Shown piece by piece: positions 1-64,000 of a stretch of DNA of 64,000 nucleotides (position 1 is the first letter of the stretch; every line of letters begins with the position of its first letter). The DNA comes from Antedon mediterranea (Eukaryota; Animalia; Echinodermata). The position numbers were made by a program, and so were the translations under genes. The notes below the pieces were generated by a model, which was not told the DNA's origin, did not search any database, and saw nothing but the letters and a program-made list of their open reading frames with translations. The stretch covers positions 1,059,788-1,123,787 of the forward strand of contig NC_092676.1 of assembly GCF_964355755.1 (NCBI RefSeq), given 5' to 3'.

Positions 1-46
1 AATAAAAAAAAAAAAACAATAAAATGCCAAATGTACGTAAGCATAC

Positions 47-63
47 CTTTGAGGATTTATATA
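47..63 (-). CDS. ARFGEF3: candidate ARFGEF3 17-nt micro-exon
   Basis: TCTACAG|TATATAAATCCTCAAAG|GTATGC; with the 43-nt exon it sums to 60 nt and restores phase 0 (VYKSSK). Confidence 0.45.
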
Positions 64-3000
64 CTGTAGATATTTTTCATTAAAACCATTAAATAATTTC
101 ATAATACGAATATTGTGTATATAATATATTGTGAAAATTTATTTATTCATTGTATATTTATTGTTTTAATTTATTTATTACAAATCTGAACTTTAGTCAT
201 TTATATAGCAATTATTATTACGTTTGTGATAAATATTTTGGAATGTGCAGTGTCAAATTGCAACCAAAAAAACCTCAATAAAGCCACAAAAAAAGTTGTT
301 AAAAGTCAAAGAGGTAATATGTATTGTAAACATTGTATATAGAATTGAAATAATCTTTACCTTTACTACTGAACTCAGCCATCACATCAGCTATATCTTC
401 CTTCTGTAAAGACAAGTTATAAATGTGTGTAAAAAATTGTATAATGTGTACAGTATGTGTGTTTCACCCTTCCCCCGGAAATACCGTTCACAAGACAAAC
501 ATTATACACAAGATGCTCTACATAACAAACTAAGTCTTTTGGAGTGGAGTTGTAAATTGTCATCGTTATAAAAAATCCTGGGTTCAAGTATGACAGGAAT
601 TGAACTCAAGACCCTTGGATTGGTAGTCAAGCGTCATAGCCACCAAACCACAACTTCACTCCGCTATATAATTATAGCAATTGATATAAATAAGCAATAC
701 AATCATATATTTATTAAAAATTAAAAATATATTGTGTATTTTTTTTAAAGAAACAAAAATGGTTATGTTGTTAAATGTAGTTATCTGATTTTAATTAATA
801 CAATTATATTATAGTTCTTTGGTTATAGTACAGATTAAGATATATTTGTGTGTATGCATGTGTATGTATATGAGTATTATTTATTATTGCTATGTAAAGA
901 CAAAAAAAAATTAATATGTTAGTAAATGTATATCTCTGGCTAATTTGATTAATACAATTATATTTAGTTAGATTAGTTACATAATTGTGGAAAACACAGC
1001 ATTTACCAAATTAATTAATTATTTACTTAAAAAAAAAAAATGGAATTAATAATTTATAGTTTTTAATATTGTTTGATCACTGTAAGATACTTTATTTAAA
1101 CGTTCATATAATGTTGATACCTATTACTTTATAGTTAAGTTTGTGTTATGGTTGTATTTTTTGAAATGAATAAAAAAAAAAAAAAAAAAAAAAATACAAT
1201 CATATATTTATGCATATATTTCTCCTTTGCAACAAAATATCATGATTAACTGTTTTGAAATGTCTTTCACGAATCATTAACGGTCTGAATCCATTAGATC
1301 AGTACTGTACCAATGACATACATAATTAACAAGTAGATTTTATCAAGTAATGTGACTGTCTAGCTAGGTACAAGTAGATTTTATCAAGTAATGTGACTGT
1401 CTAGCTAGGTACAAGTAGATTTTATCAAGTAATGTGACTGTCTAGCCAGGTACAAGTAGATTTTATCAAGTAATGTGACTGTCTAGCTAGGTACAAGTAG
1501 ATTTTATCAAGTAATGTGACTGTCTAGCCAGGTACAAGTAGATTTTATCAAGTAATGTGACTGTCTAGCTAGGTACAAGTACTGTAGATTTTATTATCAA
1601 GTAATGTGACTGTCTAGCTAGGTACAAGTAGATTTTATCAAGTAATGTGACTGTCTAGCTAGGTACAAGTAGATTTTATCAAGTAATGTGACTGTCTAGC
1701 TAGGTACAAGTAGATTTTATCAAGTAATGTGACTGTCTAGCTAGGTACAAGTAGATTTTATCAAGTAATGTGACTGTCTAGCTAGGTACAAGTAGATTTT
1801 ATCAAGTAATGTGACTGTCTAGCCAGGTACAAGTAGATTTTATCAAGTAATGTGACTGTCTAGCTAGGTACAAGTACTGTAGATTTTATTATCAAGTAAT
1901 GTGACTGTCTAGCTAGGTACAAGTAGATTTTATCAAGTAATGTGACTGTCTAGCTAGGTACAAGTAGATTTTATCAAGTAATGTGACTGTCTAGCCAGGT
2001 ACAAGTAGATTTTATCAAGTAATGTGACTGTCTAGCTAGGTACAAGTAGATTTTATCAAGTAATGTGACTGTCTAGCCAGGTACAAGTAGATTTTATTAT
2101 CAAGTAATGTGACTGTCTAGCTAGGTACAAGTAGATTTTATCAAGTAATGTGACTGTCTAGCTAGGTACAAGTAGATTTTATCAAGTAATGTGACTGTCT
2201 AGCCAGGTACAAGTAGATTTTATCAAGTAATGTGACTGTCTAGCTAGGTACAAGTAGATTTTATCAAGTAATGTGACTGTCTAGCCAGGTACAAGTAGAT
2301 TTTATCAAGTAATGTGACTGTCTAGCTAGGTACAAGTAGATTTTATCAAGTAATGTGACTGTCTAGCTAGGTACAAGTAGATTTTATCAAGTAATGTGAC
2401 TGTCTAGCCAGGTACAAGTAGATTTTATCAAGTAATGTGACTGTCTAGCCAGGTACAAGTAGATTTTATCAAGTAATGTGACTGTCTAGCTAGGTACAAG
2501 TAGATTTTATCAAGTAATGTGACTGTCTAGCTAGGTACAAGTAGATTTTATCAAGTAATGTGACTGTCTAGCTAGGTACAAGTAGATTTTATCAAGTAAT
2601 GTGACTGTCTAGCTAGGTACAAGTAGATTTTATCAAGTAATGTGACTGTCTAGCCAGGTACAAGTAGATTTTATCAAGTAATGTGACTGTCTAGCCAGGT
2701 ACAAGTAGTTATTGATTCTGTCACAGTTGTCTACACATATTCTATTAATGTCTTTAGAGAGGAAAAGAGAGGAATAATTATCATTGAGGGTAACAGAGGA
2801 AAACCTATTCCCTTAACTTGTCTTTCATATAGAATATTATTATTAAGCTCTGTCTACACTGTCAAACTTTATATGACAAAAAATGTGATGTGCCCATATA
2901 TGGACATGATGATGTCATAGCACTACCATAGTTAAGCATATCATATTTGGGCACATCACATCTTTTTTGTCAAACTAGTTCGATAGTGTAGACAGAGCTT

Positions 3001-6000
3001 CAGATGCTGATGAAACTGAACTGTGTTCTGTTCTATGTACTGTAGGTGGCCATGATACTATCTTTAAAAAATAAAAAAAACAGTTGCAATTTATGTGAGT
3101 CATTTGATCATCCATCATTCAATATACACTTGATACCTTTGTTGTCACTGCTTTTTCCTGATGCTAAAAACAAGTACTGGTAATAACAAATGTATACAGA
3201 AGTTAAAATAAACAACAAATAATAGGTTAAAAATATCTTATAGATATTAAGCATGGTCTTCATTGTTTTTGTATTAAAGTATAGTTTAATTTAATATTAA
3301 AAAGAACTTTTTTTACTACACACAAATTTTCCTAGAAAAATTATATTCTCAATGGACAAGTTTTATGAAATTTGTCTAATATCATAGCATGTGCTTACTG
3401 ATACTAATAGGAAAATGTATTTACTATAAAAACATAAAATCAGGCATCCATTTGAGCTACAATGGGATTATGGGGTGTTCACTATAATTAAATGCAAAAG
3501 CGCATTATTTTAACGAGTAATATACGCAGCAGCTGTTGGCTTCACAACACTGGCTTTCAAATTCCCTTTTAACAACTGAATTCAAAACTCAGAGCTATAA
3601 TTTATAATAAAACAGTTGACATTCAATGGGAAAAATTGCACAAATAGTTGGTTAATTATCCCTTTATGGCAAATACAATAAAGAGACAGTAATGCTGCCA
3701 TTAATCCATGGTTTAATTACTAGACGCTTTTGTGATTTTTTTCAACAGAAATCAATACAATTTATTAATAGCTTTGTTTTGATTGTGATGTTGAATGGAA
3801 ATCCCGGGGTTGATTTAGTAACGTGTGAAACAATACAAAACGAAATCCAATAATTTACTATACACGCTTATTTAGACTAAACTGTCGTGCTAGAATAGCT
3901 GGCCGAAAAAAAAATTTTGGAAATTCTATTCCATGTTACTTTTACTACTACAGTAGATGACAGTTTTAACATAATCTTCATAATTATTAATATAAATAGG
4001 CCCAAATATCTTCCTATTCATAAATATACACTGAAAAAAATCCAAAATAAATTATTTAATGCAATTAATGTATTTGTTTTCCAACAATATTCTTTACTAA
4101 TGTTATAATGACACTACCTCATGTACCTATTTTTTTTAATAGAAAGTTTGTAATATTCAAAATTATTTGCAAATAACCCAGAAGATAAAGCCACGGTATA
4201 AAACAGAAGTAGATATTGAAAGGTTTAGTTAAAAGAGGGATTATGTTTTTTTCTTTATTTGTATTTGATTTAGACTAAACTATTGTGTACTGCTATAATA
4301 GCTAGCCGAAAAAAAAAATGTTGGAAATTCTATTCCATGTTATTTTTACTACTCGATGACAGTTTTACTTTTACTTACATAATCTTCATAATTATTAACA
4401 TAAATAGGCTCAAATATCTTCCTATTCATAAATATACACTGAAAAAAACTAAACTTTCCAAAATTAACAATATGTACAACAACAAGACTAATGTATCAGT
4501 ATCCAATAAGGTATTTGTTTTTCCAATATTCTTTCATAATGTTAATGTTATAAAAAATACACAAACTATTTTTTTTAATAGAAAGTTTGTAATTCAAAAT
4601 TATTTGCAATGAGCCCAAAAGATAAAGCCACGATATAAAACAAAAGTAGATATTGAAAGGTTTAGTTAAAAGAGGGTTGTTTTTTTTTTTTATTTGTATT
4701 TTGGTATGTTAATTGTAAGTTATAGGTCCTCTGTACTTAGGATGTTTGTATGTTAGATGTATTGTAAGTTATAGGTCCTCTGTACTTAGGATGTTGGTAT
4801 GTTAAATGTATTGTAAGTTATAGGTCCTCTGTACTTAGGATGTTGGTATGTTAAATGTATTGTAAGTTATAGGTCCTCTGTACTTAGGATGTTGGTATGT
4901 TAAATGTATTGTAAGTTATAGGTCCTCTGTACTTAGGATGTTGGTATGTTAAATGTATTGTAAGGTATAGGTCCTCTGTACTTAGGATGTTGGTATGTTA
5001 AATGCATTGTAAGTTATAGGTCCTCTGTACTTAGGATGTTGGTATGTTAAATGCATTGTAAGCTATAGGTCCTCTGTACTTAGGATGGTACTACAGTATG
5101 TATGAAAGATAAAATAAATATAAATCATAAAATTAAAAATTAATTATTTAGATGTTCCTAATATAAAATGTATTCTCCTCATCTTCCTTAATTATATTGA
5201 AATCCCACCAAATTATATTATATAATTATTATTTATTCTATATACTATGCTAAGCCACGTGGATTTGAGTGCAATGAAGCGTGGAGACATATGGTACTTA
5301 GTCAAGTGTGATCCAGGTTGCATTCAACATTATATTGACATGCATTTTTTACATTCACCAATTCTTGCCATAAAGCATTGTCTACACTATCACACTAGTT
5401 GAACAAAAAGTGTGATGTGCCTAAATATGGCAGTGATATGCCCAAATATGGTAGTGATATGATGACATCATGTCCATATATGGGCACATCACATATTAAG
5501 TTTGATAATGTAGACAGAGCTTTAGACATTTATTCCAACATAGTACCTATCATGTTTATCATGTTTTCTTTCAATATTTGCACCAAAACAATGTGACATT
5601 TTTGTATGTTTATAGTGATGTGAAATATTGAGTCATATAAATTATAAAAAAATTATATGGAATGTATTTATCATATACTGATGAATTGAATTTTAAAAAT
5701 CTATAATATAAGTAAAAAAAGGTAGATTTGAACAAGTGCTTTTTCAAGTGGAAACTGAACACTGGCTATACATACCAGTATTTAGTTATAACAACATTAA
5801 GTATACCTTTGAAATGCATGTAGAGTAATTGATGAACCAAGTAAAAATCAATACTCATTGAATATTGTAGTATTAATAGGCATTAAGCTCTGTCTACACT
5901 ATCAAACTAGTTTGACAAAAACAGTATGATGTGGCCAAATATGGTGGTGATATGACCAAATATGATAGTGATATGACATCATCATGCCCATATATGGGCA

Positions 6001-9000
6001 CCTCACATTTCTTTGTCACATAAAAAAGTTTGATAGTATAGACAGAGCTTTACAATGATTACTATAATACCATAATCTACTCTATATTTGCTTAAAGATG
6101 TATTGTCCCCCAAAAACATGAAAAATGAAGATTAATTAAATCAGACTCTGAATAGGTTATTTTGTAGTTTTAATAAAGTTAATCACTTCCGTAGAAAAAA
6201 AAAAGAAAAAAATCAATGTTTTCACTTATAAAATGACAAAATAAATGGTTAAATTTAACCAAAAATCCATTGGCTGGCAGCCAATTTGACTATTTTTTTG
6301 CTTTAAATTACAGTTTTTTCAGGTAAATACTATCTATTTTTTGGTTAAAGTGGATAACTATTATGTGACATTAAAATGGTATATTTAACAAAAAAAATTT
6401 TAAAAATTATTTTTTCAGGGGGACAATACATCTTATACAGTTACCATTTGAAAAATAATATTGTCCAAAATAAAGTTGTTTTTAACTATAAAAGAAAATA
6501 TAATATACATATTGTTTGCAAAAGTTGTAATATTCAGGAAAGGTGGTAATACATTTTTTTGACAAAAGCTATCTCTGACTTGTATTATGTTATACTGCAC
6601 CCATTAATATCTTACTTTACAATGAGATAAATATGCTGCTATACAAAGACATTTTTTACCTGTTACTATTACAAAACCCCTTTATTGTAGTAAACATGGA
6701 TTATACAAATCAATAGTGAAATTCAATACATACCATTTTAACTTTAGAGTTATGACGATCTTGTAGGAACTGACAGACATGACTAAGTGTCTGGGTCAGC
6801 GTAACTTTCACAGCGGTCCTTACGCTCATTTGAGGTGTGCTTTTGAATGTGTTTGTACACAGCTGAAAAACAAGAAATAGTTTTTTACTTTATAAAGGAA
6901 AGACCAAAGCATATGGTCACAAGGACTTTAAAAGAAACAATATGGTTTCAAAATAAAGACATCTACTTTATCTTTTATTTTATCATTAATATCAAAAAAA
7001 TAATATAGTAATATTTAAGTAAAGATGGCAAATGTATAATTGCAGGAAAACATTGATCACATTTTGTAAATTTCAAAATCTTAAATAAGTCTTAATGCCC
7101 CACATCAAAGACTAATTGTTTATGGTTATTAAAAAATATACACTCAGTAGAAAGAAAGAACACATGATTTTTATAGAATTTTAAACACTGTTCTGATAAA
7201 CAATTTTCTAATGAGTGCTAATATAATAGAGCTAACATATCTTACTTAAATTATTTCAAAATGGCAGATATAGGTAATAATGTTACAGCATACTTGATAC
7301 AAACTGATAGTAACAAGTTGAAGTACACTACAGCAAATACTGATTACAATGTAAATACTGTACTAAATACATCAGTTCTACAAATGTTTACAGGTCTACC
7401 TTAGTTACTGATAATGGGATGACCTATGAGGTCAAAGGTTGATTTCAAAATATGATAACACTGTTATAAATTACTTTATTCATTGTCGTCATTATTGTCT
7501 TTATAAGAAGCAAGTAAATAATACGAAATACAATTTATTTTTAGACCTCCTCGTCCATTAAAAAAACACCAATTAATCAAGAACACTTATTATTTCCTCA
7601 ATTGTTTTCTACGATTTCAGGCGTAAAAGGAAGCTAATTTATCAATTTAAATGTCAGTTGAGAGTAAGGCTAGTTCTAATCTGTGACATCATCAATACTG
7701 TCTAGCAACCAACCTTCAAATAGCCTAACATGCAGTTGTACAAACGTGTCACCTAAACACCAGTATGTTAATTACAGAAGAGAGTTAATAAACACATCAA
7801 GTAACATTTTAAATATATTTTGATTGAAATAATCTGGATCTAGAAAACGCAGATATATCTGAGATCTGAATTTTATAGATCTGAGTTTTCTAGACACCCA
7901 AATAATTTTATTCATTATAAAATTCTTTTCATTTTTTTTATTCAGACAGAAATAATTCATTCACTACTGAAGTTGGTTGAACTGTGTCTTTTATACAAAA
8001 CAATTTCTGTACTATTCATGTAGTTTAATTATTGTCATTATAACGACTTACCTCAATTAAAGCATTGACGTACGCACTGTGTAAGGGACAGGCTTCAGAT
8101 GAACTTAACGTCACTAGGAACTAAAAAAACAAATAACTAAATGATTATTCTTTTGAAAATGTCACAAATATTGGAACATTAAAAACATAAAACAAGGTGC
8201 AAATACTGTAATATTAATAAGGTATTCTAATGTTTCTTTAAAACAATAATAATATTAGTAAAGTTCTCTTTACCAGAGTCTCACATCGCAACATGAAAAG
8301 AATAACCTATTTTATGTCAATAAGCCCTAGGTGTCCTCTTACATCTTGCTTACTACTTGAAAATGTAACTTTTACAAATAAATCCTCTTGTATTTCAAGA
8401 TACAATGAAGTATAGTAAACATCTAGACCATGAATATAATAGTGTGTTTTCCTCAGACAATGAGTTGTTGTTATCATTATAGGAAAAGGTTTGGCAGGAA
8501 ACACATGGTAAACCATCAGAGTAGTAGAGTGCAGTAGACAAACAAAGAAAAAATAAGAAATTACAAGGAATTTAAAGCTCTGTCTACACTAACAAACTAG
8601 TTTAACAAAAAAGTGTGATGTGCCTAAATGTGGTAGTAATATACCCAAATATGGTAGTGATATGACATCATCCATATTTGGGCACATCACATTTTTTGTC
8701 ACAGAAAGTTTGATAGTGTAGAATAAATAAGGCTCATAGAACCTGATAATACTGAATTAATACTGTACCTTCATGATATCAACTTGTGTATCCTCTGTGA
8801 GTGATGGAGAACCTGATAAAGCCCACAGAACTTGCATAAACACAGTCTGCTCCAACTCTTCATTTGTTTCATCTGATTTGAAAGTCTCTTCATCTAAAAC
8901 TTTCTGTTTTACGAAATGAAATAGTTTTATTTACAAAAACAATAAATAAAAAACTAAACAACAAAAATTACGGGTCACATCACTCTCGTACGGTATACCG

Positions 9001-9617
9001 ACAAGCATTCAGTGACCGAATGGCAGCTGGATAGAAGCTGTTATGAAACTACTTGTACGAGAGATGATGGATTGGTAATGTCTACAAACTGCTACGTAAC
9101 ACATCAAATACATTATGCATGGGATGAGTAGAATCTTCCAATTTTACCTGAATTCCCTCCAAAGCCAAGGCTGCTAGTTTAGAGTTTTTCGACTCCAACG
9201 CTAACTTCAAAGGAATTAAACATATCATTCGCAGTTTGTGTTTTTCACTTGTACCTCTCTGCGCCTCCAGCGTATCTGAAATCAGAATAAAGTGTCAATT
9301 TCATTTTTTTATTTTATTTTCATTTATTGTATGTTTTATGAAAATAAAAAAATAACAGAAAAAGTTCTTTGTGTGGATATTCAAATAAGCCAATAAACAA
9401 GTTAACAAGTTTGTGAATTATGTACAAAATTAAATAATACATTAATTATTACAATTTTTTACTTGCATGTAGGCCTAATACTAAACATTTTATGTTTTTT
9501 TAAATTAAATTTAAGTATTATTTATAAATAAAACTTACCACAAGCATTGTTACAGGCACTTCTTACAGGTTTATTCTTGGACGCTGATGCGATTATATGT
9601 GTAAATATATCTTCCAT
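47..9617 (-). CDS. ARFGEF3: ARFGEF3/BIG3 (brefeldin A-inhibited GEF 3) orthologue, 5' part; gene continues beyond the left edge
   Basis: Exons 9539-9617, 9148-9275, 8769-8903, 8052-8120 and 6734-6862 (all GT/AG, in frame) give MEDIFTHIIASASKNKPVRSACNNACDTLEAQRGTSEKHKLRMICLIPLKLALESKNSKLAALALEGIQKVLDEETF...SPSLTEDTQVDIMKFLVTLSS...LCTNTFKSTPQMSVRTAVKVTLTQTLS. This matches the BIG3 N-terminus as I recall it (LREKCLLPLQLALESKNVKLA...PSLNEDLQVEVMK...SINTAVRATLSQML). Candidate later micro-exons: 3137-3163, 361-403, 47-63. Confidence 0.88.
361..403 (-). CDS. ARFGEF3: candidate ARFGEF3 43-nt exon
   Basis: TTTACAG|KEDIADVMAEFSSK+G|GTAAAG, phase 0-1. Confidence 0.55.
590..660 (-). mobile_element. degenerate tRNA-derived SINE head
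   Basis: Minus strand GTGGTTTGGTGGCTATGACGCTTGACTACCAATCCAAGGGTCTTGAGTTCAATTCCTG resembles A and B boxes; no full cloverleaf. Confidence 0.45.
1329..2708. repeat. 41-bp minisatellite, about 33 copies
   Basis: Unit ACAAGTAGATTTTATCAAGTAATGTGACTGTCTAGC[T/C]AGGT head-to-tail; a few units carry CTGTA or TTA insertions. Confidence 0.97.
2846..2999. mobile_element. PIF/Harbinger-like MITE family A, copy 1
   Basis: TIR AGCTCTGTCTACACT...AGTGTAGACAGAGCT, flanks TTA/TCA; related copies at 5374, 5886, 8576 and partials near 26115 and 45306. Confidence 0.8.
3137..3163 (-). CDS. ARFGEF3: candidate ARFGEF3 27-nt micro-exon
   Basis: TTTTTAG|HQEKAVTTK|GTATCA, phase 0-0, no stop. Confidence 0.45.
3870..4700. 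repeat. diverged tandem duplication of a ~400-bp intronic block
   Basis: ATTTAGACTAAACT...GGAAATTCTATTCCATGTTA...GATAAAGCCACG...GGTTTAGTTAAAAGAGGG occurs from about 3870 and again from about 4268. Confidence 0.85.
4701..5088. repeat. 49-bp minisatellite, about 8 copies
   Basis: Unit TGTTGGTATGTTAAATGTATTGTAAGTTATAGGTCCTCTGTACTTAGGA. Confidence 0.95.
5374..5521. mobile_element. MITE family A, copy 2
   Basis: Same TIRs and internal GTGATGTGCC..ATATGG core as 2846-2999. Confidence 0.75.
5886..6049. mobile_element. MITE family A, copy 3
   Basis: TIRs AGCTCTGTCTA/TAGACAGAGCT flanked by TTA on both sides (Harbinger-type 3-bp TSD). Confidence 0.82.
6096..6433. mobile_element. TTAA-target MITE (Kolobok/piggyBac-like) family B
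   Basis: TIR AGATGTATTGTCCCCC...GGGGGACAATACATCT, left flank TTAA; shorter relative at 28151-28243. Confidence 0.7.
6734..6862 (-). CDS. ARFGEF3: ARFGEF3 coding exon 5
   Basis: LCTNTFKSTPQMSVRTAVKVTLTQTLSHVCQFLQDRHNSKVKM; 129 nt, AG/GT. Confidence 0.88.
8052..8120 (-). CDS. ARFGEF3: ARFGEF3 coding exon 4
   Basis: FLVTLSSSEACPLHSAYVNALIE; TTTTTAG acceptor, GTAAGT donor, 69 nt. Confidence 0.8.
8576..8722. mobile_element. MITE family A, copy 4 (right TIR truncated)
   Basis: AGCTCTGTCTACACT start, family A core, ends at TTTGATAGTGTAGA. Confidence 0.72.
8769..8903 (-). CDS. ARFGEF3: ARFGEF3 coding exon 3
   Basis: KVLDEETFKSDETNEELEQTVFMQVLWALSGSPSLTEDTQVDIMK; 135 nt, AG/GT. Confidence 0.9.
9148..9275 (-). 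CDS. ARFGEF3: ARFGEF3 coding exon 2
   Basis: DTLEAQRGTSEKHKLRMICLIPLKLALESKNSKLAALALEGIQ; AG/GT boundaries, phase 1 to 0. Confidence 0.9.
9539..9617 (-). CDS. ARFGEF3: ARFGEF3 coding exon 1
   Basis: ATG at 9617, MEDIFTHIIASASKNKPVRSACNNAC, GTAAGT donor after 9539. Confidence 0.85.
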
Positions 9618-11669
9618 TTTTCAATAATTCCTATTTATCCCACAGTTAACAATAATAACAATTCTAAGGAAACTGTTCAATTAATCCTATGAATACTACT
9701 ACAATTTACAAAAACAATCCTTCTTTTCAAGAATTAAAATTCACTTTCCTCAATAATACATCTTTTGGTCAAAATGTAATTATACACAATACGCATAATA
9801 TAGCAAAGAAGCCATTAACTAGCCAAGCATCTTACAAACAATAAATAAGCTAGGCTAGGCCTAGATTTGTCAATATGTTTGTTGACGTGGGCCTCGGCGG
9901 ATGTGAGCCAGCTGTTGTTCAAAGGAGCTCACGTAAACAATCCATCTACCTGGCCTGGCTTTTCCAAAACAAAAGCATTTCTACCTTTCTTATTCTAATG
10001 AAAACAATCAACGTTTGCATTTGTATATTCCATTATAACTATCTCACTACCTATATCAAGAATTAAAAGTTTCCTCAGAGGCTCATATAAATAGCAGATG
10101 ATAAAAGACAACGTTCCATCAACATCCTCCTCTCTCGCTCATCACTCTTCTTCACTACCTCTAGACCTGTCGTTCAATCGACACAAGGCCGCCGTGTTTA
10201 CAACTCTCTCTAAATCCGGCCTTCAGTATAGTGTAAGCTATCTGCACAGCCGCTATGCTGTAAAGTTCAAGTTGTCTATTAACACGACTACCAAATGTTT
10301 TTGTATACACTTTTGTTGTGCAAAAACATAGCCTTATCTTGTTGCATCCCTTTGTATTTGTGTATAGATAATAAATCTTGATTCAGATAATTGAAATTAT
10401 TTAATCGTGATGTCAAGATATGATTTATAGTAATTTATTCGAAATCTTTGCAATTAGTCTAGTGATGGCGCTCTTGAAGACGGACGATTAAAGAGCTCTT
10501 TTGCATAATAAGCAACATCATATTGATGGAGTGATGAATGCAAGATACCACACAATAGTAAATCATATCTTTTATTCTTTTACCTTAAATTTTTTTTCAT
10601 AATTTATATACACACATAGAGGGCTTTTTTGTCTATCAATTGTTGAGACTGTAAATAAGTGAATGTGTTTATCAAACACGATACAGGTACAGACAAAAAA
10701 ATATCACAAATTAATTGGGGATTGCACAATTTAATAACTCCATAGAACAACACAGTATAACATAACATTTAAAGCAAATACAAAACCATGTATATAAAAG
10801 CATTAAAATAATCAAAGTGTACAATAAATTTAATTATGTTTCATGCTATATTGCTATTTTTGCGATTATACTTGGTTGAGTTTGTTTCTTCACAAATATA
10901 TAATAATTACAAATTAAGTAGAAGTTTTCAAAGTAAATTACTTACAAGCTAAATCTTAGTAATCTAAGTATGGATGGAGATTAAAACTTTTAAACAAATT
11001 CAGCACACAAAAAAAAATAAAACTGATCAACTCAACATTTACAGGCATACACTTAACATAATAAAATGGATATACAAATAAATATCTTTCTACAATATCT
11101 GTAGGTACAAAATGCAAATTAACAATTCAATAGCAGATTGTTTTATCATATAAAAGTTATGTTAAAGTTGTGTTTAATATATTTCACACAAACAAGGCAG
11201 GATACTAACATAGCAAGGCAAGGTTTGCAAATGTTGCAAAACAAATTGTGTACTTGAATACTTTTCTTTAAAATTATTTGCCAATAAGATAAAATTTCAA
11301 TTATTTTAACAACACTAAATAATTCTATAATTAGATAATAATAATAAGTCTATATGATGATTTTCTTACTTTAATTAATTCTACTTATAAGTAAGTAATC
11401 AGTTTACTTTTTAGTGTTAGTGTACTTAATTAATTTTCCAATAATTTTCGTTGTGAAAAAGAAAAACTCTGAATGTATACATAAATTGGTCCGCCATTTC
11501 TTCACAAGTAAGTTTTATCTTTGTCTTGTGGTAAAAATTTATTTCAACAATTCTTTTTGGGAAACATATAAAACTGTAAACACTAAAATATTCCTTATAA
11601 ATACAAATCTTGAAAGCTTTCATGGGTCACCCGTATGAACTCAGAAGACAGAAAGATTTTCACTTCTTT

Positions 11670-11855
11670 TTAGATTTGTTTTTTTCTGTTATTTTGATCT
11701 TTATTTAATTTATACAATCTGAATGTTTTATTTTTGAACACCATTTTGAAATACTTTGTGTATTCCTTTGAAGCTCGTTGGATGGCGTCACAAAACCTAG
11801 GAGTAGTCACACTCTTGAGATCTGGTTCCTCAGTGGGATCCGCACCAGAATACAA
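11670..11855 (-). CDS. DPY19L3: DPY19L3 last coding exon
   Basis: LYSGADPTEEPDLKSVTTPRFCDAIQR...FKNKTFRLYKL...stop. Confidence 0.92.
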   Translation of the reverse strand: MYSGADPTEEPDLKSVTTPRFCDAIQRASKEYTKYFKMVFKNKTFRLYKLNKDQNNRKKQI

Positions 11856-14800
11856 CTGCAAAAGATAAAGAGATGTTATTAATATTAATACTCGTTCTTA
11901 TATAGCTCTTAATGCACAAAGTGGGTGGAGAGAGGCAATCGCAAGTACAATATAGTGTCTTGCCTAAGGATACAAGCAATGCAACAAGCGTTGGATTCAA
12001 ACTCGCTTCATTACTCTATTAATCATTAAAAATTATTTATAAAGAATTCCACAGAAATGAATACAACATTGAGCAAGCATAGAACATACATCAGCAATGC
12101 TGTAATACAGATAGCTAATAGGTGTAATTTGTTGATACAAAGTTTGCGCTACACCATGTATGTTAAGCTCTGAAAAGAACTGTTGAGTTTCTCGACGTTT
12201 CAATTAATATACTTTGATTGTCCTCAGGAGTGAGAAGGCATAAGTTGCCAACAAACAGCATTATTGCCACAAATGATTTGTCATTTCATATAAAAATTTT
12301 AGACAAATGCTACCTACATGGCCGTTGGTGATGTCAATAATATCTGGCATACGACACCCTTGAGCAGAAGCTCTGGCGTAGCAGATGCTGTCTTCCAGAA
12401 TGATGTAATCTGTACCAATGCTGTGATGAATGTCAAACACTTCTTTAGGAGTTCTTCTTCCATAATACTGATACAGCTGCAATTTAACATGTACACATAA
12501 GTCTTTAAAAATATCTAGTTAATACTGTAATTAAAAATTTGAGGCTTCAGAAAATATTGTAGATAAAAAAAGACAGTGCAAACAGAGTGCCTGGAACCTA
12601 CATTCAACTCTCTCAATACCGGACACCAACTATGTCTGGTTTTCCAGAAAGTCTGGTATTCGGAATATGTTTTTAATGATAAAAATGAATTTGGGACTGT
12701 TTGGAAGTGTGGTATTGGGAGAGTTTCTGGTTTTCAGAGAGTACGGTATTAGGAGAGTTGACTGTAAAACCTAATAAGCACAAGTGATGCTTGACTTAAT
12801 CGAATCTTCAATCTTTTGCATTATATTTTTCTAAATTTAATGGGTGTGAAGGAAGCCTGTGACAGCTGCAGGCAGAATGGAACACTGACAAGTTAATCTT
12901 TAGTCTACATTACTTCATTTTTCATTATCTTAATTACATTTGTACTTACTTGTCTTGTCTTCTCTCTCAAAGCCTTATCCTCATAATGTGGATGATTTGT
13001 CAGCTTTCTACCCGTACACAGCTTGACCCCTGCTAGCAGCTGCATACTGCCACTGAATACTGCGGTAACAGGTGTCTCCTTCCTAAAAAGAGATATTATT
13101 TATATTTGATCAAAGATACTTTGTTTCAACATACAAACCATTAACACATTGCATCAGTGAATGAAAACCTCTTCAGTTTGAAATAGACAGCTTATGACAC
13201 AGTCAATTTAAATAATAAACCAAAACAATTCTGTGGTCAATTATCTTTGGTTATCATAATGCCAGCCTGTTTCTATAGAATAGAAGAAGGTCAAGTTCTC
13301 AAAAGGCTTAACTGGTGCTAACCACAGTTCTTTAATTCAAACCCTGGTCAATGCAAGGCATATCCCCATACTTCAGTTTGGGTGCTGGCATAATTTTTAC
13401 TCCTTTTCCCCCTTTTAACTTCAGTGCTTTATACCAAATCACAAGCGATTTTAATGGTAAACTTTGTTATTACTTAAATAATGACACATCAGTTAGGTCG
13501 GTTAAATCTTTTTTGAATAAATGAATACTTACTTGATCCAATTCATTAATTCAACTGTGTCTGGATCATAGAATTCTCTTAGTAAAGATAACTGGTGTTG
13601 TACTTCTGGTAAACACTGTTGAAAAAAAAAACACAACAAATTTTATATTTATTGTCTTACATTAAGTACATATTTATTGAACAAGAATATCTAAACATAT
13701 TGTTTTCTATGTTTAACATCTTTAGCACATAAAAAGGTAATTAAATACCTTCATTTCATGTTCACTCTAAAACTTGTTATTGTTTAATAGTAGGGCGGCC
13801 AATGTGAGCTTTTTCATCATGGGGGGCATTTTCTGTTAATAGCAGGCAACCATGTGGAATATATCCCTTATGGGATGACAAAAAAGATAGGGGTGGATGC
13901 CGCTCTCAAATTTCAGGTCATAGGTCATTTTCAAGGTTATAAGGTCAAATATGGTAAAATAGAGGTTTAAGCTGTTTTCAACAACATATAAGCTAATTAA
14001 AAGAAATGTAACCATTATTGGATCATTATTGACATATTGCTGCAGATGGTGAAGTTCATCAATTTTTCAACTTACAAGTTTAAAGGTCATTTTCAAGGTC
14101 ATAAGGTCAAATAGAGCACAGACCTGTTAATTATCGGTATTAATAATTGAAATAAATATAATTTTCATGATAGCCTTGGGCTGATGGTTATAGTGTGGTG
14201 TCAAAAGAGACCAGAATTGTACTGGGAAGATTTTAAACTTTTTGAGTCACTCCTGGAAGGTGTTCAAGGAATGGAGAGGATGAGTCCTGGAGTATCAAAA
14301 TAACCGAAATTGGAGGCCTACTGGAATGTCTTAAATTTCAATTAAAAACGGTCACACAGGATTTGTGGGTTGGGAGTAATGGGTGGCATGGGCACATGCC
14401 AATATTCGAAATTTTTCTGGGATGGAAGGAGGTAACGCTCTGAGGTGGGCATTTCTTCAAGCACTGATATATAATGCCTACTGGCCATCTGGGCATGGAG
14501 TAATGATGATGATCTGGGTAACGGCAACGATTGAATCACAACCACATATGCATGCTTTCTGTAACAACTTCATCTGGCTCTTTAGTTTACATACACATGT
14601 AACAAGTTCCAAACTGACAACTGGGTTAGGGGCTTCCAAACGACCCGATTCATTTAGGCCACATACTGATCTCTGCCTGATAGTTGGCTCGTATGTTTAG
14701 GTTCTATGATATCTGTATTCACCATAGGTGAGTTTTTTTAATTTTAAGTGTTTCCCGAAGTAGAAATACAGGTACTTAAATATTTATTGAGTGAAGTGAA

Positions 14801-17800
14801 ATACTTAATATTTAAGGGAAATATATATATCACTAGTGTTAATGGTATATGGTCACTGAGTCTAGATGGAGGTAGCACCAAAGAGTAGTCTGTTATTATA
14901 CAGTTGTCTGCTCAATAGTACCATATATTTGGCAATACTAAACTTTTGTGTACACTGTACGTGGAAAGTCTTAATCTTAATCAATTCCATTTACAAGGAG
15001 TGGATGCGTTACAAATGATTTCCAGTATGACCTCTTCCCATAACCAGCAAATAATGACGTGCTGCAACCTGTAATGGCATGGAAGCTGGTTAGATTATTC
15101 TTAATAGGTTTTCAACCACTTTATTGTTCACTATACCAGACATCGTCCATACTTTTGAAGGCTACTGTTACAAAGTGCATATCATTATTAACATCAACTT
15201 TCATGTATAATTGCAAGCTCTTTGTTGTTGACATAAAGAATATCTAAAAACTGTGTGATATTTGTTCTCCTCCAAACCGATGAGTGTGGCCCAAAACACA
15301 TACGGAAGTACAGATTAGTACATTGGGACTATTCTTTCAATCGTGTCACTGCTTTTATCCACCCTTTCCAATGTAATGATCAAATACAACAAAATGACGA
15401 AATATCTAGGTAACTTTCATAAATACTTGCATAGTCACCAAATGTTTACAGCCATGTTTACTGCATCCTATAGTGCATGGCCATCATGTTTTTACTGTAA
15501 GTTTTCTTCTGGAAGATCTGTGGGTATTTCAACGCCATCCATCAAGATATGTGAAGTCATATTTGGTTAAAGATATTAAAATTGGGCTATGATCATACTC
15601 CAATGGTTGATCAGCAGATTTTCTGTCAGTTTTTATATACTTTATCGAAACAGTTGCCTTATAGAAATCCGCAAAGGTTTAGAGCGACGCTTTCTCAGTG
15701 GCTCATGAAGTTCTAAGTTCTACTGTTTTTTTTTTCTTTCAATAAGTTGTTACTTTAAATATAAGATCTTCCTTATCATCTGTCAGTTCGAAAGAATATT
15801 GTGTATTATGTGTGATTCGTGATCAGTCTGACCATGTCATGCAGAACCTATCAATGAATTACAGCGTTTCTTGTTATACCAATGATTCTATTTTGAATTG
15901 ATCAATCATCCACTCAGTGTTTAGAATATTGGTTCTGATAGTTTAGATAGGTAAAATTGTTTACCCTTTTAACCTCATTTCTACAACGAATCCAATCGGT
16001 TTTTAAATGACGACTTTGGTTGGCAAACTATTAAAATATATTATAATTACTAATTGTGAAAAAATGGATCTCCTATCAGTCCTTTGTGAAATTTAGGTTT
16101 AAAAAGTCTAAGCTGATGTCCTCGTGTATTTCTGCTTAGATTGCATCTTATTTGAAGTCTTCCTTGGCTACATCCTCGAAATCTTTTGAAAATTTTCAAT
16201 CAAGTCACCATGAATTCGTCTGTCATACAGGGTTGTTAGGCCAAGAAACTTTAAACGATCTTCATATGAATAAGAATGGATAGCTGGAATTTGATTTGTC
16301 GCATGACGTTGTCCTCTTCAAGTGCGTTTACTTTTTGGGAGAAATGGATTTCATACGGTACCTGGACACAGTACGTAACGTAATGTTTGTAAATAACGTT
16401 AAAACCATCTTTATCCATGTGTATAAAGGACTTCTTAATTACTTAAGGAGTTTTATATTTGTTATCACCGTCAGCCATGATAGCATAGATGCGAAGGCCT
16501 CAAGAAGAAGTCCCCAATTACCACTCCTTCCAACCTTGATAAAGTCCAACAGTTAGAGTTTTTGAAAACAAAGACTCGATACCCAGGTTTTTCTTTCGAG
16601 ATTTCTTGAAACAACAAACTTCAATAAAAACTTGTATCATTGAAATAATGAAAAAAATGTTTAAATAATTACATTTGTCTCTGACCCAAACAAAACCATC
16701 TCGACATTAGGTCATATAGGGGGTCTCTGTTTTCTAAATTTTTCTAAAAACAAATTTCTAAATATTATTACATTATTATAGGTAATATTAATAATTTTTC
16801 TAAAAACAAATTTCTAAATATTACTGTATTACATTATTATAGGTAATATTAATATTATAGTAAAAGACCAATCTTTTGGCACATATGGCGTTTCATACAT
16901 ATAACACTTGACCTATTTTTTCCGACAAAAATCAAAACGATGACTGGTGGACAACATGAAAAAGACAAATTTACAACAGACTGGGAAAAGCCTATTAAAA
17001 AACTGTGTGTACTTTACAGAAATATGTGAAAACAACATTTTGAGAAAATGACACTTTTATATTTAATTTCCTATGTTTTTATGTGTAAAATTAAATGTTT
17101 ATCTCATAATTACTATAATATGAAGTATCAGTTGATCTTCAGATATACCTTTTTGGATAGATCTGATGATGTAGATGATTTTCCGTGAATAAAAAAAAAT
17201 CCTATATTTTGACCTTGTTTGACCTCTTGACCACATAAACTGACCTTAAAACCCAAAACTGAAGATGGCATCCACCCCTATCGTTTTTGTCACCCCACAA
17301 AGGACACATTCAACATGGTTGCCTGCTATTAACAAAAAATGCCTCCTAAACTTTTTATAGAGGACTTTTGTGTATTTGGCCTCTCTACTATAACACTTAC
17401 CATGTATGTCAGCACCACAATGACACACAGTGTAGCAACGTGCTGAATAAACTTAACCTAAAGAAGAAAAAAATGTAATTTATCAATTTATATACTGGAA
17501 ATAAAAAGAGTTTAAACTATCTAAATAATCATTAATCTGTTGTTGAGGACCCAAATGGAAATAAGCTTTATATTTATTTATAACTTTCTTTGGTTCAATT
17601 AGTTTGTTTTGTAGTGTTCCATTTTTGTGTGTCATTCTATTCAAATCAAAGTGTATCCATTTTTAGGCTGTGGCCTTTAATTCCTTCATCTTTTTATTGA
17701 TTGATTGAAATATATATTTATACTGGGTAACCTCTTCAGTCAAAGACTGGTCTCCCAGAGGGCCCAGTTGGTGATTAGTGGCTGTGATGTACTAATACAC

Positions 17801-20800
17801 CGGGGTAACCCCCTACTCATCTCAAAGGATGTACTAGGTTCTTTAAAGTGCACACGAGCTAGATGTGTACACTGGACCTACGATTTATAGTCCTTATCCG
17901 AGAAGACTCTACCACCAGAACCATTGAGTAAGTGAGCCTCGAACCCCTGCCGATGTTATGGCTACGTAATTATGGTTCCACTGTCTTAACCACTCGGCCA
18001 CTCACTCATGGAATACCATGATTACATAAAATATCCATAGCAAAAAAAAGCTTAATCTAAGAAATCATTGTGTACAGAAAACAAACTGAAAAAGACAAAC
18101 TATTATAAACTTATAAAATTTAAAATAAATCTTTAATTCAAATGCAGCCCACTGATAAAATCAAATTATAGAATGATTAATTCACTTACATATTGTTCTG
18201 AAGTAATCCCAAACATTTTGAAAATAAACCTCCAAACATGCGGACTACCAACACCAAATGCAGCCAATACACACATTTGAGGTGTCCATAGATACTTCAT
18301 ACGGAGGACAGTCAGGGCCATGACACCAAAGAACACTGACTGGATGGCATGGTACGCAAGTTCTGGATGATCTTGCAGAAGATGACCATTGTAATCATCA
18401 TCTGTCTTCTCTTTTAAACTGTAAGATGATTGTAAGAATTGTTATCAAAATATATATACCACAAAATAATAGTTTATTATTTTATTTAATCCTTTATTTT
18501 ATACCCAATTCACAGGTTGTACAGAAAATGCAATCAAATCTAACAAATTAAAATGGATATATCTTTGAAAAATCTGTGTTACAACTCTTTCACACGCTAG
18601 TTTATCATGGTGTGATGGCTGTAACGTAAACAAAACTTACTATATCCCATTCACACGTAAAATAACCTTACAAATTGTTACAAGATGTTTGTATGTGTGA
18701 ATCAGATGTTCTCTCACAGGGCCCATGACAATTACAAGCAGAGAACAAACGTTTTAACAATACAGATGCTTTATTTAGTGGAAAAGTGGTATTTACCAGA
18801 ATTTTAACCCACAATCCTGGAAAAACACAAGTGCAATGTTTTAATTTTATCTAATAATTAGGCCTACTGTTCTTCCAGCAAGCCCTTGTAAATTACAATG
18901 AGTACGAACTTTCTAAACAATACACAGTAGTGTTGTTTAGTTTGGGGCAATCTTCACTGTAACACTGTAACTGGATCAGGATTTGAACTCACAACCTTGG
19001 AATTAAAGGTTAACCACCCAGCAACAATGCCACTGATTCTACAACCTTACCTCCATTTTTGGATGACTGATATTAGCACGCATATTAACAGTGTTACTAT
19101 GGTAACAAGGTAAATAGGGAAGAGAAGACGACTTGAAGTCCTCTGAAAGAAGTCATAGGTTAAAAACTGGAAGGCACCGTTACATTTGTACACCAAGGCA
19201 TCAAAATCTCTAAAATATAAATTTCAAAATCAATCTTTATTTCAAGTAATTATGTACTATATCTTATTAATTATTTAAGAACAACAATTTCATTTTAATT
19301 CCAAATAATAATGAAATACATTTTCATCCGGAGGTAAACAAAACTTTAAAAATGATAATTATTAGACAAAAATGTTATTTTAGTGTTTTGTGCTACATAT
19401 ATGATTAGTGCATCTTTGAACATATATTTTATGGAATTTGCACAATACAGATGAAATAAATATATTATTATCAGAATGAAAGAGACAAATAAATAATATA
19501 GTGAACAATACCTTGCACTTGAAAGTTGAAATTTTGCCAATAGAAATTTGAAAATATGTTGATCATCATCTAAATTGATTAAGTACTATAAAGAAAAATA
19601 AAACATATGATGTAATGAATTAACAAACATTGCTTGAGTGTATCTCTTCAGAAATGAAGTGTTAAAACAAATACAACATTGAAAAACAGAAGAAGATAAT
19701 AAGATTTATAAAGTGCACATATCCACAAAGTGCACAAGGCGCTTAAAAAAACAAGCCTTGATTACTAGGAATGCCAAGAAAAGTTAAACTAAAACTAAAA
19801 GAGTTTTTAAATGCAATTAAAAACTTGTGAAGCAGTATTTATATATAAAAAACTATTGTAGTATTTACAGTAAACAGAAAAAAAAATAAGATTACCTTTA
19901 CAATGACATTAAAACAGAACGTCAACAACATCACTAGAACACCGTAACCAAGAACCTTCATAATATTTACACCAATATTAGTAGAGGTATGACTGCGTTT
20001 CTAGGAAGATAAAAATATATTATGCATCTTTTGAGATGATCTTTTTTTTCAATAACAAAAATTCACATGAATATATCTTTTTAGTAGTAGTAGGAGTTTA
20101 TATTTGAATTCTATTCAATGAAAGTTTTTATATGGTGCCCTACAAAGAACAGAGCGCCTAACAATACTAGTAATTTAAAAGTTTTAAGTTGACATTTAAA
20201 TAGAGGTGCCGAATTCGCTCCTCTCAAATCGACAGGAAGCGCGTTCCAGATCCACGGAGAGGTGACTGAAAAAGGATTGTCACCAGCTTTCCGATAAGAT
20301 CGTGGAACGAAAAGTCGGGTGAATAATACGTTAAATTGTATAATAGGATTTAGGATAGGACTTACTTGTAAATGTAGAACAATAAAAGCAGCTGGAATGA
20401 AACTGAGCACTAAGGCTCCAAGAAGCATCTCATTACAAAATTGTAGAATGCACACAAGAATAATGGAGACACCTTGAATACCTAGTATGTACCGGATCTG
20501 ACAAAAAACAAAATAATTATTTAAATAAAGAGACATGCATTTTGAACTTCTTTCTCCCTCACTTCTATAATTCTCCTTAAAATCCTTTCTTGCACTTAGT
20601 CTCTTGCGTTATAAACTATGAATACACAAATTCAATTAAAAACAAACAAGTTGTATTCAATTAGTTCTAGAATATTAACAAATTGAAATACAGTACACAT
20701 TGATACTAGGACCACCCTTTGATCAGAAATAGTTCGATTTGAAACGGTTGAAAAACGGGTGAAAACGCCATTGTCTCAAACCTTTTGGATCACAATCACT

Positions 20801-23800
20801 CTCTTGAAAATAACAAATATAAATTAAATTTCATAATTATAAGATAGTTTACCTTAGACAACGGGGCTAAACCCAGCGTGACAGTGCCATACAAAGCCAT
20901 AGCTTGCAAGAGGAACACAAACTGAGCAAACTGCCAACTTAGCACAAATAGGAATGAACACAAAGAGATGCCAAGTAATGTAACAATCTAAAAATAAAAC
21001 AAGCATTCATTGTTTAATTATTACATTTGGAAAATAGTTCACAAACTAAATCACAACATTAATTTTTAAGCTAATAACTTTATTGAAAAACAAGAAAAAC
21101 ATAGTTTACAGGATTGTCCAAAATACCAACAGTCACCGTTTTATAATTATTAATGACATCATCAACAATATTATTATTATTATTATTTATACTTTTTATT
21201 TTGATTTAAATTTGCAACTGTTCATTCAAACATAGATTATTATACTTAACATTACAAGAATGAATAAGTACATATTACATCTGTTGATATTGTCACGCTG
21301 TGTATTGTGTTTGTTTCATTTTAATGTGTCAAACACAATTTGCTTCAGGAACACTACGTGTGAAAATGGCGTTCAAAAAGCAAACTAACTGTTGATTACC
21401 CTGGAAATGTCATTAAGCATTTGATATGTAATCAAGCATAAAATCATACACTTGCAATACCGTACCTGGGAGTTCCTGGAAATGGTCGGTCGAAGGTAGT
21501 ATGTTATCAATGTGATTTGAAGGAATATGAACGGTAACGCAAAACTCTCCCTCAATGGAATAGTGTACTCCACTCTGGTGGTGTCATCTCTGAAAGAAAA
21601 AATTATTTAATCTTTATTTTATTATACAACAGATTACTCTAGCAGTGGTGAACGGTGAGGTCAACTTATTTTGACTTGTTATTTTGATATAGAACATTTT
21701 GCTAGGTTGAAAATACAAAATTTAAGTGATGGCAAAATTGCTTTTAATATTTATACTGTAAACTGCAAAATTAATTAAGTTAATAATTTATTCATGATTG
21801 AAGAAGCAAAGGACAGTAGTGCTAAATTATTAAAGAACTTACTTATTAAAAATATAAAAAGCAGAAGCAAGAACAGCAGTGAACCATGACCCAGACAGTA
21901 GCCAAGCCATTACATATAAAGATATGATATAGACACCGTGCAGTGCAAATACTGAGTTAATGTACAAGTACACAGGTTCAATGACACTCTGTAATAAAGA
22001 CATTTTGATTCTCGTTTAGAATGTTTATTTAAATGTGATACATAGCATCCAATTTACAATTTGTATTTAATAGTTATTTTATTTACAAATATCCTACTGT
22101 ATTAAATAAACTTATTGCTATTTTGACAGTAGAAATACAGCCCAACTGACAGTAATATATGTATAGTGGTGTTGTTGATTGATTATCATTAACAGTAATA
22201 TTTGCATTAATAAACCTACTGTATTTGTTGTAGCAATACTGCATGTATAGAGTTTATCAGTGTAATAATGGGAAATAAACATATAGCATGAATGAAAACA
22301 ACAAGGTCAGATTTATTAAAACTTGCTTTAAAAACAGAAAAAAAATATTTTGCGTATGTCTTATTTTTAGTCACGTGCAACGCGACTCTACAGCTCACTA
22401 TGTCAGTTGGTTGGTCGGTCACTAACTCACACTAAATTTGACCAGCGACTGCAGCCATGTATTTGGCTTTGTTTTTTTTTTCTACTTCAAAAGTGCGACC
22501 TACAGAAAAGTTGATTCTGTTTTTGTATGGAAATGGTACAAAATGTTAAATATATTCAAAAGTGCTACTTTTGTACATTTTTATTGAATAATAAAGTAAA
22601 TAAACATATTGAAAATAATTCAAACCATACCTGAAGACAAAGTGATATTACTTTATATAGTGTAGCAAGGTAAACTTCTTGGTAAACATTGAACCTCTTT
22701 AAGATGTTTATGGTACGCCAACTCTCGGTGTTATTATCATTTATTAAATCATGAAGACCTGTGACCAACAACAAAGCAAGATTTTTAATATTTATTGGCA
22801 TTTCATACTACTAAGATATAAGATATATGTCGCTGCACGTGTGGTCGACGCTGCTCGCAATTTTTGTGTATTTTTGTATATTTCTAAACGTTTATGATGT
22901 CTATGATAGTTTTTTTATATTAGTAATATTGTCCTAGTGACTGTGAATATTATTTCAAGATAAGTTGGTGATATTTTAGTGGTTTTTATTGATGAATGAC
23001 TGCATTATACTATGGATCTGGCCCAGGCTCTAGGATATGCTATTCATCGAACGAATTGCATTCCATTGGACAAAAGGTGCGCGGACAACCGCTGTCTAGA
23101 CCCACCATGGACATACCAAAGGAAGCGAGACGGAGAAAACGGGGTAAGGCAGGAGGCATTAGGAAACGTTTACGTGCTCGCAAAGCAAGACCATACATTC
23201 CTACAATTATTATGGGAAATGTTCAGTCGATATCAAATAAAATGGACGAACTTAGAGCGAACACGAAATACTTTCGTGAATTCCGTGATGCCAGTATAAT
23301 GTCATTCACTGAAACATGGTTGCAGGATAGGCATGATGATTCTCATATCGAAATAAATGGTTTTAAATTACTTAGGGGAGACAGAACATGTGAATCAGGA
23401 AAGAAAAGGGGTGGTGGTATCTGTATTTACGTCAACGAAAGATATTGTCATCAAAATAACGCAGTCGTGAAGAAGCACAGATGCTCACCAAATTGTGAAA
23501 TTCTTGTTGTAAGCGTACGCGCCTATTATATACCCAGGGAATTTTCACACGTTGTCATTGTTACTGTATATATTCCCAAAACAAATCTGGTTAATAATGC
23601 ATCGACAGAGATTGCAGAAGTACTGTACGACATAGAAGCTACCTCGCCCGATGCATTCGTTGTCATAAACGGAGATTTTAATCGCGGATCATTGAAGAAG
23701 ACAAGCGAGTACTACTACCAACACGTTACATGTCCTACGCGAGAAACAAGTATATTAGACCTTTGCTACACAAACGTGAAAAACGCATATGTTTCAACCC

Positions 23801-26800
23801 AGTGGCCGTGCTTGGGAGATCATTTTTTAATCGTACTAAACCCGAAATACATTCCATTAGTTAAACGAGAGAAGCCAAGGACTATTAAAGTAAAGAAATG
23901 GACAACGGAAGCAACGGAACGCCTACAAGATGCATTTGATGATACGGACTGGGAGATGTTTATTAATAACGCTAATGATCTGAATGAACTTACGGACACA
24001 GTGTCTGAATATATAAACTTTTGTAGTGATATGCTTATCCCAACTAAAAAGGTTAAAGTGTTTGCGAATAATAAACCGTGGATAACCAAAGATGTGAAAA
24101 TTATTATTAACCGGAAACAGAAAGCATTTGCTGAAGGTAATAAAGCGAAATTAAAAGAGGTCCAAAAAGAATTAAAATGTGCAATACGTAAAGAAAAATA
24201 CAAGTTTAAAAATAAAGTTGAAAAGAAGTTCACGGAAAATAACATGAAAGAGGTGTGGCAAGGAATGAGGTTAATGAGTGGACATATAAATAATAAACAA
24301 AAATCTGTATCGCTACCAAAAATTGACAAAGAATATGCAAATGAATTAAATATATTTTTCAATCGTTTTAACAAATATGATTTTTCAAAAGAAATTAAGG
24401 AACGGAAGTGTCAGCTTGAATCAAATATAAATGACATAAAAATTGATACAAATGAGGCTGAAGTATATAAGTATTTTAGAAATTTGAATGCTAAGAAAGC
24501 TCCCGGGCCCGATAAACTTAAACAAAATATTTTAAAATCATGTGCAATGCAGTTATCGTATATTTTCTCAATTATTTTTAATTTGTGTTTCACAACTAGT
24601 TCACTTCCAGAAACATGGAAACAATCATCTATTGTTCCTATTCCAAAAAGCCGTGTTATTAAGTATATGAATGATCTCAGGCCAGTTGCCTTAACATCAG
24701 TTGTATAGTAAAATATGTGAGAAAATTGTTTTAAAATGCTTAAAACCAATAGTCACTACGCATACTGATCCCATGCAATTTGCATACAGAAGTGCTCGAA
24801 GCACAGAAGATGCGATTGTCGTTAAACTTGAAAGGCTGTATCGTCATTTAGATAAAACAAAGGTTGGAAATTCAGCCCGTGTTATGTATTACGACTTCTC
24901 CTCTGCGTTTAACACCATTCAACCCCATTTACTAGTAGATAAGCTGTGTAAGATGGCCATTCCCCTTAATTTGATTCTTTTTATTCTGAATTTTCTAACA
25001 AACAGAAAGCAGTATGTGAAGCTTAGCCCAACAGTATGTTCTGATGTTAGTGTTTCCAATACAGGTGCGCCACAAGGCACTGTATTAGCCCCTTTTTTGT
25101 TTACCTTGTATACAAGTGATTATAGATCTAAATATGATTCTTGCCCAGTTGTACGATTTGCTGACGATACGGCGATGATTGGCTTGATTCAGAAGGACGA
25201 TTGCACTTCATATTTAAATGAGATTAATAATTTTGTAAAATATAGTAATGATAACTTTTTAGAATTGAATGTTGAAAAAACAAAGGAAATGATTACAGAT
25301 TTTAGAAAGAAAACGAATAAATGTGATCTAGTTGATATAATGGGTAGACAAATTCAGAGGGTGGAAACATATAAATATCTGGGGGTTGTATTTAACAATA
25401 AATTGACGTGGAGTAACCACTTGGATCTCGTTATGAAGAAAGTAAATACTAGAATGTACTGTTTAAGACAACTAAACAAGTTCAGTGTAAATAATAATAT
25501 TTTGATTACATTCTATCAGTCTATTATTGTTGGGGTTTGGAAATATTGTATTGCAGGGTGGGGTGGAAATGTTACAGAGGGAGATAAGGGTAGAATTGAT
25601 TGTGTGGTAAGAAGGGTTGAGAGGATGTCTGGTTTGTGTCAGCAGTCGGTGGATTAAGTTTATTGCGAGAACCTGGACAGGCTTTTTGGGATGGTGTTGA
25701 GGGATGAAAGTCATCCTGTGAATTCCGATTTAGGCAGTCTCAGGAGTGCTCGTAGTGGAAGATTGCGATCCGCGGCTGCTGACACAAACCGATATCTTTT
25801 CTCCTTTCTGCCCACAGGTATCAGGAGACATCAGCGACATTCATCCAGATGAGCACCATGAAATAATATGTAATAATATGTTCTTGTTGTGAGTTTTTAA
25901 TATTGGTATTGTTGTATTGTCATGTTATTTTATATATTGTAATTATGATGTATTTGAAGACGAGCAATGTAAATTTTCTCCTTGTGGGAACGAATAAAGA
26001 TTATACTTGATACTTGATACTTGATACTATTTAAGATGTTTATGGTACGCCAACTCTCGGTGTTATTATCATTTATCAAATCATAAGACCTGAGACCAAC
26101 AACAAAGCAAGATCTTCATATTGGGTGTATCACTACCATATTTGGGCACATCACACTTTTTTTTTCGAAATAGTTTGATAGTGTCACAGAGGTTATTACT
26201 AAATGCAGCCGGACAAAGTAGGTCACACCGTTAATTTGGTGATAAATTATGAAAGGTTTGGTTATCTTAATACAATAGTCTTTATGACAATTACTGTATG
26301 TAGGTATAAAGTACATTCAAGTATTTAATTAAAACTACATGTAATTAAAAACACAAAGAAGAAACAAATACAAACAAGTTTAACCACTCATTGGCCACTA
26401 CATCTCTGCCAATCTGTGTGACACCAGCTGGCATGAAAGTTTAAAATGATCATTAAATCCACAATAATATGTACTACTGTACCTTGTGATATTGATGGAC
26501 TAAGTATCATCTGTTTGTAGTAGGAATAGTAAAGACCAGCTTCTGTGCGAAATGATATCTCTCGTTCAACTTCCTGTAAGATACAAATAATCAATAAATA
26601 TGTTAGTATTTTTTATCCCTCGAATTAAGTAATTATGGAGTTACTGTATTACACTGTAGTGGATATAACAGTTTATTTTTTGTGGGGCGAAAAACATATT
26701 GCATATTATTTTTACGGTCAATCATATCAATCAATATCAGTCAATGTCAGCCAATATCAATCAATATCAATCAATATAGTTAATATCAATGAATTATAAC

Positions 26801-29800
26801 TACAGATTTTCTTGTTATTCTCACCTTAATATTTGAAAACCAAAGCCTGTTCTCATGTAAGGTGTGCAGAAAATTTGCAAAATGATACCCAATATAAATG
26901 CTGATTATAACACCAATCAAAAAATAAACAAAATTCATCCACTGTGATTTTCCTAATTGCCTGATCTCCGATTGCTGGAATATTCCATTATTTACAACGG
27001 GAGTTTTTCCATTCCTGCCGTTTACTCTTGATGAATGTTCTTCTTTGTGTTGTATTCTCTTCCGTGATTTTGACATGGTTTCAGTTTATATACATTCTTT
27101 AAAACACAATTTGATACTAACATATTTACAGAATACTAACATATTTACAGAATACTAACATATTTACAGAATACTAACATATTTACAGAATACTAACATA
27201 TTTACAGAATACTAACATATTTACAGAATTCTAAAAGGAAAGGAATGATTTCTTTTGTAAATAAACCTGGACATCGCTCCAAGCTAATAAACTTTTAATG
27301 AATACAGAAACGTTATGGTACAATAGCTATAGATCTTCACAAAAGGTTGTTACTTAGTCGTTACTATTCATTCACTATATTCTAACTTTATGATGACCAT
27401 AAAAGTCTTTATAAATATTGTATATCACTAAACTAGGCACTGAAGTGAAATTATAGTTGAGTGAAAATTATATTTACTGTACCTATACAGTCAAAATGAG
27501 GGGACAGGATATAAGGGCTGTATTCAAACGTTTGCCTATCTAACAAAAATTGATGGGAAATACAGTATTTTGCAAAGTGAAAAGTCTCAGTGATATATAG
27601 ATAAATCAATCAATTCTTTTCAATAATTGATAAATTATTTAAGGCATAAATATTGTTGTTAATGTTGCAATTTTATTTAACCGACAGTATTTGGTGTTTT
27701 TTCACCTTTTAAAAGTATAGCATAAATAAATATACTTTTTTTTTTTGTTCAGAGATGAGACCAACTTTTTTGTCTTGTGTGGGTTCGTCCCACTTTGTCG
27801 GAAAGTAAATAAATTTAAAAAACATGTTAATAATTAAGATCTTAATACAATCTTATAACATTAATATTTCAGTATGGATATCATAAACTATAATGAATAA
27901 ACAATGGCAATCTGTTGAAAGTGAATCCCATTATTTTTGTAATTTATTGTAACAATATCCAGATACTAGAGAGCTAGTAGCACATGGTACTACAGTATGC
28001 CAGCTGAGGTTGATATAATTGGCCAATTACCACTAATTGAAAATCAATCCAACTATCAAGTCATCATATTACAAGATGACATCAATTGTCTGTGAGGACA
28101 GGTATTACCAACATTCTGTCAACCAATCAATGAGAATGTATTAGACTTAAAGTTGTATTGTCCCCCAAAAACATGAAAAATGAAGATTAATAAAATCAAA
28201 TATTAAACAAAAATAATTTTAATTTCAGGGGGACAATAAACCTTTAAAGCTCATTTCATTTATTTAATAAGAAAAAATAGATCTCCTCCATGATTCCTAC
28301 AGGAAAAAGAACTTTTCTACCTCTTCTACACAAGCAATAATACTCATAACGCTAAATGCATGCAAATTAAGGTATCAATTACTATTAAAGTTTCGAACAG
28401 AAACGTGCAAAAATAAAAATATCAAAGACCAATATTCTAAAACAAAAACTGACATGTCTGAAAAACATTCATAAATTGAACAGTTTATGATTTATGGGTA
28501 AAGAATATTAGAAAGGCAATGAAGCATTATCAAGATTACTTTCTAAGCTGTTGCTAAGTTTCACTGAGAATTTAAAAGCATATGTTATTGAGGTTATGGT
28601 TTTAGGGGCATGTCTTATTATTGCAGAATGGCTACTGTACAGTTAAGGTCAACTCAGACAGCAAAGATGAGTCAAGACGTTTCTTCTGGTCTCGTCATAC
28701 GATGCTGTCTGAGTTGGCCTTTAGTACCAGCAGATTCTTGAGGTGATGACGTCGTTGAATCCTAAAAATGAAGGCACAAATTTTATAACTTATGTCCCAC
28801 CTACAGTAGCCTATATTCTAAATGACGATTTGGCTTAATATTATTCGTAAAAAGATATACATTTTGGCACAAATGGCGTGTTATATCTTGAGCTGGAATC
28901 TCCCAGTTTTAAACAACAATCAAAATGCATGAGTGCATCTACGTAAAACAAAACAATACCTACACAAATCTAGTCCTACCTAAGCTTGCAAGGAAATCTG
29001 TTTTAATCCTTCTCCAATTTATTACTACCTAACAAATTTTGGTAAATTACTTTTAACTACTTAACTGTCACAGAGTTCCGCCAACTGGCAGTTGTAGCCT
29101 GCTGGACCGTACCTACTGTGGTTTTTATCATTATCTACACTACTGATTGATCTTGATGGTCCGCATAAATGATGCACTTTACTGACTTCCTTTCAGGAAA
29201 GATTAAAAAGGTACGTTAAACTTTTAGTAACTCAAGAAATGATGAGAAAAACTCACCAGATAAGTCATAATACTTCAAACTTAAAAGAACTGATACATGA
29301 TTAACATGCACAATATAAAACATCAGTCAGTGTAGTACATGTAGAAAGCCATTAATTGTTTGAAAATAAACTTTGCTAAATTGAACTAATACTAGAAATT
29401 GATGTAAGAAAATCTATAGTATGGAGTAAATTTACCTGATTCTCTGTACTTGTATATAGAAAAACGCATGCGTAACATGGGAAGTCTGTATTATTTGATT
29501 AAACTGAAGCCTTCTTTTAATAGTGTATTTTAACATGGATAAGAAAACATATAGGAGATACTGTTTTAACTTGCTGGTCTAACAAAACGGTTCAACAAAC
29601 TCAGTCACCTCATTTTGACTGCTTCCTTCATTCACACCTATAGTAATTGTCAATTTTTTATAAATTACTGCAGTAACATGATTTGCAGTTGACAATTTAT
29701 TGTACTTTTTACTGCAGTAACATGACCTACAGTTGACAATTAATTGTACTTTTTCAAAAGATAAATTCTTCAAAGAAAGCGTTTAATCCGACAGTTGAAA

Positions 29801-30939
29801 CAAACTGGTCACACAATTATTAAAATAATGCCAGGATAGATAGACTAATTAACATACAAACATAATTCAAACATTGTATTTACAGGTAAGTTTACAGGTT
29901 AAAATCGTAAGGCATGTGAACGAGGCAAACTGCCTTAAAAGTTTAAGTTTACAGGTAGATTTAATATTATAATGAAAATGAATTTATGTTAATTTATGTT
30001 AATTTATGTTAATTTATGTTAATTATAGTTCTACAAACAAAATTATCAATACCTCAATAAAAATTGTGAATATTACATAAAGTAACACAATATAAAATTA
30101 ATATACTATATTTATTTATTTTTTTAAATACAATGTTTAACATACAATTTGAAATCAACTAACCCTATCTATTACCCAATTAGCATTATCCCAAATGATT
30201 TCTTCTGCTCACTAAAAATACAATAAATGTTATTTATAAATATTCACTTTCCTCAATAACAATAATGCAAAAACCTATACAATCAAACCTGAAAAAGAGA
30301 AACCTACAAAACCAAACAAAAATCAAGAATAAATCCAGTGTAGAGAAAACAAAATAGTCCCTTCCTCGTTGACTTTCAGAGCTGGTGTGTCTGTTGATTT
30401 TGCAGGCAATTCGTATAGTACTGGAACATTCTATTTATGAAGGAGGGGTGTTGAAATGTACAGTATAACACAAAGTCATTCTTTAAATAGAATACAACAC
30501 AATTTAAAGCTTCATGTTATGATGACAGTTAAAAAAACAATTAAAACAGATTTTATAAAAAATGTTTACTCACCAATATTTTAGAAAACCAAAGTCTGTT
30601 TTCATGTAATGTCCAAATATAGAGACTGTAGTGATATCCCATAATGATAGCTAATGCAGTACCAACAACTAAACTCAGAGACTTGAGAAACCAACTTAAA
30701 TTCTCTCCTGTTGCCTCCTCGTCTTCTGACACTTCATCCTCCTCAGAATCCTCCTCAGAATCCTCCTCAGAATCCCCCTCCTCTTCCTCTTGAATTGGCA
30801 CCTCATTATCTTCTGTGTCTTCCTCTGTGGAAGTGCAATTTGTGGCATTGTGGAGACCTCTCAAATCATTGTCTTTTTCTGGAGATGATCTTGGATGTAA
30901 GCGTTCACTTCTCCTTTTTCGTATTCTCTCAGACATCAT
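11670..30939 (-). CDS. DPY19L3: DPY19L3 protein C-mannosyltransferase; 16 coding exons per isoform, about 768 aa (exon 1a) or 730 aa (exon 1b)
   Basis: Exons 30574-30939 (or 26825-27076), 26483-26573, 22631-22758, 21843-21988, 21466-21589, 20853-20987, 20366-20497, 19896-20000, 19512-19585, 19051-19209, 18190-18418, 17401-17457, 13533-13615, 12950-13082, 12318-12476 and 11670-11855 splice in frame. Motifs LHENRLWFS, EVEREISFRTEAGLYYSYYKQM, TTRVEYTIPLRE, LREFYDPDTVELMNWI, GSMQLLAGVKLCTGR, NHPHYED, GTDYIILEDSICY and PRFC are typical of DPY19L3. Confidence 0.95.
12318..12476 (-). CDS. DPY19L3: DPY19L3 exon 15
   Basis: LYQYYGRRTPKEVFDIHHSIGTDYIILEDSICY...DITNGH. Confidence 0.93.
12601..12764. 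mobile_element. Tc1/mariner (pogo-like) MITE
   Basis: TA|CATTCAACTCTCTCAATACCG...CGGTATTAGGAGAGTTGACTG|TA; imperfect TIRs with TA flanks. Confidence 0.65.
12950..13082 (-). CDS. DPY19L3: DPY19L3 exon 14
   Basis: KETPVTAVFSGSMQLLAGVKLCTGRKLTNHPHYEDKALREKTRQ. Confidence 0.95.
13533..13615 (-). CDS. DPY19L3: DPY19L3 exon 13
   Basis: CLPEVQHQLSLLREFYDPDTVELMNWI. Confidence 0.93.
13788..17390 (-). mobile_element. degenerate Academ-like DNA transposon in DPY19L3 intron 12
   Basis: Imperfect TIRs longer than 100 bp (TAGTAGGGCGGCCAA...AGCAGGCAACCATGT...GATAGGGGTGGATGCC, mirrored at 17265-17390) and a 3-bp TSD TAA/TAA. Decayed minus-strand coding remnants IRANYQAEI and EAPNPVVSLELVTCVCK resemble the C-terminal Cys-rich part of Academ proteins. 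Confidence 0.7.
16150..16330 (-). mobile_element. CR1-like LINE ORF2 C-terminal fragment nested in the transposon
   Basis: Minus strand reads QRHATNQIPAIHSYSYEDRLKFLGLTTLYDRRIHGDLIENFQKI, like the CR1 motif QRRATK..SYEERL..L.TL..RR.RGDLIE. Confidence 0.7.
17401..17457 (-). CDS. DPY19L3: DPY19L3 exon 12
   Basis: VKFIQHVATLCVIVVLTYM, AG/GTAAGT, 57 nt. Confidence 0.85.
17695..18008 (-). mobile_element. tRNA-derived SINE, near full length
   Basis: A box TGGCCGAGTGG, B box GGTTCGAGGC, about 300 bp, ending in a (TCAA)n/A-rich tail. Confidence 0.75.
18190..18418 (-). CDS. DPY19L3: DPY19L3 exon 11
   Basis: LKEKTDDDYNGHLLQDHPELAYHAIQSVFFGVMALTVLRMKYLWTPQMCVLAAFGVGSPHVW... Confidence 0.93.
19051..19209 (-). 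CDS. DPY19L3: DPY19L3 exon 10
   Basis: RDFDALVYKCNGAFQFLTYDFFQRTSSRLLFPIY... Confidence 0.92.
19512..19585 (-). CDS. DPY19L3: DPY19L3 exon 9
   Basis: YLINLDDDQHIFKFLLAKFQLSSAR. Confidence 0.92.
19896..20000 (-). CDS. DPY19L3: DPY19L3 exon 8
   Basis: KRSHTSTNIGVNIMKVLGYGVLVMLLTFCFNVIVK. Confidence 0.85.
20140..20320 (-). mobile_element. L2/Crack-like LINE 3' fragment
   Basis: RLFVPRSYRKAGDNPFSVTSPWIWNALPVDLRGANSAPLFKCQLKTF, a typical LINE ORF2 C-terminus (G.R.FS...P.LWN.LP..LR......FK..LKT). Confidence 0.65.
20366..20497 (-). CDS. DPY19L3: DPY19L3 exon 7
   Basis: IRYILGIQGVSIILVCILQFCNEMLLGALVLSFIPAAFIVLHLQ. Confidence 0.92.
20853..20987 (-). CDS. DPY19L3: DPY19L3 exon 6
   Basis: IVTLLGISLCSFLFVLSWQFAQFVFLLQAMALYGTVTLGLAPLSK. 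Confidence 0.92.
21466..21589 (-). CDS. DPY19L3: DPY19L3 exon 5
   Basis: DDTTRVEYTIPLRESFALPFIFLQITLITYYLRPTISRNSQ. Confidence 0.94.
21843..21988 (-). CDS. DPY19L3: DPY19L3 exon 4
   Basis: SVIEPVYLYINSVFALHGVYIISLYVMAWLLSGSWFTAVLASAFYIFN. Confidence 0.93.
22631..22758 (-). CDS. DPY19L3: DPY19L3 exon 3
   Basis: GLHDLINDNNTESWRTINILKRFNVYQEVYLATLYKVISLCLQ. Confidence 0.93.
22828..26028 (+). mobile_element. near full-length Rex1/Babar-type non-LTR retrotransposon (APE-RT), slightly decayed
   Basis: ORF 22996-24708 (RRRKRGKAGG...IIMGNVQSISNKMDEL, SFTETWL, GDFN: APE endonuclease) continues after a frameshift in 24701-25657 (DFSSAFNTI, GAPQGTVLAPFLF, FADD, YKYLG: RT). Past a premature TAA it reads HPVN...SGRLRS...SFLP. 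AATAAA and a (TACTTGA)n tail at 26004-26028. Confidence 0.92.
26030..26113 (-). pseudogene. partial duplicate of DPY19L3 exon 3 with splice acceptor (frameshifted pseudo-exon)
   Basis: Near-identical to 22698-22782 (2 substitutions, 1-nt deletion). Confidence 0.9.
26483..26573 (-). CDS. DPY19L3: DPY19L3 exon 2
   Basis: EVEREISFRTEAGLYYSYYKQMILSPSISQ. Confidence 0.95.
26825..27076 (-). CDS. DPY19L3: DPY19L3 alternative first coding exon 1b
   Basis: MSKSRKRIQH...FVYFLIGVIISIYIGYHFANFLHTLHENRLWFSNIK|GTGAGA, phase 0. Confidence 0.85.
27114..27229. repeat. 19-bp tandem repeat, about 6 copies
   Basis: Unit ATACTAACATATTTACAGA just upstream of the exon 1b ATG. Confidence 0.9.
28151..28243. mobile_element. 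MITE family B, internally deleted copy
   Basis: TTAA|AGTTGTATTGTCCCCC...GGGGGACAATAAACCT|TTAA. Confidence 0.7.
28646..28720. mobile_element. short hairpin MITE (Harbinger-like)
   Basis: TTA|AGGTCAACTCAGACAGCA...TGCTGTCTGAGTTGGCCT|TTA. Confidence 0.55.
30574..30939 (-). CDS. DPY19L3: DPY19L3 alternative first coding exon 1a (acidic N-terminus)
   Basis: MMSERIRKRR...(EDSE)n...LSLVVGTALAIIMGYHYSLYIWTLHENRLWFSKIL|GTGAGT, phase 0; acceptor AG at 30959-30960. Confidence 0.85.
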
Positions 30940-31393
30940 CAAGATTTATTAAATATTACTGAAATAAAAATAATTTTTTTAAATGCAAATGTTGTTAGTT
31001 ATAAAAAGATTTTGAAAGATTTTTTTTTTTATCAAAAAGAAAGAATTTAAAAGCATATGTTATTGAGGTTAAGGTTTTAGGGGTGTGTCATTATTAATAT
31101 TAGTAATTACAGCGTGGCTAGCCTAGGCCTACTACTAGCCTACTAAGTCTAAGGCCTAGCTAGGCTAGGCCTACTACTACTAGGCCTAGGCTAGCTTGGC
31201 TTATAGAAGGTTATTTACTTTTAGGAGGACCCTACACCTAGCCTACACTACTACTAGCCTAGGCCTAGTCGAAATAATAGCTACTGTAGGTAGGACCTAT
31301 TGATGAGTATCTAGTGATTCACATTTACCTATTGTATTTTACCCTAGGCCTAGTAGGGTAGGCCTCACTTCTTTCATGCCCAACTAGACTCAC

Positions 31394-31520
31394 GTCGCCA
31401 GGCAGTATTTTCTCTCTCCGTCTCCGATCCTCCTCCTCCGCGCCGCCACCGACGACACGACGAACGTCAAAAAAAAAGGAAAAAAACACATGGAACCTCG
31501 TATGGAGTGCAACCCACGAC
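31394..31520 (-). promoter_or_regulatory. probable DPY19L3 non-coding first exon and promoter
   Basis: Local CpG/GC-rich patch (CCTCCGCGCCGCCACCGACGACACGACG) ending in a GTGAGT donor after 31394, about 430 bp upstream of the exon 1a acceptor. Confidence 0.55.
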
Positions 31521-32221
31521 AAAACGTTTAAAGTATTAATTTCCCATCAGGTATGGAATGGCAATGTAGCAAAAACAAATGTAACCACATTGAATCTTAC
31601 CATTTTGTACAAAGGAAACTTTTGAAAAACATAGACATCTGCAGTGTTTGAATGTAGAATTAACAGTATAATCAAATTGTTACTCATTTCGATATTTCAG
31701 GTACCGTAAGGTAATACTTCAGCTACTATATTATAAAACTATTATTAAATAAATTGTTTTTCTTGATTTGAACTTCAACTGGAACATAATGTCAAACTAT
31801 TTGTTCAAAGTCATCAGTATGTCGTTAATCAAGTAGATCACTGTATTGTAGTCGTTATTTGTGAAATATCATGAAAATATTAAATATTACAAGAAAATAA
31901 ATTTAAAACACTGTTTTTTTTAATCTTTTATTCATCTATTCATCTTATCTAGTAATAGGTATAAAAAAAGAAAAATCCATTCAAGTAAAACCAACTACAG
32001 GCATTTATGTTCACAGATTAATTAACCAATAAGCTACTATCAAATGTACAAAACACTTTATCATCAGAACAATTGAACAATAAAAACTAATTTCATCTAA
32101 AATACTATACTAGTTAAATTAATGCTTAAACCTTAAACTTAATAGCAACAAATGAACATAATGCAGTATTGTTTATTGTAGGCATAAGCTATGCATATTA
32201 TTGTTCTGAGATAAAATTGGT

Positions 32222-33134
32222 AATAATAAACCATTCAATTAATATCTAATTGTTCAGCCATTATATTCTGACTGAATCCTTTGTATGCCTCATAAAGTAT
32301 GCTCCTACTCTATGCCGGTGAAACTCCAGTATATAGAGAAATATTTCTGTCTCGTACACAGACGAGACAACGATTTACAACGTATCAACTTCAAATTATA
32401 ACTAAAAAATGTATAGGTATTTCATAATAAACCATTAAATTAATATCTAATTGTTCAGCCATTATATTCTGACTGAATCCTTTGTATGCCTCGTAAGGTA
32501 TGCTCTTACTCTATGCCGGTGAAACTCCGGTATGTAGAGAAATTTTTCTGTCTCGTACACAGACGAGACAACGATTTACAACGTATCAACTTCAAATTAT
32601 AACTAAACAAGAATATTTCTTACAAAAAACGCTGCTCGCTTATTGTTATTGCTAAGGTCCTATTACAAACAAAAACTTCAATGGACTGTTTTGATAATAA
32701 TTCAATGATTATCTGACAGCGAATTATATCATGGGACTCATAAATACCAGAATGCTTTGGGATTTGTCATTAGACTCTTTTCTCAGCCGTTTTTGGATTC
32801 AACAGGTGGTACCAATAAATTATAGTGGAGTTTCCATTTTAACAAAAATGTCAAAGTGTAGTACTATAAAGCTGCTTGATTTCATCTAATGAATGAGTCA
32901 TCTCGTGTGACGTAGCGGGCTAGAGCAGCAGCGTGAAAATGTATAGGTATTTCATAATAAACCATTCAATTAATATCTAATTGTTCAGCCATTATATTCT
33001 GACTGAATCCTTTGTATGCCTCGTAAGGTATGCTCCTACTCTATGCCGGTGAAACTCCGGTATGTAGAGAAATATTTCTGTCTCGTACACAGACGAGACA
33101 ACGATTTACAACGTATCAACTTCAAACTATAACT
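32222..33134. repeat. three copies of a ~180-200-bp block in the NLR1 3' flank
   Basis: AATAAAACCATT...ATGCCGGTGAAACTCC...TGTCTCGTACACAGACGAGACA...CAAATTATAACTA at about 32222, 32424 and 32954; a single partial copy at about 60790-60905. Confidence 0.9.
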
Positions 33135-33740
33135 AGAATTTATAGGTATTTCTGCCCTGTTTAACAACGAAACAAGGGCAACGTATTCCAACGTATCTAT
33201 AAGCAATAAAAACCAACTCGACTTCTGAATTTAGAATTCTATCATTCTCATCAATTTGTGCTGTCTTCACGACGGTACGAAAAGAAATGAAGGCGGTAAT
33301 ACATGGAAGTGGTCCCACGCTATAGCGGACTATCCCATTTATTAAGGAGGTGAACTACTGTAAGATTATTCTTTTCGTAATTGTTTTCGCACTTCGCTGA
33401 AAAGGGCTACTGTCGGGTTTATCCAGGTATGAAGGCACGTAATAGACTCTGAAATTATGCAATAAGTATTATAAAGACAGAAACTATTCACAGATTCTTT
33501 ATCTTTTTTGTCTAAAGTGACATAACAATGCAGTGTCAACAAATTTCAGAACATTCCAATGTTTACAAGTCAGAAATTCTTTTTTAACATACTGTACGTC
33601 TCTATTTTAAAATGTATACACTTTTATACCAAAAGCAGATCCAAGTGGATATCTGCACATGCTCATTCATCCCTTTGACCAAATGACAATTTTATTATTC
33701 AACTCATTCAAATATTTTCAAATGTTTAAAAGATGAAAGT

Positions 33741-33917
33741 TGTTTGGGTATGTTGCTTCGTCAATACCACAATAATAAAACTATACACAAAGATGTGCTA
33801 TAACTAACTTTAATAATAAGTCAAGTCAAACGAACAATATGGCGGTCTACGCACGTTGTTTCTCTCTCTTCCTTCAATTACATACGTCATACGTATGGGC
33901 GGCCTTAAGGGCTCACA
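33741..33917 (-). mobile_element. solo LTR (177 bp)
   Basis: TGT...ACA ends, 5-bp TSD AAAGT (33736-33740 and 33918-33922); the paralogous site has a single AAAGT (61521-61525). Confidence 0.75.
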
Positions 33918-36900
33918 AAAGTAATGTGTAAAAATGATTCCATATATATTGTACTATTGTCTATGTCCATGACATTATCAATTGACAAGTTATAATCACT
34001 CAATTTGAAAAGATCATAGCAATATATTACATTTATCAACTTGGAAATTGAAACACCTGAAAGATCATTCCCCCTCAGGTCAAGCATGCCAGGTTTTAAT
34101 ACCACTTCATTTAATTCACAATCCTTCAATAAGTCTCTAATAATAGTACCTGAGAGATTACAATTAACCAAGGTAAGCCAATTAAGTTGTGGAGAAAATT
34201 TCAACAAACAAGCTAATTTGGCTACTCCAATTGAAGTCAAGTCAGTTCCAGTTAAATCTAAATGTTTCAATGTCAACCAACCATGTTCATGGCAAGCATC
34301 AGCAAGACTTTCTAGATTATAAACTGACAAGCTATAATCACTCCATTTGAAATACGTATTAAATACGTTTACCAACTTTGAAAGTGAAACACCATCTATA
34401 TCTGATAGATCATTTCCCTTTAGCTTAAGTATGCCACTTTTTAGTATCACTTTGTTTAATTCACACTCCTTCAGTAAGTCTTTTATAATAGTACCCGAGA
34501 GATTACAATTATCCAAGACAAGTTTACATAATTTTGGTGAGAATTGTAATAACCAAGCTAATTTGGATCCTTCAATTGCAGCTAAATTAAGACCACTTAA
34601 ATTTAAACTGTTCCATGTCAAATTTTGACTATGTTCATGGCAGGCATCTGCGAGACTTTCTAGATTACCAACTGACAAGCTATAATCACTCCATTTGAAA
34701 AGATCACTCCATTTGAAAAGATCACTCCATTTGAAAAGATCATCGCAACATATTAGATTTACCAACTTGGAAAGTGAAACACCATCTATATCTGAAAGAT
34801 TATTATCCTTTAGATTAAGCATGCCAGGTTTTAATACCACTTTGTTTACTTCACATTGCTTCAATAAGTCCCTTATAATTGTACCTGAGAGATTACAATT
34901 AACCCAGTCAAGCCAATCAAGTTGTGGAGAGAATTTCAACAAACAAGCTAAGTTGGATACTCCAATTGAAGCCAAGTCAGTTCCAGTTAAATCTAAATGT
35001 TTCCATGTCAACATACAACCATGTTCATGGCAAGCATCTGCGAGACTTTCTAGATTACTAACTGACAAGCTATAATCACTCCATTTGAAAAGAAAATCAT
35101 ATATTAGATTTATCAACTTCGAAAGTGAAAGGCCATCTATATCTGAAAGATCATTTCCCTCTAGTCTAAGCATGCCAGTTTTTAATATCACTTTGTTTAC
35201 TTCACATTCCTTCAATAAGTCTCTTATAATAGTACCTGAGAGATTACAATTAACCAAGTCAAGTTTACGTAATTCTGGTGAGAATTGTAATAACCAAGCT
35301 AATTTAGATACGTTACTTGCAGCTAAGTGAAGACCACTTAAATTTAAAGCTTTCCATGTCAACTTATGACTATGTTGATGGCAGACATCTGCGAGACTTT
35401 CTAGATTACTAACTGACAAGCTATAATCACTCCATTTGAATGGGTTGTAATTGTACATTAGATTTACCAACTTGGAAAGTGAAACACCCTCTATATCTGA
35501 AAGATCAATTCCCTCTAGCCTAAGCATGTCAGGTTTTAATACCACTTTGTTTACTTCACATTCCTTCAATAAGTCTCTTATAATAGTACCTGAGAGATTG
35601 CAATTAACCAAGTCAAGTTTACGTAATTCTGGTGAGAATTTCAACAAACAAGCTAATTTGGATACACCAATTGAAGCCAAGTCAGTTCCAGTTAAATTTA
35701 ATTGTTTCCATATCAACACACAACCATGTTCATGGCAGGCATCTGCAAGACTTTCTAGATTATCAACTGACAACCTATAATCACTCCATTTGAAATACGT
35801 ATGTAATACGTTTACTAACTTGGAAAGTGAAATACCATCTATATCTAAAAGATCATTTCCCTTTAGCATAAGCATTTTAGGTTTTAATGTCACTTTGTTT
35901 ACTACACATTCCTTCAATAAGTCTCTTATAATATTACCTGAGAGATTACAATTAACCAAGTCAAGTTTACGTAATTCTGGTGAGAATTGTAATAACCAAG
36001 CTAATTTAGATACGTTAATTGCAGCTAAGTGAAGACCACTTAAATTTAAACGGTTCCATGTCAACTTATGACTATGTTCATGGCAGGCATCTGCGAGACT
36101 TTCTAGATTATCAACTGACAAGCTATAATCACTCCATTTGAAAGGATAATCCCAATTTATTAGATTTATCAACTTGGAAAGTGAAACACCGGAAAGATCA
36201 TTCCCCCTAAGGTCAAGCATGTTAGGTTTTAATGTCACTTTGTTTACATCACATTCCTTCAATAAGTTTCTTATAATAGTACCAGAGAGATTACAATTAA
36301 CCAATTCAAGATTATGTAATTTTGGTGAGAATTGTAATAACCAAGCTAATTTGGATACTTTTATTTCAGCTAGATGAAGACCACATAAATCTAATGTGTA
36401 CCATCTCAACTTATGACAATTTCCGTGGCAGGCATCTGCGAGACTTTCTAGATTATTAACTGACAACCTATAATCACTCCATTTGAAATACGTATGTAAT
36501 ACGTTTACTAACTTGGAAAGTGAAACACCATCTATATCTGAAAGATCATTTCCCTTTAGCATAAGCATATCAGGTTTTAATACCACTTTGTTTACTTCAC
36601 ATTCCTTCAATAAGTCTCTTATAATAGTACCAGAGAGCCCACAATCAACCAAGTCAAGTTTTTGTAATTCTAGAGAGAATTGTAATAAACAAGCTAATTT
36701 GGATCCTTTAATTGCCGCTAAATGAAGATCACCTAAATCTAAACGTTTCCATGTCAACATACTACCATGTTCATGGCAGGCATCTGCAAGACTTTCTAGA
36801 TTATAAACTGACAAGCTATAATCGCTCCACCTGAAATCAGGAATCATTACATTTACCAGCTTGGAAAGTGAAACACCATCTATGTCTGATAGATCATTTC

Positions 36901-39900
36901 CCTCTAGCCTAAGCCAACGCATACCAGGTTGTATAACCACTTTGTTTACTTCACATTCCTTCAACATGCATCTTATAATAGTACCAGTGAGATTACAATT
37001 TATCAAGTCAAACTCATTTATTTGTGGGGAAAATTTTAACAAACAGGCTAATTTGGATCCTTCCATTGACCTCAAGTCATGTCCACTTAAATCTAATTGT
37101 GTCCATGTCAACGTAGTGCCATGTTTATGACATGAATCTATCAGACTTTTTAGATTATCAACTGACAAGCTATGATCACTCCATTTGAAAGAACTGAAAT
37201 CCATTAGATTTACCAACTTGGAAAGTGAAACACCATCTATATCTGATAGATCGTCATTTCTATTTAGCCTAAGCATGCCAGGTTTTAATACCACATTGTT
37301 TACTTCACATTCCTCCAACAAGTCTCTTATAATAGTACATGAGAGACTACAATTAACCAATTTAAGTTCTTGTAATTCTGGTGAGAATTGAAATAACCAA
37401 GCTAATTTGGATCCTTTAATTGCCGCTAAATGAAGATCACCTAAATCTAAACGTTTCCATGTCAACGTACTACCATGTTGATGGCAGGCATCTGCAAGAC
37501 TTTCTAGATTATAAACTGACAAGCTATAATCGCTCCACCTGAAATCAGGAATCATTACATTTACCAGCTTGGAAAGTGAAACACCATCTATGTCTGATAG
37601 ATCATTTCCCTCTAGCCTAAGCCAACGCATACCAGGTTGTATAACCACTTTGTTTACTTCACATTCCTTCAACATGCATCTTATAATAGTACCAGTGAGA
37701 TTACAATTTATCAAGTCAAACTCATTTATTTGTGGGGAAAATTTTAACAAACAGGCTAATTTGGATCCTTCCATTGACCTCAAGTCATGTCCACTTAAAT
37801 CTAATTGTGTCCATGTCAACGTAGTGCCATGTTTATGACATGAATCTATCAGACTTTTTAGATTATCAACTGACAAGCTATGATCACTCCATTTGAAAGA
37901 ACTGAAATCCATTAGATTTACCAACTTGGAAAGTGAAACACCATCTATATCTGAAAGATCCGCATTTCTATGTAGCCTAAGCATGCCAGGTTTTAATACC
38001 ACATAGTTTACTTCACATTCCTCCAACAAGTCTCTTATAATAGTACCTGAGTGACTACAATTAACCAAGTCAAGTTCTTGTAATTCTGGTGAGAAATGGA
38101 ATAACCAAGCTAATTTGGATCCTTTAATTGCTGCTAAATGAAGATCACCTAAATCTAAACGTTTCCATGTCAACATACTACCATGTTCATGGCAGGCATC
38201 TGCAAGAATTTCTAGATTATAAACTGACAAGCTATAATCACTCCACCTGAAATCGGGAATCATTACATTTACGAACTTGGAAAGTGAAACACCATCTATG
38301 TCTGATAGATCATTTCCCTTTAGCCTAAGCCTACGCATACCAGGTTGTATAACCACTTTGTTTACTTCACATTCCTTCAACATGTCTCTTATAATAGTAC
38401 CGGAGAGATTACAATTAACCAAGTCAAGTTGACGTAATTTTGATGAGAATTGTAATAACCAAGCTAATTTGGATCCTTTAATTAGAGCTAAATTAAGACC
38501 ACATAAATCTAAACGTTTCCATTTCAACGTACTACCATGTTGATGGCAGGCATCTGCAAGACTTTCTAGATTATCAACTGACAAGCTATAATCACTCCAT
38601 TTGAAATACGTAATCATTACATTTACCAACTTGGAAAGTGAAACACCATCTATACCTGATAGATCATTTCCCTTTAGCTTAAGTATGCCACTTTTTAGTA
38701 TCACTTTGTTTAATTCACACTCCTCCAATAAGTCTCTTATAATAGTACCTGAAAGATTACAATTAACCAAGTCAAGTTTATGTAATTTTGGTGAGAATTG
38801 TAATAACCAAGCTAATTTGGATCCTTTAATTGCAGCTAAATAAAGATCACTTAAAGTTAAAAGTTTCCATGTCAACTTACGACCATGTTCATGGCAGGCA
38901 TCTGCGAGACTTTCTAGATTATTAACCGACAAGCCATATTTATCCCAAATGAAAGGTTCATAACTATAATCAGGGGAATAGTAACAAATTAGATTAACAC
39001 ACTTGGAAAGTGAAACACCATCTATATCTGAAAGATCATTTCCCTTTAGCTTAAACATGTCACGTTTTAATATCACTTTGTTTACTTCACATTCTTTCAA
39101 TAAGTCTCTTATAATAGTACCCGAGAGATTACAATTAACCAAGTCAAGTTGACGTAATTCTGGTGAGAATTGAATTAACCAAGCTAATTTGGATCCTTTA
39201 ATTGCAGCTAAATAAAGACCACATAAATCTAAATGTTCCCATGTCAACTTACAACCATGTTCATGGCAGGCATCTGCGAGACTTTCTAGATTATTAACCG
39301 ACAAGCTATAATGACTCCATTTGAAATACTTATTTAATACGTTTACTAACTTGGAAAGTGAAACACCATCAATATCTGAAAGATTATTTTCCTTTAGTCT
39401 AAGCATGTTAGGATTTAATACCACTTTGTTTACTTCACATTCTTCCAATAATTCTCTTATAATAGTACCAGAGATATGACAATCAACCATGCTAAGCCAA
39501 CATACATCTGGTGACAATTGTAATAACCAAGCTAATTTGGATCCTTTAATTGCAGCTAAATTTAGACCATATAAATCTAATCTGTTCCATCTCAACTTAT
39601 GACCATGTTCATGGCAAGCATCTGCGAGACTTTCTAGATTATCAACTGAAAAATTATAATCACTCCATTTGAAAGAATAATCGTAATCCACTAGAGGTAC
39701 CAATTTGGAAAGTGAAACACCATCTATTGCTGAAAGATCATTTCCCTCTAGTCTAAGCCTTGTGTATTTCAATAGAACCTTGCCTTTCTTATTGAATAAT
39801 TTATTAAATACTGCACCAGATAATTGACAATCACTCAATATTATGCAATGAGTTATGTTCATCAAAATTCTTAGTGAACCTACAGAAATATTACTTAGAT

Positions 39901-41979
39901 CATTATGACTGAGATCAATCTGTCTAAATTCTAAGGAGATATCATTTACTTGATCAATAACATGATTCAATACATCAATACTACCAGGTTTGAACTTCAG
40001 ATACAGTGGTTTGGAAGAAAATTTCAACAAATGAATCAAAAATTTACGATTTGTTGACTTCATAACATTAATCCGCTTTAAACTGTATTTAAATTGAAAA
40101 TTAACCATTACAGCTGAAAGGGTATCAAACTCTTCTAACATTGAATGCAATTTAAACAACCGGTCACTAACATCATAAACAGACGAACGTACGATATCAC
40201 AATCACTTAATTCATGTCTCGGATTGTGATAATCTATCAGATTGTCACTCATTAGTCCATGTATAATTATATAGATATGAACTAACATAGAACAAAATGT
40301 TTCTGTTGGTTTAGTGTCTTTTGTTTTTATGATCTTTAATAATGTATCTACAACACTCATTGGATCTTCCTTAACCCTTTCAAAACAAATGTTCATAAGC
40401 TGTACCAAATGTTTGTTTTCAAATTGTTGTTTTGCTTTTTGATTATCCAAATCATCATAATCAAGAACATTCTTAAACATCTCACAAACAGCATCAGTTG
40501 ATATGTTTGGTAACTCACGTATTACATGTATTTCATGTTCTGGTTTCACATAGCTGAAATATTTTGCTAGTGAATAGTAGTTTGCAGCTGTTTTCACCTT
40601 TAACCAATGTTTTATAATTTTACCAGCATCTTTACCTAGGAATTCCATAGTGAATATGATTGTCATGTGCAGATATGGATTTAACAGCATCTTTTTACAC
40701 TCTTCTTCATTCATCTCATTTGACAAACATGCATTAGCAAGGTAAAACCCTGCTAATGCCTCTGAAACTAGCTTGTGTGGTGGTGCAAACACTGCCTTTC
40801 TATCAGTTTTAATACTAGATGCTTTTTTGTAAACAAATCCAAGTTTCAGTGCTAATTCTACTGTATCCTTGTCAACCATACACTCAAACTCATTTTTGTA
40901 GATATAGAGATTGTTTTCAGTCAGGCCGTTAAACATACATTGACCTAGTGCAAGTATAGCCTTTTTATATGGAGCTCGAATTTCCCATATTTCTGCAATT
41001 TTATTTTCCTCAACCTTTGTATGTTGATTTAAAGTACAACAAATAAATTCTTTAAAAAAATCTGACATGGTAATTGAAAGTATTTCATCTGTCATTGGCA
41101 TAGAAGAAGTGGATTGGTCACACAAACTACAAATTATAAGTAATAACAATGGAGATGAACACAGTTCCTCTAAGTGTACTGTTTTGTTTTTAACCTGCCA
41201 TTGATATTTGTATGGTGGTTTAAGGTCTAATTTTGTAATCAACCTTTCTCCTAATTCAGGATTATTTTTAAAGTATTTCTCAATATAAAACTTCTTGCTT
41301 TCTTTACTAAATCCATTGACCTGAACATGCACATCACAGTTTTCAACAAATGTTGTAATGTTTAGAGGTCGAGATGTTATTAATGTGGTATTATTGTAAC
41401 CTGAACTAAACTTTAACAATTTCAGTCGATTTTTAGCACCTTTCTTCAACTCATCTAATCCATCTAATAGTAAAACTATTTCATCCCCATTTTCTATTAT
41501 GAACGCTTTAATTAATTCCATAGGATCTTCTTTGGATACACTTTTCAAATGATTAGCAAATCTTTCAAGGTCAATTTGATCAACAATACTATCTATGATG
41601 GTGTTTCCTAGCTCTATGTCTCTGATATTTATTAGAAACAATAGTTTGTCAGAAAATGTATCATCCTTACCCTTAGCCCAGTTATAAGCAATGTACCTGA
41701 GAAGGGTTGTCTTTCCCATCCCTCCTTTACCTGTAAGTAGAACTTTACATGACTTTTTAGATTTTATAATGCTCAATACTTCTTCCAAACATGTAGGTTT
41801 AGCATTTTGCTGCCTCGTTGCCTGGTCAACCTGTTTTTGTTTTGTAGATTGAAGTAATGTGAGATCTGTGAATACATCTGCAATATCTACTTTGTGTTCT
41901 TCATCAAAAACTGCTGTTCCCATCAGGTTCATATCTTTGTATAAGTCTCGTAGTTCTTCCTTCAAAAACATCTTGATAG
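33905..41979 (-). CDS. NLR1 terminal exon (8075 nt): NACHT plus 16 full and 1 partial four-LRR super-repeats
   Basis: Uninterrupted ORF (track 33905..42061); acceptor TTTTAACAG ending at 41980; repeat consensus LKGNDLSDIDGVSLSKLVN..FKWSDYSLSV.NLESLADACHEHG..LTW..LDL.GL.LAAIKGSKLAWLLQFSP.L..LDLVNCNLSGTIIRDLLKECEVNKV. Confidence 0.95.
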
Positions 41980-44346
41980 CTGTTAAAAAATTAATTGCAT
42001 TATATAAAAGATTCAATGAAAATTCAGTAAAAAAAGTAATCACATGTAAATTTAATAGCATATCTAATTTCCAATCATGTGACCGAGTTAGCGACTTTTT
42101 AAGGTGTGTTTATCCTGAATGTTTTATTTCTTGAACTATAGTTTTATAGAAACAACAGAATGTATCGATTATGTAACGGTAGAACATCTATAAGTGTACA
42201 ACAACAAAGATCAATACCATAAAATCATTATTTTGCACGCATCAAAAAAAATAAGAACATTTCAATGTGGTGGGTGTTTTACCATTAGTTTAAGGATGCC
42301 ATTGAATCAGGTTAAAAATTACCTTTATCTGCTGGTGATAGCTTACTTTCTTTAGAGTTAGAAGAGGAAAGCTTCATTACTGTTTCACCTAATGAAAAAA
42401 TCAACAAAATAACTACTTTGCGAAACCACCTAATTACTGAAAAAAAAAACCAACAATCATGTTGGTAAAAGTAGTTTGAACTCAATACAAAATAATTCAT
42501 GCAGAACTAATTCAAAACATTAATTAAACTTTGAATAATTAAATATGAAATCAATAAACAACTCTAAGGGAACATTACTATAATTTGTCTGACATAGTGC
42601 TTTGGAGAGAGTGTTCTTTTTCTTTTCATATTCATATTCATTCATATACACATTTATTCAGTTATTTATGGCAACAACTGTGGCTCGCACTAGAAGCAAT
42701 AGCTTGTCTCATGAGGGCCATATACAATACAAATATGCAAATACATAAAAAGAAAAAAAATGTATAAAACAATAAACAATAATATAAGTCAAAAACGAAA
42801 AAATATTGAGCATAACAAAAGTAACATTTTACATATTTTTTTAAGTAATTAAAGATACAGAAAGTTTTATTTTAACAGGGAGATCATTTCATAATTTAGG
42901 TCAAATTTTGGACAAATGGAAGTAAAACAACTTTTAATACAGTATCAGAATACTGTTTTATGGATTTCATAGGCTAATATACCTATACTGTATTATAGTA
43001 CTATACAGTACATTACCTTCCTGTAGAATGGAAACAGCCTGTCTGAGTTCTAGTCGTTCCAATATTTCAATAAATCCTTCCATTGTTTTTGTCGTGATCA
43101 CCTGTTCATGCTCTAGATCTCTTATCATAGCCCAGCTATCTTCATATTTCTTCAGAGGTGTGTTGTAGATTGCATCAATGTTTGATACATCACATGGCAT
43201 CAGACAGTAACCAAATTGGATTAATTTCTGCCTGTGGATTGTGAACCTAGTAATTGGGGCTTGTTTGTCAATGACAGGAAATGATGGTATCTTTTCTTTA
43301 AGCTTACGCTGGAGAGAAAATTCTTCAGTTAACTTGATGACATCATGAAGAAGAGTAAGATCTTGATAATTTAATTCATCAGCTGATTCCAGTACATTTA
43401 ACAGATCTATCATCTCAGTGATTCCTGATAGTTTATACTCTTTCACAAGATCTCTGAACAATACTTTCAACATACCAAGTTGGTTGCGAGCATCAAAATA
43501 CTTGGATATAAATATTTTCAGAAAGTTAAAATCTTTCTCTGGTATTCCTAAAAATAGTTAAAATATATGTAATAAAATATAAATATACAGTGTTAAGATG
43601 ATGCGTGTATTCTTTCTTATTGACTTATGATGTAATGGTAGCAATTTACAGTATTTAAACTTTATATTCTGGAAACTCGCTCCATAATTTCTAGCTTTTT
43701 TTCTTGTTTGTATCTTTACTGATAGCTTTAATTTTATATTAATTATATGTGTATAATAATATATATAATACATGTCATCACAAACTGTATACAGATCAAG
43801 ACAGATCTATAATAACTCTATTCCCACCAAAAATTAATCTTTTTGTCAACTAACATGTCCATTCTATAGTGACCATCAGTTCTATACAAATGGAAGATGA
43901 ATTCTAGAGTTGATATAATTATCTCATAGTTTTCTATTGGAACAGTGAAAGGTGTATTAGTTACCATGGTGATAAAAAACAATGAATTTAGAGTAGTTTC
44001 ACCGTGCCAAAAGGTTGGATGCACACTTTTATTTAGTTACATGATGCAACTTCAATCAAGAAAGGAATTTTTCCAATGTATCATGGGAATTCTACTGTGA
44101 AATTCTATTAGAGTACACTAGCTTTATGCAATGGTGAAAGAAAGATAACTGAACTAAATACTTGGCCATTTTATTATTACAGATACTTGGTAAAATATTT
44201 TTGTCAGCAGACTAATATTAAAACCTAATTCTACAATAACAATCACATGTAAATCTATCTCTAACTATTTGGTGAGATAGAAACCACAGTTTATTCAAAA
44301 GATGTGTGAATTACCATGGTTACTTACCTTTAGTGGATGCCGCCAT
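33905..44346 (-). CDS. NLR innate immune receptor 1: tandem DED-like domains - NACHT - very long LRR array, about 2896 aa
   Basis: Exons 44328-44346 (MAASTK), 43017-43547, 42323-42388 and 33905-41979, all joined by phase-1 GT/AG introns and in frame. NACHT Walker A GKGGMGKTT, Walker B LLLDGLDE, sensor LITSRP, CSSPLLL, winged-helix HKLVSEALAGFYL. Confidence 0.9.
42323..42388 (-). CDS. NLR1 linker exon
   Basis: GETVMKLSSSNSKESKLSPADK, 66 nt, phase 1-1. Confidence 0.7.
43017..43547 (-). CDS. NLR1 N-terminal exon with two DED-like (death-fold) domains
   Basis: GIPEKDFNFLKIFISKYF...MLKVLFRDLV...IDLLNVLESADELNYQDLTLLHDVIKLTEEFSLQRKL...HRQKLIQFGYCL...WAMIRDLEHEQVIT...FIEILERLELRQAVSIL: two helical repeats with the DED pattern L..LE....I....L..L.E.L; 531 nt, phase 1-1. 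Confidence 0.8.
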
Positions 44347-45493
44347 GTTGTTGAACTAGAACTTTAGATTTATTAAAGTATGTTTTTTCCAAATGTGTTC
44401 TGTAAACCATAGAGAAAAAGAAATAAGTAATCAAAAAAATAAAATTAATAATTATCTACACACAAGTCTTTATTAGGGAGGATGGTCGGCCTCATTTACG
44501 ATGGCAAAAAAAATATGATATGCCTGTCACGACAAAAATGGTCCAGGGTCAAAAAATCGGTCCGGCCGGACCAGTTTTGGCTCTAAATTTCTAAACTAAA
44601 AGCAGTCCGCGAACTGCAAAAATTGGTTTTATCAATTTTAATTAAATTACTAGGCCTACGATATGTGTTTATCGCTAGAAAAATATCCCATGATAAATAT
44701 GTAAGTTATCTTGTCGGATAAATACCATAAATAAAATATGTATTTTTATTTAGGTGTTCTGTCAGATTACAGCCTGCCACACACTCACATGAACGGGTAT
44801 GGGACGCGATATTGCCAGCTAGATTTTATTTTATGATTGAGGCCTTTTTTCTTCCTCGGCCTAATCAATATAAATATTGGTATAATTGTTATATTATAAT
44901 TTGTATTGAATTGATTTATTGATTAATTAACCATAAATCAGTAATATATTAAATTGTTTTTAACATAATGGGGAAACGAAGAATCAATTAAAAACGGACA
45001 GATTATACACAAAAAGCCTAACAATTAGTATTATTGTTGCTACTATATAATGATTAAAAAAAACAGGCCTAATTTATAATATTAAAATAACAAATGAAAC
45101 CACATAGTTTTCTATATAATGGCTGATCATGGTCTTTTTTTTAATGATATATATACATTATTACTAATTTTGCGCACCATATATTTGTAAGACCAAAAAC
45201 AGTCTTACTGCCCAGACTGATTTTATCCAGGCTGGACAAATTTTGACAGTCAAAATTGGTCTGGCTGGACAGGTTTTTGCAGCCATAAATGGTGCGCCGA
45301 TTTTGGTGTGCCCATATATGGACACAATGACATAAAATTACTACCACATTTGGGCACTTCACACTTTGTCAAAATAGTTTGTTAATGTAGTCTATTCAAA
45401 CTTTCGAAATTATATAGCATGAAAAAATTTAAATAATAATAGGAATCCCTGTAGGCCTATACTACCATATTAAAAATCTTCAATTAGTTTTTA

Positions 45494-46818
45494 CGTTATG
45501 GCTAAAGATACGGTACCGGCTTAAAACTAAGGTACGGTAATTAGAGAGGGCGGTATGTAAGGAAGATGTTAATCAAATAGGTTATTGTAATGATGGTCTT
45601 CAGCAAGCCAGCTGTAATGCGCTTGTGATGAGGCTCTTGTATGGAATGCCTCCTCTGCCTTCAGTTCACATTTATCATGCAGTACACACCAATCTTCATG
45701 CAGTACACACCAATGGTCATGCAGTACACACCAATGGTCATGCAGTACACACCAATCGTCATGCAGTACACACCAATCGTCATGCAGTACACACCAAACA
45801 TCATGCAGTACACACCAATCGTCATGCAGTACACACCAATCGTCATGCAGTACACACCAATCGTCATGCAGTACACACCAATGGTCATGCAGTACACACC
45901 AATTGTCATGCAGTACACACCAATCGTCGTTCACATTTATCATGCAGTACACACCAATCGTCATGCAGTACACACCAATCGTCATGCAGTACACACCAAA
46001 CATCATGCAGTACACACCAATTGTCATGCAGTACACACCAATCGTCATGCAGTACACACCAATCGTCATGCAGTCAAATATTGCGTAATTTATACCGCCA
46101 CCTATCGACAAAATCGAATATCACGTGAGGTTTATTAGACGGCTGTAAAACTAAGACTATTTAAACTTCTTTTATAGAATTCAATAATTGCAATGGCCTC
46201 CTAGCCGCGCCTGTGTCTCGCATAATAAATTATTGTATATATAAAAAACAGAGCATTCACAGAGATGTGTAGCGGTTAAAATAAGTACAGTATGTCAAAC
46301 ATAAAAGAAATCTTAGAGTCGATGGCCTAGTTTTACAGCCGTCTAATAAACGTCACGTGATATTCAATTTTTATAAACCATTTTTTATAATTGAGGCGTG
46401 CCATACATTAACAATATTGACGATTGTGGCGGCCGAAATGAACAATACATATTTTGTCCTTTTTGGCGTTTCATGATTTTAGGCGTTCCATAACCGGCGG
46501 CCGAAATGACTGGCGGCCGATATGCATTGTGACCCGATGACATCTTTTTAGATTATTTAGAGTTTAGGTTTTTAATATTTAGGAACAAGTTTTAATATTT
46601 AGGAACGAGTTTTAGATTTAGGAATGAGTTTTATATTTCGAAACGAGTTTTATATTTCGAAACGAGTTTTATATTTCGAAACGATTTTTATATATTAGGA
46701 ACAAGTTTTATATTTATAGGAAAGAGTTTTCTATTTAGGTACGAATTTTAGGAATGCAATTTATAATTCCGTACCTTTAGTTTTTAGAAGTATGGATACG
46801 GTATCTTTAGCCACGGCG
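45494..46818. mobile_element. non-autonomous Mutator-like element upstream of the NLR1 ATG exon
   Basis: TIRs CGTTATGGCTAAAGATAC / GTATCTTTAGCCACGGCG; exact 9-bp TSD TAGTTTTTA at 45485-45493 and 46819-46827. Confidence 0.75.
45665..46073. repeat. 21-bp minisatellite, about 18 copies
   Basis: Unit TCATGCAGTACACACCAATCG inside the Mutator-like element. Confidence 0.95.
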
Positions 46819-47139
46819 TAGTTTTTAATACTTTTTACTTACAATTCACCAATGTACCTTGTAGCATTAAGGTTACCATTTAAATGCAAAGGAGGCTCAG
46901 GTATCTTGATGTACAGCATATACATGTTACAGAGCACCTGCACAAATTCACTCACAGGCCTCCTAAACGCCTTTAAAACTGGTTTTAAAAATAAACTCTT
47001 GATCTGGCAATACGCACTACTCGCAATACGACAGTAAGAAGATGTTACACTTGCTAACTCCTGCTACTTGGATTAAATTCTATTGAAAGAAACGTGTATA
47101 TATAGATGTATATAAAACGTAAAATTAAGGTTTGCTTTC

Positions 47140-50100
47140 TAATTGGTTATCCGCAACGAAGTTGCAGGATAACCTCTTGTGATTGTACGAAATCATCATC
47201 ATCATCTTTTTCTTAATTGGTTATCCGCAACGAAGTTGCAGGATAACCTCTTGTGATTGTACGAAATCAACCTGTATGATTTTTGTGTAACGCTTTTCTC
47301 TAAAACTCGCAAACATAACATTTCGGTAACTATCTTAACATATTGACATTTACGTAACGTCGTCAAGCGAAGCTTTTCATGACGTTTACAATTGCGCAAC
47401 GTGACTTACGCGCGATTTAACGATTTTGTCGTATTTAACATAGCTCGACAACCAAATAACATTTCAACTTGAAACTTTGCAAAAGTTTAATTTATATCAT
47501 GCGCTAACTTTCTGTTGAAAAAAAATTGCGTGTTTTACACAAAGTTACGCGCGCACGCGCATTTAAAATTTCAAAATGCGCAAAATTAATTTATAATCAA
47601 CTTTCTACGCGTTTCATGTCGTTTTAAGCATGTCAAAAATTCCCACGCGTGCGCACATTTTTACGTGTGCGGTGCGCACGTAGTATTGAAAACGTACTTT
47701 TTTCACGTGATTTATATTTTTCCAGCCTTTTCTAGTAATTTTACCAAATTTTAAACAATTTCGACTTAAAGATACGTCATACGAGCACGTCGAATTGGAC
47801 AATTTGCGCGCGTTTTTTATGAAAAGGTTAAAAAATTCGTTTAAAATATGCCTTTTTTAAAACAGTCGTAATTTCTAAACTAGACGGTCAACTTTTTGTG
47901 GATGGCATATTCTGGAAGTAGATGAGTTGTAGATATCGGATCAGGTATTAATATGGCTAACCGGACATTGTGACGTCATCGTATGGCCACGCGAATATAA
48001 AATTTAGGATTTTTGTATCTTTCGTCATAGCTCATCACATTGAATAGAGCGCATCTCCACTTATCCGTTTTCCATTTTCACCCCGATTTTGATTTTGTCT
48101 AGGTCAATCAAGTATCTTTCGCATGAGTTAAAAATATTTTAATTTTTTTGACGTCATCATGCCTAAAAATTTTAATCACGTGTGGCATCAATTTCATCTT
48201 TACAGTAAATTTTAATCTGTTATAGCTCGTAAGAATAAAACTTGATAATCACGATTAAAACTTTTTCTGGAAGCTATTGGATTGTAGATACGAAATTATG
48301 TAAAAATGTTGCCAATCGGATGTTGTGACGTCATCATATGGCCAGTTAAATAAAAAAGGTCGTATTTTTAGTTATCCGCTTAGTAGCGGATAACTCCTTG
48401 TAATCGTCCTGTTTCATCATATTTTTTTTTCTTTTCTGTATTATTAGTTATCCGCTTAGTAGCGGATAACTCCTTGTAATCGTCCTGGATCTTTTTTTTT
48501 TTTTTCTTTATATTATTCTTCTTTCTTTCTCCTCCATTTTTGTGTCTCGCGTATCTCAAAAACTTGTACACATAACATTTCATAACTTTGTCATCATATG
48601 GACATTTACGTGAAGTTGTGCACCTCCTATTTTTTAATGACGTCAGAGTTGCGCAACGTGACTTACGCGCGATTTTATGAATTTCATTGATTGATCATAG
48701 GATAAAAAATAAAAGTCATTTTGTATTGACACTTGGTGAATATTTAAGTCATATCAAGGGCAAACTTTCTATGGATTAAAAATGGCATGTTTTACAAGAA
48801 GTTACGTGCACACGCGCATTTCTCCTCCATTTTTGTGTCTCGCGTATCTCAAAAACGTGTAAATATAACATTTCATAACTTTGTCAACATATGGGCATTC
48901 ACGTGAAGTTGTGCACCTCCTATTGTGAATGACCTCAGAAATGCGCAACGTGACTTACGCGCGATTTTATGAATTTCGCGTATTTAACATAGATTGAAAA
49001 CCATATAACAATTTAAATTGAAACTTAGCAAAAGTTTAATTTATATCTTGCGCTAACTTTTTGTGTACTAAAAATGGCATGTTTTACACGAAGTTACGCG
49101 CGCACGCGCATTTAAAATTTAAAATGCGCAAAATTAATTTCTAATCAACTTTCTACGCTGATCATGACATTTTGAGCATGTCAAAAATTCCCACGCGCGC
49201 GAACAATCTTACGCGCGTGGTCCGCATGTAGCGCTAAAAACATCTTTTTTGCGTGAATTATGTTTTTTCAGCCTTTTATAGTAATTTTATCAACTTTTAA
49301 AACAATTTAGACTTAAAATTACGTCATACGAGCACGTCGAATTGTACAATTTGTGCGTGTTTTTAATGAAAAAATTAAAAAATTCGTCAAAATTATGCCT
49401 TTTTTTAAACAATCATAGATTCTAAACTACGAGGTAAACTTTTTTTTACTTACATATTCTGGAAGGTGATGAGTTGTAGATATCGGATCATTAATCAATA
49501 TGGTTAACCGGACATTGTGACCTCATCGTATGGCCACACGAATGTAAAATATATGATTTTTGTCTCTTTCGTTATTGCTCCTCACATTAAATGGAGCGCA
49601 TCACCGTTATCTGTATTCCTTTTTCTCCGAGATTTTAATATTGTCTAGGTCAATCAACTATCTTATGCATGTGTTAAAAATATTTAATTTTTATGACATC
49701 ATCATGCCTAAAAATTTAAATTAGGTGTATACAGATTATACTGTGTACTTTAAAATGTATATACTATGACACAAAATAGACAGAATTTAGCACTAACAAC
49801 ATATCATATTCTTCAGTTCAGGTCATAATGCCATAATCTTTTTCTGTGTGCAACATTCCAACGTATGACGTGCACGTGGCGTTTGTCGAGCGGATAACTA
49901 ACTCGTCAAAGTGACGAGTTTCATGTCTAGTTCTTCTTTCCTTCTGTCATTTTTGTGCGTCGCGTTTCGTTAAAACGTGTAAACAGAACATATCGTAACT
50001 TTGTCAACATATCGACATTTACGTGAACTTGTGCACCTCCTATTTTTGAATGATGTCAGAGTTGCGCAACGTGACTTACGCGCGATTTTATGAATTTCAA

Positions 50101-53100
50101 TGATTGATCATAGACTAAAAACCAAACATAATTTTGTTTTGACACTTTGTGAAAATTTAAGTCATATCAAGCGCAAACTTTCTATGGATTAAAAATAGCA
50201 TGTTTCACAAAAAGTTACGCGCGCACGCGCGTTTAAAATTTTGGAGTGCGAAAAATCAACTTCTAATCAACTTTCTATGCGTTTCATGTCATTTTGAGCA
50301 TGTCAAAAATTCCCACGCGCGCGAAAATTTTTACGCACGCGGTGCACATGTAGCGTTAAAAACATATTTTTTTCGCGTGATTTATGTTTTTTCAGCCTTT
50401 TCTAGTAATGTTACCAAATTTTAAACAATTTTGACTTAAAATTACGTCATACGAGCACGTCGAATTAGATAATTTGCACGCGTTTTTGGTGAAAAAGTTA
50501 AAAAATTCGTCAAAATTATGCCTATTTTTAAACAGTCATAGATTCTAAACTACATGGAGAACTTATTTTTAATTACATATTCTGGAAGTTGATGAGTTGT
50601 AAATATCGGATCATGCATTAATATGGCTAACCGGAGACTGTGACGTCATCGTATGGCCACGCGAATATAAAATATATGATTTTTGTCTCTTTCGTCATAG
50701 CTCATCACATTTAATAGAGCGCATCTCCACTTATTCGTTGTCCATTTTCACCCCGATTTTAATATATTCTAGGTCAATCAACTATCTTTTGCTTGAATAA
50801 AAATTTTTTTAATTTTTTTAACGTCATCATGCCTAAAAATTTAAATTACGTTGGTCATTAATTTCATCTTTACAGTAAATTTTAATCTGTTATACCTCGT
50901 AAGAATAAAATGTGATAATCACGATTAAAACGTTTTCAGGAAGCTATTGTATTGTAGATACAAAATCATGTGTAAATTGTGCCAATCGAATGTTGTGACG
51001 TCATCATATGGCCAGTTAAATAAAAAAAGTCGTATTTTCATCTTTTGCATTATATTTCATTACATTTAAAAGAGCGCGCATCAATATTTCACATACTCAA
51101 ATTTCTTCTACACGTTAATATGTTGTTGCTGAGATAATTTCATTCAGAAATTTCTACTTTTGCATTTCATTTTGAAACCGTCAAGATGTTAAAAATTACA
51201 ATAAAATACGGGTCCCGTAATTTCACCTATTTTACACTGTTTGTGATATGTATACAGATTGTACTGTGTATACTATATGACAAAAAATAACAGAATTCAG
51301 AAATAACAACATATCATATTCTTCAGTTCAGGTCATAATGCCTTAATATTTTTCTGTGTGCAATATTCTAACGTATGACGTGCACGTGGCGTTTGTCGAG
51401 CGGATAACTAACTCGTCAAAGTGACGAGTTTCATGTCTAGTCTTCTTTCTTTCTGTATGATTTTTGTGTAACGCTTTTCTCTAAAACTTGCAAACATAAC
51501 ATTTTGTTAACTATGTTAACATTTTGACATTTATGTAACGTCGTCAAGCGAAGCTTTTCATGATGTTTACAATCGCGCAACGTGACGTACGCGCGATTTA
51601 ACGATTTTCTCGTATTTAACATATGTCGAAAACCAAATAACATTTTAAAGTGAAACTTTGCAAAAATTTAATTTATATCATGCGCTAACCTTCTGTTGAA
51701 AAAAAATTGCGTGTTTTACACAAAGTTACGCGCGCACGCGCATTTAAAATTTCAAAATGCGCAAAATTAATTTCTAATCAACTTTCTATGCGTTTCATGT
51801 CGGTTTAAGCATGTCAAAAATTCCCACGCATGCGCACATTTTTACGTGTGCGGAGCGCACGTAGCATTGAAAACGTATTTTTTTCGCGTGATTTATGTTT
51901 TTCCAGCCTTTTCTAGTAATTTTACCAAATTTTAAACAATTTTGACTTAAAGACACGTCATACGAGCACGTCGAATTGGACAATTTGCGCGCGTTTTTTA
52001 TGAAAACGTTAAAAAATTCGTTTAAAATATGCCTTTTTTAAAACAGTCGTAATTTCTAAACTAAACGGTCAACTTTTTGTGGATGGCATTTTCTGGAAGT
52101 AGATGAGTTGTAGATATTGGATCAGGTATTAATATGGCTAACCGGACATTGTGATGTCATCGTATGGCCACGCAAATATAAAATTTAGGATTTTGTATCT
52201 TTCGTCATAGCTCATCACATTGAATAGAGCGCATCTCCACTTATCCGTTTTCCATTTTCACCCCGATTTTGATATTGTCTAGGTCAATCAACTATCTTTC
52301 GCATGAGTTAAAAATATTTTAATTTTTTTTACGTCATCGTGCTTAAAAATTTAAATCACGTGTGGCATTAATTTCATCTTTACAGTAAATTTTAATCTGT
52401 TATAGTTCGTAAGAATAAAATGTGATAATCACGATTAAAACTTTTTCTGGAAGCTATTGGACTGTAGATACGAAATTATGTAAAAATGTTGCCAATCGGA
52501 TGTTGTGACGTCATCATATGGCCAGTTAAATAAAAAAGGTCGTATTTTCATCTTTTGCGTCATAATTCATTACATTTAAACGAGCGCGCATCAATATTTC
52601 ACGTATTCAAATTTCTTCTACATGCTAATACGTTGTTGCTGAGATAATTTCCTTTCGGAATTGCTACCTTCGCGTTTCATTTTAAAACCGTCAACATGTT
52701 AAAAATTGCAATAAATAGCGGGTCCCGTAATTTCACCTATTCTACACTGTATGTGATATGGATACAGATTATACTGTGTATACTACAGTATATATGAATT
52801 TAAACAATAAATTTCAGCAATAACAACATATCATATTCTTCAGTTCAGGTCATAATGCCAACGTGAACACTTCCTTTTGTCCTCAACCTATCCCCTTAAT
52901 GTTAATGTTGCACCACTTGCGCGGCGGATAACCAAACTCGTCAAAGTGACGAGTTACATGTCTAGTGTAATTTTGGTTTTGTTTTTTACTATACCCATTC
53001 AACTAGAACCCTCCACAAGGAATATCAAGTTTTTAAACTGAATATTGTTATAGATTTATTTGCAGATTTCCTAGATTGCTTAAATCATAGTATATCCTTC

Positions 53101-56100
53101 TAGTCATGTATAATTCTCTTGCTTTTTGTCTGAATTGTATTGATAGTTTAAGTTATAAGTTATTTTTGTATTTTTTGGTTATCCGCCTCAAGCGGATAAG
53201 CCCTTGTTATTGTAAGGATCTTTTTTTTTTTTTTTCTTTATTAGTTATCCGCTTAGTAGCGGATAACTCCTTGTAATCGTCCTGTTTCATCAAATTTTTT
53301 TTTTTCTGTATTATACTTCTTTCTTTCTGTCATTTTTGTGCGTTGCGTTTCTCTAAAACGTGTAAACAGAACATATTGTAACTTTGTCAACACATCGACA
53401 TTTACGTGAACTTGTGCACCTCCTATTTTTGAATGATGTCAGAGTTGCGCAACGTGACTTACGCGCGATTTTATGAATTTCAATGATTGATCATAGACTA
53501 AAAACCAAACATATTTAGTTATCCGCTTAGTAGCGGATAACTCCTTGTAATCGTCCTGTTTCATCAAATTTTTTTTGGTTATCCGCAACTTAGTTGCAGG
53601 ATAACCCATGTGATTGTAAATATCTTTTTTTTTCATCATCTTTGTTCTTCTTTCTTTCCCTGATTTTTGTGAGCAGCATATCCCCTATTGCTTGTGAATA
53701 TATCTTTTGTATAACTTTGTCATTATATGGACATTTACCTGAAGTTGTGCACCTCCATATTTTGAATGACGTCAGAGTTGCGCAACGTGACTTACGCGCG
53801 ATTTTATGAATTTCAATGATTGATCATAGGATAAAAAATAAAAGTCATTTTGTATTGACATTTGGTGAATATTTAAGTCATATCAAAGGCAAACTTTCTA
53901 TGGATTAAAAATGGCATGTTTTACAAGAAGTTACGCGCGCACGCGCATTTGAAGTTTCAAAATGCGCAAAATTAATTTCTAATCAACTTTCTACGCTGAT
54001 CATGACATTTTAAGCATGTCAAAAATTCCCGCGCGCGCGGAAAAATTGACGCGTATGGTGCGCACGGAGTACGAAAATCATGTTTTTTTCTCTTGAATTG
54101 TCATTTTCTAGCCTTTGCTAGTCATTTTAAAAAAGATTTACATCATTTCAAATTAAAATGACGTCATACGAACACGTTGATTTAGACAATTTGCGTGCGT
54201 TTTAGTTGCAAAAGTGACAAAATATTGTCAAAATTATGCCTACTTTGAATCTATTATAGCTCCTCAGGATCAACCGTTACCCCCAATTTTTTTAATTTAA
54301 TATGTAAGCAGATATGTTGTAGATATGAATTCATGCAGAATCTTTACCCCTCGGATGTTATGACGTCATCGTATGGCCACACGAATGTAAAATATTGGAT
54401 TTTTGACTGTTTCGCTATTGCTCATTACATTAAATAGAGCGCATATTGCTTATACGTATTCCATTTCCTCATATATTTTAATACTGTCTAGGTCCATCAA
54501 CTATCTTTCGCATGAGTTAAAAATATTTTAATTTTTATGACGTCATCATGTCTAAAAATGTAAATAACGTCGTTCACCTATTTTCATCTTTACAGTAAGT
54601 TTCAATCTGTTATAGCTCGTCAGAATAAAAAGTGATAATCATGATTAAAACGTTTTCTGGAAGCTATTGGATTGTAGATACAAATTCATGTGAATATTTT
54701 GCCAATCAGATGTTGTGACGTCATTATATGGGCAGTTGAATTCAAAAGGTCATATTTTCATCTCTTGCGTAAAAGTTCATTGCGTTTAAACGAGAGCGCA
54801 TCTCTCTTTTACGTGCCCAGAATTCCTCAAATTTGTATTAATGTAATTATTTAGATAATTATCTTCTAAAATTGTTATCTTTATATGTCAATTTGATGAC
54901 ATCATCGTGTTAATAATTGGATTTAAAAGATGGTCTCGTAATTTCGTCTATACTACACTGTATATAACATATAACAGTGTATTCTATAATATGCTGTATG
55001 CTACATGGTACAATTCAGCACTGAAAACATGTTTAATTCATGTCATAGGATGGCATAATATTTGTCGAAGTTCATATAGTTTAAAGTATGTGCATGTTGC
55101 CTTTGCGCGGATAACCCGAACTCGTCAAAGTGACGAGTTCAAATCTAGTTTTTCTGTATTATACTTCTTTCTTTCTGTCATTTTTGTGCGTCGCGTTTCT
55201 CTAAAACGTGTAAACAGAACATATCGTAACTTTGTCAACATATCGACATTTACGTGAACTTGTGCACCTCCTATTTTTGAATGACGTCAGAGTTGCGCAA
55301 GGTGACTTACGCGCGATTTTATGAATTTCAATGATTGATCATAGACTAAAAACCAAACATAATTTTGTTTTGAGACTTTGTAAAAATTTAAGTCATATCA
55401 AGCGCAAACTTTCTATGGATTAAAAATAGCATGTTTCACAAAAAGTTACGCACGCACGCGCGTTTAAAATTTTAGGATGCGAAAAATCAACTTCTAATCA
55501 ACTTTCTATGCGTTTCATGTCATTTTGAGCATGTCAAAAATTCCCACGCGCGCGAAAATTTTTACGCACGCGGTGCACACGTAGCTTTAAAAACATATTT
55601 TTTCCGCGTGATTTATGTTTTTTCAGCCTTTTCTAGTAATGGTATCAACTTTTAAACAATTTCGACTTAAAATTACGTCATACGAGCACGTCGAATTAGA
55701 TAATTTGCACGCGTTTTTGGTGAAAAAAATCAAAAATTCGTAAAAATTATGCCTATTTTTAAACAGTCATAGATTCTAAACTACATGGAGACCTTTTTTT
55801 TAATTACATATTCTGGAAGGTGATGAGTTGTAGATATCGGATCATGCATTAATATGGATAACCGGACATTGTGACGTCATCGTATGACCACGCGAATATA
55901 AAATATAGGATTTTTGTCTCTTTCGTCATAGCTCATCACATTTAATAGAGCGCATCTCCACTTATTCGTTGTCCATTTTCACCCCGATTTTAATATATTC
56001 TAGGTCAATCAACTATCTTTTGCATGAATTAAATTTTTTTTAAATTTTGTTAACGTCATCATGCCTAAAAATTTAAATTACGTTGGTCATTAATTTCATC

Positions 56101-56672
56101 TTTACAGTAAATTTTAATCTGTTATAGCTCGTAAGAATAAAATGGGATAATCACGATTAAAACGTTTTCAGGAAGCTATTGTATTGTAGATACAAAATCA
56201 TGTGTAAATTGTGCCAATCGAATGTTGTGACGTCATCATATGGCCAGTTAAATAAAAAAAGTCGTATTTTCATCTTTTGCGTTATATTTCATTACATTTA
56301 AAAAAGCGCGCATCAATATTTCACGTATTCAAATTTCTTCTACACGTTAATAGGTTATTGCTGAGATAATTTCATTCTGAAATTTCTACTTTTGCATTTC
56401 ATTTTGAAACCGTCAAGATGTTAAAAATTACAATAAAATACGGGTCCCGTAATTTCACCTATTTTACACTGTTTGTGATATGTATACAGATTGTACTGTG
56501 TATACTATATGACACAAAATAACAGAATTAAGAAATAACAACATATCATATTCTTCAGTTCAGGTCATAATGCCTTAATATTTTTTTGTGTGCAATATTC
56601 TAACGTCCGACGTGTACGTGGCGTTTGTCGAGCGGATAACTAACTCGTCAAAGTGACGAGTTTCATGTCTAG
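47140..56672 (+). mobile_element. nested cluster of non-autonomous Helentron-type (HINE/DINE-1-like) elements
   Basis: Eight 5' ends with a GTTATCCGC...GGATAA hairpin (47145, 47219, 48371, 48447, 53177, 53244, 53518, 53577) and five 3' ends GCGGATAAC + AACTCGTC-AAAGT-GACGAGTT hairpin + CTAG (ending 49930, 51440, 52965, 55148, 56672). Related ~1.5-kb bodies, T-rich insertion sites, no obvious TSD. Confidence 0.8.
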
Positions 56673-57654
56673 TTTAGTTATTATAACCTTCACATAACAA
56701 AATGTATGTATTTACCCAAAAAATAAAGTGAATTCTGTCTCTATCTGATCCAAGGATGATACGCCCATCTTTGATTTGAAGAAAAGGAGGAAGCTAGCTG
56801 AGCAACCTCCTGGTGGCGTTTGAGCACGTGAGTCAATTAGATCATTATGGATGAATATTCATTATCGCCCTCTACTCATGGGTGTTTCTAATGCTAAGAC
56901 CATGAGAGAGAGAAGACAGCGCGTGCAAAAGGCAAGGAGGACCCTACGAAATTGTAGTATGCACAAAATACAACTAAAAATCGTACAAACTCAATAACAC
57001 CGTTCACATTTACTTACATAATCTACTAAACATATTTTGATTTTAGTCTTTCCATAGGTAGGCCTACTATATCAGTCTCCCTCTCGCATCGTGCGGAACG
57101 TTCCCGCAGCGGCATTTGTCAAAATGAATTTTAAAGTTTTTAATAAAACCCGCATTTTAATGAAACACATGCGTGACCACATAATTATTTGTCACACATT
57201 TAACAGAAGTATATGCGTGATCATTTTGTATCACTGTTTGAGAAGAAAATGCATTCAAATTGGTATATTTTTACCTTACAAAAAAGAATTGAATGAAAAA
57301 AACGTACTGAATTACAAACAAAAGAGACTGTCCCCCTTACTTATACGTTCGCATTAAAAACGCAAAATACGATCGTTTTGCTGATTCCTATAGCGCGCTA
57401 TGGGAGTGTCATTTCCGGTCCGGAATAAGATATTTATTATTTGTCATCCTTCAAAGCAGGATTGTATTCCACTGTATATATCCGTATACCGGCCCTGTTC
57501 CACTGTAGGTCTACACATGGAGCTATAAATTACTAATTTTATAGCTCCATGGTCTTCATATCCGTATGGTTTACGATGAAATCGGTCGCGATTGAAATCG
57601 GTCGTGATAAAATCAACCTCCGGTATTTTGTATGGCGCGCCGCTAGAGCTACTT

Positions 57655-58050
57655 TTGATTTACCTTTACCTTGATTTACCTTGACCTTTAGACTATAAAC
57701 CTGTTAAGGTTTGTGAGTCCCTCTTTGAACATCTTGGTTATATGGCTCAAACTTTAGGTTGTGGGTTTTCCAGTGTGTTTCAAGATGGGTTTTAAAATTA
57801 TTTATAGAGGATGCATTTACTATATGATATGGCAAACTATTCCAATCATTTACTGCAGATATTGAAAAGAATTTCTGTCTGTGTTTCGATTTACTATGAA
57901 CTTTTTTAATTTTAAAATTGTGGCCTCTAGTTACAGTAGATGGTGCTAATTCAAAAAAGACACCCGGATTAACATTATCATACTTTTGTATCATTCTAAA
58001 AATCTGTAAGCAGCAAGACCTCTTTCTTCGAAATGCTAATGATGGCAGTT
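57655..58050 (-). mobile_element. CR1-like LINE 3' fragment
   Basis: LPSLAFRRKR...TRGHNFKIKK...RQKFFSISAVNDWNSLP..IVNASSINNFKTHLE, followed by a short-repeat tail near 57655-57690. Confidence 0.8.
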
Positions 58051-58489
58051 TCATAAATTTCATTCGGTCACTATATATCCATTTATACTTATGCATACTG
58101 TGTGGTGGCAGATATATCATATCCATGTCGTTAATAACTTACTATTCTATATTATTATAATTATATTTATTTCTATTTTATTTATGTCCGTACGTAATGT
58201 AGGATAATATTAAGTATATAATGATTATTGTTAAGGCAAATCACGTGTATATTTTTATTTCTAATGTTTAAAATAGTTTTTAGTAAAATGATCATTATGC
58301 GGATGGTAAAAGTTACTGAAATAAACCCCAAAATAAGCCATATCGGAGATGCGCCTTCTATGATCGTGCAGCCGTTTCCTCTTCCTCTTCTTTCCGTACG
58401 TTATTTTGCTGACGGGGATTCCCCTTTTAAAAAAAACACGCACTGGAGTGTGTTAAACACGCACTAGTGTGTTGCACTTCGGACATCTG

Positions 58490-59510
58490 TACCTATGAAG
58501 GTGTGTGAAAAAATTGTGTTAAATAGGCTTAAGTTATCAGTTGCGGACCATCTTGACCCACTCCAATTCGCGTACTGCACAAACCGGAGCAATGAAGACG
58601 CTTTGATATAAGCTCCACCTAATGTACCGTTCATTTAGATGACTGGAAAACGAACCCATGCGTTAGGGTTATGCACTTTGATTTTAGTTCCGCATTTAAC
58701 ACAATTCAACCACACAAATTAGTCCATAAATTATTTGATATGAATGTTCCAAGTGTTTTAATTTCGATCGTTTGTGTTTAATTTTTTAGTCGAACGTAGC
58801 CAAAATGTTAAGTTACAGAATAATATTATCTCCGATACTGTGCGTACTAGTACTGGTGCACCACAAGGTACCGTATTGGCACCTTTTTTGTTTACTCTGT
58901 ACACGTCAGACTTTAGGTCGATATCACTGAGTTTTCCAATGATGCGGACGACTCGTGGTTGGACTTTATTAATAACAACAATTCTTCTATATACCTTTCT
59001 GAGATTATTCGATTTACCGATTACTGTGGCAATAATTTTCTTGAACTAAACATAAATAAAACGAAAGAAATGCGGATTGATTTTTGAAAACACAATAGGT
59101 CTGACAGTATGGACCCGGTATACATTAAGAGGTTGTTAACAATTATAAGTATCTGGGAGTAGTATTTGACTATAAGCTTAAATGGGGGGGGGGGGGGATC
59201 ATGTTGACCATTATAGTCAAGGCTGTACTGCCTGAGGAAACTTGGTTCGTTTGGCGTAAAGCAGGATATTTGTATAATGTCAGTAATGTTATCTATTTTG
59301 GAGTTATTGTATGTTGGGCTGAGCTGGGAATATCAGTAAAGGGGATAAACACCGAATTGAAAAGGTGCTGGGTAGAGCGGGGAAAGTAATTGGTTCGTCT
59401 GTGCAAACGCTTGACTCTTTCTACAGCAACGTCTTGCCGATGTGTTCCATGCTATATTGGAAGACACCAACCATCCTCTTCATAACGACATTATCGGCTC
59501 CGTTATCGTT
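58490..59510 (+). mobile_element. heavily decayed Rex1/Babar RT fragment
   Basis: MKVCEKIVL...LDPLQFAY, DFSSAFNTIQPH and STGAPQGTVLAPFLFTLYTSD with frameshifts; same family as the LINE at 22828-26028. Confidence 0.85.
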
Positions 59511-59907
59511 ATTGTTTTGATTTTACGATCATTCGGGAAACCACCTCACAACTTTTGGTAACAGCTTCTATGGCACTTACAGTACTTCTAATGTATTAAC
59601 ATTTAAATACCAATTATTTTATCTAGCTGTTTTAAATATTTTTTTTCTGATTTATTAAGGTTTTTGTTTGTCAGCCCATTAAACCATACTGCAAAATGTA
59701 AAACAGATTATATAACAGATTGATAAAATAAATATAAAATATCTCTATTAAAATCAATTTTCTTCAGTCATCTGATAAAATATATATACTTTTTGTATTA
59801 CAATTCCAGTTTAGTTTATCATCTAAAAATAGACCAAGATATTTATGCTCAGTACAATTTCTACTTCATTATTAAAAATAGTTTCAAGTCCTGCTATATT
59901 CATTTGG

Positions 59908-61535
59908 TATAGCAAAAACAAATGAAATCACATTGAATCTTACCATTTCGACAAAGTATAGGGATAAAAACACCAGCAACAGCTCCCTCTGTTGTTTCCA
60001 ATATGTTTCATAGTGACAGCACAATGTGTAATTTACTCTTCATACCAATCATAGTACTGTACATCTACTTGAATGTAGCATTGTAATATTAAAATACACT
60101 CAGCTAACTTTCCGATGTGACCTTTAACTGGAATTAACATATAAATTTACCATATTTATTCAAATAAATTCCCCACTTTAAATAAACTCCCCTATAAGAC
60201 ATTATTTAGAATAAATGTGTTGTATTTGTTCATAATTAGGGGGTATTTGTTTGATTATACTATACATGTTAACATATTATACCAAAAAAAAATAAAAGCC
60301 TCCTTCAAACGCACAGTATTTTATTTCTTAAACTATTTGGTCAGAGTAAACAGTATAATCAAGTAGATCTCTGTACTGTTGTCGTTATTTCTGATCAAAA
60401 TAATATTGCAAAAATATAGGCCTACAAAAGACAACAATTGAAAAAGCATTCTTTCTCTTTTTTAAAACTTTTATTCATCTACTTATCTTATCTACAGTAG
60501 TAACGGGTATAAAAAAAGAAAAATACATTCAACTAAAACCAACTACAGGCATTTATGTTCACAGATTAATTAACCAATAAGCTATTATCAAATTTACAAA
60601 ACGCTTCATCACAGAGCACTTGAACAATAAAAAAAACTAATTTCATCTAAAATACTATACTAGTTAAATTAATACTTAAACCTTAAATAGTATACTAGTG
60701 ATCGCAATAGCAACAAATGAAAATAATGCAGTATTGTTTATTGTAGGCATATATAGCAATGCATATTATTTTTCTGAGATATTTTTTAACCTCATAAGGT
60801 ATGCTCCTACTCTATGCCGGTGAAACTCTGGTATGTACAGAAATATTTCTGTCTCGTACACAGACGAGACAACGATTTACAACGTATCAACTTCAAATTA
60901 CAACTATAACTTATAGGTATTTCTGCCCTGTTTAACAAAAAAACAAGAGCAACATATTCCAACGTATCCATTAGCAATAAAGATCAACTCGACTTCGGAA
61001 TTTAGAATTCTCCTATCGTTCTCATAAACATCGTGCTGTCTTCACCATGGTACAAAAAGAAATGATAGTGGCAATACGTACGAGTGGTTCCACGCTATAG
61101 CGGACTGTCCCATTTATTAAGAACGTGAACTACTGTAAAATTCTTCTTTTCGTAATTGTTTTCGCACTTCGGGTTTATTCAGGTAAGCAGGCACGTAATA
61201 AAAATTATGCAACCAGTATTATAAAGACAGAGACTATTCACAGGTTCTTGATCTTTTTTGTCTAAAGTGACATAACAATGCTGTGTCATCAAATTTCAGA
61301 AGATTTCAATTTTTTTCAATGAAACAAATAAAAGTCAGTACAGTAATTCTTTGTTTTAACATACTGTACGTCTCTTTTTAAATGTATATACTTTGACCAA
61401 AAGCAGATCCAAGTGGATATCTGCACATGCTCATTCATACCTTTAACATAATGACAATTTTACTATTCAACTCATATAAAAATATTTTCAAATGTTTACT
61501 ATTAATGGTTTTGAAAGATGAAAGTAATGCATTTT
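59908..61535 (-). repeat. segmental paralogue of the NLR1 3' flank (about 31565-33930)
   Basis: Collinear shared blocks, e.g. TAGCAAAAACAAATG..CACATTGAATCTTACCATTT, CCAACTACAGGCATTTATGTTCACAGATTAATTAACC and AAAAGCAGATCCAAGTGGATATCTGCACATGCTCATTCAT. Confidence 0.9.
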
Positions 61536-61750
61536 TAAATGATTTCCATATATACTGTACTACAGTCTATGTCCATGACATTATCAATTGACAAGTTATA
61601 ATCACTCCATTTCAAAAGATCATTGCAATATATTTGATTTATCATCTTGGAAAGTGAAACACCTGATAGATCATTCTCGAGTCAGGTCAAGCATGTCAGG
61701 TTTTAATACCACTTTGTTTACTTCACATTCCTCCAATATCACTCCATTTG
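61535..61750 (-). pseudogene. orphaned terminal LRR unit of NLR2
   Basis: Reads ILEECEVNKVVLKPDMLDL...FEMSDYNLSIDNVMDIDCSTVYME with frameshifts; homologous to the NLR1 C-terminus (LSIDNVMDIDNSTIYMES). Confidence 0.8.
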
Positions 61751-61758
61751 AACATTTT

Positions 61759-62340
61759 ACAATCATATTAAGAGCTACAATCATATTAAGAGCTACAATC
61801 ATATTAAGAGCTACAATCATATTAAGAGCTACAATCATATTCAGAGCTACAATCATATTCAGAGCTACAATATTCAGAGCTACTATCATATTCAGAACTA
61901 CAATCATATTCAGAGCTACAATCATATTCAGAGCTACAATCATATTCAGAGCTACAATCATATTAAGATCTACAATCATATTAAGAGCTACAATCATATC
62001 ACTTCTTGAACAGCCTGCATAACCTGTTTTAATTGAAATTGTTTATGGCATGCCAATCTATGTTTTATATATATATATATATATTTTATCTGTATTTTAT
62101 TGTTAACCGTTTTTGATGTTGTATTGTTTTATGTTTCAAACCTGTTAGTGGCGGTATTTATCGCTGTTGGTTTTGATTGAATAAAATAAAATAAAAAATA
62201 AAAAGAGCTAGAATCATATTAAGAGCTAGAATCATATTCAGAGCTAGAATCATATTCAGAGCTAGAATCATATTCAGAGCTAGAATCATATTCAGAGTTA
62301 GAATCATATTCAGAGTTAAAATCATATTCAAAGCTATAAT
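61759..62340. repeat. 18-bp tandem repeat array interrupted by a ~200-bp insertion
   Basis: Unit AATCATATT[C/A]AGAGCTA[C/G] at 61759-61998 and 62203-62340; the insert 61999-62202 ends in (AATAA)n. Confidence 0.9.
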
Positions 62341-64000
62341 CACTCAAATCAGAACTGGAACAACTTTGATTAACCCATTTCGAATGTGAAACACCATCTA
62401 TATCTGAAAGATTATTATCCTTTAGATTAAGCATGCCAGGTTTTAATGTCACTTTGTTTACTTCACATTCCTTCAATAAGTCTCTTATAATAGTACCTGA
62501 GAGATTACAATTAACCAAGTCAAGGTTACATAATTCTGGTGAGAATTGTAATAACCAAGCTAATTTGGATACCTTAATTGCAGCTAAATGAAGACCAGTT
62601 AAATCTAACCTCTTCAATGGTAACTTATGATTATGTTCATGGCAGGCATCTGCCAGACTTTCTAGATTACCAACTGACAAGCTATAATTACTCCATTTGA
62701 ATAACTCATACTTGCAATCCATTAGATTTACCAACTTGGAAAGTGAAACACCATCTATATCTGAAAGATTATTATCCTTTAGATTAAGCATGCCAGGTTT
62801 TAATGTCACTTTGTTTACTTCACATTCCTTCAATAAGTCTCTTATAATAGTACCTGAGAGATTACAATTAACCAAGTCAAGGTTACATAATTCTGGTGAG
62901 AATTGTAATAACCAAGCTAATTTGGATACCTTAATTGCAGCTAAATGAAGACCTGTTAAATCTAACCTCTTCAATGGTAACTTATGATTATGTTCATGGC
63001 AGGCATCTGCCAGACTTTCTAGATTACCAACTGAAAAGCTATAATTACTCCATTTGAATAACCCATACTTGCAATCCATTAGATTTACCAACTTGGAAAG
63101 TGAAACACCATCTATATCTGAAAGATTATTATCCTTTAGATTAAGCATGCCAGGTTTTAATGTCACTTTGTTTACTTCACATTCCTTCAATAAGTCTCTT
63201 ATAATAGTACCCGAGAGATTACAATTAACCAAGTCAAGGTTACATAATTCTGGTGAGAATTGTAATAACCAAGCTAATTTGGATACCTTAATTGCAGCTA
63301 AATGAAGACCAGTTAAATCTAACCTCTTCAATGGTAACTTATGATTATGTTCATGGCAGGCATCTGCCAGACTTTCTAGATTACCAACTGAAAAGCTATA
63401 ATTACTCCATTTGAATAACCCATACTTGCAATTCATTAGATTTACCAACTTGGAAAGTGAAACACCATCTATATCTGAAAGATTATTATCCTTTAGATTA
63501 AGCATGCCAGGTTTTAATGTCACTTCGTTTACTTCACATTCCTTCAATAAGTCTCTTATAATAGTACCTGAGAGATTACAATTAACCAAGTCAAGGTTAA
63601 ATAATTCTGGTGAGAATTGTAATAACCAAGCTAATTTGGATCCTTTAATTGCAGCTAAATGAAGACCAGTTAGATCTAACCTCTTCAATGGTAACTTATG
63701 ATTATGTTCATGGCAGGCATCTGCCAGACTTTCTAGATTACCAACTGAAAAGCTATAATTACTCCATTTGAATAACCCATACTTGCAATCCATTAGATTT
63801 ACCAACTTGGAAAGTGAAACACCATCTATATCTGAAAGATTATTATCCTTTAGATTAAGCATGCCAGGTTTTAATGTCACTTTGTTTACTTCACATTCCT
63901 TCAATAAGTCTCTTATAATAGTACCTGAGAGATTACAATTAACCAAGTCAAGGTTACATAATTCTGGTGAGAATTGTAATAACCAAGCTAATTTGGATAC
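62219..64000 (-). CDS. NLR receptor 2 (tandem paralogue), 3' end of LRR array; 5' part lies beyond the right edge
   Basis: Open frame from the window edge to TAA at 62219; near-identical 119-aa (357-bp) units homologous to the NLR1 super-repeat, then an (SEYDSS)n tail. Confidence 0.85.
   Translation of the reverse strand, partial: VSKLAWLLQFSPELCNLDLVNCNLSGTIIRDLLKECEVNKVTLKPGMLNLKDNNLSDIDGVSLSKLVNLMDCKYGLFKWSNYSFSVGNLESLADACHEHNHKLPLKRLDLTGLHLAAIKGSKLAWLLQFSPELFNLDLVNCNLSGTIIRDLLKECEVNEVTLKPGMLNLKDNNLSDIDGVSLSKLVNLMNCKYGLFKWSNYSFSVGNLESLADACHEHNHKLPLKRLDLTGLHLAAIKVSKLAWLLQFSPELCNLDLVNCNLSGTIIRDLLKECEVNKVTLKPGMLNLKDNNLSDIDGVSLSKLVNLMDCKYGLFKWSNYSFSVGNLESLADACHEHNHKLPLKRLDLTGLHLAAIKVSKLAWLLQFSPELCNLDLVNCNLSGTIIRDLLKECEVNKVTLKPGMLNLKDNNLSDIDGVSLSKLVNLMDCKYELFKWSNYSLSVGNLESLADACHEHNHKLPLKRLDLTGLHLAAIKVSKLAWLLQFSPELCNLDLVNCNLSGTIIRDLLKECEVNKVTLKPGMLNLKDNNLSDIDGVSHSKWVNQSCSSSDLSDYSFEYDFNSEYDSNSEYDSSSEYDSSSEYDSSSEYDSSS

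Follow-up and report, generated by a model that had tools for sequence, protein, structure and literature searches.

A giant tandem-DED/NACHT/LRR gene of the feather star Antedon mediterranea with recombining repeat units and a variable predicted binding face

The window, a 64-kb stretch of Antedon mediterranea DNA, carries on its reverse strand a giant gene (gene A) and, at its far end, part of a second gene built from the same type of LRR unit (paralogue B; Table 1). Gene A contains an open reading frame of 2734 codons without a stop (33905-42109), and its earlier description as a single-exon gene does not stand, as four exons are predicted and only the NACHT and LRR regions lie together on the last of them. 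The joint 41979-42323, which corresponds to predicted intron 3 and has CT..AC ends, is spliced in run X5, whose status as RNA is a guess, none of the runs listed being recorded as RNA; among the 15 of 18 joints shown, neither splicing at the exon 1 joint nor the exon 2-3 joint was seen. A peptide similar to exon 3 is present in the Antedon protein P0019.

Table 1. Features of gene A and paralogue B in the window
Feature	Position	Strand	Basis
Predicted exon 1	44328..44346	-	Start codon, 6 codons plus 1 base; GT donor and phase-1 frame fit
Exon 2, tandem death effector domain (DED-DED)	43017..43547	-	Pfam, predicted fold, Foldseek
Exon 3, 66-bp linker	42323..42388	-	AG/GT ends; joint 41979-42323
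Exon 4, 8075 bp: NACHT, helical domains, entire LRR array	33905..41979	-	Open frame; acceptor backed by X5 joint
NACHT NTPase core	41264..41743	-	Pfam PF05729, E 6.5e-19, 68.8 bits versus cut-off 26.7
16 full four-LRR units A01-A16, 336-390 bp each	34058..39721	-	TRF, unit splitting, predicted fold
Longest unique loop, unit A03 (YYSPDYSYEP)	38940..38990	-	Unit comparison
Recent two-unit (708-bp) block duplication, A05-A06 / A07-A08	36878..38293	-	A06 and A08 identical; 474-bp identical tract
In-frame 18-bp slippage triplication in A15 loop (LFKWSD x3)	34685..34742	-	TRF and unit comparison
Partial 17th unit and C-terminal tail	33908..34057	-	Unit splitting
Paralogue B, LRR array of gene A's unit type, 4 full units seen	62219..64000	-	ORFs, TRF, unit comparison
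Out-of-frame remnant: paralogue B terminal unit and 3' flank homologous to those of gene A (84-88%)	60790..61739	-	Sequence comparison

The identification of gene A as an NLR is borne out by its NACHT with Walker A and B, its C-terminal LRR solenoid and its N-terminal death-fold effector, features by which metazoan NLRs are recognized. Both the Walker A (GKGGMGKT) and the Walker B (LLLDGLDE) motifs are intact as read from the translation, and the NACHT gives weak sequence matches to NLRP3 and NLRC4 chains in the PDB. Exon 2 is matched by Pfam PF01335 at an E value of 9e-6, under the curated cut-off, while its predicted structure has a pLDDT of 94.7 and finds its best Foldseek matches among the tandem DEDs of caspase-8/cFLIP, at a TM of about 0.7.

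The array begins near 39760, ends with the stop at 33905 and, over about 1950 aa, consists of 16 full units of 112-130 aa followed by a partial 17th, in agreement with an earlier count of at least 16 four-LRR units; TRF reports it with a period of 354 and a score of 5768. The tandem, in-frame organization given in the earlier note was confirmed, with a frame that is open throughout and unit lengths that are all multiples of 3; the range of about 345-375 bp widens to 336-390 bp. One loop in each unit shows in-frame slippage. Over 120 pairs, the units share 74-100% (mean 83%) of their DNA and 59-100% (mean 71%) of their protein sequence. A model of four units (pLDDT 91.6) is a solenoid with four LRRs per unit that matches the RI/NLRP-type LRR fold (Z 15.9, rmsd 13.4 over 411 residues). 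The array escapes the LRR models of Pfam at their cut-off; matches to DUF5983, pentapeptide and similar Pfam models were rejected as sums of weak repeated matches. A contig of organism B crosses the unique loop of A03, differing at 7 of 140 bases; the loop is bridged by a contig of run X6 and has no cover in runs X1 and X5, a gap that is no proof of absence. Least probable of all the alternatives considered is an assembly artefact, either in the length of the array or in the 708-bp duplication. The identity of A06 and A08, with their 474-bp shared tract, and the fact that none of the listed contigs spans the array would fit it, but distinct sequences make up 14 of the 16 units, A05 differs from A07 by 5%, no stop interrupts the frame and database proteins carry up to 14 such units.

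Paralogue B is cut by the window end, and its array terminates in an 18-bp minisatellite and a stop. Its units are 98-99% identical to each other (97.5% in amino acids), and this unit is nearly identical to the last unit of P0019. The near-identity of these units and the disrupted end of paralogue B indicate that such arrays expand without diversity too. In a 128-unit tree built with FastTree, the units cluster mostly by gene, with the P0004 array as an exception, and the B units nest among those of gene A. Gene conversion between A and B was not demonstrated, the divergences of NACHT and units being similar in size.

The units of gene A are mosaics that have recombined mostly below unit size. 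A PHI-type test on the units is significant (p=2e-4) and stays so when restricted to third positions (p=6e-4), in 12/12 comparisons among four unit segments a segment rejects the tree of another (AU p<0.02), and nearest neighbours change along the length of the units, so that the array displays the exchange between repeats that is typical of concerted evolution. The earlier proposal of cassette swapping was thus right as to exchange between units and wrong as to its scale, since breakpoints lie inside the units, which rules out strictly whole-cassette swapping, and duplication of a whole block was observed in one instance. Because the array is intron-free, its reordering would proceed by DNA-level exchange only. 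Intragenic recombination is a feature of plant NBS-LRR resistance genes. Somatic rearrangement of units into cell-specific, VLR-like receptors is very improbable: intron-free, 83%-identical units would suit mitotic recombination, and fungal HIC NLRs are suspected of being somatically unstable according to the available part of one source (PMC12222747), but gene A is complete in the assembly, not an incomplete germline gene as in VLR-like systems, no free LRR cassettes were found in the 64-kb window that could act as donors beyond paralogue B and its remnant, and all mosaics are compatible with a germline history.

Variation within the units is unevenly distributed. The four short windows that had been described as varying in almost every unit indeed occur in 12, 13, 12 and 14 distinct versions among the 16 units. 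The helical scaffold, described earlier as highly conserved, is conserved per site but not invariant, with 4, 6, 11 and 12 versions in four helix stretches. At 18 concave positions, a set that follows the LxxLxLxx motif but was fixed only after the variability table had been seen, entropy averages 1.39 bits, compared with 0.53 at the remaining 94 (p=3e-6) and 0.72 at 40 control positions that are polar but not concave (p=6e-4). The same concave enrichment was found in 8/8 Anneissia arrays with at least 5 distinct units (p from 2e-9 to 0.024), 11 of the 19 homologues being excluded for having too few units. The placement of the variable sites at the predicted concave face therefore holds for gene A and is matched in every testable Anneissia array.

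Codon models, run with our own code and with branches scaled instead of individually fitted, favour M2a over M1a on one tree (LRT 30.8; 6/6 sites with posterior >0.95 concave) as well as on segment trees (LRT 14.9, p=6e-4; 3/4 sites concave). Segment trees yield a concave omega of 1.47 (p=0.024), which was reached in 2/103 simulations with neutral concave positions and recombination, and the tree-free ratio of concave dN to overall dS is 1.66 (bootstrap 95% 1.09-2.47). When the concave class is given its own synonymous rate, omega is 0.76, 0.90 or 1.29 (p=0.46) in three analyses, none of them significantly above 1. Positive selection on concave positions, with a dN/dS of about 1.5, is thus moderately supported only and loses significance with a free synonymous rate. 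It is possible, albeit rather unlikely, that gene A is an ordinary NLR in which neutral repeat turnover grows and homogenizes the array and concave residues vary from absent constraint. The concave omega, not different from 1 with a free synonymous rate, the similar pN (0.30) and pS (0.29) at concave codons, the whole-array omega of 0.66 and the near-identical and broken paralogue B would all be expected under such turnover, which, however, fits poorly with polar non-concave positions that are far less variable than concave ones, with an observed omega that null simulations rarely reach and with length changes that all keep the frame in the 16 units; moreover, pS is low (0.15) at non-concave codons adjoining the strands, and therefore a local rise in mutation rate is not indicated. 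Gene A is an intact tandem-DED/NACHT/LRR gene with units that have recombined, and we consider it probable that it works as an intracellular immune sensor and that diversifying selection acts on its predicted binding face.

All close named relatives of gene A are crinoid proteins, namely the uncharacterized NACHT-LRR models P0019, P0009, P0015 and P0076 (XP_071956244.1) of Antedon mediterranea and LOC117103017, LOC117120766, LOC117115710 and LOC117125276 of Anneissia japonica; no protein identical to gene A is among the matches listed. These models, annotated by machine only as "uncharacterized", share with gene A the NACHT clade (P0019 84% over the NACHT region), the DEDs in front, the 116-132-aa four-LRR unit in 1-14 copies and the concave bias of variation, whereas P0076 combines a NACHT with a long array of a related 57-aa two-LRR unit; with 16, gene A has the most four-LRR units seen. 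The P0019 model, which stops after a single unit nearly identical to that of paralogue B, may be truncated. No description of this crinoid family was found in the literature searched, and it is apparently undescribed, but to speak of an undescribed system would be an overstatement, as its mode of evolution is already known, repeat shuffling under selection being on record for fungal NLRs.

Likening gene A to HET-type NLRs of fungi was apt. In the available text of two studies, fungal NLRs with high internal conservation (Podospora het-e, het-d, het-r and the nwd family; ANK and TPR NLRs) are reported to combine tandem sensor repeats, within-gene exchange, concerted evolution and hypervariable binding-face positions (PMC4986451; PMC12222747), all of them shared with gene A, which is likely their animal counterpart. 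Fungal NLRs lack LRR repeats according to the part available of PMC4986451, and gene A differs from them in its repeat type, which is neither WD40, ANK nor TPR, in its higher-order four-LRR block with a length-variable loop and in its tandem DED effector. The fungal HIC level of at least 85% repeat identity is not reached by gene A (mean 71% aa, 83% nt); paralogue B (97.5% aa) and Anneissia P0005, P0007 and P0013 (86-89%) do reach it. The evolutionary signature shared with fungal het NLRs, the long protein-binding RI-like solenoid and the death-fold effector would likewise suit an allorecognition or guard-type sensor directed at proteins of conspecifics or of the host, like Podospora het-e/het-d, and not at microbial molecules, but echinoderm NLR expansions are usually interpreted as pathogen sensors and such a self/non-self role seems improbable. 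The placement of NACHT and LRRs on a single exon is a known trait of sponge clade C NLRs and of similar Lottia, Capitella and Nematostella NLRs (Yuen et al. 2014, PMC3879445), which share the death-fold/NACHT/LRR order with gene A; the text available from that study does not mention a giant internally repeated array or within-gene selection. In zebrafish NLR-B30.2 genes, LRRs have duplicated more than 20 times with gene conversion, but they are 'not particularly variable' and selection acts on B30.2, whereas in gene A the LRR strands vary (Howe et al. 2016, PMC4852459). Brown algal ROCO LRR genes undergo LRR shuffling and diversifying selection, as far as the accessible part of the source goes, with one LRR per exon and alternative splicing, in contrast to the intron-free array of gene A (PMC11378527).

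From NLR biology, the NACHT would keep the protein closed until ligand binding somewhere on the solenoid of about 66 LRRs opens it; the oligomers would then expose the tandem DED to a partner resembling caspase-8 or FADD. In the germline, gene conversion together with unequal crossing-over among intron-free units could keep the scaffold alike and recombine strand and loop variants, and these recombined variants may create new binding patches faster than point mutation alone. Bolder still, and doubtful, would be a feather-star family of giant, intron-free NLRs that keeps recombining LRR blocks of 57-60 aa and 116-132 aa along tapes of 60-90 LRRs, with new binding surfaces as the outcome. Its alleles would be highly polymorphic between individuals, perhaps between cells, and the family would be the animal counterpart to the fungal het receptors, with a death signal of the caspase-8 type as output.

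Gene annotation easily truncates such arrays, as may be the case for P0019, and they may be under-counted. The natural four-LRR scaffold with its four variable windows is of interest as a framework for binding proteins. Diversity of animal NLRs is usually described as an expansion in gene number, whereas here it is apparently made inside one exon by exchange of LRR blocks, with change focused on the predicted binding face as in fungal self/non-self receptors. Should allelic variation be borne out, crinoids would offer a deuterostome model of receptor diversification without lymphocytes that can be read from one PCR-amplifiable exon and that allows a direct comparison of germline with somatic variation.

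The final ~1950 residues of gene A, the NLR gene on the minus strand, form a tandem array of 16 full units (A01-A16, 5' to 3'), each 336-390 bp long, followed by a partial 17th; Tandem Repeats Finder recovered it with a period of 354 and a score of 5768. Compared in all 120 pairs, the units share 74-100% of their DNA positions (mean 83%) and 59-100% of their residues (mean 71%). Every difference in unit length is a multiple of three, and the window contains no N bases. That the array represents an assembly error is barely credible. The four short variable windows described in the earlier note are present, each with 12-14 distinct forms among the 16 units. A structure model of four units is an LRR solenoid (pLDDT 91.6) with four strand-helix repeats per unit, in which confidence is low only along the long loop of unit 3. 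The closest folds are those of ribonuclease inhibitor and of the NLRP LRRs (Z 15.9), and the large rmsd (13.4 over 411 residues) suggests that the curvature of the modelled solenoid differs from theirs.

The gene model joins four exons with GT-AG ends, all in phase 1, into a stop-free product of 2896 aa. The predicted fold of exon 2 (pLDDT 94.7) resembles the tandem DED of caspase-8 and cFLIP (TM about 0.7), its Pfam DED match being weak (E 9e-6), and exon 4 encodes a NACHT domain (Pfam E 6.5e-19) with intact Walker A and Walker B motifs. Given this tandem DED fold, the NACHT domain and a solenoid of four repeats per unit, gene A is a tDED-NACHT-LRR gene with an array of ~66 LRRs. Intron 3 corresponds exactly to a joint at 41979-42323 with CT..AC ends in sequencing run X5, a second sample whose RNA status is only guessed; this joint is absent from the three DNA-type runs, and the other two introns are absent among the 15 of 18 joints displayed.

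Features of the window (positions within the whole stretch)
Feature	Position	Strand	Remarks
Gene A, exon 1	44346-44328	-	predicted
Gene A, exon 2	43547-43017	-	predicted; tandem DED
Gene A, exon 3	42388-42323	-	predicted
Gene A, exon 4	41979-33905	-	NACHT and LRR array
Gene A, open frame	42109-33905	-	2734 codons without stop
201-bp unit, ~3 copies	32223-33152		directly downstream of gene A; partly common to paralogue B flank
Minisatellite, 21 bp	45675-46074		1.3 kb upstream of predicted start of gene A; yields spurious ORFs
Minisatellite, 41 bp, 33 copies	1329-2708
Minisatellite, 49 bp	4712-5087
Overlapping ORF pair (570 and 320 aa)	22996-25657	+	assigned by eye; read like non-LTR retrotransposon endonuclease and reverse transcriptase with one frameshift
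Tandem duplications, 1-3 kb	47270-56680		non-coding, diverged (74-96% identity); no ORF >132 aa
Paralogue B array	62219 to beyond window end		second array of the same LRR unit
Two 18-bp minisatellite tracts	61758-62342		loop position of paralogue B; in-frame stops in some copies

The homologues suggest that the window belongs to a feather star near Antedon. When just the ~8000 candidates with most shared words were scored for each query, all proteins returned by the LRR-unit queries (10/10 and 9/9) came from Anneissia japonica or Antedon mediterranea, and all 58 returned by the NACHT region at E<=1e-30 were crinoid, the best being P0019 (84% identical). This A. mediterranea protein carries two tandem-DED pairs N-terminal of NACHT and ends after one LRR unit nearly identical to those of paralogue B, its gene model being possibly truncated. 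Searching 1.84 billion representatives with a profile yielded 142 matches; nine of ten strong matches looked up were crinoid, and ten weak ones included two from frogs, one from a fish and one from Legionella, with different repeat periods (28, 48-57, 173 aa and multiples). Of the 204 collected proteins, 37 contain one or more full units (1-16 copies each), as do 14 of the 58 NACHT-query proteins. A further database protein, P0077, ends in an endonuclease peptide resembling the putative retrotransposon of the window, probably through annotation read-through.

One half of the gene A unit matches a two-LRR unit of 57-60 aa that forms arrays in other crinoid NLRs, and the other half, including the variable loop, is a derivative that resembles it weakly. 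The longest such array is that of P0076 (XP_071956244.1, A. mediterranea), a 3951-aa NACHT protein in which ~2700 residues, built of the 57-aa form, show recurrent higher-order patterns and vary close to the strands; the NACHT-LRR proteins P0098 and P0113 (2295 and 2845 aa) have internally conserved 28-aa and 55-aa LRR arrays. A FastTree phylogeny of 128 units unites the window's units with those of P0019 in a single group adjoining other Antedon units. Homologues P0006 (9/9), P0003 (14/16), P0013, P0016 and P0010 group by gene, and P0004 units do not; this mostly by-gene grouping means that arrays were amplified repeatedly, in one gene after another.

Recombination was assessed on 15 of the 16 units (A08, identical to A06, was left out) and 116 of 133 columns. 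A PHI-type permutation test gave p=2e-4 (6e-4 with third positions alone), and, with the unit cut into four segments, each segment rejected the tree of every other one (AU p<0.02, 12/12). Along the unit, the nearest neighbour of A04 changes from A16/A12 at the start to A06 at the end, and that of A12 from A10 to A14, A13 and A09; there is also one two-unit (708 bp) block duplication, of which a 474-bp identical tract remains. Exchange among units is thus real and mostly below cassette size, so that the cassette swapping proposed in the earlier note holds as exchange between units, the pieces being mostly finer than whole cassettes.

The same note had placed the variation at ligand-facing positions, and this is borne out. 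At the concave positions, that is, the predicted binding-face strand sites (xxLxLxx rule on four strands; 20 sites, or 18 when the loop is excluded), a set defined after the variability table had been seen, entropy is 1.39 bits, compared with 0.53 at all other positions and 0.72 at 40 polar ones taken as controls. Concave positions are likewise more variable in all eight Anneissia arrays with at least five distinct units (p 2e-9 to 0.024), 11 of 19 homologues having too few. In codon models written for this analysis, M2a was favoured over M1a on one tree (LRT 30.8; all six sites above 0.95 concave) and likewise when segment trees were used (LRT 14.9, p=6e-4; three of four sites concave). Concave omega on segment trees was 1.47 (p=0.024), a value reached in 2 of 103 simulations that combined eight segment histories with neutrality at concave sites, and the tree-free ratio of concave dN to overall dS was 1.66 (95% 1.09-2.47). 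When the concave class was given its own synonymous rate, its omega was 0.76, 0.90 or 1.29, never significantly above 1, and pN equals pS within concave codons (0.30, 0.29). Neutral repeat turnover with relaxed concave sites is the less likely reading, though it keeps appreciable weight. Neighbouring codons have a low pS (0.15), and the high concave pS may therefore stem from multiple hits in fast codons. The evidence for positive selection on concave positions is moderate.

Parts of the stretch were found as short contigs in nine runs (two organisms, three studies). Pieces of the NACHT-to-array region show zero differences in runs X1 and X5 and are ~98% alike in the second organism (organism B), and close paralogues are indicated by the many pieces that match at 90-95%. 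A contig of organism B spans the long loop of unit 3 with 7 differences in 140 bases, and this variant is therefore common to both organisms. Paralogue B has four full units, 98-99% identical and nearly matching the last unit of P0019, and its array closes at the loop position with an 18-bp minisatellite and a stop, 3' of which lie an out-of-frame terminal-unit remnant and a homologous 3' flank; the minisatellite tracts appear to have cut off its C-terminal unit. Since unit 15 of gene A carries an in-frame 18-bp triplication in the same loop, the loop looks, from these two cases, like a slippage hotspot.

In the accessible text of published sources, several features of gene A have parallels. 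NACHT and LRRs share one exon, as in gene A, in sponge clade C, Lottia, Capitella and Nematostella NLRs (PMC3879445), DED-NACHT fusions occur in echinoderms and cephalochordates (PMC8913654, PMC13012124), LRR exons are shuffled in algal ROCO genes (PMC11378527), and zebrafish NLRs have >20 LRR copies described there as not particularly variable (PMC4852459). In fungal NLRs, repeats are shuffled and the binding face is under selection (PMC4986451, PMC12222747); gene A falls below the 85% identity applied to them, which paralogue B and three of the Anneissia arrays reach. The accessible part of a 2026 review attributes echinoderm diversity to germline gene-family expansion and does not mention crinoids (PMC13428168). 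No description of crinoid NLR arrays was found in the openly accessible literature searched; these genes could appear in the supplementary NLR tables of PMC8913654 and of PMC13012124. Of the suggestion that this is an undescribed system, the part concerning the family apparently stands, and its mode of evolution is already known from other kingdoms.

Gene A is real and well-formed, and its family appears not to have been described before. A role of the gene product in allorecognition is improbable, and somatic assembly of the array is highly improbable; the product is most likely an intracellular sensor. Ligand binding to the concave face would free NACHT, and the oligomers would seed a DED filament together with a partner resembling caspase-8 or FADD, a mechanism drawn from NLR and DED biology. 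Germline unequal crossing-over, conversion and loop slippage would reshape the intron-free array, in which selection would favour new strand variants.
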